The notes beneath the pieces are model-generated. The model was given only the letters and a program-made list of their open reading frames with translations. It searched no databases and was not told the origin of the DNA. A DNA stretch of 64,000 nucleotides. Source: Alphaproteobacteria bacterium. Its GTDB lineage: Bacteria; Pseudomonadota; Alphaproteobacteria; UBA7887. The stretch spans positions 258,308-322,307 of the forward strand of contig OZ241745.1 of NCBI GenBank assembly GCA_965201115.1. Direction: 5' to 3'. Below, piece by piece: positions 1 through 64,000 of this stretch (position 1 is its first letter; each line of letters opens with the position of its first letter). Both the position numbers and the translations under genes were made by a program.

Positions 1-387
1 AGCGACACCGGCCCCCGCGCCCGCGCCATGGCCGGGGTCGATATCTCCGACATCGACGTCATCCAGCTCTACGACGCGTTCACGATCAACACCATCGTGT
101 TCCTGGAGGACTTGGGGTTCTGCCCCAAGGGCGAGGGCGGCCGGTTCGTCGAGGGCGGCGCCATCGCGCCCGGCGGGCAGTATGCGGTCAACACCAATGG
201 CGGCGGCCTGTCGTGCTGCCATCCCGGCATGTACGGCATCTTCCCGGTAATTGAGGCCGTGCGCCAGCTGCGCGGCGACGCCGGCGCCCGCCAGCAGCCG
301 GACCCGCAAATCGCCCTGGCCCACGGCAATGGCGGCGTGTTCTCGAGCCAGGTCACGCTGATTCTCGGAACCGAGGCCGCGCTGTAG
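1..387 (+). CDS. thiolase-like protein, C-terminal fragment (gene starts upstream of the window)
   Basis: Frame continues from position 1. NTNGGGLSCCHPGMYGIFPVIEAVRQLRG resembles the thiolase/SCP-x C-terminal domain. Stop at 385-387. Confidence 0.5.
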   Translation, partial: SDTGPRARAMAGVDISDIDVIQLYDAFTINTIVFLEDLGFCPKGEGGRFVEGGAIAPGGQYAVNTNGGGLSCCHPGMYGIFPVIEAVRQLRGDAGARQQPDPQIALAHGNGGVFSSQVTLILGTEAAL

Positions 388-394
388 CCGCGCG

Positions 395-1093
395 ATGGGA
401 GCTGCCGCCATGTGCGATTCCGCTCATTTCGAGGAAGGGGATGCGACCGACGTCGCCTTCGTGTTCTCATGCCCGGGACGGAAAGAAGAAGAAGCACAGC
501 GGCCGGCCAGCGGCGGTACAGGCGTCAATCTGTGCGATCTACTCCGCATACTGGTTGAGAAGCACCGCGATACGGTTGCGAAAATTACCGGCCTCCGGGC
601 GTTCCGTCGGGGATACGTGCGGATAACCAACGCGTGGGCCGGGGTGGAATATGCAGGAAAAAATCCGGAGAAGCCGAACAGGACGGAGGCTGACGACGAC
701 GAGATACTCGATTCCAGCAATCTCGACCGTTTGCAGCGCGATCTGTCGGGAATCGAACACGCGATAATATGCTGTGGAGACAAGGCGTCGCTCGCGGTGG
801 GCGCGTTGCGCGAGAGACAGGAGATAAGCCGAACCGTCGGCGTGTTTTCGATACCGCATCTCGGCAATCGAGTGCTGAATTCGAAGTACCGGAACGATAT
901 GTTTCCCGAAGCACGGAATTCCATGGAAAGGCGCCTCTCTCGTCTCGGACTGGTCGCAGAGTGTTTGAGCCGCGATATCGACTTGTGGTTCGCATCCGAG
1001 GCGCGCCGCCAATCTGCCGTCGTCGCGAACAGCCCTTGGGAACCGGAAGATCAGGCTTTCGTGAACGCCATCTCGGTTTGGAATGAAGAATGA
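395..1093 (+). CDS. hypothetical protein; C-terminal ~65 aa may be a separate antitoxin partner of the downstream toxin
   Basis: Lower-GC patch. ORF overlaps the MazF-like gene by 4 nt (ATGA). The acidic C-terminus (WEPEDQAFVNAISVWNEE) is antitoxin-like, with an internal ATG at 899. No family recognised for the N-terminal 168 aa. Confidence 0.3.
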   Translation: MGAAAMCDSAHFEEGDATDVAFVFSCPGRKEEEAQRPASGGTGVNLCDLLRILVEKHRDTVAKITGLRAFRRGYVRITNAWAGVEYAGKNPEKPNRTEADDDEILDSSNLDRLQRDLSGIEHAIICCGDKASLAVGALRERQEISRTVGVFSIPHLGNRVLNSKYRNDMFPEARNSMERRLSRLGLVAECLSRDIDLWFASEARRQSAVVANSPWEPEDQAFVNAISVWNEE

Positions 1094-1425
1094 AACGAGG
1101 CGAGATATGGATCGTTTCGGGCGGCGGCGACTACACGGGAAAACCGCGCCCTGCTGTCGTTCTTCAAGCCGATGGGTTCGCGGCGACCCACTCCGTTACG
1201 GTGTGTCTCTTTACGAGCAAAGACGCTGGGGCGCCGCTGTTTCGCGTGTGCGTCACACCCGACCCGCAAAACGGGCTGACAACGCCGTCGTACCTCATGG
1301 TCGACAAGATAACGACCGTGCAGAGAAGCAGAATCGGCAAGCGGACAGGATCGCTGAACGACGCGGATATCGACAGGATGGAGCGCGCAGCCGTCCGCTT
1401 CCTGGGGCTCGCCGCCGCGCGGTGA
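1090..1425 (+). CDS. type II toxin-antitoxin system toxin, PemK/MazF family endoribonuclease
   Basis: 111 aa. MKRGEIWIV...GKPRPAVVLQAD...VTVCLFTSK...DKITTVQRSRIGKRTGSL follows the MazF/PemK pattern (RPxVVLS, TVxPxTS, tail ending in a RIGxL motif). Confidence 0.8.
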   Translation: MKRGEIWIVSGGGDYTGKPRPAVVLQADGFAATHSVTVCLFTSKDAGAPLFRVCVTPDPQNGLTTPSYLMVDKITTVQRSRIGKRTGSLNDADIDRMERAAVRFLGLAAAR

Positions 1426-1651
1426 CGGCGGGGCCGATGGCGCGTCCGCCCGCCCGTCGATTTTACTGGCGCCCGCCCGCGCGGTGGGTTATACGACGCA
1501 CAAGGCGACCGCTCACAGGGAGGGAACGGCCATGGCAAGCGATACCGGCGGCAAGGATTACGGCTTGATCGTCACGTGGATCGGCACGCTCGCGTTCGGG
1601 GCGCTGGCGGTCTGGCTCATGTCGGCGCTGCTCGCCTGACGGGGCGGCGCG

Positions 1652-2746
1652 CTACGCCTCGCGCCATTTCTCGATGAACGCCGGGTCGGGTTCGAGCCCC
1701 AGGCCCGGGCCGTCGGGAACGGCTATCGCGCCGTTCTCCGGCGTCAGCGCTCCGCCGTAGAGGTCGTTGTCGAGCGCGACGTAGAAGCGCTCGATCGCCT
1801 CGACCGAATCGTCCGCGGCCAGCAGCTGCAAGGTGGCGAGAAGGCCCGGCCCGAAATACGGCGAATGCGGCGCCAGCGAAACATTGGCGTGCGCGGCCAG
1901 CGCGGCGATCTTCAGAAACTCGCTCACGCCCCCCGCCTTGGTTACGCTCGGCTGCGCGTAATCCACCGCCTCGGCGTCGAGCGCCGCGGCGAACTGCCAC
2001 GAAGTGCAGGCGTTTTCGCCCGACGCGATGGGCGTGGCGCACGATGCGCGCAGCTCCGCCAGCGCCTCGAAATTCTCCGGCGGCCACAGCGGCTCTTCCA
2101 GCCAGTGCAGGGCGTATTCGTCCATCTCGTCCGCCATGCGCCGCGCTTCCTTCGGGCTCCAGACGCAGTTCACGTCGAGCATGATGGGTACGTCGTCGCC
2201 TGCGGTCTTGCGCGCGGCGGCCACCGGGGCGACCGTGCTTTCATGCAGCTTGATCGATTCGTAGCCCGCTTCCAGCGCTTCGCCCGTCAGCCGCGCGACG
2301 AGCGCGGGGTCGCCGTATTTCAGCAGGCTCGCATAAGCCGGGACGGCGTCGCGCGCGGCGCCGCCCGCAAGCCGGGACAGCGGCGCCCCCGCCGCCTTGC
2401 CGACGATGTCCCACAACGCAATGTCGAGGCCGCTCAGCGCGAAGATCGTGACGCCGTAGCGCCCGAATATGTGCAAATCGCGTTGCAGGTCGCGCATGAG
2501 CGGCGCGATGGCGGTCGCGTCGCGCCCCACGGCGAGCGGCGCGACCATTGTTTCGAGCGCCGCCCGCGTCGCCGGGATGGCGTTGTAGCCGAAGGCCTCG
2601 CCCCAGCCCGTCAACCCGCCATCGGTTTCGACGCGCACCAGCAGCGTGCGCATTTCCGTCCACGCGCCGCCGCCCCAGCCCGAGGGCGGGCCGCCGTGGC
2701 GGAAGGGATAGCGCAGCGGTATGGCCTCGACGGACGTTATCTTCAC
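1652..2746 (-). CDS. enolase-superfamily enzyme (mandelate racemase / muconate lactonizing enzyme family dehydratase)
   Basis: 364 aa from a GTG at 2744-2746 with a GAAAGAGGA Shine-Dalgarno 8 nt upstream. Motifs KITSVEAIPLRYPF...GWGEA...KLHE...LDVNCVW...LEEP are typical of the MR/MLE N- and C-terminal domains. Overlaps the upstream SDR gene by 4 nt. Confidence 0.8.
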   Translation of the reverse strand: MKITSVEAIPLRYPFRHGGPPSGWGGGAWTEMRTLLVRVETDGGLTGWGEAFGYNAIPATRAALETMVAPLAVGRDATAIAPLMRDLQRDLHIFGRYGVTIFALSGLDIALWDIVGKAAGAPLSRLAGGAARDAVPAYASLLKYGDPALVARLTGEALEAGYESIKLHESTVAPVAAARKTAGDDVPIMLDVNCVWSPKEARRMADEMDEYALHWLEEPLWPPENFEALAELRASCATPIASGENACTSWQFAAALDAEAVDYAQPSVTKAGGVSEFLKIAALAAHANVSLAPHSPYFGPGLLATLQLLAADDSVEAIERFYVALDNDLYGGALTPENGAIAVPDGPGLGLEPDPAFIEKWREA

Positions 2747-3492
2747 GGCGTTCCTCTTTCGATGGGTTCGACGGCCATGCCGCCGGGCGCCTGTTCGGCG
2801 GCGAAGAGTTCGACGGTCGCGACATGGACGCGCCAAGGCGCGCCGATGGCATACACGGCCGCATCGGCTATGTCTTCCGGTTCGAGCAGCGTGAAGCCCG
2901 ACGCGAGCGCGCGGATCGTTTCCGGGTTGTCGATCGCGGTTTCGAAGAATTCGGTGCGCACCCGGCCGGGGCAGAGCTCGGTGACCCGCACGCCCGAGCC
3001 GAGCAGCTCGATTCGCAAATTCTGCGAGAACAGATGCACGGCCCCCTTCGAAGCGCCGTAGATCGCCGTGAACAGCGGATAGAGCCCGGCCACCGAACCG
3101 ATATTGACGATATGCCCCCGCCGCCGCGCGCGCATTCCGGGAAGCACGGCGCGGGTCGCGTGGACGAGGCCGGCGGCATTGGTGGCGAGGGTCGCGTCGA
3201 GATCCTCCGGCGACGCCTGGAGGAACGATTCCATCCCGCGCCCTGTGCCGGCGCTGTTGACGAGGATGTCGAACTCGCGCCCTTCCAGCGCCGCATATAC
3301 GGCGTCGCGGTCGCGTATGTCGAACGCCAGCTGTTCGCAACCGATCTCTTCGGCGAGTGCGGCCAGCCGGCGGGCGCGGCGCCCCGCCGCCGTTACCTCG
3401 ACTCCGCGCGCGGCGAGCGCGCGGGCGCAGGCGCGCCCGATGCCCGCGGTGGCGCCGGTCACCAGCGCGGTCCGATAGTCTCCGATGGCCAC
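2743..3492 (-). CDS. SDR-family short-chain dehydrogenase/reductase
   Basis: TALVTGATAGIGRA glycine-rich NAD(P) motif; YGASKGAV catalytic YxxxK; 249 aa. Confidence 0.85.
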   Translation of the reverse strand: MAIGDYRTALVTGATAGIGRACARALAARGVEVTAAGRRARRLAALAEEIGCEQLAFDIRDRDAVYAALEGREFDILVNSAGTGRGMESFLQASPEDLDATLATNAAGLVHATRAVLPGMRARRRGHIVNIGSVAGLYPLFTAIYGASKGAVHLFSQNLRIELLGSGVRVTELCPGRVRTEFFETAIDNPETIRALASGFTLLEPEDIADAAVYAIGAPWRVHVATVELFAAEQAPGGMAVEPIERGTP

Positions 3493-3661
3493 GTTTCCCT
3501 CCGGTCCGGCCGGCGTTGGCGCCGCGCAGCCCCGGCGTCCGCCGGAGGATCCGCGTGGCGTCCTCTCCCGCGCCGCCCCGGGGAACCGATCCGCGGCCGG
3601 CCCCGGGAGCGCGGCAAGTTCGGGCGGATTGTCCGCCGGCGTTGCGGCGGCGCGTTTCCCG

Positions 3662-4111
3662 CTACTCGGCGGGGGCTTCGCCGCTTTCCCGCCGCTCGTC
3701 GAGCAGCCCTTCGATCAGGCCGTTCAAAAGACCCTGCCCCTCGGTCAGCCGGATAATCTGCTTCTGGAATTCCGTCATCTGCCTCTGGTACGCTTCCGTC
3801 TGCCTCTGGTACGCCTCCATCTGTCTCTGGAACGCTTCCATCTGTCTCTGGAATGCTTCCCTGTCCGCTCGCGCTTCCGCGCGTATGGCCTCGCGGTCGG
3901 CTTTCGCCTCGACGCGCACGACCTCGCGGTCCGCACGCGCTTCCGTGCGTATGGCCTCGCGGTCGGCCTTCGCCTCGACGCGCACGGCCTCGACCTCCGT
4001 CCGGACACCGCGAATTTCGTTGCGGATATCCGCCGCCACGGAAAGCCCGAGCACCGCCAGCGCGACGCCGACGCCGACAATGGCTATGGTTTCCTGCCTG
4101 AGTTGCGCCAT
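3662..4111 (-). CDS. membrane-anchored coiled-coil repeat protein (hypothetical)
   Basis: Chosen start MAQLRQE (ATG 4109-4111, GGAGG upstream). One N-terminal TM helix, then tandem repeats REAIRTEARADREVVRVEAKAD x2 and EAFQRQM/EAYQRQ x4. The underlying DNA shows 66-bp and 21-bp tandem repeats at 3780-4000. Confidence 0.5.
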   Translation of the reverse strand: MAQLRQETIAIVGVGVALAVLGLSVAADIRNEIRGVRTEVEAVRVEAKADREAIRTEARADREVVRVEAKADREAIRAEARADREAFQRQMEAFQRQMEAYQRQTEAYQRQMTEFQKQIIRLTEGQGLLNGLIEGLLDERRESGEAPAE

Positions 4112-4265
4112 CGGGGCCCCTCCCCTCATGTTGCCAAGGGGCAGTATGGCCCGCGGCCGGCGCGGGCGCAACCCGGCGCGGGCGCGGTGGCGCCGCGGCG
4201 CGGCGGGGGCTACACTGCGCGGCGCACGGGGCGCGAAGCGCCGACCGCAACCGGGGGGAAACGCC

Positions 4266-5525
4266 ATGCTTCGCCGAGTCAGGACAATTGCCGCCGCCGC
4301 GCTGCTGGCGCTGGCGGCGGTCGCGGGCGCGCATTCCGGCGCGCGCGCGGAAGAGCCGATCCGCATCGGGTTCGGGATGGCGTTGACCGGCGCGCTCGCC
4401 GGCGCGGGCAAGGCGGCGCTCATCGCCATCGAGATCTGGGCCGAGGAGACCAACGCCGCCGGCGGGCTGCTCGGGCGGCCCGTCGAGCTCGTCTATTACG
4501 ACGACCAGACCAACCCGTCGAAAGTGCCGGGCATATACACCAAGCTCATCAACATCGACCGCGTCGATCTGATCGTGTCGGGCTACGGTTCGACGACCAT
4601 CGCGCCGGCCATCCCCATCGCCATGAACTACGACATGACGTTCATGTCGCTGTTCGGCCTCGCGACCAATGAGGAGTTCCAGTACGACCGTTATTTTCAG
4701 ATACTTCCGGCGGGCGAGGAGCCGCGGTTGAACTGGTCGCGCGGATTTTTCGAGATCGCGGCGGCGCTCGACCCGAAGCCCCGGCGCGTCGCTCTGGTCG
4801 GCGCCGACGCCGAGTTCCCGCGCAACGCCATGATCGGCGCGCGCATCAACGCCGAGGCGGCCGGGCTGGAGGTTGTGTACGACCGCTCCTACCCCTCGAA
4901 CACGGTCGATTTCACGCCGGTGATCCAGGCCATACGGGCCGCGGAGCCCGACATCGTTTATGTCGCCTCGTACCCGCCCGATTCCGCGGGGATTGTGCGC
5001 ACGGTCAACGAAATCGGCATCGAGGGCGTGGCGTTGTTCGGCGGCGGCATGGTGGGCCTGCAATACGCCAGCCTGATGGAGGCGCTCGGCCCGCAGCTCA
5101 ACGGCATTGTCAATTACGACTTCTGGGTGCCCGAGCCGACCCTGCAATTCCCCGGCATCGAGGCGTTTCTGGAGAAATACCAGGCGCGCGCGGCGGACGC
5201 CGGCGTCGATCCGCTGGGCTACTACCTGCCGCCCTTCGCCTATGCCTACATGCAGATACTCGGCGCGGCGGTCGAAGCCGTCGGCAGCCTCGACCAGGCC
5301 GCGCTGGCCGACCGTATCCGCGCCGCCGAGTTCGACACCATCGTCGGCAAGATACGCTTCGGCCGCAACGGCGAGTGGAAGCGATCGCGCGTTCTCATGG
5401 TGCAGTTCCAGGGCATCGCCGACAACCGGCTCGAAACCTTCGAACGGGCAGGGACCCGAGTGGTGCTGCATCCGCCGGAGTGGCGTTCGGGCGCGCCGAT
5501 CGCGCCGTTCGCGGCGGCGCGCTAG
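4266..5525 (+). CDS. branched-chain amino acid ABC transporter substrate-binding protein (LivK/LivJ family, type I PBP)
   Basis: Signal peptide MLRRVRTIAAAALLALAAVAGAHS; IRIGFGMALTGALAGAG...YDDQTNPSK is typical of the Leu/Ile/Val-binding family. ATG at 4266. Confidence 0.85.
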   Translation: MLRRVRTIAAAALLALAAVAGAHSGARAEEPIRIGFGMALTGALAGAGKAALIAIEIWAEETNAAGGLLGRPVELVYYDDQTNPSKVPGIYTKLINIDRVDLIVSGYGSTTIAPAIPIAMNYDMTFMSLFGLATNEEFQYDRYFQILPAGEEPRLNWSRGFFEIAAALDPKPRRVALVGADAEFPRNAMIGARINAEAAGLEVVYDRSYPSNTVDFTPVIQAIRAAEPDIVYVASYPPDSAGIVRTVNEIGIEGVALFGGGMVGLQYASLMEALGPQLNGIVNYDFWVPEPTLQFPGIEAFLEKYQARAADAGVDPLGYYLPPFAYAYMQILGAAVEAVGSLDQAALADRIRAAEFDTIVGKIRFGRNGEWKRSRVLMVQFQGIADNRLETFERAGTRVVLHPPEWRSGAPIAPFAAAR

Positions 5526-5549
5526 TCAGCGGCGCCGGCGGGCGGCGGC

Positions 5550-6416
5550 GTGGCCGGTCTTCTCGGCGACGCGCTGGTTTCCGGCGCGCTCCTGGGCGGT
5601 TTTTACGCCGCCGTAACGATCGGGCTGACGCTCGCCTTCGGCTACCTGAACATCGTCAACATCGCGCATCCGGCGTTCATCGTTCTGGGATCCTATCTCG
5701 TTTTCGCCTGCAACGCGGCGTGGGGGCTCGACCCGCTGCTCGCCGGCGTTGCGCTGATGCCCGCCTTTTTCCTGCTCGGGGCGCTCGTTTACAGCGTCTA
5801 TAACTGGAGTTTCGAGCGGCGCGAGGACGAATCGCTGCGCGGGCTGGCGTTTTTCTTCGGCCTCATGTTCATCGTCGAGGTCGCGCTGATCCTCGTGTTC
5901 GGGGTCGATTACCGGCTGGTCAACGCGCCTTGGATCGGCGAGACGCTGACCGTCGGGCCGGCGGCGCTGCCGTTGCGCATGGCGTTGCCGTTTTGCGTGT
6001 CGGCAGCGCTCGCGCTGTGCATCTGGCTGTTTCTGTCGCGCACCTTTCCGGGCCGGGCGATACGCGCCGTGGCGCAGGACGCGACCGCGCTGCGCCTGGC
6101 GGGCGCCGACCCGGTGAGCGTGCGCCGCCTGGCTTTCGGCATCGGCGTCGCATCGGCGGGGCTGGCGGGCGCGCTGCTCATCGTCATCGGCCCCGTGGAG
6201 CCCGCCATGGGCCGCCTCTATATCGGCCGCGTGTTCGCCATCGTCGTGCTCGGCGGCATGGGCAGCCTCGGCGGCACGCTGGTCGCGGCGCTGTTGCTCG
6301 GCATGGTCGAGAGCGTGACCGCGGCGCTGGCCGGTCCGTCATGGGCGCCGGCGGTGGCGTTCGGGTTTCTGCTGTTCGCGCTGGCGGCGCGCCCCGCCGG
6401 CCTGTTCGGCCGCTAG
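5550..6416 (+). CDS. livH: branched-chain amino acid ABC transporter permease LivH
   Basis: 288 aa polytopic membrane protein. The GVxxGxxYALxALGxT-like N-terminus and gene order are LivH-like. GTG start. Confidence 0.8.
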   Translation: MAGLLGDALVSGALLGGFYAAVTIGLTLAFGYLNIVNIAHPAFIVLGSYLVFACNAAWGLDPLLAGVALMPAFFLLGALVYSVYNWSFERREDESLRGLAFFFGLMFIVEVALILVFGVDYRLVNAPWIGETLTVGPAALPLRMALPFCVSAALALCIWLFLSRTFPGRAIRAVAQDATALRLAGADPVSVRRLAFGIGVASAGLAGALLIVIGPVEPAMGRLYIGRVFAIVVLGGMGSLGGTLVAALLLGMVESVTAALAGPSWAPAVAFGFLLFALAARPAGLFGR

Positions 6417-6418
6417 TC

Positions 6419-7366
6419 TTGCGCGGCGGCGCGCGCTTCCATGCCGGCGCGGCGGCGGTCCTTGCGCTCGGCTACGCGGCGACGCATCTCGTCGCCAACG
6501 AGTACTATTTCTTCGCCGGATACACGGTCCTGCAATACGTCGTGCTGGCGACCGCGTGGAACATTCTCGGCGGCTATACGGGCTATGTGAATTTCGGCGC
6601 CGCCGGGTTTTTCGCCGTCGGCGCCTACACGGTCGTTGCGCTCGGCAAGTTCACGGGCTGGCCTCTGCCGGCGCTCTTGCCCGCCGCGGCCGCCGTTTCG
6701 GGCCTGCTCGGCCTCGCGGCGGGCTGGCTTACACTGCGCCTGCGCGGCGTCTATTTCGCCATCGCGACGCTGGCGCTCGCCATCGTGCTCGAAACGGCGG
6801 TAACGAACTGGGATTATGTCGGCGGCGCGGCCGGCGCGTTCGTCGTGCGGCCGCGCGAGGCGCCGCTGTTTACGAGCTATATCGCCTGGCTCTTCTGGCT
6901 CATGCTGGCGCTCGCGGTGCTGGCGGTCTGCGCGGCGCGCGCAGTGGAAACCTCGCGCCTGGGGCGCGGCCTGGCCGCGGTCCGCGACGACGAACAGGCG
7001 GCGGAAAGCGCGGGCGTGCCCACCCTGCGGCTCAAACTCGCCGCCGCCGGGCTGAGCGGCATGTTGATGGGCCTCGCCGGCGCGCCGCTGGTCTATTACA
7101 CGTCCTATATCGACCCGCTCTCGGCGTTCAATCTCGAATACGCCGTAAACAGCGTGGCCATGCCGATGATCGGCGGCACGGCGACATGGCTCGGCCCCGT
7201 GGTGGGCGCGGTCCTGATCGGCTCGCTGCAACAGGCGGCGACGGTCACCATCTCGTCGGAGCTCAACCTGTTGATCGTCGGCGCGGTGCTGATCGTTTTC
7301 GTCGTCGCCGCGCCGGAGGGCATTGTCGGCCTGGCGCGGCGGCTGCTCGCGAGGCGCCGGCGATGA
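6419..7366 (+). CDS. livM: branched-chain amino acid ABC transporter permease LivM
   Basis: In frame, downstream of the livH stop. Probable TTG start at 6419 (no in-frame ATG near the N-terminus). Motifs NILGGYTGYVNFGAAGFFAVGAY and TSRLGRGLAAVRDDEQAAESAGV are LivM signatures. Stop overlaps the livG start. Confidence 0.7.
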   Translation: MRGGARFHAGAAAVLALGYAATHLVANEYYFFAGYTVLQYVVLATAWNILGGYTGYVNFGAAGFFAVGAYTVVALGKFTGWPLPALLPAAAAVSGLLGLAAGWLTLRLRGVYFAIATLALAIVLETAVTNWDYVGGAAGAFVVRPREAPLFTSYIAWLFWLMLALAVLAVCAARAVETSRLGRGLAAVRDDEQAAESAGVPTLRLKLAAAGLSGMLMGLAGAPLVYYTSYIDPLSAFNLEYAVNSVAMPMIGGTATWLGPVVGAVLIGSLQQAATVTISSELNLLIVGAVLIVFVVAAPEGIVGLARRLLARRRR

Positions 7367-8088
7367 GCGGCGGCGCGCTCGTCTCGATCGAAAGCGTGAC
7401 CAAGCGGTTCGGCGGCTTCGTCGCGCTCGACGGCGTGTCCCTCGCCGTCGCGCCGGGGGAGCGCGTAGGCCTCATCGGCCCCAATGGATCGGGCAAGACG
7501 ACGTTAATCGACTGCGTCGGCGGCGCGCTGAACGCCGATGCGGGCCGCGTTCTGTTCGACGGCCGCGACGTCACGCGCCTGCCCGCGCACCGCCGCGCGC
7601 GGCTCGGCATTGCGCGCAGTTTCCAGATACCGCGCCCGTTCGCCGGCATGACGTGCCTGGAAAATCTCGCGGTGCCGCTGGAATACGCCGCCGGCATGCG
7701 CGGGCGCGCCGCGGTCGAGCGCGAGGCGCGCGCTGTTCTCGAAAGCGTCGGGCTCGACGCCCGCGCCGACGACGGCGCGGGGGCGCTGACCCAGGTCGAT
7801 ATGCGCAAGCTCGAACTCGCGCGAGCCCTCGCCGCGCGGCCGCGCGTGCTGATCGTCGACGAGGCGATGGCCGGCCTCGCGCCCGCCGAGGTGGACGACA
7901 TCCTCGCGCTGTTGCGCCGCTTCAACGACGACGGCATCGCCATCGTCATGATCGAACACATCATGCGCGCGGTGATGGGCTTTTCCGAGCGCGTGGCGGT
8001 GCTCGACGCGGGCCGGCTGATCGCCGAGGGCGCGCCCGGCGCGGTCATGCGCTCGCCCGACGTGGAAAGGGCGTATCTTGGCGAATAG
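7363..8088 (+). CDS. livG: branched-chain amino acid ABC transporter ATP-binding protein LivG
   Basis: Walker A GPNGSGKTT, Q-loop, LSGGxQ-like signature, Walker B LIVDEAMAGL. Confidence 0.9.
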   Translation: MSGGALVSIESVTKRFGGFVALDGVSLAVAPGERVGLIGPNGSGKTTLIDCVGGALNADAGRVLFDGRDVTRLPAHRRARLGIARSFQIPRPFAGMTCLENLAVPLEYAAGMRGRAAVEREARAVLESVGLDARADDGAGALTQVDMRKLELARALAARPRVLIVDEAMAGLAPAEVDDILALLRRFNDDGIAIVMIEHIMRAVMGFSERVAVLDAGRLIAEGAPGAVMRSPDVERAYLGE

Positions 8089-8812
8089 CCTTCGCGTCGA
8101 GTCGGTCTCCGCGGGCTACGGCGCCGCGCGGGTGCTCGATGACGTCTCGATCTCGGTGGGCGACGGCGAGACCGTCGCGCTGCTCGGCGCCAACGGCAAC
8201 GGCAAGAGCACGCTGCTCAAATGCGTCATGGGGCTGGTGCGCCCGCGCGCCGGGCGCGTCTTCGCCACGCTCGACGGCGAGACCCACGAGCTGACGGGGT
8301 TGCCGCCCGAGCGCATCGTCGGCCTCGGGGTGGTGCTGGCCCCCGAGGGCCGCCGGCTGTTCCCCGATCTGACGGTCGAGGAGAACCTGGCGCTGGGCGC
8401 CTACCGCCGCGCCGCGCGGCGCGACATACGCGCGAACATGGAACTGTGCCTCGACACCTTCCCCGTGCTCGCCGACCGCCGCGGCCAGCGCGCCGGCAGC
8501 ATGAGCGGCGGCGAACAGCAAATGCTGGCCATCGCCCGGGCGCTGATGGCCTCGCCGCGCATACTGATCGTCGATGAGCCGTCGGTGGGCCTCGCGCCCA
8601 TCTTCGTCTCGCGGGTGATGGAGAAGATCGGCGAGCTCAAGCGCGGCCGCGGCCTCACCGTGCTGATGGCCGAGCAGAATTTCCACCAGGCCGCGCGCAT
8701 CGCCGACCGCGGCTACGTCATCGTCGGCGGCCGCATCGCGTTCGAAGGCGACAGCGCCGCCGCCCTGCGCGACAACGAGCTCGTCAAGCGCTACTACCTC
8801 GGCGGCGATTGA
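8078..8812 (+). CDS. livF: branched-chain amino acid ABC transporter ATP-binding protein LivF
   Basis: Walker A GANGNGKST, signature MSGGEQQMLAIARAL, Walker B ILIVDEPSVGLAP. TTG start overlapping the livG end. Confidence 0.9.
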   Translation: MANSLRVESVSAGYGAARVLDDVSISVGDGETVALLGANGNGKSTLLKCVMGLVRPRAGRVFATLDGETHELTGLPPERIVGLGVVLAPEGRRLFPDLTVEENLALGAYRRAARRDIRANMELCLDTFPVLADRRGQRAGSMSGGEQQMLAIARALMASPRILIVDEPSVGLAPIFVSRVMEKIGELKRGRGLTVLMAEQNFHQAARIADRGYVIVGGRIAFEGDSAAALRDNELVKRYYLGGD

Positions 8813-8975
8813 GCGCCCCCGTCCGCCGGGGCACATGAGTGTGGGCGGCGCCGGCCCCGCGAGCGGCAATCCCCGTTTCTCCATTGCGCGCGGTACGATA
8901 CCTTGCACGGCCGTGCCGCGCCGACGCGTCGCCGACGCCGGGTTGCGCGCTTCCTCGCCGGAGCGACCCCGCCCC

Positions 8976-11900
8976 ATGACCACTGGCGACCGGCGCCCGC
9001 AGGGCTCGAAAAGCGACGACCTGTTCGGCGCAATCGAAGGCATGTTGCGGCGCAGGAGGACGGAGCCGCAGGTCAAGCAGGTATTGACCCGCATTTTCGC
9101 GGCCCTTCGCTGCGACGCCGAGCCCGAATACCGGACGCCGGCCGGCCCCGCCGATTTCTACCTGCCCGCGCGGCGCATCGTCGTCGAGGTCAAGCCCACG
9201 GGAAAGGCCGACCCAGCCGCGACCTACGGCGGCGCGGGCGCCGCGGAGACGCAGCTCGAGCAGCTCACGCGCTACGTTCGCTCGGAGGAGACGCGCGAAA
9301 ACCGGTCCGGCGATGTCTCCGCCGGCAACGTTCCGTGGGTAGGGTTCCTGACCGACGGGCGCCAATGGCGGCGCTACGAATATCCGCGCGACGGCGGCCG
9401 GCCCGCGCTCATGGACGGCCCCGCCCCGGTCCGTTTCCATCCGGGACAGGCGGCTGAACTCGTCGGCTGGCTGGAATCCGCGATCGCGCGCTCCGCCGGA
9501 AAACCCTGGGTTCCCCCTCATCCATACGATATCTTCGAACCTTTCGAGCGCAGGCTGCACGGGATTCACGAACGCCATTGGGCGTCCGGAGGTTCGGTCG
9601 GGCGCGGCGTCGAAACGAAATCGGGCATATGGTACGACATGCTGCGCGCGTCGGGGATGGCGCCCCGAAGCGCGCCGCACAGGCATCGGCTTTTCGTGCA
9701 ACATACCGTGCTGGTAAGCGTCGCCCGGGCGGTGGTGGGGGCCATCGCCGGCGGCGAGGCCGAACAGGATCCCGATTACGCGCTCAGGGACGGTTTCGCA
9801 GCATGGCCGCAAGGGACGGCGGACGGACGAGCCTGGCAGCGGGAGATATTCGAAACCGCGTCCCGCTACGATTGGCGCGGCCGGGCCGGCGATGTTCTGA
9901 GGACGTTGTACGAAGACGTAATCCCTTCGGAAGATCGCAAGGCTTACGGCGAGTATTATACGCCCGATTGGCTGGCCGCGATGCTCGCGGACGAAATTCT
10001 CGATGATCGGTGGGCGAACGACAGCGCGTCGCGCGCGCTTGCGCCGGGCGATGACCTGTCGGGATGCGGCGTTCTGGACCCCGCCTGCGGGTCGGGGACG
10101 TTTCTGTACCACGCGGCCCGGAAGGTTCTTCGCGCGCAACCGCTTCGATCCAGGGAGTTGACCGGCACGCAAAAAGCCGATGTCGCGGCGGCTCTTGTAC
10201 ACGGTATCGACGTGCATCCGGTCGCCGTCGAAATTGCGCGGGCGACCCTGCTTCGGGCTCTCCCCGCCGCGCCGAGCGGCGGAACGGCCGCGCTGCGCGT
10301 CTATCAGGGCGATTCGCTGGTCGTCCGGCGGGGGCAAAACCCGCTCCTCGAGGAGGGGGAAGGAAAGTTTACCGTTTTTGCGAAAAGCGGGCAATTCGTC
10401 TTGCCCGGCGCTTTCGTGCGCCGGCCCGATTTCTCCCGGGATATCCGGCGGCTGGTCGAAAGCGCGAGCCAAGGCTCCGATCTGCCCCGCGATCTCGCGA
10501 GCCGGAATACGCGCGGGGAATCCCGACCGATCGAAGAGGCGCACGAGAGCCTGCGGAACATATGCCGGCGCGAAGGCAATTCCGTGTGGGCGTGGCTCGT
10601 TATTAATATCGTCGCTCCCACGCTGCTGGCCGAACGCAAGGTGGATCGGATCGTGGCGAACCCGCCCTGGGTCGTCATGAACGACGTACAAGTGGAGGAT
10701 CGCAAAAGCGAGTTCCAGTCTCTTGCCAGGGAGCTTGGCGTATGGACCGGCGGAAAGGGCGCCGCGCGCGCGGATATCGCCGCCGTGTTCATCTCCCGAT
10801 GCAGCGACTTGTACCTTGGCGAGAATGGGCGGGCGGCATGGCTGGCGAACCGCGCGTCGATCGCAAGCGACAGCTGGAAGGGGTTTCGCGAGGAATGCGG
10901 CGCGCGCATGCGCGAGGTTCTCGATCTATCGGAGATAAGGGAACCGCCGTTTACGGGCGCGGCGTCGTGCGCGTGGATCGAAGACAAATCGCGCCCCGCC
11001 GCCGGAATCGCGCGGCGTATCGTCGGAACGTCCGATAATTCCCGGATACCGCGCGATGCGCACTGGGAAGACATAAAGGGCAAAATCGCGCGGGCCGATC
11101 CCCCGCCGCGGATCCCCGCCGGCCCATCGGGTTACCTCGATCGGCAGGGGAAACCCTTGTTTCGCGCGGGATGCAATCTCTTCCCGCAAAACCTCGTATG
11201 CATCGCGAAAATCCAGCGGCGCGGCGATGGCGCGGCATCTTTCGTCACGCGCGGCGCGCGCCACAAGCCCTGGAAGGACGCCGGCAATCTCCAGGGGGTT
11301 GTCCCCGGCGAGCAGATTGTAGAGGGGATATTGCCCGACGATCTGCTGCCGTTCGCGCTTCGGAATCCGGCGACCGCATGCGTGTTGCCGATTCGAAACG
11401 GAGAACTGTCGGAAGAAGCGTTGCGTTCGGAAAGCTACTGGCGCAAGGCGAGCGCGCTGTACGACGATAACCGCGGCGCCCGCGCGCCGAAAACGCTTGT
11501 CGGACATTTGAATTATCAGGGGAACCTGGCGCGGCAACTCCCGTTGTCCAGGGGCGGGAGATCGGTGGTAATCTACAACGGATCGGGGAAACTCTTGCGC
11601 GCGGCCCGCGGCGACGGGTCCGCTCTGGCCGAACATAAATGCTACTGGCGCAGGTGCGCCGGCGCGGACGAAGCGGCGTATATCGTCGCCTGTCTCAATG
11701 CCGACGCGCTTCAGGCGGCGTTCGGACAGGCGCGAAAGAACGACAGGGATTTCGAAGCGCATTTCTGGAAGGATGTTCCCATACCGCTGTTCGACCGGGA
11801 AGATCCCGCGCATCGGAAGCTGGCGGAGTTGTGCGGGAAAGCGGAGGACGCGGCGAAGCGCGTACGGGACGCGGCGGGACGTTGGCGCGCCGAAACCCAG

Positions 11901-12029
11901 GTAACTCTCTCGCGCGCGATCAGGGAGCGGCTGCGCGCGGAAGGCATTGCCGAAGAAATCGACGCGTGCGTTCGAACGCTCGCGCCGGCCCTGTTTTCGG
12001 CGGCGGACGCGCCGGCCGGTCGTCTGTAG
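8976..12029 (+). CDS. MmeI-family Type IIL restriction-modification enzyme (fused PD-ExK endonuclease + gamma-class N6-adenine methyltransferase + target-recognition domain)
   Basis: N-terminal ADFYLPARRIVVEVK fits the MmeI D-X(9-10)-E-X-K nuclease motif. MTase motifs are GEYYTPDWLAAML (X), LDPACGSGTFL (I) and VANPPWV (IV). About 1018 aa from MTTGD (a GGAG lies 10 nt upstream). The track ORF begins at 8835, but that earlier N-terminus is low-complexity. Confidence 0.7.
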   Translation: MTTGDRRPQGSKSDDLFGAIEGMLRRRRTEPQVKQVLTRIFAALRCDAEPEYRTPAGPADFYLPARRIVVEVKPTGKADPAATYGGAGAAETQLEQLTRYVRSEETRENRSGDVSAGNVPWVGFLTDGRQWRRYEYPRDGGRPALMDGPAPVRFHPGQAAELVGWLESAIARSAGKPWVPPHPYDIFEPFERRLHGIHERHWASGGSVGRGVETKSGIWYDMLRASGMAPRSAPHRHRLFVQHTVLVSVARAVVGAIAGGEAEQDPDYALRDGFAAWPQGTADGRAWQREIFETASRYDWRGRAGDVLRTLYEDVIPSEDRKAYGEYYTPDWLAAMLADEILDDRWANDSASRALAPGDDLSGCGVLDPACGSGTFLYHAARKVLRAQPLRSRELTGTQKADVAAALVHGIDVHPVAVEIARATLLRALPAAPSGGTAALRVYQGDSLVVRRGQNPLLEEGEGKFTVFAKSGQFVLPGAFVRRPDFSRDIRRLVESASQGSDLPRDLASRNTRGESRPIEEAHESLRNICRREGNSVWAWLVINIVAPTLLAERKVDRIVANPPWVVMNDVQVEDRKSEFQSLARELGVWTGGKGAARADIAAVFISRCSDLYLGENGRAAWLANRASIASDSWKGFREECGARMREVLDLSEIREPPFTGAASCAWIEDKSRPAAGIARRIVGTSDNSRIPRDAHWEDIKGKIARADPPPRIPAGPSGYLDRQGKPLFRAGCNLFPQNLVCIAKIQRRGDGAASFVTRGARHKPWKDAGNLQGVVPGEQIVEGILPDDLLPFALRNPATACVLPIRNGELSEEALRSESYWRKASALYDDNRGARAPKTLVGHLNYQGNLARQLPLSRGGRSVVIYNGSGKLLRAARGDGSALAEHKCYWRRCAGADEAAYIVACLNADALQAAFGQARKNDRDFEAHFWKDVPIPLFDREDPAHRKLAELCGKAEDAAKRVRDAAGRWRAETQVTLSRAIRERLRAEGIAEEIDACVRTLAPALFSAADAPAGRL

Positions 12030-12142
12030 CCCGGACCGCGCCGGCGAAACGCCGGCGGCGCCCCCCGGCGGATCGAACGGCGCGGGCGCGCGGCCCGGAA
12101 TGCCGATAATCCTTGGGCATGGCCGCCGCCGCGTCCCGCGGG

Positions 12143-12171
12143 TTGCGGGTTCGCGCGCGGGCGCGTATATT
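12143..12171 (+). promoter_or_regulatory. candidate sigma70 promoter for tRNA-Asn (TTGCGG-N17-TATATT)
   Basis: -35/-10-like hexamers with 17-nt spacing about 70 nt upstream of the mature tRNA 5' end. Coordinates are approximate. Confidence 0.3.
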
Positions 12172-12241
12172 GCGAACGGCGAATCGCGCCGCGCGCTGGC
12201 GCGGCCGCGCGCGCCACGCTACAGTGCGCGGCGGCAAGCGT

Positions 12242-12317
12242 TCCCCGGTAGCTCAGTTGGTAGAGCGGGTGGCTGTTAACCACTAGGTCGCTGGTTCGAG
12301 TCCGGCCCGGGGAGCCA
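12242..12317 (+). tRNA. tRNA-Asn (GTT)
   Basis: TCCCCGGTAGCTCAGTTGGTAGAGC...GGCTGTTAACC...GGTTCGAGTCC...GGGGAGCCA: cloverleaf with a GTT anticodon and CCA end. Confidence 0.9.
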
Positions 12318-12323
12318 CCTTGC

Positions 12324-12494
12324 CTCAGTGTCTGTACCGAAATACTTACCCCGCCGAAGGCGGGGCCCGGGACCGCGGGCATCCTGCCCGCACGTTCCCG
12401 CAAGGCGCGATGTCGGCGGGGAAGCGCGAACGGACAAGACGCCCGCCGGTTCCCACCGTCCCGATAACCGCCGAATTCCGGTACAGACTCTCAG
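12324..12494. mobile_element. MITE-like element (171 bp): IS5/IS427-type terminal inverted repeats flanking a REP-like palindromic core
   Basis: TIR-L ctcagtgtctgtaccgaaat (12324-12343) and TIR-R attccggtacagactctcag (12475-12494) are about 17/20 complementary. A near-identical terminus, atttcggtacagactctgag, closes the IS5 remnant at ~22502. The REP core ccccgccgaaggcggggcccgggaccgcgggcatcctgcccgcacgttcccgcaag lies at 12352-12410 (approx). Confidence 0.5.
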
Positions 12495-13396
12495 CGATTC
12501 GATGTCGAGGGCTCGAACGCAGCCGCGCGTTCGTCGGGGCCGGTCTTGGCGAGCTCGGTCGCCGGATCGCCGGCCACGCGGGTGTGGCGCAGGATGCGGA
12601 TTTCGCCGTAGTCGTAGGGCCGCGCCCGGTGCAGCACGCAGCGGTTGTCCCAGATCGCGGCATCGCCGGGGCGCCACTCGTGCCGCCAAACCCGCGGCGG
12701 GCGGCAGGCCCGATCGACAAGCCCGTCGAGCAGCGCCCGCGCCTCCGCGTCGTCGAGGCCCGGAATCCGGTAGGCGTGCCGGCCGATAAACAGCGATTTG
12801 CGCCCTGTCGCCGGGTGCGTCTTGACCAATGGCCTGAGCGGGGCGCCCTTGGTGTGATAGCCGTAGCCCGCGCCGGTTTCGATCTCGTAGCCCAGTTTCG
12901 CCTGCGACTGATAGAGCGAGTGGTATGCGCTCAGGCCCGAAACCCGCGCGCGCTCATCCGCGTCCAGCGCGTCGTAGGCGGCGCGCATGTCGGCCCACTC
13001 GGTTTCGCCGCCCCACGACGGAACGGTCTGCGCCGACAGCACCGAGGCCTTCGCCGCGAGCGGCATGTACGAACTGTCGGTATGCCAACCCTCGTTGCCG
13101 CGGAGCGTCTTGTAGCGGAACTCGCCGGGGCCGAAGGTTTCGCCGTTGTCCTTGCGGTTGCCGATCGTCACCGCCTTTGCGTCGGGGTCGTCGCGCAGCA
13201 ACTCGAGCTCGCCGAAGCGGCGGGCGAACGCGATCTGCTCGTTCTCGCTCATGTTTTGGCCGGGGAAGATCAGCACGCCGTATTCGTGAAAGGCGTCCTC
13301 GACGGCGCGCCACGCGCCGCCGTCCATGGCGGCGAGCGCGATTCCGGTCACGGTCGCGCCCAGCGTGGCGCCCGTCGGCGTAACGATCGGTTGCAC
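12491..13396 (-). CDS. TauD/TfdA-family alpha-ketoglutarate-dependent dioxygenase (taurine dioxygenase-like)
   Basis: 301 aa. HTD facial-triad context (GWHTDSSY), ...H late in the protein, RxxxR C-terminal motif. GTG start with a GGGAGGA Shine-Dalgarno sequence. The stop codon lies inside MITE TIR-R. Confidence 0.8.
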
Positions 13397-13434
13397 GATG
13401 CGTCCTCCCGGCGGCGCGGCCCGCGCCGTCGAAC

Positions 13435-13510
13435 TGGCGTCCCCTACGGGACTCGAACCCGTGTTTTCGGCGTGAGAGGCCGATGTCCTGGACCGCTAGA
13501 CGAAGGGGAC
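13435..13510 (-). tRNA. tRNA-Glu (CTC)
   Basis: The reverse complement reads GTCCCCTTCGTCTAGCGGTCCAGGACATCGGCCTCTCACGCCGAAAACACGGGTTCGAGTCCCGTAGGGGACGCCA, closely matching the canonical tRNA-Glu architecture with a CUC anticodon. Confidence 0.9.
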
Positions 13511-13735
13511 CCCGTTGGCGTCGCCGCGCAGCATACCGGCCCGGCCGCCCCGCCGCAAGCCCGGCGTTCTTCGCGGCGCGCAAACGCGCCGAAGGCCGCC
13601 ATGAGGGCCGCGCCGCCCGCAACGCCCTGCCGGCGCCGCGCCGCGCGAATCGGGCGGCAGGGTTTGACCGCGCGCGCCGGGCGCGCTACAACGCGCCCCG
13701 CCCGCGGCTGCCGCGGCGCCTCGACGGGAGTACAC

Positions 13736-14350
13736 ATGAGCAAGCGCAGAACCTCGAAATACAAACTCGACCGCCGGCTGGGGGTCAATCTCTGGGGCCG
13801 GGCGAAGAGCCCGATCGACCGCCGCGAATACGGCCCGGGCGAACACGGCCAGCGCCGCCGGAAAATATCGGACTTCGGCGCGCAGCTGCTCGCGAAGCAG
13901 CGGCTCAAGGGCCATTACGGCGAAATCTCCGAGAAACAGTTCCGCCGCATCTACGCCGAGGCCGTGCGGCGGCGCGGCGACACGGTCGAAAACCTGGTCG
14001 GCCTGCTTGAGCGCCGCCTCGACATGGTCGTCTATCGCATGAATTTCGCCCCGACGATCTTCGCCGCGCGCCAGATCGTCAACCACGGGCATATCCACGT
14101 AAACGGCGTGCGGGTCACCGTGCCCAGCTACCGCGTGAGCGACGGCGACACGGTCGAGGTGCGCGCCAAGTCGAAGCAGCACCCGCTCATCATGGACGCG
14201 GCGCAAAACCCCGAACGCGACGTGCCGGACTATTTCGAAGTCGATCCCGACAAGCTCAGGGGCTCGATGCTGCGCCAGCCGCTGTTCGGCGACATCCCCT
14301 ATCCGGTGCAGATGGAGCCGAACCTCGTCATCGAATACTACTCGCGCTAG
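13736..14350 (+). CDS. rpsD: 30S ribosomal protein S4
   Basis: 204 aa. [26 protein letters not shown]...[16 protein letters not shown] is highly conserved S4. GGGAG Shine-Dalgarno sequence; ATG approx 13736. Confidence 0.95.
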
Positions 14351-14371
14351 CGCCGCACCGCGCGCGCGGGT

Positions 14372-14448
14372 TGGTCGGGGCGGCCGGATTCGAACCGGCG
14401 ACCCTCTGCTCCCAAAGCAGATGCGCTGCCAGGCTGCGCCACGCCCCG
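14372..14448 (-). tRNA. tRNA-Pro (TGG)
   Basis: The reverse complement reads CGGGGCGTGGCGCAGCCTGGCAGCGCATCTGCTTTGGGAGCAGAGGGTCGCCGGTTCGAATCCGGCCGCCCCGACCA, with a UGG anticodon. Confidence 0.9.
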
Positions 14449-14807
14449 ACGCGCCCCCAGCAATGACGTAACCCCCCGCGCGCCGCCGCGCAAGCGCAAC
14501 CCGGCGGCGGCGCCCTTCCCGGGGCCGCGGGCGGGCCGCCGAAGCGCGGACAAGACGCCCGCGGTTCCGGGAGGCATTGCGCAACGGCGCGCCGGCACGG
14601 TACGGTGCGCGGTGGCGGCGCGATTCCCGTCGTCCGGCGCGTCCGGAACATTGGCCTTTCGCGCCGAAAAGCATGGGAACGACGCCCGCAAGGGACGCCG
14701 GTTCCGCGGCGCCGTCCGCGCCGCAAGGAGGGCGCATCGTGCAGCCGACCATTGTGCCTCGGAGCGCGGTCGCGACCGGTCCCGCGCGCGCCGGACAAGG
14801 ACTCGTC

Positions 14808-15254
14808 ATGGCGATTCGGAGCTTCGCGCCGGCGGTCGCAATCGTGGTCGCAATCCTGGCCGCGACGGTCCCGGCCCGCGCCGATGGCGAACGACCCGAA
14901 CGCTGGTACGATCCGTCCCGGGTCGAGTCGGGACGGGAAGTCTATGCGCGGAACTGCGCAGTCTGTCACGGCGCACGCGGCGAAGCCGTTTCGGACTGGA
15001 GAAGCAGGGACGCGGACGGGGCGTTTCCCCCGCCGCCGCTCAACGGCAGCGCCCATACGTGGCATCACCCGTTCGGGGTACTCGCGCGGCAGATCAAGTT
15101 CGGCGCGCCCGAGGGGGCGGGAACGATGCCGGCGTTCCAGGGCGAGCTCACCGACGAGGAGATCGTCGACGTCATCGCATGGTTCCAGAGCCTGTGGCCC
15201 GACGAGATCTACGCGCGGTGGTGGGAGATCCAGCAACAGGCGTCACGGCAATGA
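14808..15254 (+). CDS. c-type cytochrome (mono-haem, CxxCH), periplasmic
   Basis: MAIRSFAPAVAIVVAILAATVPARA signal peptide. Single CAVCH haem-binding motif, then GTMPAF with a methionine ligand. AAGGA Shine-Dalgarno sequence. Confidence 0.7.
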   Translation: MAIRSFAPAVAIVVAILAATVPARADGERPERWYDPSRVESGREVYARNCAVCHGARGEAVSDWRSRDADGAFPPPPLNGSAHTWHHPFGVLARQIKFGAPEGAGTMPAFQGELTDEEIVDVIAWFQSLWPDEIYARWWEIQQQASRQ

Positions 15255-15269
15255 GGCGGGAATAGCCGG

Positions 15270-15300
15270 CGCGCCGCTTCTTTCGGGAGTTCCCGAAATG
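15270..15300. terminator. 18-bp perfect palindrome TTTCGGGAGTTCCCGAAA between convergent genes (hairpin or protein-binding site)
   Basis: Inverted repeat tttcggga/tcccgaaa at approx 15281-15298, 27 nt after the cytochrome c stop and upstream of the 3' end of the minus-strand SDR gene. No U-tract follows. Confidence 0.3.
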
Positions 15301-15378
15301 TCCCGGATTCGTTCGCTAGAAACGCCGGACGGCAAGCCGCGCCGAAGACCGCCCGCGGCGCCACGGCGCAAACCTCCG

Positions 15379-16161
15379 TTACGCCGCCGGCGCGCGCGCC
15401 GCGAGGCCGCCGTCGAGCGCATACACCGCGCCGCTGATATACGACGCGCGCGGCGAGGCGAGAAACACCGCGAGATCCGCTACTTCCTCGGGGCGCGCGG
15501 CGCGGCCCAGCGGCAGGTTCGTCGTCAGCTCCCGCCACCGCTCCGCGTCGCCCAGCGTATCCGCGGCGCGCGTGCGCAGCAGCGTGACCATGCGGTCGGT
15601 CTCGACGAACCCGGGATTGACCCCCGCAACGCGCACCCCCTTTTCCAGGCTCGTGGAGCCCAGCGCCCGCGTGAACGCCATCAACCCCGCGTTCGCCGTG
15701 CTACCCGCGATGTAGTTCGCGTCCAGCCGCTCGCCCGCCAGGCCGATGATATTGACGATGACGCCCGCGCCGCGCGCGCTCATGCGCCCGTGGACCGCGC
15801 GGCACAGGTTGATGTAGCCGAAAAGCTTGAGGTCCCACGCTTCGCGCCACCGCGCCTCGTCGATCGCCGCCAGCGGTCCGCCGGGGATCGCGCCCGCGTT
15901 GTTGACGAGAATGTCGATCTCGCCGGCAGCCTCGGCGAGCGCCGCCTGCGCCGCCGATTCGGACAGATCGCACGCATGGACCGTAACCGAAACCTGGTGC
16001 GCCCCCATGATGTCGGCGCGGGTTTTCTCCAGCGCTTCCGCTCCGCGCGCCGCGAGATGAAGGTGGACTCCCTCCGCCGCCAGCGCCAGCGCGACCGCGC
16101 GCCCGATCCCCTTCGACCCGCCGGTAACGAGCGCTGTCTTGCCCGCCAGCTCCAGTTCCAT
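15379..16161 (-). CDS. SDR-family oxidoreductase
   Basis: TALVTGGSKGIGRA, NNAG, and an S...YxxxK-type catalytic region (YIAGSTANAG); 260 aa. Confidence 0.85.
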   Translation of the reverse strand: MELELAGKTALVTGGSKGIGRAVALALAAEGVHLHLAARGAEALEKTRADIMGAHQVSVTVHACDLSESAAQAALAEAAGEIDILVNNAGAIPGGPLAAIDEARWREAWDLKLFGYINLCRAVHGRMSARGAGVIVNIIGLAGERLDANYIAGSTANAGLMAFTRALGSTSLEKGVRVAGVNPGFVETDRMVTLLRTRAADTLGDAERWRELTTNLPLGRAARPEEVADLAVFLASPRASYISGAVYALDGGLAARAPAA

Positions 16162-16270
16162 GACCGCTTCTCCCCCGTTGGCCGGCCGCCAGTTTCGCCC
16201 GTCCCGCCCGCGCGCGCAACCGCCCGCCGGCCCCGGAAGCGCCGGCGCTTCCGGGGGCGCGAATCGGCGG

Positions 16271-16954
16271 CTATCCGCGGCGCGCCCGCTCTCCGTGCAG
16301 CCACGCGATGAACGCGGCCCCCGCGAGCGCCCCCGCCGCCTGCGCCGCGATGAAAGCCGGCGCGTCGATGGGGCGGATGCCCGCGAAACTGTCGGTAAGC
16401 GCGCGCGCCGCCGTCACCGCCGGATTGGCGAAGCAGGTCGACGACGTAAACCAGTAGCCCGCGACGATGAACAGCCCCACGGCCCACGGAACCGCCTCGG
16501 CGCGCGCCTTGAGGCAACCGAAAATCGCCGCCGCCAGCCCGAACGCCGCCACCGCCTCGGCGGCCCACTGGCCGGCGCCGGTGCGCGCCTTGCCGCCGAA
16601 CGCCAGCAGCGGCTCCGAAAACATGAAATGCGCGAGCATGACGCCGACTGCCGCGCCGAGCGTTTGCGCGGCGGCGTAGCACAAGGCGATTCGCGGCCCC
16701 ATCCCGCGCCGCGCCGCAAAGCACAGCGTGATGGCCGGGTTGAAATGCGCGCCCGAAACCGGCCCGAACACCAGTATCAGAACGACCAGTATCGCGCCCG
16801 TGGCGAGCGTATTGCCGAGCAGCGCCACCGCCTCGTTCCCGCCCGCCAGCCGCTCGGCCATGATCCCCGACCCGACGACGCCGGCGAGCAACAGCGCCGT
16901 CCCCGCCCCTTCCGCCGCCAACCGCCGCCGCACCGGTATCGCTTCGCAACCCAT
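16271..16954 (-). CDS. MIP-family channel (aquaporin/glycerol-facilitator-like)
   Basis: Two NPA boxes (HFNPAITL and FANPAVTAAR), six predicted TM helices, 227 aa. Confidence 0.85.
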   Translation of the reverse strand: MGCEAIPVRRRLAAEGAGTALLLAGVVGSGIMAERLAGGNEAVALLGNTLATGAILVVLILVFGPVSGAHFNPAITLCFAARRGMGPRIALCYAAAQTLGAAVGVMLAHFMFSEPLLAFGGKARTGAGQWAAEAVAAFGLAAAIFGCLKARAEAVPWAVGLFIVAGYWFTSSTCFANPAVTAARALTDSFAGIRPIDAPAFIAAQAAGALAGAAFIAWLHGERARRG

Positions 16955-17039
16955 TGCCGCGCCCCTCCTTCATGAGTCCGCCCCTGCATACGCGCCCCGC
17001 GTTACAACGGTGTGAAAGTCTCGATTGGCGGAATGCCCG

Positions 17040-17110
17040 GGCGCCATCGCGCCGCGGGCGCGGACTGCCCGGGACCGCGGGCGTCTCGCCCGCACGTCTC
17101 CGCCGCGCCG
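17040..17110. repeat. REP-like GC-rich palindromic repeat, variant B (gcgcggactgcccgggaccgcgggcgtctcgcccgcacgtctccg)
   Basis: Shares the cccgggaccgcgggc(a/g)tc...cccgcacgt(c/t)(c/t)ccg core with copies at about 29590, 41385, 12352, 20563, 56316-56870 and 62976-63463. Confidence 0.5.
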
Positions 17111-17198
17111 AACGCCGCCGAGAGGGGCGCGGCAGGCGCGCTTTCCGCCAACCCCCCCGGTTTTCCCGCCGCTTGCGCCCGCGCCGCCGCCGCCGTAA

Positions 17199-18437
<1,239 letters not shown>

Positions 18438-18463
18438 CGCCCCGCGACCCGAGGAACGCCGCC

Positions 18464-20542
18464 ATGACCGCCATGCAAACCGCCGCCGCCGGCAACGCCC
18501 CGCCGCCGGGCTTCGCGGGCTCGGCCTGCCCGCACGATTGCCCGAGCACCTGCGCGCTCGACGTGGAAAGGCTTGACGCGCGGACCATCGGGCGGGTGCG
18601 CGGCGCGCCGGGCCAAAGCTACACCGCCGGCGCGGTGTGCGCGAAAGTGGCCCGCTACGCCGAGCGCACACACCACCCCGCCCGCCTGCGCCATCCGCTG
18701 CGGCGCACGCCCGGAGGGCATGAGCGCATCTCGTGGGACGACGCGCTCGACGAGGTGGCGGAAGCCTTCCTCAAGGCCGAACGGCGCGACGGCGCGGAAG
18801 CGGTATGGCCCTATTTCTACGCCGGAACGATGGGGCTGCTCCAGCGCGACGGCATCGAGCGGCTCCGCCACGTCAAGAAATACTCGGGCCAGCACAGCAC
18901 CATCTGCAACACGCTGGTGCGCGCGGGCTGGAACGCCGGCGTCGGCGCGCTGCGCGGCCCCGACCCGCGCGAAATGGCGCGCGCCGACCTCATCGTCTCA
19001 TGGGGCGGCAACCCCGCCTCCACGCAGGTCAACGCGATGACGCACATCCAGCGCGCGCGCAAGACGCGCGGCGCCGAACTCGTCGTCGTCGACCCCTACC
19101 GCACGCGCACCGCGCGCGTGGCCGACATGCACCTGGCGGTGCGCCCCGGAACCGACGGCGCGCTCGCCTGCGCCGTCATGCATGTGTTGTTCCGCGACGG
19201 ATACGCCGACCGCGGCTACATGGCGCGCTATACCGACTGCCCCGGGCGGCTCGAGCGCCACCTGCAAACGCGGACGCCCGCATGGGCAGCGGAGATTACC
19301 GGCCTGCCGGCCGCGGAGATCGAGGCGTTCGCCAAACTCTACGGCGAGACCGAACGCACATATATCCGCGTGGGCTACGGGTTTTCGCGCTCGCGCAACG
19401 GCGCGGCGGCGGTTCACGCCGTGAGCTGCCTGCCGGGCGTGACCGGCGCGTGGCGGCGCGAAGGCGCCGGCGCGTTCTTCTCCAACGGCGACATCTACCA
19501 TTGGGACAAGACGCTCATCGAGGGCCTCGACGCGCGCGACCCCGCCGTGCGCGTGCTCGACATGTCGCGCATCGGGCCGATCCTGACCGGCGACCGCGAG
19601 GCGCTCGGCGATGGCCCGCCGATCGCGGCCATGATCGTCCAAAACACCAACCCGGCCGTCGTGGCGCCCGAATCGGCGCTCGTGAACCGCGGCCTGGCGC
19701 GCGGCGACCTGTTCCTGTGCGTCCATGAGCAGTTCATGACCGATACGGCGAGGCACGCCGACATCGTCCTGCCCGCCACCACATTCGTGGAGCACAACGA
19801 CATCTACCAAGGCGGCGGCCACCAGCACATCGCGCTGGGGCCGAAGATTATCGAGCCGGTGGGGGAGGCGCGGGCCAACCATGCCGTCGTCTGCGCGCTG
19901 GCCCGGCGCCTCGGCGCCGAGCACCCCGGCTTCCGCATGAGCGAAGAGGAGATCATCGACGCGACCCTGCGCGCCTCCGGCCACGGAACCCTTGCGGGGT
20001 TGCGCCGCGCGCGCTGGATCGACTGCCAGCCGGGGTTCGACGAATCGCATTTCCTGAACGGGTTTCCGCAGCCGGGCGGCCGCTTCCGCTTCGCGCCCGA
20101 CTGGCGCGGCCTGGGGCCGGATCACGCCGCGATGCCGGCCCTGCCCGACCATCTCGACAACATCGAGAAGGCCGACGCCGAGCGCCCCTTCCGCCTCGTC
20201 GCCGCCCCGGCGCACAACTACCTCAACAGTTCGTTCACCGAGACGCCGACGTCCATCGGGAAAGAGCGGCGCCCGGCGGTGAAACTGCACCCCCGCGACG
20301 CCGGCGCGCTCGGCATCGCCGGCGGCGGCCTCGTGCGCATGGGCAACCGCCGCGGCGAAATCCGCCTGCACGCCGAGATATTCGACGGCCTGCAACCCGG
20401 CGTCGCGGTGGTGGAAAGCGTATGGCCCAACCGCGCCTTCCCCGGCGGCGCCGGCGTCAACACCCTGCTGGGCGCCGACCCCGGCCCCCCCAACGGCGGC
20501 ATGTGCGTCCACGACACCGCCGTGTGGATCCGCCCCGCATAA
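18464..20542 (+). CDS. molybdopterin-dependent oxidoreductase (bis-MGD family, 4Fe-4S N-terminal domain)
   Basis: CPHDCPSTC...C Fe-S motif, then molybdopterin oxidoreductase and C-terminal MopB barrel-like regions. 692 aa; GAGGA Shine-Dalgarno sequence. Confidence 0.8.
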   Translation: MTAMQTAAAGNAPPPGFAGSACPHDCPSTCALDVERLDARTIGRVRGAPGQSYTAGAVCAKVARYAERTHHPARLRHPLRRTPGGHERISWDDALDEVAEAFLKAERRDGAEAVWPYFYAGTMGLLQRDGIERLRHVKKYSGQHSTICNTLVRAGWNAGVGALRGPDPREMARADLIVSWGGNPASTQVNAMTHIQRARKTRGAELVVVDPYRTRTARVADMHLAVRPGTDGALACAVMHVLFRDGYADRGYMARYTDCPGRLERHLQTRTPAWAAEITGLPAAEIEAFAKLYGETERTYIRVGYGFSRSRNGAAAVHAVSCLPGVTGAWRREGAGAFFSNGDIYHWDKTLIEGLDARDPAVRVLDMSRIGPILTGDREALGDGPPIAAMIVQNTNPAVVAPESALVNRGLARGDLFLCVHEQFMTDTARHADIVLPATTFVEHNDIYQGGGHQHIALGPKIIEPVGEARANHAVVCALARRLGAEHPGFRMSEEEIIDATLRASGHGTLAGLRRARWIDCQPGFDESHFLNGFPQPGGRFRFAPDWRGLGPDHAAMPALPDHLDNIEKADAERPFRLVAAPAHNYLNSSFTETPTSIGKERRPAVKLHPRDAGALGIAGGGLVRMGNRRGEIRLHAEIFDGLQPGVAVVESVWPNRAFPGGAGVNTLLGADPGPPNGGMCVHDTAVWIRPA

Positions 20543-20562
20543 CCCGCCGCCGCCAAGCGACG

Positions 20563-20630
20563 CGCAACCCCGCCGAAGGCGGGGCCCGGGACCGCGGGCA
20601 TCCTGCCCGCATGTTCCCGCAAGCCGCGAT
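20563..20630. repeat. REP-like repeat, variant A (gcaaccccgccgaaggcggggcccgggaccgcgggcatcctgcccgcatgttcccgcaag)
   Basis: Identical, apart from 1-2 substitutions, to the units of the tandem arrays at 56.3-56.9 kb and 62.98-63.46 kb. Lies 90 bp from the IS1380-family end. Confidence 0.6.
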
Positions 20631-20717
20631 GATGGCGGGAGAGGCGCGCCCGCGGCGCCCCGCCCGGCGCCGCCCGCCGAACGACCCGACAGCCATTACC
20701 CCCGCCATAACCGACCG

Positions 20718-21846
20718 TTAGCCAGCATTTCTCATACGGGTGGTTGCCGTGCGGTTTGTGCGGCTTTGGTTGGCGTGTGCGTGCGTATTTTCGTGGTTGG
20801 GGGCCTTGGTGGGCGTTTTCGGAGGCGCGTTGGGGCGGTCCGCCGTTTGGCGGCAGGTCGCGTTCCGGGCTGTTCCTGCGTTGTCGAGGGGAAGGGCGAG
20901 AGGGGCCGCGTTACGCCGTGGCGGCGGATAAGCGCTCGCAGGCGATACGGAACTCGCGCTGGAAGGGATGCGCGGCGTTCATGGCGATCTTGACGCGGCG
21001 CACCGCGACGCGGACCCAAGCGCCGATCTTGAGCGGTTTCAGGCGCAGGCTCCCGCATGTGGCGACCGCCGATGCGGCGCAGTGCGCACAGCAACACATA
21101 AGCCATGGACGCGAACCGCAGGCGCAGCCGGTTGGTCCGCATGGCCCGTGTCGACGTGCGGTCGGCGAACAAGTCGAGTTGGCGCTCCTCGATCCGGTTC
21201 TCCATCTCGCCGCGTTGGCAGTAGAGCCGCGCGTAGAGATGCCGGGCGCGGACCCGATGGGTTGCAATCGAGGTGACGACGAAACGCGGGTTGGCCTTGC
21301 CATGGGTCCACTCGGCCTTGGCGGCGACGCGGCGCGCAGCTCCAACTGTCGCGCGTCCTCCGCATGAAATCCTTGAAGCGGCGTTGCGGCTTGCCCGAAC
21401 CCGCGCTGTGCGCTTGCGCCGCCGCCGGTTCGGTCTCGACTTCCGCCACCGGACGGGGGGGGCCGCGCCAAGCCCAACGGGTAATCGACGCCGTTGGCCT
21501 GGCGCCATAAGTCGCATAAAGCGGAAGATAGCAATAGCCGCCGTAGTAGCCGTGGAAAAAACGACCCTCATGGCGACTGTGAAGCCGATCGTCCGTGGCG
21601 TCGAGATCGATAACCAGACGCGCCGGGGCCGCTTGTGCGCCTCCACAAACAGCGTCAGGAACAAATCCTCAATCGCCGCGCCGTCATGCGCGATCCGGCA
21701 ATACCGCGACGACCCCGCGCCCCCCAATTCAAGGCGGTTCAGCGTCGATTTGTCCGCAAGCGGCGCGCAGTCCGAACGACGCGACGCCAACTTCCCTGCC
21801 AAACGGCCATAACCGGATCGTGACGCAACGCATCATGGTCGTTCAG
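20718..21846 (-). mobile_element. IS1380-family insertion sequence, 3' portion only (right end plus transposase residues ~95 to C-terminus; degraded). Interrupted at 21846 by an IS5 element.
   Basis: Terminal sequence gttagccAgcatttctcatacgggt matches the left end of the intact copy at 63461. The transposase ORF 20732..21802 (MAGKLASRRSDCAPLADKSTLNRLELGGAG...YARLYCQRGEMENRIEERQLDLFADRTS) aligns to the second copy from about residue 95. The C-terminal third is out of frame. Confidence 0.6.
20732..21846 (-). pseudogene. IS1380-family DDE transposase, 5'-truncated by the IS5 insertion and frameshifted near the 3' end
   Basis: Reverse-complement identity with copy 2 (63800-63860) ends abruptly at 21846. 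The downstream translation degenerates into low-complexity R/P-rich sequence. Confidence 0.55.
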
Positions 21847-22522
21847 TGTTTGTATCATAATTCGGTCACTGTGATTTGGCTTTGGCCAGTCGCCTGACGA
21901 GGAGCTGGACGCTGGCGAGGAAGAGCCATGCGCGGGCGCTTTCGATGGCGGTTTCGAAGTCCCTGGCGAGGCGGCGGTTGCGATCGAGCCACGCCAGCGT
22001 GCGCTCGACTACCCAGCGTCTGCGCGGCAGTTCGAAGCCCGACGCGGCGTCGGAGCGCTTGACGATCCCGATTGTCCATTGCCCGCGACTGCGCGGTGCG
22101 GTTTCGAGTTTGGGGCCGGCATAGGCGCCGTCGGCGAAGACATGCCGCAGTTCCGGCCAGGTTGCCTGCGCCGACACCGGCAGGTCGGGCGCGCCATCGC
22201 GGTCCTGTCCATCTGCGGTCCGAACGCGCGCGGCGAGCGGAAAACCCGCGGTATCGGCGACAATATGGCGTTTGCGGCCCTTCACCCGCTTGCCCGCGTC
22301 GTAGCCGCGCGGCCCGCCGCTTTCCGTGGTCTTTACCGAGCGGCATGTCCGACTCGACAAGCCGCCACTCGTCATCGATGAGGTCGCTTGCATACCGCAG
22401 GTGCTTGCGCTCATACTGCGCGCGAGCGATTTCGGTCCACATGCTGTGCCTCGCTGGCTTGCTTCATCGCAACCGGCATACACAACATACTGAAATCACT
22501 CAACTCCATTTCGGTACAGACT
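21847..22522 (-). mobile_element. IS5-family (IS427 group) element with an internal ~230-bp deletion (non-autonomous remnant)
   Basis: OrfA N-terminus MWTEIARAQYERKHLRYASDLIDDEWRLVESDMPLGK runs directly, with a frame jump, into SVKTTESGGPRGYDAGKRVKGRKRHIVADT...ADGAYAGPKL...RRWVVERTLAWL...RLARDFE (OrfB DDE region). The ~75 aa normally between them (TTDLREV...QSVK) is missing. The right terminus atttcggtacagactctgag is at about 22502-22521. Confidence 0.6.
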
Positions 22523-22543
22523 CTGAGAGGCGCGTCGCCCGCA

Positions 22544-24754
22544 TTAATCGCCCGCGGCCAGAGCGCGCCGGGCGGCGGACGCCCTGGAATCGTCCGGTCG
22601 CAGTTCCCAAATCCTGCGGCTTGCCGCCCATTTCATGAATGCGGGAACGTCGAACAGCGCGGCGCAGACGCGTTTGCGGCAGCGTTCGGGAAGCAACGCC
22701 TGGTAGCGTCCGGGCGCGACCGAAGCCTCGATGGATTCATAAAGCGACTTTACCGATTCCCGCAACACGGGCGCGCTGGAGACGGCCCGGCGCAATTCGC
22801 CCTCGCCGGGCCCGCCGCTCATGGCGATGCCGCCGAGCCCGGCCAATGGCCGCGGCGACGGCAGCAGGCTATCGAGAACGGTCTCGTAGGCGCTGCCGCC
22901 GAAATGCAGCCATAGCGGCTCGCCGTCGATAGACAGGATCGGCGCATCGTTGTCGCCGAAACCGAGTCCCCGGCGCACATGCGCCGCATATGCGCGCCCT
23001 GTAGGCGCACCGCGGGCCGTATAGCGGAACCCGCCGCGCAACCGGCCCGACTGTCGCGCCGTCAACAGGATTTCGCCTCGCATTATGCGCGCATCCCACA
23101 CGCGGCCGCCCAGGGCGACCCCCTTCTCGATGCCGGAGGGGGCGGCGACGCGGGCAACGATTTCGCCGGTTCCCGAGTCGACAACGGGTATTCCGGCTGC
23201 CGCCGAATCGAAGTTGTCGTGCATTCCGCGTGCGCCGTCGTCGAAAATATCGGCCCATTGTTCCCCGAGGACCAACCGACCCGGTTTACCCGGTTCGAGA
23301 TAGCCCGATTCGATCAACGCATCCAGAATCTCATCCGCCGTTCGATTCTCCGATTCCGGCCATACATCGTCGGCAAGAGCCAACAAGTCGGACCGGCGCC
23401 TGCCGCGCAAGCCGTTTTGAGCGACGAAACTCGCGGCTTGTTGAACGAAAACCGACCAGCGCCGGGCGTAGCCTTGCTGTTCGAGCAGGCCGTCCCTTGC
23501 CGACAACAGCATGGATGCGAAGGCCGCGACGTCCATTCCGTTGCGCGGCAGCGCGAGGACACGGGTGCGCCCGATGCGGCGGCCGGCGCGGCCGATGCGT
23601 TGGAGCAACGCCCGCGTTCCCGACGGAGCGCCGATCAGGGCGACGAAATCGACGTCTCCGATATCGACGCCGACTTCAAGCGTGGTCGTGGCCACCATGA
23701 CCGCGTCGCGGGACGACGAAAACGTGCGCTCCGCTTCTTCGCGCAAGTCGCGCTCGAGGCTGCCGTGATGCGCAAGCACCGTGACGTCTCGCCGGCGCCG
23801 CAGCCTGCCGCTCAAATATGCCGAAAGCGTGTCGCACAGTTCGCGACTGTGGACGAACACGAGAGCCTTGCGCATGGGCTTCGCTTCGTCCGCCGACATC
23901 GCCTGCCATAGCCGCCGCGCAACGGTCTCGTGCGCATTCGCGTCCCTGGCGACTTCGAGGCGCCGCGCCATCGTCGATACGGTATCGGCGGGCTCGACGA
24001 GCATCCATGCAGCGTTATCGGACGGGCCGAAAACGTCGATCTCCCGTGTGCCCGGAACGGGCGCCGCGACAGCGCCGGCGCCAAGCAGCCGTTCCGCCAG
24101 AGCGTCGGGCTCGCCGACCGTGGCGCTTCCGGCGCACATGCGAAGCTCCCCGCGCGCGCGTCGATCGGGCGGAGCTGTCAGGGCGCGAAGCCTCCGTAAC
24201 CGGCCCAACAACCAGACAAGCTGATCCCCGCGCGCGGTTCCGTCGAACAGATGGGCCTCGTCGATGAATACCGCTCGCACTTCGGCCAGGAGATGATCGA
24301 CGGTCTTGCCTTGTTCGACGACCGTGTCGCGTACCAACATCGAATCGAAGGACTCGGGTGTCGTGATTAGCACGAACGGTTGTTTATGCTTGTCGCGCCG
24401 GTCGCCGGTCTGCCGACCGCACGTCAACCCCATGCGTTCCAGAGGCGTTTCCAATCGAGCCGCGAGATCGTTGACCAATGATCGGGTCGGGGCAACGACA
24501 AGCAACCGAATTCTGCGGGCCGGATCGCCGCCGGCCTCGCGAAGCCGCGCGAGCAGGGGCGCCACAACAGCTTCGGTCTTCCCGGACGCGGTAGCGGACA
24601 CAACGAGCGCATTCTTGCCGGCGAGAATCGGCGCGATAGCGCGCCGCTGAATCTCCGTCAGCCGCCGAAAACTGCCGAAGAAAGCCGGGCCGGCGGAGCC
24701 CAGCCGCTTAACGATGTCAGCGTCGGAAACCATTGAGGCGCACTTTCGTCGCAC
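22544..24754 (-). CDS. Lhr-like DEAH-box superfamily-2 helicase (BrxHI-like); last gene of a five-gene operon
   Basis: 736 aa. Motif I ATASGKTEA, Ia VVAPTRSL, II FIDEAHLF, III, and VI QRIGRAGR. The Lhr-core-like C-terminal extension suggests BrxHI. The start sits 2 nt from the stop of the upstream ATPase gene. Confidence 0.75.
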   Translation of the reverse strand: MRRKCASMVSDADIVKRLGSAGPAFFGSFRRLTEIQRRAIAPILAGKNALVVSATASGKTEAVVAPLLARLREAGGDPARRIRLLVVAPTRSLVNDLAARLETPLERMGLTCGRQTGDRRDKHKQPFVLITTPESFDSMLVRDTVVEQGKTVDHLLAEVRAVFIDEAHLFDGTARGDQLVWLLGRLRRLRALTAPPDRRARGELRMCAGSATVGEPDALAERLLGAGAVAAPVPGTREIDVFGPSDNAAWMLVEPADTVSTMARRLEVARDANAHETVARRLWQAMSADEAKPMRKALVFVHSRELCDTLSAYLSGRLRRRRDVTVLAHHGSLERDLREEAERTFSSSRDAVMVATTTLEVGVDIGDVDFVALIGAPSGTRALLQRIGRAGRRIGRTRVLALPRNGMDVAAFASMLLSARDGLLEQQGYARRWSVFVQQAASFVAQNGLRGRRRSDLLALADDVWPESENRTADEILDALIESGYLEPGKPGRLVLGEQWADIFDDGARGMHDNFDSAAAGIPVVDSGTGEIVARVAAPSGIEKGVALGGRVWDARIMRGEILLTARQSGRLRGGFRYTARGAPTGRAYAAHVRRGLGFGDNDAPILSIDGEPLWLHFGGSAYETVLDSLLPSPRPLAGLGGIAMSGGPGEGELRRAVSSAPVLRESVKSLYESIEASVAPGRYQALLPERCRKRVCAALFDVPAFMKWAASRRIWELRPDDSRASAARRALAAGD

Positions 24755-24755
24755 G

Positions 24756-26153
24756 TCAGGCGTCGGCGCCTTGGGCCGCGATGTCGGGCGCGATATCCAA
24801 CAGCTCCACAGCCTCGCGAACGACGGTTCGCGGTACCGGGCGCTCGATATCGGTCAAGCGGCGCGCGTCGTGGCGTTCGGCGAGGGAATCGAGCTGGCTC
24901 TCGAGCCACTTGCGATCTACCGCCGCGGTGCGCTCCGGGTACGCCTGCCGGTACAAGTCGAAGACGCGTCGTAGCACATCCCGGATCTGCCGAAGGTCGG
25001 GTTCGACCGCCGAAAAGGCGTGCAAGTGCGAATCCTCAAAGCGCCGTTGCACGTCCCGCACGGCGTCCTCCCCGGTCGCCGTTTCGGCGCCCCCGGGCGC
25101 GCCGCCGAACGCAATTACGAGCGGCAGCGGATACCCGGAAACGACAAGGCGGGCCAACGCGGAAAGTAAATCGGCCCGGCGGTTTCGACGACCGGCGATC
25201 GCGGCGGCCCAGCCGGCGGTGCTTGCATATTCGACGTCGAGCTCATCGAGGATGACAAGCAGTCCCTTGGCGCCGACGCGCAACGCGCAAGCGGTCCACG
25301 CCTGAAGCAAATCGCAAAATCTGTCGGTGCGTTCGTGTACCCGGTGCGCCCTGATAGACGGAAGGCGGCCGTGGTACCGATACTTCAGCTGCCTGAACTT
25401 GTCTTGCGCCTGACTTGCGGACAGATCGAGCGTGAAATAATCTTCAAGAACCTGCAACGCCTCGGCGTCAGCCAGTACGCTTCCCGGGATCGTGCGAATT
25501 GCGGACGCAAGCATCTTCTCGCCCCGCGATGTCGGACGCCAGTTCCCGCTGTTCGCGCGTAACGACGGAAGCCACTCGCGCAATCCGCGCGGCGCCGCTT
25601 CGCCCGGCTTTCCGAGGGAACCGAGAAGCCTGCTCATGAGCGCCATGGGATCCGACAGCCGAACGCCCCCGCCGTCGAGAATCAGGGAGCTCGACGCCAT
25701 GCCCTTGCCGGATGCGATTGCGCGAAGCAGGGTCAACAGATGCGTTTTCCCGCTGCCCCATTCGCCTTCGACGAGTACCGCGCCGGCATCGCCGCCGACG
25801 GCGCGCGACACGATGCGCGCCATATCCGCCTCGATTCGCTCCGTTCCCGCGCTGAGCCGGCGAACATGCGCTTCAAGCGGTTGGCCGAGCCTCAACGCCA
25901 GCACGCCCTGGCGCGCTTCGATCTCGCTTTGCGACATGCTGGGCGGCGAGTCGCGTCCGCGCCCGGCGGCGTCGGCGCCTTGTACATCCGGCGCCGGCTC
26001 GGCGTTCGTATCCAGCCCGAGCTCGCGCGCCGGCACCCAATCCTTCATGTAGCCGAAATCGACGCAAGCGCGGGTTTGGGCGCCGCGATTCTCGACCGAA
26101 ACGATTTTACCTGTGCCGAGCGATGGATGCCAAACATCGTCTCCGGCTCTCAT
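24756..26153 (-). CDS. P-loop ATPase paralog 1 (DUF2791/BrxD-like) with an N-terminal UvrD-C-terminal/Tudor-like domain
   Basis: Start taken at MRAGDD, whose ATG overlaps the upstream gene's TGA (ATGA coupling). GDDVWHPSLGTGKIVSVENRG...VDFGYMKDW fits the GxxVxHxxFGxGxV Tudor-like pattern. Walker A GEWGSGKTHLL; Walker B LLVILDELD. Confidence 0.65.
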   Translation of the reverse strand: MRAGDDVWHPSLGTGKIVSVENRGAQTRACVDFGYMKDWVPARELGLDTNAEPAPDVQGADAAGRGRDSPPSMSQSEIEARQGVLALRLGQPLEAHVRRLSAGTERIEADMARIVSRAVGGDAGAVLVEGEWGSGKTHLLTLLRAIASGKGMASSSLILDGGGVRLSDPMALMSRLLGSLGKPGEAAPRGLREWLPSLRANSGNWRPTSRGEKMLASAIRTIPGSVLADAEALQVLEDYFTLDLSASQAQDKFRQLKYRYHGRLPSIRAHRVHERTDRFCDLLQAWTACALRVGAKGLLVILDELDVEYASTAGWAAAIAGRRNRRADLLSALARLVVSGYPLPLVIAFGGAPGGAETATGEDAVRDVQRRFEDSHLHAFSAVEPDLRQIRDVLRRVFDLYRQAYPERTAAVDRKWLESQLDSLAERHDARRLTDIERPVPRTVVREAVELLDIAPDIAAQGADA

Positions 26154-27457
26154 GGCTCGACGCCCTCGTTCTCGGCGCGCTGGAGTTCGCCGAACGAGCC
26201 CGCGTAACGCTCGGACAGCTCGTTGTCGGTAAATCGTTTCTCGCCATTGTTCTTTTGATACTCCAGCAACCCGGCCCAGCATTTGACATAAAGACGACGG
26301 GCATCTACGTCGAGGTTACGCTGCGAGGCTACGGCGGCAAGAGCGGTTGCGTTGGCCGACTGCATTCCGGCGTCGAATTCGTGTCCTGTAGCGTCCCGAC
26401 CGACGTCGATCAACTTGTGCCCGATATCGACAAGCAGCGTGCGCCGATCCTGGATATGCGCCAAATGCAACTGTGGCGCATAATCGTTATTCTCGTGGAA
26501 CGCCGAGCCCGACACCGCAAGTCGCATTTGCAACGCCGGGTAGCGAGGAAGTTCGTCCAGAATTTCGGAGGTCGCGGCGAAGATGCCGAATAACGGGATA
26601 CCGCCCTCGATTCCCGGCGCGTCGATCAGTACCCTCATTGCCGCCAAAACGCGCTGCAAAGCCCTGCCTCTGACATTGGTGAGGGTTTCGACTTCGTCCA
26701 GCAACAACGCCAGCCCATGAACGCCCGCCTGCGGCGCGAATCGATTCAGGGACCATAACATGTCTCTGCCGAAACGCTTTCTGTCGCCCGCTGTTATTCC
26801 GGCAAGCTTGAGCTCCGAACGCTCCTGTCTGTCGAGTGTGTCGATCTCGCCATCCAGCCATCGTATCGCGGCCTCGCCTCCGGGCGAATCCTCGTCGTCC
26901 TTCGCTTCCCGCAGCGCCGCGGCCATGACGCGACCGAATGTGCGCTCCGGATACGTTGTCTTTCCGACACTTGCGATCCACCTGTCGAGCGCGACCTCCG
27001 GGTCAGGAACGCCGCGTTCGGAAATTTCCTGTCGCTTCGTATGCAGAACCCGATGGAGCAGCCCGCGCAGCCCCGGATTCGAATATCCGGGCAGGGACAA
27101 TTGTTGGACCGTCTTGCCGTAGAGAGCGAAGGGATCGTCAACGCTGACCCCCGGCGCGCAGGCGACGTACGACACCGCAAAATTTTCGCGCAGCGCGCGT
27201 GCGCCGAGCGCCAGAAGAAAATGGGTCTTTCCGCCGCCGTAGGGCGCCAGGACGAGCTTGAAGTGCGCCGCCGAACGGCACAAATCGCGCAGATAGCGCT
27301 CAGTCAAGCGGTCCAGCCAGCCGTCGATGCCGACGGAATAGCGGGGAAGGGTATTCGAGGCGTCGGCGATGCCGCCGGGCGGCTTGCCGTTGGCCGCCAG
27401 GGTAGCCCATAGCTGGCGGGCTTGCGCCGCAGCCGTCTCGCGCTGTCCGTCAGGCAT
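26150..27457 (-). CDS. P-loop ATPase paralog 2 (DUF2791/BrxD-like)
   Basis: Walker A APYGGGKTHFL, Walker B LLLDEVE, 435 aa. The N-terminal WATLAANGKPP...SVGIDGWLDRL block is shared with paralog 3. 8-nt overlap with the upstream gene. Confidence 0.65.
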   Translation of the reverse strand: MPDGQRETAAAQARQLWATLAANGKPPGGIADASNTLPRYSVGIDGWLDRLTERYLRDLCRSAAHFKLVLAPYGGGKTHFLLALGARALRENFAVSYVACAPGVSVDDPFALYGKTVQQLSLPGYSNPGLRGLLHRVLHTKRQEISERGVPDPEVALDRWIASVGKTTYPERTFGRVMAAALREAKDDEDSPGGEAAIRWLDGEIDTLDRQERSELKLAGITAGDRKRFGRDMLWSLNRFAPQAGVHGLALLLDEVETLTNVRGRALQRVLAAMRVLIDAPGIEGGIPLFGIFAATSEILDELPRYPALQMRLAVSGSAFHENNDYAPQLHLAHIQDRRTLLVDIGHKLIDVGRDATGHEFDAGMQSANATALAAVASQRNLDVDARRLYVKCWAGLLEYQKNNGEKRFTDNELSERYAGSFGELQRAENEGVEP

Positions 27458-28607
27458 GGTTCGCGATCCTTTCCAACGCGCCGCCGGCCGCCATTTTGAT
27501 ATAGTCGCGTACCCGGCCTTGATGTATGTCTGTTGCGTACTCGTTTGCGCGCGCGTCCAGGCGCTCCAGCAAGCCTGCCCGCGCGTCGGAAGGCATGCCG
27601 GCCTCGGCGCCGATGTCCGCGATGCGGGCGGCGATTTCGCGGTAGAACAGGGGGTCGTCGGGCCCGGGATCGGTCAGCTCGTCCAACGCTACCCAGATCG
27701 CGCGCGGATTCGGAGGGGGCGGCGGCGTCGCTCGTTCGATACGCTGCCTCAAAGCGCCGAGATAGCCGCCGGTGGTTTCGATGAAGTCTTCCGCCGCCGC
27801 ATAGTAGACGACGCAACCGCCGATAGCGCCGACCGCCATGTAATCGACGAAAGTTCGGAGATGTGCCAGGCGGCGCAGTATTCGTGTGCGCCCGCCCCTG
27901 TTCAGCGCCGTCTCGGTTTCGTCGAACAGCACGACGAGGCCGGAATAGCCGAGCGCGCGCGGTAGCGACAACAGGGATCGCAACCAGGCGCCCGCGTTCT
28001 TCTGCATAAGCTTGCCGAGGGGCCGCGGCAACCAACGGTGTTGCCGGCACAGGCGCCCCGGCGCCGCGTTATGCCCGCGGGCCGCCTCCAACAGCGCCGC
28101 GAGCGAGTCGCACAGCTCGTCTTCGTCCGTCAGGGCGGCGGCCGCATACGACCGCGCCAGATTGCGGTAGTCGGGCGCCAGCGTCTTGTCGGCGCAAAGG
28201 CGCTCGCTCGCCGGGGCGTTTGCGATAACGCGAACCACGCCGGCGTCGCCGACGGACGTCGGTTTCCCCGGAGGTTTCATACGATGCGCGATCGAGCGAT
28301 AAGTCTCGTCCAGAGTGTCGAACGGGCTTCTGTCCAGGCAATCGACGTATGCAGTAACGAAGCCGTATTCGCACGCGCGGTGTTCCACGGCGCGGAGGAA
28401 ATGCGTTTTCCCGCGTCCGTACGGCGCATGGATAAACTGCATCTCGCCCCCGCCGGCGGCAGCGAAGGGAAGGGTCTCTTCGGCGATACGCCGGAGCGCG
28501 CCATCGATGCCGGCAGACAGGCGGATCGTTGTTTCGCCGTCTGCCGGAGCGACGCCGTTCGCCGCCAAGGCGGCCAGGATATGCCTCGGGTTCATGGCGC
28601 GGCTCAT
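27450..28607 (-). CDS. P-loop ATPase paralog 3 (DUF2791/BrxD-like)
   Basis: Start taken at MSRAMNPRHIL (ATGA overlap with the upstream stop). Walker A APYGRGKTHFL, Walker B VVLFDETE, about 385 aa. Confidence 0.6.
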   Translation of the reverse strand: MSRAMNPRHILAALAANGVAPADGETTIRLSAGIDGALRRIAEETLPFAAAGGGEMQFIHAPYGRGKTHFLRAVEHRACEYGFVTAYVDCLDRSPFDTLDETYRSIAHRMKPPGKPTSVGDAGVVRVIANAPASERLCADKTLAPDYRNLARSYAAAALTDEDELCDSLAALLEAARGHNAAPGRLCRQHRWLPRPLGKLMQKNAGAWLRSLLSLPRALGYSGLVVLFDETETALNRGGRTRILRRLAHLRTFVDYMAVGAIGGCVVYYAAAEDFIETTGGYLGALRQRIERATPPPPPNPRAIWVALDELTDPGPDDPLFYREIAARIADIGAEAGMPSDARAGLLERLDARANEYATDIHQGRVRDYIKMAAGGALERIANHA

Positions 28608-29416
28608 TGCATCTTCTCGATCCACAGCGATGCCAGCTGATGGCCGAGCCCCCCTTGCGCCAGGTTGGGCAAGGTAAGCGCGGCGCCGCGGCCGATGGCC
28701 GCCATGTTCGGCGTCTGGCTCGCCAGGCGTTCATGGTCGTTCGCATACCAGCCGCCGCGCCCGAAACGGGCCATGTCGTATATGAACTGGCACATCGAAT
28801 AGTCCTTGAATTTCTTTCTGTTGGGTTGCTTCCTGAACGCGCTGTCGCGATACTGGCGCTCAAGCACGACGTGCAGATACAGCGTTCGGATGGGGGTCTT
28901 GCCGCCGCGGTCCTCGCCGCGCGCCCGCGCACACCCCAAGGCGTTCTTGACCGTCGCGAAAAACTCGTCGCGCGCAAACGGCGCGCCGTCGAGTTTCTCC
29001 TTCGCATCCCGGATACGGGCGAACAGGCGCGCGCCATCGGTCTCGTCGAACATGTCCAGCTTCTCGCTGCCGAGATACAACGTCACGCGCGCAAGGCGGT
29101 ACTGGACCTTGAAGCAATCGACCCAGTCGTAATTCTGCAACCTGCGCGTCGGCCATCCCGCGTCGCCCGCGGCGTTGTGCAGCGCTTCCCTGCGCTTCGC
29201 GAGTTTGTCTTCGACGCGGCGCTTGAGCGCGTCCCGGCGCTTTTCGAGGGTTTCGACCAACCCGCTCTCCGAAACCTCGCGTACGGCGTCGATGGTCTTG
29301 TCGATCAAAGACAGCAAGGGCAGGTCGTCGTCCGGCTTGGCGCGCGACAAGGCATCGGTCGTGCGCTTTGCCTTGGCGACGCCCTTCTTTATGGCCTGAA
29401 TTTCGTCGTCGAGCAC
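28604..29416 (-). CDS. hypothetical protein, first gene of the ATPase-helicase operon (coiled-coil N-terminus, no recognisable domain)
   Basis: GTG start with a GGGAGG Shine-Dalgarno 8 nt upstream. The track ORF extends to 29773 but that extension runs through a REP element and is R/P-rich junk. About 270 aa, with WVDCFKVQYRLARVTLYLGSEKLDMFDETDG...YLHVVLERQYRDSAF. Confidence 0.5.
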   Translation of the reverse strand: MLDDEIQAIKKGVAKAKRTTDALSRAKPDDDLPLLSLIDKTIDAVREVSESGLVETLEKRRDALKRRVEDKLAKRREALHNAAGDAGWPTRRLQNYDWVDCFKVQYRLARVTLYLGSEKLDMFDETDGARLFARIRDAKEKLDGAPFARDEFFATVKNALGCARARGEDRGGKTPIRTLYLHVVLERQYRDSAFRKQPNRKKFKDYSMCQFIYDMARFGRGGWYANDHERLASQTPNMAAIGRGAALTLPNLAQGGLGHQLASLWIEKMQ

Positions 29417-29579
29417 CGGGCGCCTCCCATGCGGCGGTCCAGCGGGTAACGCGCGCGTTCCGCCGTTGCAGCGCCGACGATAGCGGCCGCCGCGCGCCGC
29501 GCAACCCTGTCGCCGGGGGCGCGATGCGGTGGAGGGGGGCGGCCGGGCAACCGGTCGGCATCGTTCCGCCCGCGCAGTG

Positions 29580-29660
29580 GCGCTGTCGGCGAGACGCCCG
29601 CGCCGAAGGCGCGGACTGCCCGGGACCGCGGGCGTCCCCGCCCGCACGTCCCGACCGTCC
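29580..29660. repeat. REP-like repeat, variant B, in the divergent promoter region between the defense-like operon and kefB-like gene
   Basis: gacgcccgcgccgaaggcgcggactgcccgggaccgcgggcgtccccgcccgcacgtcccgaccgtcccg. Confidence 0.5.
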
Positions 29661-29915
29661 CGAACGAGGCCGGGCAGGGCGCGTCGCCGGCGCGCGCGCC
29701 CGGACTGCCGGTCGTCTGGACAACCCGCGGATATATTTCTATAATGTTCCCATGACCGCCGCCTCCCGCGCAACCTCCGCCCGCGCCGCCGCTCGGCGGG
29801 CGCCCGGCGCGCCGGCCCGGGCGGGAGCCCCGCAGAGCCCCGCGGATCCCCGCAACGCCCTTGCCCGCCCGGCGCCGCGCGTCGCGCGGCGGGGATATGC
29901 TATGTTCGGCGGGGC

Positions 29916-31541
29916 GTGACGCAGACACTTTACATACTTGCCGCCTATCTGGTTTTCGCCGGGCTGTTCATGCGGTTGCGGGTGGGGCCGGTGGTGGGGC
30001 TGCTGGTGGCCGGCGCGGCCATCGGGCCGTTCGGCGCCGGGCTGGTGAGCGACGTCGAGGCGGTCTCGACCCTCGCCGAGCTCGGCATCCTGTTCCTGCT
30101 GTTCAACGTCGGGCTCGAGATCAAGTTCGAGCGCCTGCGGCTGTTCGGGTGGCGCGTCTATGCGCTCGCGGTGGGGCAGGTGGCGCTCACGGCGGTCGCG
30201 TTCGCGCTGGCGGCGCGGGGGCTGGGGCTGGCCCCGGAAGCCTCGGCGCTCGTCGGCGGCGCGCTGGCGCTGTCCTCCACCGCCGTGGCGCTGCAGGTCC
30301 TGGCCGACCTGGGGCGGATGCTCACGCAGCTCGGCCGCCTCGCCATCGCCACGCTGCTCGTCCAGGACCTCGCGGTGGGGCCGCTGCTCGCGGCGGCGAA
30401 TGTGCTGGCCGCGGGCGAGGACATCCGCGAATCGCTGTTGCACATGGCCGTGGGCGGCGCGATCGCGGTGGCGGCGGTCGTGGCGCTGACGCGGTTCGCC
30501 CTGCCGCGCGCCATTCGGCTGGTGGGTTCGCTCGGCGGGGGCGAGCTGTTTCTCGGCCTCGTGCTGCTGGCGGTGTTGGGCGCCAGTCAGGCGACCGAAC
30601 ATGCAGGGCTTTCCGCCGGCCTGGGCGCGTTTCTCGCCGGGCTCCTGGTGGCGGACACCGAATACCGCCACCAGATCGCGGCGGATATCGCGCCGTTCCG
30701 CGGGCTTCTGCTCGGGTTGTTCTTCATGGCGGTGGGCATGAGCACCGACCTGACGCTGGCGCTCGACCGCATTGGCGCGGTGGCGGCGATAGCCGGCGCG
30801 CTTCTGTTCGGCAAGGCGGCCCTGCTTGTCGCGATCGCGCTGGCGCTCGGCTATTCGCTGCGGCTCGCGCTTCAGCTCGGCGTGTTGCTCGGGCAGGGAA
30901 GCGAGTTCTCGTTCGTGATCGTGGCGGCCGCCATGGCCGGCGGGCTGCTGACCGACGGTCTCGGCGATACCCTGACCGTGGCGATCGCGCTGTCGATGCT
31001 GGCGGCGCCGCTGGCCGCCGCGGCGGCGCGGCGATTTCTCGACCGCGTGGAGGGCGCCGCGGCGAGCCCGCTCTCGGACATCGACTCCGACACCGCCGCG
31101 CTGCGCGGCCACGTGGTGATCGTCGGGTTCGGGCAGGTAGGCAAGGCGCTGGCGCGCCATCTGATCGGGCTCGGCGTGTCGGTGGTGGTGCTCGACGCCG
31201 ATTCGCAGCGGGTCCGCGACGCGCGCAAGCGGGGGCTGCCGGTATATTTCGGCAACGCGGCGCGCACCGATGTGTTGCGCGCGGTTCATGTCGATCGCGC
31301 GCGGCTGGCGGTGCTGGCGCTCCCCGACGGCGATCTGACCGCGCGCGTGCTGGCGACGATCCGGCGCATCGCCCCCCGCACGCGCCTCGTCGCCCGCGCC
31401 CCGCACGACACCGACGCCGACATGCTGCGCCGCGCCGGCGCCGAGACCATCGTTGTCGACAGTTTGGGCACCGCGGTAGAACTGGCCGAACGCTCGATCG
31501 TGCTGCTCGACCTCCCTGCCGAAGCGCGCACGGCGGCATGA
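29916..31541 (+). CDS. CPA2-family monovalent cation:proton antiporter with C-terminal RCK/TrkA-N domain (KefB/KefC-like)
   Basis: 541 aa. 12-13 TM helices, then HVVIVGFGQVGKALARHL (Rossmann GxGxxG) and an RCK domain. GTG start. Confidence 0.85.
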   Translation: MTQTLYILAAYLVFAGLFMRLRVGPVVGLLVAGAAIGPFGAGLVSDVEAVSTLAELGILFLLFNVGLEIKFERLRLFGWRVYALAVGQVALTAVAFALAARGLGLAPEASALVGGALALSSTAVALQVLADLGRMLTQLGRLAIATLLVQDLAVGPLLAAANVLAAGEDIRESLLHMAVGGAIAVAAVVALTRFALPRAIRLVGSLGGGELFLGLVLLAVLGASQATEHAGLSAGLGAFLAGLLVADTEYRHQIAADIAPFRGLLLGLFFMAVGMSTDLTLALDRIGAVAAIAGALLFGKAALLVAIALALGYSLRLALQLGVLLGQGSEFSFVIVAAAMAGGLLTDGLGDTLTVAIALSMLAAPLAAAAARRFLDRVEGAAASPLSDIDSDTAALRGHVVIVGFGQVGKALARHLIGLGVSVVVLDADSQRVRDARKRGLPVYFGNAARTDVLRAVHVDRARLAVLALPDGDLTARVLATIRRIAPRTRLVARAPHDTDADMLRRAGAETIVVDSLGTAVELAERSIVLLDLPAEARTAA

Positions 31542-31655
31542 ATGCCAAGGGCTATCGATATCGACCGCCCCGGGACGCGCCGAACCGCCCCGGTGGCCAA
31601 CCGCCCCGGTTCGGGCTATAATCGCGTATCGGCGCCGGAATAACGGGGAAGTCGC

Positions 31656-32963
31656 ATGTTGCTGCGTTTCGGCGTGTCGAACCATCTGTCGATCCGCGAC
31701 TTTCAGGCACTGCTGCTGACGCCTGCCGCGTTGCGGGAACCGGCGGAGGGGTTGATCTCGTGCCCGCCCGCGCCCGGAGGCAAACTGCTTCCCGCCGCCG
31801 TCATCTACGGCGCCAACGCGTCCGGCAAGACGAATTGCATCCACGCCATGCATTTCATGCGCCATCTGGTGTTGGGTTCTCATGCCCACGGGAAGCCGGG
31901 CGAGAATGTCCCGCGCTATCCTTTCAAACTCGATCCGGCCTGCATCGATACGCCGTCGCGCTTCGAAATCGATTTCGTCCTCGACGACGGCGTGCGCTAC
32001 CATTACGGTTTCGAGGCGTCCGACAAGGCGTTCGAATCGGAATGGTTGTACGCCTTCCCCAAGGCGCGCCGCCGGATATTGTTCGAGCGCGACGGAAGCG
32101 ACTATCGTTTCGGCCGCTGGTTGGCAGGCAAAAACGAGATCGTTCGGGGCTTGACCAGACCCAACAGCCTGTACGTTTCGGCGGCGGCGCAGAACGGGCA
32201 TGAGCAGCTGTCCGGTATCTTCGGGTACTTCGAAGCGCTTCATGGCGTTGGCGCTACCGACGTTACGGGCGTGGAGGGCATATTACGGTTCGCCGGAGAC
32301 GAACCGGACCGTCGAACGATCGATTTTCTCGAGCATGTCGGCATTGCGGTATCGGGATACAGAAAAAAGAAAGACGATATGTACGCCAGGATCGGGAACG
32401 ATATGAAAAAAATCGGGGCCATGACCGGCATTCCCGAGGGAGCGGCGGCGTCCGAAGCGTTGCATGACCGCTTTGCGATACTGGCGAGGGACGGGGAACT
32501 GCAACTCGCTCATCGCAGCTGGGCGGGCAACGACGTTTACCTTGAGCTGGAACGGGAAAGCGCGGGCACGCGGCGGCTGCTTCTCGTATTGCGCGAGACG
32601 TATCGTGCGCTGGACAAGGGCTTGCCGTTGGCGATCGACGAACTGGACGCCAGCTTGCACACTCAGGCCGCCAAATCGGTGCTCGGCCTGTTTTGCTCTC
32701 ATGAGACGAATCCGAACGGCGCGCAACTGATCGCGACGACTCACGATACCAACCTGATGAAGGTCCGGATGTCGACGCGGGACCGGATTCTGAGGCAGGA
32801 TCAAATCTGGTTCGCGGAGCAGGGGCGGGATGGCGAGACGACCCTGTATCCGCTTACCGATTACCGGACTCGCAAGGGCGATAATATCGAGAGGGAGTAC
32901 TTGCAGGGCCGTTACGGCGCGACGCCTCTCGATGATATTGTCACGGGCCATGGCGCGGCGTAG
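31656..32963 (+). CDS. AAA_21/AAA_15-type ABC-like ATPase (AbiLi-like abortive-infection ATPase)
   Basis: Walker A at the N-terminus (IYGANASGKTN); D-loop/Walker B LAIDELDASLH; H-loop ATTHDTNL. 435 aa. Confidence 0.75.
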   Translation: MLLRFGVSNHLSIRDFQALLLTPAALREPAEGLISCPPAPGGKLLPAAVIYGANASGKTNCIHAMHFMRHLVLGSHAHGKPGENVPRYPFKLDPACIDTPSRFEIDFVLDDGVRYHYGFEASDKAFESEWLYAFPKARRRILFERDGSDYRFGRWLAGKNEIVRGLTRPNSLYVSAAAQNGHEQLSGIFGYFEALHGVGATDVTGVEGILRFAGDEPDRRTIDFLEHVGIAVSGYRKKKDDMYARIGNDMKKIGAMTGIPEGAAASEALHDRFAILARDGELQLAHRSWAGNDVYLELERESAGTRRLLLVLRETYRALDKGLPLAIDELDASLHTQAAKSVLGLFCSHETNPNGAQLIATTHDTNLMKVRMSTRDRILRQDQIWFAEQGRDGETTLYPLTDYRTRKGDNIEREYLQGRYGATPLDDIVTGHGAA

Positions 32964-33621
32964 CCGCAAGGACGGCCGCGGCGATCCGATAGCGTTCGAA
33001 CGCCGTCGTTCCGTTCGGGATCGGAGGCGGCGCTTCGTTCTGTTTTGCGAAGGCCGCAACACGGAACCGGGGTACTTCGGAGCGGTTCGGCGGTTCTGCG
33101 CGGGAGGCGCCGTCGCCATACGGATTGTGCAAGGTCTCGGCGTGCCGATGGCGGTTGCGGAGCGCGCCGCGGATGAAAGCAGGCAACTTCGTGCAAGGGG
33201 CGCGGGTCGCGGCGGGGACCGGATCTGGGCGGTGTTCGACCGTGACAGCCACCCGGAATATGAGGAAGCGGCGGTGCTTTGCGAGCGGCACGGGGTCGAA
33301 GTCGCGCGTTCGGACCCGTGCTTCGAGCTCTGGTTGATTCTCCATATCGAGAAATACGACAAGGCGTGCGGCAATAGCGACGTGCAAAGGCGTCTTGAGA
33401 CGCTGCGCCCCGAATACGATCGCAAAGGCGCCAAGACGGCGGACTTTACCGGCTTGATTCGCTGTGCAGAGGATGCGGAAGAACGCGCGGCCATGCAATT
33501 GCGTTTGCGCGAACGGGAAGGAAAGCCGTTCGGCAATCCTTCGACCACGGTCGGGAATTTAACCCGCGCCATTCGCGAGGCGAACGGGCAAGCGCGTTGG
33601 AGCGCGCCGCCCGCCCGATAA
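32950..33621 (+). CDS. RloB-like protein (AbiLii-like; predicted Toprim/OLD-type nuclease partner)
   Basis: FVLFCEGRNTEPGYF matches the RloB N-terminal signature (xLIVCEGEKTEPxYF). Conserved DRD and E motifs (WAVFDRDSHPEYEE, CFELWLILH). Overlaps the ATPase stop by 14 nt. Confidence 0.7.
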   Translation: MARRSRKDGRGDPIAFERRRSVRDRRRRFVLFCEGRNTEPGYFGAVRRFCAGGAVAIRIVQGLGVPMAVAERAADESRQLRARGAGRGGDRIWAVFDRDSHPEYEEAAVLCERHGVEVARSDPCFELWLILHIEKYDKACGNSDVQRRLETLRPEYDRKGAKTADFTGLIRCAEDAEERAAMQLRLREREGKPFGNPSTTVGNLTRAIREANGQARWSAPPAR

Positions 33622-33686
33622 TCCGAACCGCCGCCGGGGCGTACCGGGCCCGACATTCGATTTCCGCGCAGGCGAACCCCGCTCGG

Positions 33687-34307
33687 TCACGGCCGGCGCG
33701 CGCGCGCCGCGCCGATCATGCTGTCGCGGCTCACGAGGCGGGCCAGTTCGGGCTCGGGCCAACCCGCTGTTCCCGCGGGACGTTCGGGGACAACGAGATA
33801 GCGCATGTCGGCGGTCGAATCGTGGACGCGGACCTCGACGCCGGACGGCAGCTCCGTGCCGAATTCGCGCAGGACGGCGCGCGGCTCGCGAATCGCGCGG
33901 CGGCGGTAGGCGGCGGACTTGTACCACCGCGGCGGCAGGCCGAGCAGCGCGCGCGGATAGCATGAACACAGCGTGCAGACGACCAGATTATGGACGCGCG
34001 GCGTATTGGCGACCGCGACCAGCGGCGTTCCGTCGGTGGCGATGTCGAGCTCCTCGGCCGCCGCGGCGGCGTCTGCCAGCAGGCGCGCGGCATAGGCGGG
34101 GTCGGTCCACGCGCGGGCAACGATGCGCGCGCCGCGGGCGGGGGTGCGGGCGTCCATCGCCGCGACCTGCGCCGCGTGCTCCGCCGCCGTGAAGACGCCG
34201 TTCTCGACGAGCAGCTCCTCCACGGCGAGAGCGAGCCGGCGGTAATGCGGGTCGCCGGTCGGCGGCGGGCCGTGGGCGTGTTCGCGCGGCGCGCGCTCTC
34301 GCGTCAT
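33687..34307 (-). CDS. nitrile hydratase alpha-subunit-like protein (Co-type CTLCSC metal site); could be a thiocyanate hydrolase gamma-like subunit
   Basis: VVCTLCSCYP is the post-translationally oxidised cysteine cluster of NHase alpha. 206 aa. Confidence 0.75.
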   Translation of the reverse strand: MTRERAPREHAHGPPPTGDPHYRRLALAVEELLVENGVFTAAEHAAQVAAMDARTPARGARIVARAWTDPAYAARLLADAAAAAEELDIATDGTPLVAVANTPRVHNLVVCTLCSCYPRALLGLPPRWYKSAAYRRRAIREPRAVLREFGTELPSGVEVRVHDSTADMRYLVVPERPAGTAGWPEPELARLVSRDSMIGAARARRP

Positions 34308-34627
34308 GGGCGGGCCTCCTCGCCGGGTCCGGCGGGTTCGAGCCAGTGTTCGTGGATTTCGACCTCGGCGGCGTCGCCGGGTGCGCCGGCGTAACCGGGC
34401 CACAGAAGCGCCTGCCGGAAACGCACGCGGTAGAGCGGCCGGCGCGGCAGGCCGTCGCCGCCGTAAGCGAGCGTTTCCGGATTGCGGAACGCGCCGCATA
34501 TGCGCTCGATCTCGCCGATCTTGCCGCGGACATAGTGCGGCGTGCGGATATGCGGCTTGCGCGGCCCGGCGGGCGGGCGGCTTTCCGCGACGCGCACACG
34601 GTCGCCGGCGGCGTAGCGCGGCGTCAC
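34304..34627 (-). CDS. nitrile hydratase beta-subunit C-terminal-half homolog (SH3-like domain)
   Basis: RYAAGDRVRV...PHYVRGKIGEIERICGAF...LYRVRF...LWPG...VEIHEHWLEP parallels the NHase beta C-terminus. Confidence 0.65.
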   Translation of the reverse strand: MTPRYAAGDRVRVAESRPPAGPRKPHIRTPHYVRGKIGEIERICGAFRNPETLAYGGDGLPRRPLYRVRFRQALLWPGYAGAPGDAAEVEIHEHWLEPAGPGEEARP

Positions 34628-34929
34628 GGCGCGCCTTCCCCGTCATGCGCGCCGCGCGCGGCGATTGCGGCCATCCGGGCCTCCAGGGCGGCGCGGTCGA
34701 GCACGCCCTTCTCGATCAGGATTTCGGCGATGGACGCGATCCAGCGCTCGTAATAAAGCAGGCGGTCGTACAGGTCCGGCGCGAGGGCCTCGATGCCGCG
34801 GCGCAGTTCATCGACGCGCATGACCTTCTTGTCGCGCACGAGCAGCGTCATGATGGCGTCGATGCGCTTTTCCCAAGGCGCGTAATCGTGCTCCTCGGCG
34901 GCAACGGGGCCGGCGGGCAGGCCGCCCAT
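34624..34929 (-). CDS. nitrile hydratase beta-subunit N-terminal-half homolog
   Basis: MGGLPAGPV...YAPWEKRI...YYERWIASIAEILIEKGVL resembles the NHase beta N-terminal helical domain. The track ORF's upstream extension is discarded. Confidence 0.6.
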   Translation of the reverse strand: MGGLPAGPVAAEEHDYAPWEKRIDAIMTLLVRDKKVMRVDELRRGIEALAPDLYDRLLYYERWIASIAEILIEKGVLDRAALEARMAAIAARGAHDGEGAP

Positions 34930-34946
34930 GTCGTGGTGGGCGCGGG

Positions 34947-35831
34947 TCACGGGTCGAGGCCGTCCACGAAGGCGGCCAGCGCGGCGCCGATCTCGTGCGG
35001 CGAATCTTCCTGGATGAAGTGCGTTCCGGCGACCGCGACCTCGGTCTGATTGGGCCACGAGCGGCAGAACTCGCGCTGCGCGCCGACGAGGATGGTCCCC
35101 GGATTCGCGTCGATAAACAGTTTGGGCGTCGGGGTTGCGGCCATCCACGCCGCCCATTCCTCGGCGAGCGCGACGACATCCGCCGGTTCGCCGCCGACCG
35201 GGATTTCGCGCGGCCAGGCGAGGGTAGGGCGGCGCGATTCGCCGGGCTCGCGGAACGGCCGGCGATAGGCCTCCATCTCGGCTTCGCCCAGCCCGCGAAT
35301 CACCGACGCGGGGAGCAGGCGCTCAACGAACAGGTTGCGCTCCAGAACCATCTTCTCGCCGTCCGGCGAGCGCAGGGACTGGAAGAACTTGCGCGCGGGC
35401 GCCGGCCATTCGTCCCACGTCACCGGGCGCACGAGCGCCTCCATATACGCGATGCCCGCCACGCGCCCGGGGTTGCGGCGCGCCCAGTGGAAGCCGAGCG
35501 CCGAACCCCAGTCATGCACGACAAGCACGGCGTTGCGCACATCGACCGCGTCGAACCAGGCGTCGAGACAGCGCGCGTGATCGGCGAAGCGGTAGCCGCT
35601 CGACGACGGCCCCGATTCGCCCATGCCGGCCAAATCGGGCGCGAGGCAGCGGCCGCGATCGGCCACATGCGGGATGACGTTGCGCCAGAGATACGACGAG
35701 GTGGGGTTGCCGTGCAGGAACACGATATCGCGCCCCGCGGCGGAGTCGCCGGTATCGACATAGGCGATTTCGGTGCCGGCGGCGGCGATGCGCTTGCGCG
35801 GATGCGGGTCGGCGGCGGAGATTTCGGGCAT
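34947..35831 (-). CDS. haloalkane dehalogenase-like alpha/beta hydrolase
   Basis: IVFLHGNPTSSYLWRNVIPH; nucleophile elbow VVHDWGSALG; 294 aa. Confidence 0.8.
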   Translation of the reverse strand: MPEISAADPHPRKRIAAAGTEIAYVDTGDSAAGRDIVFLHGNPTSSYLWRNVIPHVADRGRCLAPDLAGMGESGPSSSGYRFADHARCLDAWFDAVDVRNAVLVVHDWGSALGFHWARRNPGRVAGIAYMEALVRPVTWDEWPAPARKFFQSLRSPDGEKMVLERNLFVERLLPASVIRGLGEAEMEAYRRPFREPGESRRPTLAWPREIPVGGEPADVVALAEEWAAWMAATPTPKLFIDANPGTILVGAQREFCRSWPNQTEVAVAGTHFIQEDSPHEIGAALAAFVDGLDP

Positions 35832-35913
35832 GGCGAACCCCTGCTTCGGCGACGGTTGACGCGCAGCATGGGCCGGCTATCGTTTCCGCGCAACCTTTTG
35901 CGGGGAGGGCGCG

Positions 35914-36684
35914 ATGGGGCGGCTGGCGGGCAAGGCGGCGCTGATTACCGGCGGCGCGTCGGGAATCGGCAGGCGAACCGCCGAGCGCATGGCCGGCGAG
36001 GGCGCGCGCGTGGCCATCGCCGATATCGATACCGAGGCCGGCGAGGCGGCGGCCGCCGAAATCGGCGTCGCCTTCGCGGCGCTCGACGTGACCGACGAGG
36101 CGGGCTGGCGCGAGGCGATAGCCGCGGTGCTGGCGCGCTTCGGGCGGCTTGACGCGCTGGTGAACTCCGCCGGTATCGGCACGATGGGCACGGTCGAGGA
36201 AACCTCGTTCGCCGACTGGAAGCGCGTCATGGCCGTGAACGCCGACGGCGTGTTCCTGGGCTGCAAATACGGCGTCGAGGCGATCAAGCGCACCTCGCGC
36301 GAGCCCGGCGCGGGCGGCTCCATCGTGAATATCTCGTCGGTGTCGGGCCTCATCGGCGGCCACAACCTCGCCGCCTACAACGCCAGCAAGGGCGCGGTGC
36401 GCCTGCTGACGAAATCGGTCGCGCTGCACTGCGCGCGGCAGGGCTACGACATCCGCTGCAACTCGGTCCATCCGACATTCATCGACACGCCGATGGTGCG
36501 CGCCATGTACGAACGCGCCCCGGAGCCCGGCGCCATCAAGGCCAAGCTCGAACGCCAGGTCCCCCTCCGCCGCCTCGGCGAGCCCGACGACATTGCCTGG
36601 GGCATCGTGTACCTGGCGTCGGAAGAGTCGAAATTCATGACCGGCGCCGAATTCGTCGTCGACGGCGGCATCACGGCGATGTAA
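35914..36684 (+). CDS. SDR-family oxidoreductase
   Basis: ALITGGASGIGR; NSAG; S...YNASKGAV catalytic tetrad. Confidence 0.85.
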   Translation: MGRLAGKAALITGGASGIGRRTAERMAGEGARVAIADIDTEAGEAAAAEIGVAFAALDVTDEAGWREAIAAVLARFGRLDALVNSAGIGTMGTVEETSFADWKRVMAVNADGVFLGCKYGVEAIKRTSREPGAGGSIVNISSVSGLIGGHNLAAYNASKGAVRLLTKSVALHCARQGYDIRCNSVHPTFIDTPMVRAMYERAPEPGAIKAKLERQVPLRRLGEPDDIAWGIVYLASEESKFMTGAEFVVDGGITAM

Positions 36685-36931
36685 AATGAGATGCGTCGTG
36701 GGTATGTTCGTATCATCGCACGAATGGGCCGTCGTTTCGGCTGACGATTCTGCGCAGGCCCTGTTCCCCGTCGGCAGTGCTGCTGGCGAACGCGGCGCGG
36801 GCGCACCGACGGCGGGCGGTGAGTTTACGCCACTGCGAAGCATCGATCGTCCGGACGACCGTACCCGTGGGGCAGATTCGGTATCGAGCTGTACTCTGTA
36901 AACTCGCTGCCCGACCGCTGGAGGCTATCGA

Positions 36932-38827
36932 ATGAAATACCTGTCGGACGCCGCAATACGGTGGGCTATCGACCGGTTGCGAAAAGGGTCGCACCCGTTT
37001 CTCGGCATCACCTTTCTGGCGTGCAAATCGGCAGGCTTGCCTGTCGGTTCGACCGCGCGCGTGCGCCTGGACCGGGTGACGCGGGAGCATCTCGACCGCC
37101 ACCACCGTTTGGCGCCGCAAAGCGACTGTTATTTTCAGCCGTTCGGCGGGAAGAAGGCGTGGGTGGGGCCAAAGTACCCATCGAAGGGGCTCCAGCCTTT
37201 TAATACGGGAAAATTCGCGCGCGCATTCCGGCATCCCGGGGGAACACAGGAATGGGGTTTCGTCGAGAACTACGTCGATGAGATTGCCGACGTCGGGCGA
37301 TACGCCTTGGATCTTCAAGCTGTATCGGTATGGGTGCTGAAGGATCGGAAGTGGTCCGACCGCGACTCCTTGGAAACGGTGATCGATTGTTTTCTCGAGT
37401 CGTACAGAATTACAAAATACGAGCGTGACAATCTGTTCTCCATGGATGGGTTTGGAATGGCGGATGAATTGGCAAACGAGGATGTATCGCATTGCGGTAT
37501 ATTCGACGAGCGCCCGCCGGATTTGAGAGGTATCGCATTTCGATACGGCGCCCCGCCGGATAACAAGGTCGACAAGAAGCGCTCTCGACTGCTTCGTTTG
37601 GCGCTGTCGGATGTCGGACCGTCCAAAAGACTAAGCATGGATTTGGGGAAACGTCTAACGCTAATTGCAGGCGACAACGGTTTGGGGAAATCGTTTATTC
37701 TGGATGTTATATGGTGGGCAATAACAGGAAATTGGCTCGGACGGCCCGCGTTGCCTTTCGACGTGTTAGAGAATGGCTGCAACAAGGTCGCAGCAACGAT
37801 AGAGTTTAAGGTTGCGATGGATGAGGCGCCGAGTGTAACAGCGAAGGGTTATTTTCATCGGGATACCCATTCGTGGAACATGGACAGCGAAAGACCCCGG
37901 TTATCTTCCTTGTGTATTTTCGTCAGGGTCGATGGTTCGTTTGCGGTCGCCGATGAAATGCGAGCCAGATTTGGGAACGGCAATCGATCCGGCATCGGTT
38001 ATTTTACGAGGGCCGAAGTATGGGATGGCAAACCGGGGGAGATCGAGGGTATGGTTCGGGACTGGATCGCCTGGCAGCTGTCTCCCGACCGCGAGACATT
38101 CTCGAAATTGGAGAAAGTTCTTGCCTGCTTGTCCCCGGAAGATCTAGGGCGTATAAAGCCGGGGGATCCGGCGCGGCTTCCCGGAGACCCGCGGCAAATA
38201 CCGACTATCGTTCATCCCTACGGGACTGTCCCTGTCGTGTTCTCGTCCGCCGGCGTTCAGAGTATTCTTCTTCTGACATATATGATGACATGGGTATGGC
38301 ATGAACACAAGATCGCCGCCCGGCAGCTGGGCGAGGAGCCGTTTGGAAGGATGACAATAATCCTGGACGAAGTAGAGGCCCACCTGCACCCGCGATGGCA
38401 GAGGACTGTTTTGCCTGCGTTGATGGGAATCGGCGATCTTTTGCAGAAAGATATAGCGGTGCAGGTCGTTGCTTCTACGCACTCCCCTATGGTGTTGGCG
38501 TCCATGGAGACGATGTTCTCGCATGGCAGCGATGTACTGTATCATCTGCTTCTAAAGGATTCGGCGGTGGTATTGGAGGAAATCGAGTTTCAAAAATACG
38601 GTGATGTATCGGCGTGGCTGATGTCTTCGGTTTTCGGGCTGCGGCATGCGCGCTCGCGCGAGGCAGAGGAGGCGATAGAGGCAGCAAAAAAAGCGCAGCT
38701 GTCGAGCATGGATGATAAATCGGAGGTAGAGAATATATCCAATAAATTGAAACGTGCATTGGCGGGCGACGATCCGTTTTGGCCGCGGTGGATATTCTTT
38801 GCGGAAGAAAGGGGGGTATCGTTATGA
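36932..38827 (+). CDS. AAA_15/21-type ATPase (Septu PtuA-like) with an additional ~240-aa N-terminal domain of unknown function; located in a low-GC island
   Basis: Walker A LIAGDNGLGKSF sits at about residue 245 rather than at the N-terminus. Walker B/D-loop MTIILDEVEAHLHP; H-loop VVASTHSP. 631 aa. Local GC is markedly lower than flanking DNA. Confidence 0.65.
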   Translation: MKYLSDAAIRWAIDRLRKGSHPFLGITFLACKSAGLPVGSTARVRLDRVTREHLDRHHRLAPQSDCYFQPFGGKKAWVGPKYPSKGLQPFNTGKFARAFRHPGGTQEWGFVENYVDEIADVGRYALDLQAVSVWVLKDRKWSDRDSLETVIDCFLESYRITKYERDNLFSMDGFGMADELANEDVSHCGIFDERPPDLRGIAFRYGAPPDNKVDKKRSRLLRLALSDVGPSKRLSMDLGKRLTLIAGDNGLGKSFILDVIWWAITGNWLGRPALPFDVLENGCNKVAATIEFKVAMDEAPSVTAKGYFHRDTHSWNMDSERPRLSSLCIFVRVDGSFAVADEMRARFGNGNRSGIGYFTRAEVWDGKPGEIEGMVRDWIAWQLSPDRETFSKLEKVLACLSPEDLGRIKPGDPARLPGDPRQIPTIVHPYGTVPVVFSSAGVQSILLLTYMMTWVWHEHKIAARQLGEEPFGRMTIILDEVEAHLHPRWQRTVLPALMGIGDLLQKDIAVQVVASTHSPMVLASMETMFSHGSDVLYHLLLKDSAVVLEEIEFQKYGDVSAWLMSSVFGLRHARSREAEEAIEAAKKAQLSSMDDKSEVENISNKLKRALAGDDPFWPRWIFFAEERGVSL

Positions 38828-39447
38828 TTCCGGTGCGGCGTCAGCCGGAGTATCGGGAGTTCGATAAGGAAGTTCGTCAACCGGGTCTGCGATTTCTGAA
38901 AGCAAATCCACGGCCGAATAGCAGGGAGTTCGCGGAACATGAGTACTGGCGGAAGGCGCACTCCCAATTAAGGCATGTATATGGGGGCTTGTGCGCATAC
39001 ACATCGCGTTACATCGTCGACGTCGGCGAGGGATCTGTCGACCATTTTCATCCGAAAAGCAAGTTTCCTGATCTTGCGTATGAGTGGTGTAACTATCGGC
39101 TCGCAAGACGGAAAGTTAATAATTATAAAGGCGACAAAATTGGAATAATAGATCCGTTCGTAGTGCAATCGTCGTGGTTTATACTTGAGTTTCCGGGCTG
39201 TTTGGTACGGTCGGGGATCGATCTCGATGAGAAAACGGAGAATCGTGTGGAAAAATCGATAGAAGTATTGCGATTGAACAAGGACGACAGGTTGGTTCAG
39301 GAGAGATACAACCATTTGAGAGACTATGTGTCCGGAAACTTGACATTGGACTACCTTGACCGCCGTTACCCGTTCCTGTCGAAAGAGATCGGAAGACAAG
39401 GATTGAGCAAGAAAAAGTTGCGGGAAATGTTCAAACGTCCGAAATAA
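38824..39447 (+). CDS. HNH endonuclease (Septu PtuB-like, retron-type small HNH)
   Basis: GLCAYTSRYIV...VDHFHPKSKFPDLAYEWCNYRLARRKVNNYKGD gives the HNH layout C...C...DH...N...C. 207 aa. 4-nt overlap with the ATPase gene. Confidence 0.65.
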   Translation: MIPVRRQPEYREFDKEVRQPGLRFLKANPRPNSREFAEHEYWRKAHSQLRHVYGGLCAYTSRYIVDVGEGSVDHFHPKSKFPDLAYEWCNYRLARRKVNNYKGDKIGIIDPFVVQSSWFILEFPGCLVRSGIDLDEKTENRVEKSIEVLRLNKDDRLVQERYNHLRDYVSGNLTLDYLDRRYPFLSKEIGRQGLSKKKLREMFKRPK

Positions 39448-39487
39448 ATTCGATCGCGCGGTGGAGAGCCGATAAAAACGGCTTTCG

Positions 39488-40357
39488 TCACGCGGTCGTT
39501 GCCGTCCTGATCGGCGTGTCCGGGCGGGCGGCCCATTCGGCCCAGGAGCCGTCATAGACGGCCCAGTCGCGTTTGCCGGCGCGGTCCATGGCCAGGGCGA
39601 GGATGCAGGCGCTGACGCCGGAGCCGCAGCTGGCGATCACGGGGCGCGTCCAGTCGGCGCCGGCGGCTTCGAAACGGGCGCGGGTTTCATCGGCGCCGGG
39701 CATCCAGACCCCATCGGTCAGGAGTTTCTCCCAGGGGAGCGAGACCGCGCCGGGCATGTGGCCGCCCGAGCGGATTTGAGGATAGGGGTCGGTTTCGCGG
39801 CCCGAGAAACGCGCGGCGTTGCGGGCGTCGACGATCTGGAGGTTCGGGTCGCGCAGGGCGGCATGGACGTCGCGCCAGTTGCGCACCGATTCGCGGCGCG
39901 GCGGGCGCGCCTCGTAAGCGCGCGGTTCGGGCGCGGCGGCGCCGCTTTCGGTTTCGCCGCCGGCGGCGCGCCACGCGGGCAGGCCGCCGTCGAGCACCGA
40001 GACGCGGTCATGGCCGAAGACGCGGAACATCCACCAGACGCGCGCCGCGCTATAGAGGCCGCGCGTATCGTAGGCGATAACATGGCTTGCGCGGGATATG
40101 CCGAGCGCGCCGACCTTCGCGGCGAAGGTTTCGGCGTCGGGCAGCATGTGGTCGAGCGGCCCCCACGGCTCGGGGTCGGCAACGTCGTCGATATCGAAAT
40201 AAGCCGCGCCGGGGATATGCGCCTCGCGGTATTCGGCGCCGGCGTCGCGGCCCAGCACCGGCAGATGATACGTCGCGTCCACGACCGCCAGCGAGGCGGC
40301 GGCGAGGTTTTCCTTCAACCAGGCGGCGGAAACGACGGCGGGCGCCGATTCGTTCAT
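39488..40357 (-). CDS. 3-mercaptopyruvate/thiosulfate sulfurtransferase (tandem rhodanese domains, SseA-like)
   Basis: Two rhodanese domains, with active-site CGSGVSAC in the second. 289 aa from MNESAP. Confidence 0.8.
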   Translation of the reverse strand: MNESAPAVVSAAWLKENLAAASLAVVDATYHLPVLGRDAGAEYREAHIPGAAYFDIDDVADPEPWGPLDHMLPDAETFAAKVGALGISRASHVIAYDTRGLYSAARVWWMFRVFGHDRVSVLDGGLPAWRAAGGETESGAAAPEPRAYEARPPRRESVRNWRDVHAALRDPNLQIVDARNAARFSGRETDPYPQIRSGGHMPGAVSLPWEKLLTDGVWMPGADETRARFEAAGADWTRPVIASCGSGVSACILALAMDRAGKRDWAVYDGSWAEWAARPDTPIRTATTA

Positions 40358-41223
40358 GGTCCTGTCTCCACGGGCGTGTCGGCGCGGCCGCCCCAATCGG
40401 TCCACGAGCCGTCATAGACAGCAACCCGGTCGTGGCCGATGAGGTGCAGGCCGAGGGCGAGATTGCAGGCGGTGACGCCGGACCCGCAGGAGGTAATGAC
40501 CGGGCGGTCGGTATCGATTCCCGCGCCGCGGAAGAGCGCGGCGAGGGCATCGGCCCCTTTCATCGTTCGGGTATCGGCGTCGTAGAGTTCGAGAAACGGA
40601 AGGTTGCGCGAGCCGGGTATGCGGCCGCCGCGCAGCCCCGGGCGGGGTTCGGGTTCGGTCCCGGCGAAGCGGCCGCGCGTGCGCGCGTCGAGTATCCGTT
40701 CGGCGCCCGATTCGGCGGCGGCGCGCACCTCGCCGCGGCTACGAACCAGTTGCGGCGCCGGCGGGACGGGGTACGAAGCCGGCGCGGGCCGCGCGGCGCC
40801 GCTCTCGACGGGCCGGCCCTCGGCGCGCCATTTCGGCAGGCCGCCGTCGAGCACCGAAACCCGTTCGTGGCCGAAAGCCCGGAACATCCACCATGCGCGC
40901 GCAGCGCTGCCGACGCCGGTCGCGTCGTAACAGACAACGTGCGAATCGGCGGCGACGCCGAGCGCCCCCGCCTTTTCCGCGAAGGTTTCCGCGTCCGGCA
41001 GCATGTGCGGAAGCGGATTCGCCGCATCGGCGATGTCGTCGATGTCGAAGAAGACCGCGCCGGGAATATGGGCCTCGGCGAACTCGGCGCGCGGGTCGCG
41101 TTGCAGCGCCGGCATGTGCCACGAGGCGTCGATAACGCGGATTCCCGGGGCGGGCGCCGCCGGTCCCGCGCGCGCGGCGAGCCACGCGGTGGATACGAGC
41201 GCGCCGGGGTTGGCATAGGCCAT
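40354..41223 (-). CDS. 3-mercaptopyruvate/thiosulfate sulfurtransferase paralog (SseA-like)
   Basis: Active-site CGSGVTAC; about 45% identical to the downstream paralog. Start taken at MAYANPGAL. Confidence 0.8.
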   Translation of the reverse strand: MAYANPGALVSTAWLAARAGPAAPAPGIRVIDASWHMPALQRDPRAEFAEAHIPGAVFFDIDDIADAANPLPHMLPDAETFAEKAGALGVAADSHVVCYDATGVGSAARAWWMFRAFGHERVSVLDGGLPKWRAEGRPVESGAARPAPASYPVPPAPQLVRSRGEVRAAAESGAERILDARTRGRFAGTEPEPRPGLRGGRIPGSRNLPFLELYDADTRTMKGADALAALFRGAGIDTDRPVITSCGSGVTACNLALGLHLIGHDRVAVYDGSWTDWGGRADTPVETGP

Positions 41224-41374
41224 GTCGTTCTCCCGTGTCATGGCGGCAGCTATCGATGTCGACCGAGCCGCGCCCATGTTTTCATGCCCGTCGAGGCTGT
41301 TTCCCGGCGGTCGCGGCGAGGCGACATCGATAGCCCTCGATACCATACCGACGGTTGTCGGAATCGGCACGTTT

Positions 41375-41415
41375 TACGGGACCGCGGGCGTCCCCGCCCG
41401 CACGTCCCGACATGC
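41375..41415. repeat. REP-like repeat, variant B (partial), downstream of the autotransporter stop
   Basis: cgggaccgcgggcgtccccgcccgcacgtcccgac. Confidence 0.4.
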
Positions 41416-41521
41416 GCAAACGCCGCCGCGCCGGGCGCGACGATCGCCGCTCCCCGGCAACAGCGCGGCCCGCGGCAACGTGCGGGCGAGACGCCCGCGC
41501 GCCCGGGAAGCGCGCCCGCGA

Positions 41522-44500
41522 TCAGAACCGCACGGTGAGTGCGGCGCTGCCGCTGAAGTCGCGGTTGCCGTTGCGGGCGGCGGCGTAGGCGGCGTTGGCG
41601 CGCAGCGCTATGCGGCCGTCGGCCCATTCATGGGCGGCGCCCAGGCCGAGGCGGGCCCATGTCGCTTCCGCTTCGGCCTTGAAGGGCGGCCTGTCTTCCG
41701 CCGTCGCCTCCATTGCGCCCGACAGTTCGCGCTCCAGGTCCAGCGTTGCGAACATGGCGCCGGCGCCGCCGGGGAGGGCGGCGGACTCGGCGCGCACGCC
41801 CGCGCGCGCCGTAATCCGTCGACCGGCGTCCAGAGACACGCGCTCGCCCATCGCGTCCGTGAACGACGACATCTCCACCATCGACCAATCGGCGCCCGCG
41901 CGCGGCGTCAGCGCCACGCGGCCCAGGTCGAGCCGCCGCCCGATCTCCACGCCGGCGGCGTAGCCGCGGCCCGAAAGATCGCGCGCAAGCGCGCCCTCGA
42001 GCGCCGCATCCGAATCGAGGTCCGCCTCGTACAGCGTCGCCGCGGCATGGCCGCTCACATAGACGTTCTCCGCCGGCAGCCACGCGCCCGATATGCGCGC
42101 CCCCGTGCCGGTTATCTCGATGCGGCCGCCGCCCGCCTCGGTGTCCGCGTCCGCCTCCACATCCGCGCGGCCGCGCACATGATGAACGGAGACAGCGAAC
42201 ACGCCGCGCTCGCCCGCCGCGCCCTCTATCCCCGCCTCGAACCCGAAGCGGCGATAGTCGTGGCGCGCCGCCGCCGTCGAGGAGGCCGGATGGCGCTCGC
42301 CGCCGCCGGCGTCGAGACGCGCGAACGCCCCCCGCGGCGCGCCCGCGGCGGCGAACCGGTCGCCGTGGGCGGGCAGCGCGTTCAGCGCCAGCAGCGCCGA
42401 AGGCAGCGCCTCGTACACGCGATGCCGCGGCGCAGGCCCGACCTCGATACGCTCGTCGCCGGTTATCCGGAGCATCGAATCGGCGCGGCCCTCGCGCTCG
42501 AGGACGATGGTGGCGCCGCCGGCCTCGATGCGTCCGCCGCCGACGCGCAGCACGGCGTCTTCGTCCGATTCGCCCGCGGCGGCCTTCACTGTCACCGCGG
42601 CCGCGCCGGCGATGGGCTCCTCGATGCGTCCGTTCTCGCCCACCGTCACCGCGCCGCGGGGCGCATCGACGCTCTTCACCGCGCCGTTCACCTCGACCGT
42701 GCTGCCGGTCCCCGCCAGCGTGACCCGGCCGTCGATTTCGCCGCCGGCCCCCACCGTCACGGTCGAAGCGGCGCCGGCGTCGCGCGCCTCCACGGCGCCT
42801 TCCACCATGCCATCGACCGTCATGCTCAGCGCGCCGGTTTCGGCGACGACCGCAACGCGCCGGCCCTGCGCGTCTTCCGCGCCCACGAGTTCGCCGCCCG
42901 CGGCAACCTCGACCTTGCCGCCGGCGGGAACATGCAACATGCCTTCCGCATCCCCGGCCATGGCGATGAACTCGACGCCCCGGACGTTCCCCCTGAACTC
43001 CGCGCCGGACGCCACCGTCAGCCGATGCGCGCCGCCGCCGCCGCCGATGACGTCGCCCGTCAGCGCGTTCGCGACCGCCACCGTCAGCGCCCCGGGGCCC
43101 AGGTCCTCGATGCTGCCCACGACATTGCCGTTCACCATCACCGTCAGGTCGCCGCGGGCGTTGCGCACCGCCCGCCCGTCGAGGCCCGATATGCGCCCCC
43201 CGGAACTCACCTCGACCGTTCCGCCGCGGTCGAACTGCACGCTCGCGGCCGCGCCATCGACCGTAACCTTGCTGGCCGCGAGGCGGATGAGACCCTCGAC
43301 CGATCCGCCCGATTTCACATGAACGTCGTGTTCGCCGCCGCCGAGGCCGAATATCCCGCCCTCGACGGTTCCGCTCACATCCACGTCCAGGTCGCCCTCG
43401 CCCTCGCCGCGGATGGCGCCCGTCACGGTCGCCCGCGCCGCCACGTCCACCGTCAGATCGCCCGCCGCGCTCCGGATCGCCTCGCGACCGCGGTCCGACG
43501 TATCGATGCCCGTTACCGCGCCGCCGGACGCAACCGTGACCGAGCCGCCGTTGTCGTAGAGTACGCGCCCCACGCGGCCCGCCACTGTCATCGCGCTCGT
43601 CGGCAGATGCACCGTGCCTGTCACCGCGCCGCCGGCCATCGCTGCAACCGTGTGCGAACCCGCGCCTGTCCCGCCGATGTCGCCTTCGACCGTCCCGCTC
43701 ACTTCCACGTCCAGGTCGCCGTCGCCCGCGCCGCGGATATCGCCGGTCACGGTCGCCCGCGCCGCAACATCCACCTCCAGATCGCCCGCCGCGCTGCGTA
43801 TCGCTTCGCGACCGCCGTCCCCGGTCTCGACGCCGGCAATACTCCCCGTCGCCGCAACCATCACCGATCCGCCATTGTCGTAAAGCACCCGCCCCACGCG
43901 GCCCGCAATCGTCATCGCGCTTGTCGGAAGATGCACGGTCCCCGTCACCGCGCCGCCGGCCATCACCGCAACCGTGTGCGAACCCGCGCCCATGCCGCGA
44001 ATGCCGCCGGTAACCGTCCCCGTCACCGTCGCCGTCAAATCCCCCGCGCCGCGCTCCTCGATGTCGCCCGTCACGCGGCCCGCCACCGATGCAACCAGAT
44101 CGCCGGCCTCCATATCCACGATATCGCCCGTCACCATGCCGCCGGACGCGACCGTAACCTCGTGCTTGCCGGCGCCCTTGCCGTGGATGGCGCCCGTCAC
44201 CGCGCCGCCCACATTCACGGTCATGGCGCCCGCGCCGCGCCCCTCGATGCGGCCCATGACCGCCCCGCCGGACGCAACCGACACCGTCAGGTCCCCCGCG
44301 TCGGCGCGAATCGCCTCGCCGCCGACGCCGGCGATGCGGCCCGTCGCCGCAACCGTCAACGCGCCGCCGTTGTCGAACAGGACGCGCCCCGCAGCGCCGC
44401 GGATCGTCGTCCCGCTCTTCGGGTTATGCACCGTCCCCAACACCCGCGCCTTCTCAGCGATCTCGATGGTATGCACGCCGCCGCCGCGACCGAAAATCTC

Positions 44501-47500
44501 CCCGTTAATCGTGCCGGTCTCCGACACCGTCACCGTCAGGTCGCCATCGCCGCGCGCCTCGATATTGCCCGCGACCGTCCCGTGAACGGTGACCGCCAAA
44601 TCGCCCGCGTCGCCGCGGATCGCCTCCTTCGTTCCGTCGATATCGAGGCCCGTAATCTCGCCGCTGGCGTTGACCGTAACCGCGCCCCCGTTGTCGTAGT
44701 GGACGCGCCCGACATCGCCCGAGACCGTCAGCGCCGCGCCTGTCGGCAGGCGCACCGTTCCGGCAATGGCGCCCGACGACGCCACCGTAACCGTGTGTTC
44801 GCCCGCGCCCTCGCCGGTAACGCCGCCCGTCACCGTTCCGGCGACCGTGACGTCCAGGTCGCCCGCGCCGCGCTCGGCGATATCGCCCGTCACCGCGCCG
44901 GCGACGTCGACCTCGAGATCGCCGCCGCCGCGGCCCTCGACGAGGCCCGTGACCGCGCCATTGGCCGCGACCGTGACGTCGAGATCGCCCGCGTCGGCGC
45001 GAATCGCCTCGGTCGTTCCATCGTTATCGACGCCCGTTACCGCGCCGCCGCCGGCGACCGTAACCGTCCCGCCGTCGTCGTAGAGAATGCGCCCGGCGCT
45101 GCCGCGCACGGTCGTCGGACTCGCGGGGTTGCGTATCGTGCCCGTCACGACGCCGCCGGCCATGACGTTCGCCGTCAACGCGCCGTCGCCGGAGGGGCGA
45201 AGACCGCCCTCGATCCGGCCCGCTACCGTGACGGAAAGATCGCCCGACACGGCGCGAATCGTCTCGGTCGCGCCGTCGATCGCGATGCCCGTAATCGCAC
45301 CGCCCCTGGCGACCGTAACTGTCCCCCCGCCGGCATAGAGAATACGTCCGACGCTGCCGCCCACGGTCATCGGACTCGCGGGGTTGTGTATCGTGCCCGT
45401 CACCGCGCCGCCGGCGTTGACGGTTGCCGTCAGCGTGCCGCCCGACTTGACGTCGCCCTCGACGCGGATCCCGTCGTTCACCGTGACGGTCAGCGCGCCG
45501 GCCGCGCTCTCGATGGCCACGCCCTCGACGCCGGTCAGCGTCCCGCTCCCGGACACCGTCACCGTCCCGCCGCTGGCGTAAAGAATGCGCCCGATGCTGC
45601 CCGCGACTGCAAGCGCGGTCTGCGGGTCGTGTATCGTCCCCGTCACGACGCCGCCGTCCATGACATTCGCCGTCAACGAGCCGCCGCCATCGACGCGGAT
45701 GTCGCCCGTGACCCGCCCCGAAACGGTGGCCGTCAGAGCGCCGCCGCCGTCGCCGAGGATGGCGACGCCCGATGTTGCGCTCACCTCGCCGTCCGCGCCC
45801 ACGGTCACCGCGCCGCCGCCGAACAGATGCACGCCCGCGCCGGTTCCGCCCATCGCGGCCCCGTGTACCGTCACCTGCTGGTTGCGCACGCCGCTTGTGA
45901 CGCCCGCGCCGCGGACATAAATGCCCTTCGCCCCGCCGGTAACCCGCGCGCCCGCCGCAACCGTCACCGCGATGGCGCCGTTGCTGGCATGCGGAACGAC
46001 GTAAAGCGCCTCCACGCCGTTCCCCTCGGCGTCGATGGCGCCGCCGGTCACGTCCACATGGATGTCGCCGGCGTTGTAGGTCAGCGCGTGTTGCCGGACC
46101 GCGTTCTTCCAGTCGGCGTCGTAGGCAGCGTCGGGAAGGGCGGTCAGCGCCGCCTCCAGATCGGTCCCCGACCCCTTCGTCAACACGGCCGTCAGCGCCG
46201 CGCGCTCAGCGGTCGAAAGCGCGTCGCCGGCGCGGACACGATCGGCGATCGCCGTGTGCGACAGCGCCATGGCGCGAACGCCCGCGCTCGAAAGGCCCAA
46301 AATCTCCTCCGCCGCCGCGTGCGCCAGCGGGCCGTCGCCGGTCGCCGCGGCGGCCGCCGCGGCGCGCTTGCGCCGGAGATCCTCCGCCTCCGCCTTCCAG
46401 GCGGCGTCGTAAGAAGCCGGGAGCGCCGCCAGCGCCGTCGTCAGCGCGCTCGAATCGTTCGCCGTTATCGCCGCAAGCACGGCCTGTTCCGCCGCCGACA
46501 GCGTCTCGTCGGCGCCCGCGATCCGGCCCCGGATGAAAGCCTCCGTCACCGGCGCGCCCACCATGATGCTTCCGCTCGACGTAACGTGGATCATCGGCGT
46601 CGTCCGCGCCGCGTCGTCCGCCGTCGTGGCGCCCGCGCCCATCGTGTGGCCGCTCGACCGCGGGGCCCACGCGAGAACGCCGGCATCCCGCGCCTCGACC
46701 GCGCCCCCATGCGTGACCGCGATGCGCCCCGTGGCGCTCGCGTTGTTCGTAAGCCGCCCCTCCATGCCGATGGAGAACGGCGACGCGATCTTCGCCGGCG
46801 CCGCCGTCGTCATAGCGACCGAGCCGAGGTTCAGGGAGTGCGTCAGAATGCCCTTGGCGTCCAGCCCCTCCACCGCGATGCTGCCGCCGGTCACGGCAAT
46901 GGGAACCGTCTTGCCGGCCGCGAGGGCGGAGAACACCCCCACAACGCCGTGGGCGTTGTCCTGCTCCGTCACGATGGAGCCGCCCGACATGCGGAAGGAG
47001 TGGTTGCCGGGCCCGTTGCCGCGCTCCATGACAACCCCATGGGCGGAGAACCCGAAGGAGGACCCGCCCCGCGTGCGGATCGCGCCGCCCTCGACGATGA
47101 CGGTTATGTCGCCTGCCCCCGTGCCGTTGGAAAGGGCCAGGACGCCATAGCTGCCAGCTCCCGTCGTCTCGACCGAGCCGTCTGCCATGCGGATGGAGAG
47201 GTTGCCCGTCCCGTTGTTTTGGCCGTGGATGGCGTAATTGAAGTTGCCCGCCGCCTTGATGACGGCGTTGCCGGAGACGACGATGGATGCGTTGCCCGAC
47301 CCGCCGCTGAGTATTTGGGCGACGAGTTTGCCGGCGAGGGAGCCGCCGCTCATGCTGGCGGAGACGTTGCCCGCCCACATTCTCCCGCCGGTGACGGAGG
47401 CGTTGCCCGTGAGGGAGGCGCCCGTTATGCCGATGGCGCCGTTGCCCGACCCGAGCGCCCGGACTACAACGCTCAGGCCGCCCGACCCTGTGAGTGTGGC

Positions 47501-47737
47501 GCCGGACTTTACGCTGACGGTTACGTTGCCGGAGCCGCTGTGCTCGGCGTCGATGCGCGGGATGTTGACGCTTCCCGGGTCGACGACGATGTGGGCGCTG
47601 CTGCCGGCGGCTTCGGTGCAGGAAATGCTCGCGCTGCCCGTATGCGCGCCGCCGCGGCACTCGGTCTGCGCCGCCGCCTCCCCGGCCCACAAGGCGAGCG
47701 CGAGAACCAGCCCCGGCGCGAGCGCCCGGACGCTCAT
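41522..47737 (-). CDS. giant autotransporter adhesin (type Va secretion; beta-helical repeat passenger + C-terminal beta-barrel translocator)
   Basis: Signal peptide MSVRALAPGLVLALALWAGEAAAQ. Dozens of ~70-aa G/T/V-rich repeats (GGAVTGTIHNPASPMTVGGSVGRILY...). The C-terminal ~280 aa have an autotransporter barrel signature ending ...SAALTVRF. 2071 aa. Confidence 0.85.
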   Translation of the reverse strand: MSVRALAPGLVLALALWAGEAAAQTECRGGAHTGSASISCTEAAGSSAHIVVDPGSVNIPRIDAEHSGSGNVTVSVKSGATLTGSGGLSVVVRALGSGNGAIGITGASLTGNASVTGGRMWAGNVSASMSGGSLAGKLVAQILSGGSGNASIVVSGNAVIKAAGNFNYAIHGQNNGTGNLSIRMADGSVETTGAGSYGVLALSNGTGAGDITVIVEGGAIRTRGGSSFGFSAHGVVMERGNGPGNHSFRMSGGSIVTEQDNAHGVVGVFSALAAGKTVPIAVTGGSIAVEGLDAKGILTHSLNLGSVAMTTAAPAKIASPFSIGMEGRLTNNASATGRIAVTHGGAVEARDAGVLAWAPRSSGHTMGAGATTADDAARTTPMIHVTSSGSIMVGAPVTEAFIRGRIAGADETLSAAEQAVLAAITANDSSALTTALAALPASYDAAWKAEAEDLRRKRAAAAAAATGDGPLAHAAAEEILGLSSAGVRAMALSHTAIADRVRAGDALSTAERAALTAVLTKGSGTDLEAALTALPDAAYDADWKNAVRQHALTYNAGDIHVDVTGGAIDAEGNGVEALYVVPHASNGAIAVTVAAGARVTGGAKGIYVRGAGVTSGVRNQQVTVHGAAMGGTGAGVHLFGGGAVTVGADGEVSATSGVAILGDGGGALTATVSGRVTGDIRVDGGGSLTANVMDGGVVTGTIHDPQTALAVAGSIGRILYASGGTVTVSGSGTLTGVEGVAIESAAGALTVTVNDGIRVEGDVKSGGTLTATVNAGGAVTGTIHNPASPMTVGGSVGRILYAGGGTVTVARGGAITGIAIDGATETIRAVSGDLSVTVAGRIEGGLRPSGDGALTANVMAGGVVTGTIRNPASPTTVRGSAGRILYDDGGTVTVAGGGAVTGVDNDGTTEAIRADAGDLDVTVAANGAVTGLVEGRGGGDLEVDVAGAVTGDIAERGAGDLDVTVAGTVTGGVTGEGAGEHTVTVASSGAIAGTVRLPTGAALTVSGDVGRVHYDNGGAVTVNASGEITGLDIDGTKEAIRGDAGDLAVTVHGTVAGNIEARGDGDLTVTVSETGTINGEIFGRGGGVHTIEIAEKARVLGTVHNPKSGTTIRGAAGRVLFDNGGALTVAATGRIAGVGGEAIRADAGDLTVSVASGGAVMGRIEGRGAGAMTVNVGGAVTGAIHGKGAGKHEVTVASGGMVTGDIVDMEAGDLVASVAGRVTGDIEERGAGDLTATVTGTVTGGIRGMGAGSHTVAVMAGGAVTGTVHLPTSAMTIAGRVGRVLYDNGGSVMVAATGSIAGVETGDGGREAIRSAAGDLEVDVAARATVTGDIRGAGDGDLDVEVSGTVEGDIGGTGAGSHTVAAMAGGAVTGTVHLPTSAMTVAGRVGRVLYDNGGSVTVASGGAVTGIDTSDRGREAIRSAAGDLTVDVAARATVTGAIRGEGEGDLDVDVSGTVEGGIFGLGGGEHDVHVKSGGSVEGLIRLAASKVTVDGAAASVQFDRGGTVEVSSGGRISGLDGRAVRNARGDLTVMVNGNVVGSIEDLGPGALTVAVANALTGDVIGGGGGAHRLTVASGAEFRGNVRGVEFIAMAGDAEGMLHVPAGGKVEVAAGGELVGAEDAQGRRVAVVAETGALSMTVDGMVEGAVEARDAGAASTVTVGAGGEIDGRVTLAGTGSTVEVNGAVKSVDAPRGAVTVGENGRIEEPIAGAAAVTVKAAAGESDEDAVLRVGGGRIEAGGATIVLEREGRADSMLRITGDERIEVGPAPRHRVYEALPSALLALNALPAHGDRFAAAGAPRGAFARLDAGGGERHPASSTAAARHDYRRFGFEAGIEGAAGERGVFAVSVHHVRGRADVEADADTEAGGGRIEITGTGARISGAWLPAENVYVSGHAAATLYEADLDSDAALEGALARDLSGRGYAAGVEIGRRLDLGRVALTPRAGADWSMVEMSSFTDAMGERVSLDAGRRITARAGVRAESAALPGGAGAMFATLDLERELSGAMEATAEDRPPFKAEAEATWARLGLGAAHEWADGRIALRANAAYAAARNGNRDFSGSAALTVRF

Positions 47738-47761
47738 GGCGCGTTTCCCGAGGCGGGCCGC

Positions 47762-47781
47762 GGGGGGGGGGGGGGGGGGGG
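47762..47781. repeat. homopolymeric G20 (C20 on the coding strand) tract about 25 nt upstream of the autotransporter start codon
   Basis: cg-g(20)-tacg read directly from the sequence; lies in the promoter/5'UTR of the 6.2-kb adhesin gene. Confidence 0.8.
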
Positions 47782-48016
47782 TACGTTTAATTGCACGGCA
47801 AGCGCGGGCGCGGGCGCAAGCCCGTTGTACGGAAGGGGCATTGTCATGACGAAGCGCTCCTCGGCGGAATCGGATGCCACGCGGGCGCCGCCGCTATGCC
47901 ACGCGCCGCGCGCGCGCGCAACCGTCCCGGGGCGCGCCGCGCTTCCCGGGATGGCGGGCGCGTCCGCGACGCGCCGGCGCTCGCGGAAAACGAGTCGACA
48001 TCGGCGCCTCTTGCGA

Positions 48017-48694
48017 TCAAGCGCCGAACACGATGTTGACGCGGCGGTTGCGGCGGCCCTTGTTCTCGATCTTCGACACGCGGACGGGGCCGATCTCGCC
48101 CGTGCGCGCGACATGCGTGCCGCCGCATGCCTGTAGATCGACGCCTTCCACCTCGATCAGCCGCACCGTTCCGGCGCCCCGCGGCGGCGCGACCGACATG
48201 GTCTTCACCAGCGTCGGGTCGGCGTCGAGCTCGGCCTCGGCGACGACGCGCGGCGTAACGGGCAGGTCGCGCGCGATGAGCGCGTTGAGCGATTCGGTCA
48301 GCGCGGCCTTGTCGGGCCGCTCGCCGTCGAGATCGAAATCGAGCCGGCTCTTCTCCTCGCCGACCTGCCCGCCGGTAACGGCGCCGGGCACAAGCGCCGA
48401 CAGCAAATGCAGGCAGGTGTGCATGCGCATCAGGCGGTGGCGGCGCGGCCAGTCGATTGCGGCCGACACCGCCGTTCCGGGCGCGAAAGCGGCGAGGTCC
48501 GCGCCGGCGGCGGGAATATGCAGGATAGCGCCATCCTCGCCCCGCACCGTGTCGGCGATGGCGATTCGCGCGCCGCCGGCCGCGAGCGTTCCGCGGTCGC
48601 CGGGCTGGCCGCCGCCGCGCGGATAAAAGACAGTCCGGTCGAGCCGCACGCCGCGCGAATCGACCGCAACCGCCGCGGCGTCGCAGCCGCGCAT
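48017..48694 (-). CDS. AlaX-M-like alanyl-tRNA editing protein (Ser/Ala-tRNA(Ala) hydrolase)
   Basis: FYPRGGGQPGDRG, then zinc motif HTCLHLL...CGGTHV. About 225 aa from MRGCDAA. Start uncertain: a GTG 11 codons upstream would give 236 aa. Confidence 0.6.
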   Translation of the reverse strand: MRGCDAAAVAVDSRGVRLDRTVFYPRGGGQPGDRGTLAAGGARIAIADTVRGEDGAILHIPAAGADLAAFAPGTAVSAAIDWPRRHRLMRMHTCLHLLSALVPGAVTGGQVGEEKSRLDFDLDGERPDKAALTESLNALIARDLPVTPRVVAEAELDADPTLVKTMSVAPPRGAGTVRLIEVEGVDLQACGGTHVARTGEIGPVRVSKIENKGRRNRRVNIVFGA

Positions 48695-48719
48695 ATACGG
48701 ATCGGCGCGGAACAGCGGC

Positions 48720-49742
48720 TCAGACACCGGAAACGGGCGCGCGGTCGAGCCATTCCGGAACGGGAAGGTTCTTCGACCGCAGGAATTCCGGGTTGTAGAG
48801 CTTGCTCGTATAGCGGCTGCCATAATCGCACAGCACGGTGACGATGGTGTGGCCCGGCCCCATTGCGCGCGCCATGCGGATCGCGCCGGCGATGTTGACG
48901 CCGGTCGAGCCGCCCATGACCAACCCCTCCTCGGCGGCGAGCGCGAACACGGCGTCGACCGCTTCGCCGTCGGCAACCTGCTGCGCGTCGTCGATGGGCG
49001 CGCCCTCGACATTCCCCGTAATGCGGCCCTGGCCGATTCCCTCGGTAATCGATTCGCCTTCCAGCGGCGCCTTGCCCGGCGCAAGCAACGAGATCATCCC
49101 GGCGCCCTGCGGGTCGGTGGCCCACACCTGCACATCGGGCTTGCGCTCCTTCAGCGCGATGGCGGCGCCCGCCAGCGTGCCCCCGGTGCCGATCGCGCAG
49201 GTAAAGCCGTCGATGCGGCCCCCCGTCTGCGCCCATATCTCCGGGCCGGTGCCTTCGACATGGGCCTGGCGGTTGGCCGTATTGTCGAACTGATTCGCCC
49301 ATACCGCGCCGTTGGGCTCCGTGCGGTTCAGCTCTTCGGCCAGGCGGCCCGAATACTTCACGTAGTTGTTCGGGTCCTTGTAGGGAACGGCGGGCACAAG
49401 GCGCAGATCGGCGCCGCACAGGCGCAGCATGTCCTTCTTTTCTTGGCTTTGCGTTTCCGGCAGCACAATGACCGTGCGGTAGCCGAGCGCGTTGCCCACC
49501 AGCGCAAGGCCGATGCCGGTATTGCCCGCGGTGCCCTCGACGACCGTTCCGCCGGGCCGCAAGGCGCCGCGCCGCTCGGCGTCGCGCACGATGTAGAGCG
49601 CGGCGCGATCCTTGACCGACTGGCCGGGGTTGAGGAACTCGCACTTGCCGAGGATTTCGCAGCCCGTGCTTTCCGACGCGCGCCGCAGGCGGACGAGCGG
49701 CGTTCTGCCGATGAGGTCGATAAAGCCGTTCGCAAGCGCCAT
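48720..49742 (-). CDS. cysteine synthase / PLP-dependent CBS-family enzyme (CysK/CysM-like)
   Basis: PLP lysine motif NPGQSVKDRAAL; TAGNTGIGLA; GTGGT. 340 aa; GGAGG Shine-Dalgarno sequence. Confidence 0.85.
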   Translation of the reverse strand: MALANGFIDLIGRTPLVRLRRASESTGCEILGKCEFLNPGQSVKDRAALYIVRDAERRGALRPGGTVVEGTAGNTGIGLALVGNALGYRTVIVLPETQSQEKKDMLRLCGADLRLVPAVPYKDPNNYVKYSGRLAEELNRTEPNGAVWANQFDNTANRQAHVEGTGPEIWAQTGGRIDGFTCAIGTGGTLAGAAIALKERKPDVQVWATDPQGAGMISLLAPGKAPLEGESITEGIGQGRITGNVEGAPIDDAQQVADGEAVDAVFALAAEEGLVMGGSTGVNIAGAIRMARAMGPGHTIVTVLCDYGSRYTSKLYNPEFLRSKNLPVPEWLDRAPVSGV

Positions 49743-49795
49743 GCGGCTGCCTCCGCGGTATCGGGGCCGGGGTTCGGGACGAATGCGGGCGCCGG

Positions 49796-50629
49796 CTATC
49801 CGCCGCGCGGCCCGCGGCGCACGAAACCGCGCTGCGGGTCGTAACCGAGGATGGCCCCGACGAGAAACACAACCGTGCAGCCCACGACGACCGCGGCGCC
49901 GAGTGCGTGGAACTGCCCCTCGCTCGCGTAGCGGATCAGCTGCACGCCGTGCGTGAACGGGTTGACGTTCGCCAGCCAATACACCGCATCGGCCCCGCCT
50001 TCGATCAGATACCACAGCGGGAACAGCGCCGGCGAGATGAAAAACATGGGGAAAATCACGAAGTTCATCGTGCCCGCGAAATTCTCCAGCTGCTTGATGT
50101 GAACGGAGAGCAACAGGCCCAGCGCGCCGAGCGCCATGCCCGTAAGGAACAGCGCCGGAAACACATAGAGCCACGCCCACGGATCGTTGAACGCCACGTG
50201 CAAGCCCGTAAACAGGTCGAACGGCAGGCAGATGAGCAGGAACGCATACGCCTGCACCACCGAGATGAACGTGCCCGACAGCAGTTTCGCCGTGAGCAGA
50301 TACCAGCGCGGCAACGGCGCGGTGAGCAGCAGCCGCATCATGCCCATCTCGCGGTCGTACACCATCGACAGCGACGACTGCATGCCGCTGAACAGCAGCA
50401 CCATGCCCGCCAGCCCGGGCAGGATGTAATACTCGTAATCGACATTGCGCTGCGCATAAGGCTCGCCCGCATCGACCCCATAGACGCCCCGAAACCCGAC
50501 CGCGAACACGAACAGCCACAGCGCCGGACGCACGAACGCCGAGAACAGCCGCCCCTTCTGTTGCAGGAACTTGACGACTTCGCGGCGGCTGAGCGCGTCG
50601 AGGGCGGCGGCGGCGTGGTAGAGGTTCAT
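49796..50629 (-). CDS. ABC-2 type transporter permease
   Basis: 277 aa, 6 TM helices. Resembles the permease of quinoprotein-dehydrogenase-associated ABC systems. Confidence 0.75.
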   Translation of the reverse strand: MNLYHAAAALDALSRREVVKFLQQKGRLFSAFVRPALWLFVFAVGFRGVYGVDAGEPYAQRNVDYEYYILPGLAGMVLLFSGMQSSLSMVYDREMGMMRLLLTAPLPRWYLLTAKLLSGTFISVVQAYAFLLICLPFDLFTGLHVAFNDPWAWLYVFPALFLTGMALGALGLLLSVHIKQLENFAGTMNFVIFPMFFISPALFPLWYLIEGGADAVYWLANVNPFTHGVQLIRYASEGQFHALGAAVVVGCTVVFLVGAILGYDPQRGFVRRGPRGG

Positions 50630-50662
50630 GCGGGGCTCCGGGCAGGGGGGCAGCGCGGGCGG

Positions 50663-51862
50663 TCAGTCGAATCGGCAGGTCGTGTCGCGCTCTTCGTAGC
50701 CGAGCGTGTCGAGATCGGTGACGCGGTGGCGAAACCCCTCGATCGGCGCGCGCGCAACGACCCATTCGGGCGTGGCCAGCATAATGGGCTGGCGCAGCTG
50801 GTTGTTCCACGTCCGCAGGCTCATGCCCGGCCCCTTGCTGCCGTCGATTCGCATCGTACCGGCGCGCAGAAACTCGAGCAGCGCCGCGGGCTCGGCGGTT
50901 TTCGCGCGCGCCACCGCGTTGCCGATGATTTTCATCGCCACCCACGCGCCCCAGTCCGCTTCGCCCATCCGCCGCCCGTGCATGCGCTCGAACCGCCCAT
51001 GCACCTGCGGCGCGCCGTGGCGCAGATACGACCAATGCCATACGCGCGCCACAAGCCCCCCCGCGCCGACTACCGGCGCCGGAAGCTGCGTCGCATAGGG
51101 CGCGCCGAGCGCGAACTCGCCATGCGCGTCGGCGACGAACACGGCGTCGTAATCCGCCGAACCGGTCAGGAAATCGAGATCGTTGCGCTCGCGCGCCGTC
51201 GGGTCGCTGCCGAGTACGAAATCCCGGATATCCACGATGTCGACGCCGAACAGTTCCGCCGAGCGTTCGAACGCGCGGATGGTTTCGGCGTCTTCGGGCA
51301 GGGGGCCGCGCAGCGCCAGCGCTTCGTCCCATTTCCGCGCCTTGAGATATTGCGCCAGCGCGTCGGTCTTCATGCCGCGGCTGGCCGCCGTGTGAAACAG
51401 GTGCGGCTGGCAGAACTCGTTGCGCAGCCCGTCGCCCGTCGCGGCGACGTTAAACAGGATCGCGCCGGCGCCGGCCGTGCGCGCCGCGACTTCGGCCACG
51501 GTCGCGTCGTCGGCGTCGAGAAGAAACAGCGCCGCGCCGCCCGCAAGCATGTCGCCGATCGCGGCGACCGCTTCCGCCGATCCGCCGACCGTCCGCCGCT
51601 CCAGCGCGAACCGCGCCTTGGCGATGCGGGTAAACCGCTCGAGCTCCTCGATGCCCAGCGCGGCGCCCGCCCACGCGCGGCGATCGACGATGGCGGTCGC
51701 CGAGCGGATATCGACGGGATGGACGCCCCACTCGTCGTAGCGCGGGTCCGCGGCCAGGTCGATAAAGCCGATCCCGACGGTGGGCGGCTCGTCCCGCGCC
51801 GCCGCCGGCGCAAGCGCCGAAAACAGGCAGGCGGCGAGCGCCGCAAACAGCCGCGCGCGCAT
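50663..51862 (-). CDS. periplasmic substrate-binding protein (quinoprotein-dehydrogenase-associated ABC SBP-like)
   Basis: Signal peptide MRARLFAALAACLFSALAPAAA. Type I PBP-like fold. Lies in a cluster with a YVTN propeller and an ABC ATPase/permease. Confidence 0.65.
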   Translation of the reverse strand: MRARLFAALAACLFSALAPAAARDEPPTVGIGFIDLAADPRYDEWGVHPVDIRSATAIVDRRAWAGAALGIEELERFTRIAKARFALERRTVGGSAEAVAAIGDMLAGGAALFLLDADDATVAEVAARTAGAGAILFNVAATGDGLRNEFCQPHLFHTAASRGMKTDALAQYLKARKWDEALALRGPLPEDAETIRAFERSAELFGVDIVDIRDFVLGSDPTARERNDLDFLTGSADYDAVFVADAHGEFALGAPYATQLPAPVVGAGGLVARVWHWSYLRHGAPQVHGRFERMHGRRMGEADWGAWVAMKIIGNAVARAKTAEPAALLEFLRAGTMRIDGSKGPGMSLRTWNNQLRQPIMLATPEWVVARAPIEGFRHRVTDLDTLGYEERDTTCRFD

Positions 51863-51865
51863 CGC

Positions 51866-52882
51866 TCAGTCGTCGATGCGCACGGTGTGCGGCGTGCGCC
51901 CCACCGACACCGCGCGCACCGCCACGCGGCGCTCGGTATCGATGATGCTCACATCGTCGCTCGCGCCGTTGGTCACGACGAGGAACTTCTCATCCGCCGT
52001 GAGCGCCGCGCCCCAGACGCGGTCGCCGGCCAGTATGTAGTCCTCGATCTCGCGCGTCGCGACGTCGACCACCGCGACATGGCGCGCGCGGCCGAGCGTG
52101 ACATAGGCGGTGGCGCCGTCGCGCGTCATGGCGAAATCCACCGGGTTGATCTCTTCCGGGCGCATGCCGCGCCGCTCGAAAAACAACTGCTCGAGCGGCT
52201 CGAAGGTTTGCGCGTCGAGTATCGAGACCGAGCCGTCGAGCTCGTTGGTAACCCAGTATTCGGCGTCGTCCGGCGTGACGACGCCGCGCCGCGGGCGGAT
52301 GCCCACCAGCGCTTCGTCGAGTATTTCCCCGGCCCACGGATCGATAACGAACACCGAGTTCGTGACCTCCGAGGTGACGAACACCACCTTGCCGTCGCCG
52401 CGGAAGGTAATCCCCTCGGGCTCGATGCCGACATCCTCGACGACCCGCAGCCGTTCGCCCGTGGCGACATCGGTCACCGTCGCCTCGTTGTCGTCTTCGT
52501 TGGCGGCGACGAGGATGGTCCCCGTCGGGTCGAGCTGGAATATCTCCGGATCCTCGCCGGCGTCGAGCGCGCCGACGATGCTCAGCGATTCGACGTCGAG
52601 AACCTCGATGCGATCGTCTCCGCTGGCGGCGATCAGCAATTGCGTCTTGCCGGCGTTCCAGCGCATGTCGCGCGGACGCTGCCCCGTGGGCACGGTGCGA
52701 ATCGTCTCGAACGTCTCGCCGTCGAGCACCGTGACCGTATCGTCGCCTTCGTTGCTCACGAAGATATAGCCGGTTCCCGCGGCCCCCGCCGCGCCGGCGG
52801 CGAGCAGCGCCGCCGCGAGCGCAAGCCCGGAAAACCTGCGCCCCGGCGCGCGAAAAAGCGATTCGGGCATGAATGTCTCCAT
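51866..52882 (-). CDS. YVTN-family beta-propeller repeat protein (PQQ-dependent catabolism-associated type)
   Basis: Signal peptide, then repeated YVTNE/GDDTVTV/VTNGASDDVSIID beta-propeller blades. 338 aa. Confidence 0.75.
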   Translation of the reverse strand: METFMPESLFRAPGRRFSGLALAAALLAAGAAGAAGTGYIFVSNEGDDTVTVLDGETFETIRTVPTGQRPRDMRWNAGKTQLLIAASGDDRIEVLDVESLSIVGALDAGEDPEIFQLDPTGTILVAANEDDNEATVTDVATGERLRVVEDVGIEPEGITFRGDGKVVFVTSEVTNSVFVIDPWAGEILDEALVGIRPRRGVVTPDDAEYWVTNELDGSVSILDAQTFEPLEQLFFERRGMRPEEINPVDFAMTRDGATAYVTLGRARHVAVVDVATREIEDYILAGDRVWGAALTADEKFLVVTNGASDDVSIIDTERRVAVRAVSVGRTPHTVRIDD

Positions 52883-52910
52883 TCGTTGGCGTTCGGCCGC
52901 CGCGCCGCGC

Positions 52911-53672
52911 TCAGGCGTCCGAAACGCCGGTCATCGCGACGAAAGCGTCGTGGAGGTCGGGCTCGCCGGTTTGCGCGACCAGTTCCGCCGGCGCGCCGTC
53001 GGCAATCGCCTTGCCGCGGTGCAGAACCACGACCCGGTCGGCCTGTTCCGCCTCGTCCACCAGGTGCGTGGCCCACAATATCGCCATGGCGCGGCTGTCG
53101 CGCAGGGCCAGCACATGATCCAGCAGGTCGCGCCGGCTGGCGGGGTCCAGCCCGACCGTGGGCTCGTCCATCAGCAGCAATTTCGGCTCGTGGACCAGCG
53201 CGCGCGCAAGCTCGACGCGCCGCCGCTGGCCGCCGCTCAACCCCCGCGCGCGGCCGCCGGCGCGGTCCGCCAGTTTCAGGCGCTCGAGGCACTCGGCGAT
53301 TCGCCGCGCCGCGCGCCCCCCCGTCAGCCCGTGCAGGCTGGCGTGAAAGCGCAAATTGCCGCCCACCGTCATGTCGAGATCGAGCGTGGGTTGCTGGAAC
53401 ACGACGCCCAGCCCCGCCAGCGCCGGTACGGCGTTGCGGCGGATATCGCGCCCGTCCACCGCGATGGCGCCGCCGTCGGGAACGAACAGCCCGGTGAGCA
53501 GCTGAAAAAGCGTGGTCTTGCCGGCGCCGTTCGGCCCCAGCAGCGCGACGAACTCCCCCGCGCCGACGCGAATGTCCGCGCCGTCGAGCGCCTTGCGCGG
53601 CCCATAGGCCTTCATCACGCCCGCGACGTCGAGAACCGTCTCGCGCCGGCGATCGTCCGCCGCTTCGTTCAC
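52911..53672 (-). CDS. ABC transporter ATP-binding protein
   Basis: GTG start with a GGGAGG Shine-Dalgarno sequence. Walker A GPNGAGKTT, signature LSGGQRRRV, Walker B LLLMDEPTVGLD. The track ORF 52911..55544 continues into the next three genes and is not one protein. Confidence 0.8.
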   Translation of the reverse strand: MNEAADDRRRETVLDVAGVMKAYGPRKALDGADIRVGAGEFVALLGPNGAGKTTLFQLLTGLFVPDGGAIAVDGRDIRRNAVPALAGLGVVFQQPTLDLDMTVGGNLRFHASLHGLTGGRAARRIAECLERLKLADRAGGRARGLSGGQRRRVELARALVHEPKLLLMDEPTVGLDPASRRDLLDHVLALRDSRAMAILWATHLVDEAEQADRVVVLHRGKAIADGAPAELVAQTGEPDLHDAFVAMTGVSDA

Positions 53673-54454
53673 TTCGCGCCTCCCGCTGGCCGCTCGCCTT
53701 CGCCGCCCGCAAGCCCATGCAACAATGAGCGGTTGCCGGTCAAGAGCGTTGCCCGGAAACGCTCGATTTCCGGGTCTTCCGGGTCGCGCGGGCGGCGGAT
53801 CGGAACCTCGGCGTCCAGTATCGCCCGCGACGGCGCGCGCGACAGAAACAGGATGCGGTCGCCCAGGTAAATCGCCTCGCGCAGGTCGTGGGTCACGAAC
53901 AATACGGTAGTCGGGCGCGCGCGCCAAAGGTCCAGCAACATGCCGCGCAGGCGGTTCGCCGCCGGCCCGTCGAGCGACACGAAAGGTTCGTCGAGAAGCA
54001 ACAGGCTCGGTTCGGTCACGAAAGCGCGGGCCAGCGCGACGCGGCGCTGCATCCCCCCCGACAGGCGGTTGGGGAACTCGTCGAGCGCATCGCCCAGCCC
54101 CATGCGGCGCAGCAGCTCCTCGCCGCGCCCCTCGCGCGCCCCCTCCGGCGGCAGCACGAGGTTCACATTGTCGCGCACCGTCGCCCACGGCAGCAGGCGC
54201 GGCGTCTGAAACATGTACGAGACCCGAGCGCCGCCCGCCATGGCGATCTCGGCGTCGGCGTCCGCGTCGAGGCCGCCGACGATGTTGAGCATCGTCGTCT
54301 TGCCGCAGCCCGACGGCCCCACGAAGCACACGAACTGCCCCGCGGGCGCGGCGAACTCCAGCCCCTCGATCGCCAGCCGCTCCCCGTCGCCCGACCCCTT
54401 GCGGTAGGCCTTGCGGGCGATTCGGACGCGCAGTGCGCCCCCGTCGCCGCTCAT
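53669..54454 (-). CDS. ABC transporter ATP-binding protein (NitT/TauT family; SsuB/TauB-like)
   Basis: Walker A GPSGCGKTT, signature LSGGMQRRVALARA, Walker B LLLLDEPFVSLD. Confidence 0.85.
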   Translation of the reverse strand: MSGDGGALRVRIARKAYRKGSGDGERLAIEGLEFAAPAGQFVCFVGPSGCGKTTMLNIVGGLDADADAEIAMAGGARVSYMFQTPRLLPWATVRDNVNLVLPPEGAREGRGEELLRRMGLGDALDEFPNRLSGGMQRRVALARAFVTEPSLLLLDEPFVSLDGPAANRLRGMLLDLWRARPTTVLFVTHDLREAIYLGDRILFLSRAPSRAILDAEVPIRRPRDPEDPEIERFRATLLTGNRSLLHGLAGGEGERPAGGAK

Positions 54455-55228
54455 CTATTTGCGCCACCGCGTGAGCCGCCGCTCCAGCGGCTCCACCAGC
54501 GCAACCTCCACCGCCAGCATCACGATCACGAACGCGAACATGTAGGCCAGCACCCCGGCGATGTCGAAATACTGGAAAAACAGCTGCATCTTGTGGCCGA
54601 CGCCGCTGTCGCCCGCGAGCAACTCGACGACCAGCACGATCTTCCAGATCAGCGCGACCCCCGAGCGCCCCGCGGCCATCAGATAGGGGTAGAGCTGCGG
54701 CAGGAAAAAACGGAAAAACGTGCGCGCGCGGCCGACCCGGAACACCTGCGCCACCTGCAGAAGGTCGCGGTCGATGGCGCGCGCGCCCTCGCGCACCGTC
54801 ACCACCACGTTCGGAAACTTGTTGAGCGCCACCGCGAGTATCATCGCCGCCTCGTTGATGCCCATCCACACGAGGCAAAGGATGATGGTCACCAGCGCCG
54901 GCACGTTGAGCAGCACCACAAGCCAGCCGTCGAACATGTGATCGAACGACCGCCGCAGCCCCATGACGATGCCGATCGCCGCGCCCGCGGCCATCGCCAG
55001 CGCAAACGCCGCGATCACCCGGAACAGCGTGATCCCCAAATCGGCGAGCAGCGAATCCTCGGTCAGCTCGACCCGGAACTTGGCGGCGACCGTCGAGACG
55101 TCGGGCAGCGTGCGCACTTGCAGGCTCTGCGCGGCGATCTCCCAGATCGCGACCAGCGCCAGAATCGACAGCGCGCGCAGGGCGGCGGGGCCCGGCGCGC
55201 GCAGCAGCGCCGCGGCGGCCGCGGTCAC
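54455..55228 (-). CDS. ABC transporter permease (NitT/TauT family; SsuC/TauC-like)
   Basis: 6 TM helices with an EAA-like loop. GTG start at approx 55226-55228, overlapping the stop of the SBP gene. Confidence 0.75.
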   Translation of the reverse strand: MTAAAAALLRAPGPAALRALSILALVAIWEIAAQSLQVRTLPDVSTVAAKFRVELTEDSLLADLGITLFRVIAAFALAMAAGAAIGIVMGLRRSFDHMFDGWLVVLLNVPALVTIILCLVWMGINEAAMILAVALNKFPNVVVTVREGARAIDRDLLQVAQVFRVGRARTFFRFFLPQLYPYLMAAGRSGVALIWKIVLVVELLAGDSGVGHKMQLFFQYFDIAGVLAYMFAFVIVMLAVEVALVEPLERRLTRWRK

Positions 55229-56217
55229 GGTTCGGCGCGCCACACGGTCCCGGGCGCCAGCTCCGTCGCCGAACCCACCAGCGCGCGCCCGCCGAGCCGG
55301 GCGACAATGGCGTAAGCCTCGCGAATCGCCGCCTCGTGCTCGTCCGGCGTCCCCGTCGGCGCGCCCTCGCGGTAGCCCTCGCGCAGCGCCGCCAGCGTCG
55401 CGTCGTCCTCGGCGCGGACCAGAGGGCGCAGCAGCTCCCATTCCGCGTCCGATTCGAGCATGATCCGGCGCGCCGCCGCCGAAGCCGCGAGAAAACCGTC
55501 GAGCGCCGCGCGGTTGGCCCGCGCCCACTCCTCGCCGAACACATACCCGATCAGCGGCAGCCGGCCCGGAACGCCCAGCGCCGGCATGATGTCCTGGACG
55601 CGAATCAGCTCGCGCATCCCCGCCGCCCGCAGCCGCGCGGCGTAGTTCCAAAAATTCAGCACGCCGTCGAACTCGCCCTGCGCGAACTTCTCCTGCAGCA
55701 GCGGCGGCGCGCCATGCACCGAGCGCACCGCGCCGTCGAGATCGCGGCCCAGGCGCTCGATCGCATACGCGCGCAGGAGCAGCCAGCTCTTGTCCACCGG
55801 GCCGCCGGCCACGCCGATCGTGCGGCCGTCCAGATCGGCCAGCGCCTCGACCCCGCCGCCCGGATGAACCATCAGCGAGCCCGCCGCCGTGGAGTAGGGA
55901 ACGAACGCATAGTCGAACCCCGCGTCGCGCTGGCGCGAAACCCACATCCAGTCGCTCACGATAACGTCGGCCTCGCCCGCGTTGAGCGCGATGGCGGCCG
56001 CGTTCTTCGTCGCCACGCGCCGCACGTCGAGCGCCGCGCCGTGCGCCGCGTCGAGGCCGCGCCGCACGATGACGTCGATCTCCCACGCCACCGTGCCGAA
56101 CTGAAGTATCGCGAGCCGCACCGCCGGCGCCGCGCCGGCCGCCGGCGCGACCGCCCCGGCAAGCAGAACGAACAGCGCGGCCGCAACCGCGCGCCCGCCC
56201 AAACGCCCAAGCGCCAT
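55225..56217 (-). CDS. ABC transporter substrate-binding protein (NMT1/SsuA/TauA-like)
   Basis: Signal peptide MALGRLGGRAVAAALFVLLAGAVAPAAGAA. 330 aa. The track ORF extends to 57363 through the REP array and 16S start; that extension is spurious. Confidence 0.75.
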   Translation of the reverse strand: MALGRLGGRAVAAALFVLLAGAVAPAAGAAPAVRLAILQFGTVAWEIDVIVRRGLDAAHGAALDVRRVATKNAAAIALNAGEADVIVSDWMWVSRQRDAGFDYAFVPYSTAAGSLMVHPGGGVEALADLDGRTIGVAGGPVDKSWLLLRAYAIERLGRDLDGAVRSVHGAPPLLQEKFAQGEFDGVLNFWNYAARLRAAGMRELIRVQDIMPALGVPGRLPLIGYVFGEEWARANRAALDGFLAASAAARRIMLESDAEWELLRPLVRAEDDATLAALREGYREGAPTGTPDEHEAAIREAYAIVARLGGRALVGSATELAPGTVWRAEP

Positions 56218-56315
56218 CTGCGTAACCCCTTGCGAAACCCCGGCGCCCGCGCAACCCCCGCGCGCCCCCGGACACCGATCCCTGTCGCCCCATACCCTAT
56301 ACGCCCCGCGCCCCG

Positions 56316-56870
56316 CCGCAACCCCGCCGCAGGCGGCCCCGCCTGGGCGCGCGGGCGTCCCCGCCCGCACGCCTTCGCCGCAACCCCGCCGAAGGCGGGG
56401 CCCGGGACCGCGGGCATCCTGCCCGCACGTTCCCGCAATGCGCGACGCCGCCGGGAAGGGCGCAGCGGTGCCGCAACCCCGCCGAAGGCGGGGCCCGGGA
56501 CCGCGGGCATCCTGCCCGCACGTTCCCGCAATGCGCGACGTCGCCGGGAAGGGCGCGCCGCCGCCGCAACCGCCGCAACCCCGCCGAAGGCGGGGCCTGG
56601 GACCGCGGGCATCCTGCCCGCACGTTCCCGCCAAGCGCGATGTCGCCGGGAAGGGCGCGCCGCACTTCCTGGGTGCGCGGGCGTCCCCGCCCGCACGTCG
56701 CCGCAATGCGCGATGTCGCCGGGAAGGGCGCAGCGCCGCCGCAACCGCCGCAACCCCGCCGAAGACGGGGCCTGGGACCGCGGGCATCCTGCCCGCACGT
56801 CGCCGCAATGCGCGACGTCGCCGGGAAGGGCGCACCGCCGCCAAAACCGCCGCCAACCCCGCCGCCGGCC
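56316..56870. repeat. tandem array of REP-like units (about 5 full units, 95-110-bp period) directly upstream of the rRNA operon
   Basis: Repeated gcaaccccgccgaaggcggggcc(c/t)gggaccgcgggcatcctgcccgcacgt(t/c)(c/g)ccgcaatgcgcgacg(c/t)cgccgggaagggcgc, separated by short GC-rich linkers. One unit is the variant-B form. Confidence 0.8.
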
Positions 56871-56943
56871 GCCCCGCACAGCCCGCCACCCCGCCCGCGC
56901 CCCCGCCTAACCCATTGATACAACACAACCAACAACCCCACGC

Positions 56944-57014
56944 AAAATTTTTCCCCAATTCCCGCAATTTTCTCGCACACCCCGTTGACACCGCCCCCCT
57001 CCCCCGCCTATAAC
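56944..57014 (+). promoter_or_regulatory. rRNA operon promoter: AT-rich UP-like element, TTGACA -35, 18-nt spacer, TATAAC -10
   Basis: aaaatttttccccaattcccgcaattttctcgc, then gTTGACAccgcccccctcccccgccTATAACa, about 290 nt upstream of the 16S 5' end. Confidence 0.55.
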
Positions 57015-57303
57015 ACTGTTCCCGCGCGCTGGCGGCGCGCCGGGGCGGCCCATGTCGGCCCTGCGCATGGCGCAGGCGGCGGGGCGGCGCGGTGTTTGAT
57101 ATCGTGAAACGGGAAGGGATTCGTGGGCGGCGGCGCGCCGGGGCTCCGGCGCGGCGGCGCACGCGAAATCTTGAACGCATGACCTCGTTCGGGCCGCGGC
57201 GGCAACACGCCGCCGCGGCCCCGAGTTCTTGAGTTCGCTTTGCGTTGCGCCGGGACAAGCCGGCCGGAGCGCCCTCGGGCGCGCCGCGCCGGCCTCGAAC
57301 CCT

Positions 57304-58816
<1,513 letters not shown>

Positions 58817-59000
58817 CGCGCCCCCCGCGGGCCAGCCCGCAAAGGCGCGTCGCCTCAACATACCCCGCCGCCGGCGGCGCAAGCCCCGGGCGGCGGACCG
58901 GCGCCCGAAGCCCCCGCGCCGCCGCCTGCGTATCCCTTCCCCGGAGCCGAAGCGCAGCGCCCCGCAACGATGGCGCCGCAACGCGCCGGCCGCGCGGAGC

Positions 59001-59077
59001 GGGCCTGTAGCTCAGTCGGTCAGAGCGCACGCCTGATAAGCGTGAGGTCGGTAGTTCGAGTCTACCCAGGCCCACCA
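59001..59077 (+). tRNA. tRNA-Ile (GAT) in the 16S-23S spacer
   Basis: GGGCCTGTAGCTCAGTCGGTCAGAGCGCACGCCTGATAAGCGTGAGGTCGGTAGTTCGAGTCTACCCAGGCCCACCA. Confidence 0.95.
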
Positions 59078-59118
59078 CGGCCCATGCGCGGCGCAACTTG
59101 CGCCGCAAACGCCGAATC

Positions 59119-59194
59119 GGGGGCGTAGCTCAGTCGGGAGAGCGCCTGCTTTGCAAGCAGGAGGTCATCGGTTCGATTCCGTTCGCCTCCACCA
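59119..59194 (+). tRNA. tRNA-Ala (TGC) in the 16S-23S spacer
   Basis: GGGGGCGTAGCTCAGTCGGGAGAGCGCCTGCTTTGCAAGCAGGAGGTCATCGGTTCGATTCCGTTCGCCTCCACCA, with a G3:U70 identity pair. Confidence 0.95.
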
Positions 59195-59401
59195 CGGCGG
59201 CGCGCGAAACGGCTCGGGAAGATAACCATTCCGCGCCCCCTCGGGCCCACGGCCCGGGCGGCGCGGCGTTTTGACATCGTGAAGAGGTCTGGCGTTGGAC
59301 CTGCGCGCAACCGCCCCCCAACGGGCGGCGGCGCAAGGGTCCGACGGGCTGAGTATCGCGGAACGACGCGGCGGGCTCGCGCCCGCGCACGGAATCCGCG
59401 G

Positions 59402-62257
<2,856 letters not shown>

Positions 62258-62335
62258 GCAACCCCGTGCCCGGGCGCGAACCCGCCGCACAAACCCGCGA
62301 TACACAGCCCACCCGCCCCCGCGGCGGGGCCCGGC

Positions 62336-62454
62336 AGACCCGGTGGTCATAGCGAGGGGCATGTACCCGATCCCATCCCGAACTCGGCCGTGAAGACCCT
62401 CAGCGCCGATGGTACTGCGTCCCAAGACGTGGGAGAGTAGGTCGCCGCCGGGTC
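62336..62454 (+). rRNA. rrf: 5S ribosomal RNA
   Basis: ...CGGTGGTCATAGCGAGGGGCATGTACCCGATCCCATCCCGAACTCGGCCGTGAAGACCCTCAGCGCCGATGGTACTGCGTCCCAAGACGTGGGAGAGTAGGTCGCCGCCGGGTCT. Ends approximate. Confidence 0.85.
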
Positions 62455-62506
62455 TCCCCGGCCCCGCCCCCCAACGCCAGCCCTCTGAAACCGATGCAAA
62501 CGCACA

Positions 62507-62583
<77 letters not shown>

Positions 62584-62626
62584 CCCGCAACCACCCCCCC
62601 CCCCCCGCACCGAAGACGCAAACTCC

Positions 62627-62655
62627 CCGAAGAGAAACCGCCGCCGAATTTCGGC
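62627..62655. terminator. bidirectional intrinsic-terminator-like hairpin between the rRNA operon (+) and a convergent small gene (-)
   Basis: aaccgccgccgaatttcggcggcggtt forms a perfect 12-bp stem. TTCTCTT follows on the minus strand. The plus strand has only a weak U-rich tract. Confidence 0.5.
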
Positions 62656-62667
62656 GGCGGTTCCGGG

Positions 62668-62856
62668 TTATCGGCTTGTTGCCTTGGGTTGGTTATTGTC
62701 CCGGCCCTTGCCGGAAGGGTTGCCCGTTGTGCTCGGCAAACCGGCGCTCTGTTTGCCGCCGCCTTGTTTCCCGCTTCCAGCCTTGCCGCCGCCGTGCTTC
62801 GCAGCGCCGCCGCGGCTGCCGCCGCCACGGCCGCCGCCGCCTCGTTTGCCAGCCAT
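62668..62856 (-). CDS. small glycine/lysine-rich KGG-repeat protein (stress-induced YciG-like)
   Basis: 62 aa: MAGKRGGGGRGGGSRGGAAKHGGGKAGSGKQGGGKQSAG.... Strong AAGGAG Shine-Dalgarno 7 nt upstream of the ATG, in a GC-rich genome. Confidence 0.55.
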   Translation of the reverse strand: MAGKRGGGGRGGGSRGGAAKHGGGKAGSGKQGGGKQSAGLPSTTGNPSGKGRDNNQPKATSR

Positions 62857-62975
62857 GCCTGCTTAACTCCTTTCCGGCTCGGTGTCGTCGCGCGAGGATC
62901 CGCGCCAAGGGCATATGGGCCGCCCGCAAGGCAGTTGCAACCCCACGTCGATCCCGTCGCCCCACCCGTCGGCAT

Positions 62976-63463
62976 AACCCCGCCGAAGGCGGGGCCCGGG
63001 ACCGCGGGCATCCTGCCCGCACGTTCCCGCAAGGCGCCCCCCCCGGCGCGTAAGCGCGCCGCCGGCTTGCGCAAGACGCAACCCCGCCGAAGGCGGGGCC
63101 CGGGACCGCGGGCATCCTGCCCGCACGTTCCCGCAAGCCGCGCCCCCGGCATGTAAGCGCGCGCCGGCTTGCGCAAGACGCAACCCCGCCGAAGGCGGGG
63201 CCCGGGACCGCGGGCATCCTGCCCGCACGTTCCCGCAAGGCGCACGCCCGGCATGTAAGCGCGCCGCCGGCTTGCGCAGGACGCAACCCCGCCGAAGGCG
63301 GGGCCCGGGACCGCGGGCATCCTGCCCGCACGTTCCCGCAAGGCGCGCCCCCGGCATGTTAGCGCGCCGCCGGCTTGCGCAAGACGCAACCCCGCCGAAG
63401 GCGGGGCCCGGGACCGCGGGCATCCTGCCCGCACGTTCCCGCAAGCCGCACGCCCCGCGTGTT
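62976..63463. repeat. tandem array of five REP-like units (102-103-bp period) downstream of the rRNA operon, abutting the IS1380-family left end
   Basis: Five copies of (g)caaccccgccgaaggcggggcccgggaccgcgggcatcctgcccgcacgttcccgcaag(g/c)cgc...ccggcatgt(a/t)agcgcgccgccggcttgcgcaagac. The last unit is cut at ...gttagcc by the IS. Confidence 0.85.
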
Positions 63464-64000
63464 AGCCCGCATTTCTCATACGGGTTTGGGGCATCGGGGC
63501 TCTGTGTGCGATATAGTGTTGTTGAGTATGCACATATCGCGGCACGGAGGTGTTCCCCGATGCAGACGGAGTGTAGCACGGCGCTGGGCGGTTTTCAACC
63601 GGTCGACGGTCGCGCGGTTGTGGCGGCGTTCGACGGCGGGACGGTGACGTCGGACGCGGGGGCATTGTTGCCTGGCCGGGCGGATGCGGCGGTGGGTCTG
63701 GTCGATCGGTTTGCGGCCTGTTTCACCGATGGGCGTGCGCGTCATCTTGTCGAGCACGATGTTCGGACGCTGGTCATGCAGCGCGTGTTCGGGATCGCAT
63801 TGGGATATGAGGACCTGAACGACCACGATGCGTTGCGTCACGATCCGGTCATGGCCGTGTTGGCGGGGAAGTTGGCGTCGCGTCGTTCGGACTGTGCGCC
63901 GCTTGCGGGCAAATCGACGCTGAACCGCCTTGAGTTGGGGGGCGCGGGGCCGTCGCGGTATTGCCGGATCGCGCATGACGGCTCGGCGATTGAGGATTTG
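63461..64000 (+). mobile_element. IS1380-family insertion sequence, left end and 5' part of transposase (continues beyond the window)
   Basis: Terminus gttagcccgcatttctcatacgggt, the same as the inverted end at 20718-20742. Transposase CDS runs 63560 to beyond 64000 (MQTECSTALGGFQPVDGRAVVAAFDGGTVTSDAGALL...LRHDPVMAVLAGKLASRRSDCAPLAGKSTLNRLE), with a GGAGG Shine-Dalgarno sequence. Confidence 0.75.

Follow-up and report, generated by a model that had tools for sequence, protein, structure and literature searches.

The window, by which we mean the whole 64-kb stretch of alphaproteobacterial DNA analysed here, contains a family of repetitive extragenic palindromes (REPs) that has an identifiable REP-associated tyrosine transposase (RAYT) partner in other hosts and is unusually organised in this genome. 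We consider it likely that a REP became fused to a second hairpin and to linkers and was amplified head-to-tail, and that the resulting arrays are selfish or neutral recombination hotspots and not regulators specific to the rrn operon.

Composition and distribution of the repeat unit

A structural census places 17 module B hairpins in the 64-kb window, 11 of them with the full 58-nt core; the original prediction was of at least 14 copies of the core. The hairpins start at 12375, 17077, 20594, 29628, 41384, 41482, 56351, 56410, 56503, 56605, 56677, 56780, 63004, 63108, 63210, 63313 and 63416, and 16 lie on the plus strand, the exception being the copy at 41482. They fall into seven intergenic loci, five dispersed sites and two tandem arrays (Table 1). 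Mismatch searches of the window returned 12 matches to the module A hairpin CCCCGCCGAAGGCGGGG at up to 2 mismatches, against 0.18 expected from shuffles, and 11 matches to a 30-nt module B core at up to 3 mismatches, against 0.00 expected; the matches to both modules are on the plus strand throughout.

Two reservations had been attached to the family, that the arrays might be artefacts of assembly and that the repeat might be confined to the window. The related strains L008, L009 and L010 come from independent metagenome assemblies and carry units at the same site upstream of rrn, so an assembly artefact is not the explanation. As to confinement, the minus-strand translation of array 2, compared with a protein collection, led to five spurious ORFs on the 3,674,140-bp source chromosome. 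They originate outside the window (tblastn identity below 70%), and their sequences are runs of the core with other linkers. Because these five ORFs translate arrays elsewhere on the source contig, the family is not restricted to the window: there are at least five further arrays on the chromosome, and arrays are not specific to rrn. As is expected of a REP, the repeat is thus multi-copy, extragenic and dispersed.

Module A is a perfect 7-bp hairpin, CCCCGCC-GAA-GGCGGGG, whose loop is the 3-nt GAA and not the 4 nt first proposed. Module B, YGGGACC-GCGGGCR-TCC-YGCCCGC-ACGT, consists of a foot (YGGGACC), a perfect 7-bp hairpin and ACGT. Its hairpin, earlier described as an imperfect palindrome, is in fact a perfect 7-bp structure, GCGGGCA-TCC-TGCCCGC, nested in an outer CGGGA(C)/(G)TTCCCG stem. 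The two sequence variants that had been noticed are real and correspond to hairpin variants of module B: variant 1 is GCGGGCA-TCC-TGCCCGC and variant 2 is GCGGGCG-TC(C/T)(C)-CGCCCGC, the difference being a compensated pair. Stem pairs seen comprise GCGGGCG/CGCCCGC and GCGGGCA/TGCCCGC, together with GCGGGCT/AGCCCGC, GCAGGCG/CGCCTGC and GCCGGCG/CGCCGGC from related strains and other hosts. Two stem positions change on both sides with pairing kept, and the YGGGACC foot does not change. Since the stem variants stay paired across the window, related strains and other hosts, the B stem covaries and its foot is constant. The REP form, an imperfect palindrome of 20-40 nt with a conserved unpaired 5' foot, is found here with a 7-bp stem and a 3-4-nt loop.

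Linker C follows module B in array 1 and at the dispersed sites, and the unrelated linker D follows it in array 2. The resulting composite unit (REP, second hairpin and linkers) spans 93-103 nt and is repeated head-to-tail. Module C was considered as a hairpin-less remnant of an inverted REP, which we rejected because true doublets (at 41371 in the window, and in strain L027) hold module C between their REPs.

Table 1. Repeat loci of the window and the neighbouring rrn operon
Feature	Position	Strand	Composition	Context
Dispersed unit	12348..12440	+	A, B variant 1, linker C	between tRNA-Asn (+) and 3' end of TauD-like gene (-); nested between inverted flanks GTCTGTACCG.AAT / ATTCCGGTACAGAC
Dispersed unit	17048..17142	+	A' (GCGCCGCGGGCGCGGACTGCC), B variant 2 (GCGGGCG-TCT-CGCCCGC), C-like tail	divergent region, MIP channel gene (-) / aminotransferase gene (+)
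Dispersed unit	20566..20718	+	A, B variant 1, C, linker	begins 24 nt past molybdopterin oxidoreductase stop codon; truncated by IS1380-family end at 20727
Dispersed unit	29596..29699	+	A', B variant 2, C'	upstream of Na+/H+ exchanger gene, in divergent promoter region; far edge of strain-specific island
Convergent inverted doublet (REPIN-like)	41378..41504	+ at 41378-41405, - at 41478-41504	B variant 2 twice, 80 nt between hairpins	between 2071-aa ORF and rhodanese gene, co-oriented
Tandem array 1	56316..56870	+	six head-to-tail A/B/C units, variants 1 and 2 mixed	divergent region, transporter gene (-, start 56217) / rrn promoter (TTGACA ~56985)
rrn operon	57304..62593	+	16S (57304-58807), tRNA-Ile, tRNA-Ala, 23S, 5S, tRNA-Met (62517-62593)	context only, outside the repeat family
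Tandem array 2	62976..63470	+	five head-to-tail units, A, B variant 1, linker D	last unit abuts IS1380-family element; array upstream of 62-aa Gly-rich ORF (-)

Five singletons had been predicted. Those at 12352, 17040, 20563 and 29580 are single units, and the fifth, at 41385, is one arm of a doublet with an inverted copy at 41482. The siting proposed for them, near gene ends or divergent promoters, likewise holds for 12348, 17048, 20566 and 29596 and fails for 41378, which lies between two co-oriented genes. All units are intergenic, and their relation to transcription is not fixed, the contexts being divergent promoters (17048, 29596 and array 1), a convergent tRNA and gene end (12348), a gene 3' end (20566) and the space between co-oriented genes (41378). 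In the window, 'half doublets' sharing one orientation make up most of the copies. The doublet folds as a single long hairpin (-85.7 kcal/mol, z = -3.8, equalled by none of 200 shuffles), as does the unit at 29596 (-70 kcal/mol, z = -2.0). The island bordered by the latter is strain-specific and defence-like. The 2071-aa ORF beside the doublet was considered as an autotransporter and rejected, Pfam giving no support.

RAYT genes beside module B in other hosts

The cognate RAYT of such REPs is an HUH/Y1 enzyme that recognises them in single-stranded form. We screened the six-frame ORFs of 80 metagenome loci that carry the unit with transposase queries, and every match used was confirmed with Pfam. 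Y1 transposase ORFs were found in 5 of the 80 loci, and four of the five ORFs lie 29-117 nt from a unit. In locus L061, two plus-strand REPs precede a 204-aa RAYT gene, with the motifs PNHVH and YIENNPV, and two minus-strand REPs follow it. Its homologue in L152, on a 2.66-Mb contig, has a plus-strand REP 102 nt upstream and a minus-strand REP 40 nt downstream, and in L057, L097 and L101 REPs are 29-117 nt away from the RAYT gene. A cognate RAYT with inverted flanking REPs, the layout expected of a REP, is therefore present for this unit in other hosts (five loci). Pfam Y1_Tnp is matched by all five RAYT ORFs (L061, L152, L057, L097 and L101). The L061 and L152 proteins score 91-95 bits against NCBIfam NF047646 'REP-associated tyrosine transposase' (equivalog cut-off 80), and the L152 protein aligns with E. 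coli TnpA-REP, PDB 4ER8 (E = 2e-8). The protein family is large, with 5759 matches, many of them called RayT by their source.

The label 'REP-like' in the original prediction is borne out by the exact or near-exact copies of the hairpin that flank these genes in all five loci. A search of the window and of ~65 kb of contigs from related strains yielded no RAYT gene. G+C content in the five loci with a RAYT gene is 52-56%, and the named relatives of the L061 RAYT are Pyrinomonadaceae (Acidobacteriota), none of them alphaproteobacterial. Taken together, the covarying hairpin, the neighbouring RAYT genes, the REPtron layouts, the identity of the protein and the match to the literature argue for one assignment: judged from sequence, module B is a REP in the strict sense, its RAYT link being established in other hosts.

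At 20727 and 63470, immediately after GTTAGC in both cases, a repeat linker borders on an IS1380-family end, and the layout of the doublet resembles terminal inverted repeats. Both observations would suit units that are non-autonomous MITEs moved by a DDE transposase, such as that of the adjoining IS1380-family element, instead of by a RAYT. The ends of the IS, however, read C(C/A)GCATTTCTCATACGGGT and are unlike the repeat arms, target-site duplications were not seen, and each arm forms a hairpin whose stem covaries, as is characteristic of Y1 substrates. Moreover, the recurrent neighbour is a RAYT gene and not a DDE gene (four REP-adjacent RAYT genes in the 80 loci). We find movement by a DDE transposase highly improbable.

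Module B extends well beyond this lineage. Its near-invariant form is CTGGGACCGCGGGCGTCCCGCCCGC, and at least 120 soil-metagenome stretches contain an exact copy of the 25-mer. A scan of a genome collection for module B returned MAGs labelled Aridibacter, Pyrinomonadaceae, Armatimonadia, Frigoriglobus and other Planctomycetota; these phylum labels are record titles, with Planctomycetota and Acidobacteriota supported independently by a Singulisphaera isolate plasmid and by the source names of RAYT proteins. The form in the MAGs is CCTGGGACCGCGGGCGTCCCGCCCGC, mostly in convergent doublets just past stop codons. The unit is also present in 11 contigs of a viral collection and on the Singulisphaera acidiphila plasmid pSINAC01; a search of the plasmid collection with array 1 gave no match. 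Literature searches by repeat sequence returned nothing relevant.

The 80 metagenome loci, drawn from the at least 120 stretches, hold 141 units, whose adjacent pairs are convergent in 44 cases, divergent in none and direct in nine. The REPIN layout thus accounts for 44 of 53 adjacent pairs elsewhere, with spacers of 12-80 nt, and for one of the seven loci in the window (41378-41504). With only nine direct pairs against 44 convergent ones, the remark that a tandem organisation is unusual for REPs was justified. The composite pattern of modules A and B gave zero matches in JGI metagenomes; the composite appears to be restricted to this lineage, or else the lineage is absent from the JGI collection.

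Tandem arrays, the rrn operon and strain turnover

The two arrays flank the rrn operon, whose 16S is only ~89.5% identical to those of Skermanella and Tistrella. Array 1 ends 434 nt before 16S, so that its predicted position, 400 bp upstream, was about right; ~5 units had been predicted, and there are six B hairpins. Array 2 begins 383 nt after tRNA-Met, and its five units agree with the proposed array of five with a 102-103-bp period, 400 bp past the tRNA. Tandem Repeats Finder reports overlapping periods of 93, 102 and 175 for array 1, with 77-95% matches, and a period of 103 (units of 102-104 nt) for array 2, with 4.8 copies, 94% matches and a score of 869. Array 1 is older and mixed relative to array 2. 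What lies between the cores is repeated as well (94% identity over the whole 103-nt unit), unlike the unique spacers of a CRISPR array, and Rfam gave no match to a CRISPR family at the gathering score.

The arrays had also been proposed to promote copy-number change or inversion of rrn by recombination. They share 58-nt identical cores ~6.2 kb apart and are co-oriented. Direct repeats with such cores might now and then cause the operon to be lost or duplicated, in line with the copy-number part of the proposal; recombination between direct repeats deletes or duplicates what lies between them, and inversion is excluded. We found no evidence of operon deletion or duplication events.

Rfam scans of the window arrays, both at gathering thresholds and permissive, and a gathering scan of 13 loci returned no family. 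On the minus strand the hairpin loops include GGA, and both arrays lie 5' of minus-strand genes (starts 56217 and 62856). This raises the possibility of a minus-strand structured RNA with A-GGA-U loops (GCGGGC-AGGAU-GCCCGC), serving as a CsrA/RsmA-type sponge or as a 5'-UTR regulator of the downstream minus-strand genes. Weak minus-strand Rfam matches to rsmX (E = 4) and CcsR1 (E = 0.3) point in the same direction, but they score 14.7 and 16.5, far under the respective gathering thresholds of 56 and 65. No promoter-like sites were found in or beside the arrays, and no promoter-like or terminator-like site bounds them. Dispersed units lie 5' of genes, 3' of genes or between them with no consistent relation to transcription, the hairpin z-scores are modest, and the same hairpin flanks RAYT genes. 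We therefore regard an RNA function as very unlikely.

Related strains differ in the number, type and integrity of their units. In L027, which is 98% identical to the window, the 12348 unit is unchanged. At the 20566 site, the same strain has variant 2 instead of the variant 1 of the window, plus an inverted partner, and so has a doublet where the window has a single unit; in place of the partner, the window has an IS1380 remnant and a 9-kb island. An apparent duplication of the 17048 unit in L027 was left out, as it spans a scaffold gap. The 17048 unit is present but decaying in related strains, and its hairpin is broken in L026. Strain L008 (~95.5% identical) has three units upstream of rrn against six in the window, and the adjacent rrn promoter is well conserved. 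Because unit number and hairpin variant differ between close strains, recombination or gene conversion is pointed to. At the sequence level, the strain differences indicate what are probably gains and losses of units, conversion between copies and decay, and they speak against purifying selection on single copies.

Contigs of two further strains, L029 and L030, were reached via two further protein-collection matches. L030 has a cluster of units in mixed orientation, and the repeats of both strains adjoin ordinary genes. In L029, variants 2 and 1 alternate along an array that begins directly behind the stop codon of a gene for an AMP-binding enzyme, and since this array is equivalent to those of the window, there is no exclusive link to rrn. 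The association with rrn is real in position yet not exclusive, arrays being found elsewhere too.

This bears on whether the arrays are cis-acting protein-binding or topological elements of the rrn operon, in the manner of Fis/UP-type activators or of E. coli BIME-2 gyrase sites, the latter buffering the supercoiling caused by very heavy rRNA transcription. The operon has arrays on either side, and an array is kept at the same upstream site in L008-L010. E. coli BIMEs bind IHF, gyrase and Pol I, which also counts in favour of such a role. However, similar arrays occur at no fewer than five other sites of the genome, as well as after the AMP-binding enzyme gene in L029; units are poorly conserved in number and sequence from strain to strain, whereas the neighbouring rrn promoter is well conserved; and array 1 stops ~110 nt upstream of the -35 element. 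We find it unlikely that the arrays are rrn elements, including elements of the supercoil-buffering kind.

We favour instead neutral or selfish amplification of a REP composite. Original dispersal would have been carried out by a RAYT acting on single-stranded DNA. In this alphaproteobacterial lineage, the REP arm has gained hairpin A, with linker modules (C, D and others) behind it. The 93-103-nt composites would grow and shrink into arrays by unequal recombination or replication slippage, hairpin variants would be swapped by gene conversion between copies, and arrays would gather in tolerant intergenic regions, both flanks of this rrn operon included. Several observations weigh against this explanation, among them that the window and the related-strain contigs yielded no RAYT gene, that the named relatives of the L061 RAYT are not alphaproteobacterial and that the foot is not GTAG. 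Head-to-tail arrays are atypical for REPs. An array is kept upstream of rrn in L008, at ~95.5% identity, so that a local function, for instance in binding a protein or buffering supercoils, is conceivable. Lastly, the shared orientation of the six single-orientation loci is not explained by neutral recombination.

All six of these loci are oriented as rrn is (two-sided chance ~0.03). GC skew was uninformative across the window as a guide to replication direction. The strand bias would fit targeting of the lagging-strand template, if plus is the leading strand. The fact that the six loci point the way of rrn prompted a broader reading, which we hold as possible but rather doubtful: that a single REPtron lineage extends across at least four phyla (Acidobacteriota, Planctomycetota, Armatimonadota and, here, Alphaproteobacteria) with its 25-nt REP almost unchanged. 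If so, RAYT and REPs would have been transferred horizontally and repeatedly, or the protein-DNA recognition code would be unusually rigid. The REP would here have become a two-hairpin composite multiplying as strand-biased head-to-tail arrays, which a RAYT might build by joining single-stranded units on the lagging-strand template.

The arrays have practical consequences. They are likely hotspots of strain-level rearrangement, and two units have attracted IS insertions. The repeats also break short-read assemblies and create spurious ORFs, at least seven of which are in the protein collection.

Comparison with known systems

Among published families, the CGTC-tagged REPs (Di Nocera et al. 2013, PMC3733652) are likewise alphaproteobacterial REP-like hairpins, and in some copies here CGTC directly follows the stem on its 3' side. 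In those families the stem is 8-9 bp long and starts with A/T pairs, the loop has 4-5 nt, there is a CCA tail, and no transposase is associated (PMC3733652). Membership was rejected, the stem here being 7 bp and all G/C, the loop 3-4 nt and the CCA tail absent. The class 3 HuH-Y1 structures (PMC6006769; CnGA foot, GAGCCGCGACCGTAAGGGAGCG-type) were rejected too, as their sequence in Table S1 differs. They have a similar phylum range (Planctomycetes/Acidobacteria/Proteobacteria).

The match to the literature is a REP of Aequorivita sublithincola, where the RAYT AFL81591.1 (subclass 2.6) is flanked by GCTGG-CGCGGGCG-TCC-CGCCCGTG (Quentin et al. 2018, PMC6006769, Table S1). The hairpin CGCGGGCG-TCC-CGCCCG is identical to that of module B, and the foot, GCTGG, is likewise of the CTGG type. 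In contrast to module B, the Aequorivita foot sits directly on the stem, without the extra GAC, and the host, one of the Bacteroidetes, is low in GC. The RAYTs found here, with PNHVH and YIENNPV, fit the signature of subclass 2.4 (YIxNNP) better than that of 2.6 (PMC6006769).

With the BIMEs of E. coli, the mosaic clusters of Neisseria and the RIME of Rhizobium, the family shares the combination of REPs with a few recurring linkers and a cluster size that varies between strains. BIMEs, however, alternate the orientation of their REPs. Here, conserved linkers (C, D and others) are present, but both arrays keep a single orientation and repeat the 93-103-nt composite unit head-to-tail.

The closest comparison is with REP/REPIN-RAYT systems, or REPtrons, as known from E. 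coli and Pseudomonas (4ER8). Shared with them are a short hairpin with an unpaired 5' foot and a covarying stem, the extragenic, multi-copy and dispersed distribution, convergent doublets in most hosts, and a RAYT gene flanked on both sides by inverted copies. The family differs in its foot, which is not the canonical GTAG (GT[AG]G) but YGGGACC, read as C(C/T)GGGACC, or CTGGGAGC in some hosts. It differs also in the window, where most copies have a single orientation and an added second hairpin, the RAYT being known from other hosts. REP/RAYT systems are commonly regarded as lineage-specific and inherited vertically, whereas the 25-nt form here is nearly invariant across several phyla. An almost unchanged 25-mer in several phyla, together with a clear cognate RAYT, makes the family a test case for the recognition code and for the horizontal movement of REPtrons.

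Insertion elements and defence-like genes between the repeats

The GTTAGC of a repeat linker, the module that follows the REP in a composite unit, immediately precedes both copies of an IS1380-family element, at 20727 and 63470. Because both directly follow this linker motif, their placement hints that repeat linkers are the target of the element. Both copies have ends reading C(C/A)GCATTTCTCATACGGGT.

Features accompanying the repeats (window coordinates)
Feature	Position	Strand	Remarks
MmeI/Eco57I-like N6 methylase ORF	8835-12029	+	
IS1380-family copy	20727-21802		degenerate, inverted
IS5-like fragments	within 20727-22483		after degenerate IS1380-family copy
DEAD/DEAH helicase ORF and three BrxC/BrxD-like ATPase ORFs	22544-28625	minus	
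AAA_21/AAA_15 ATPase ORFs (two)	31656-32963 and 36932-38827	+	
2071-aa ORF	41522-47781	minus	range includes upstream G run
62-aa glycine-rich ORF	62671-62856	minus	tRNA-Met on one side, array 2 on the other
IS1380-family element	63470-64000		starts at 63470, continues past window end; Pfam DDE_Tnp_1_4

The helicase and BrxC/BrxD-like block looks like a strain-specific defence-like island. Third-position GC is lower in its ORFs, the 98%-identical strain L027 lacks it, and repeat units at 20566 and 29596 border it. Further candidates for defence or foreign DNA are the N6 methylase, the two AAA_21/AAA_15 ATPases and the stretch at 36-40 kb, where G+C is just 59% versus 68% overall.

Hairpins, flanks and a poly-G run

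Inverted flanks, GTCTGTACCGAAAT and ATTCCGGTACAGAC, enclose the 12348 unit (12325-12495). It possibly entered an older terminator hairpin, common to tRNA-Asn and the convergent gene, at the loop. Between tRNA-Met and array 2, a bidirectional terminator-like hairpin (62637-62660) follows the glycine-rich ORF, the exact protein sequence of which is absent from the protein collection.

The 2071-aa ORF contains tandem repeats of 324 nt and 255 nt and has no match in Pfam. Upstream of its start, at a distance of about 25 nt, 20 consecutive Gs (47762-47781) form a possible phase-variation tract. Every one of the metagenome contigs L008-L011 breaks off no more than about 280 nt from these Gs, and L008 does so precisely at them.

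REP arrangement and variants in other hosts

A viral-collection contig, L018, carries a tight 37-nt REP tandem of three units with an identical 14-nt spacer (2768-2880), a further head-to-tail case outside the alphaproteobacterial lineage. L152, from a genome with a clear REPtron, has the foot variant GGGAGC together with the variant 1 hairpin (GCGGGCATCCTGCCCGC; 4336-5347). Since it carries variant 1 too, both hairpin variants of the window also co-occur in distant hosts.
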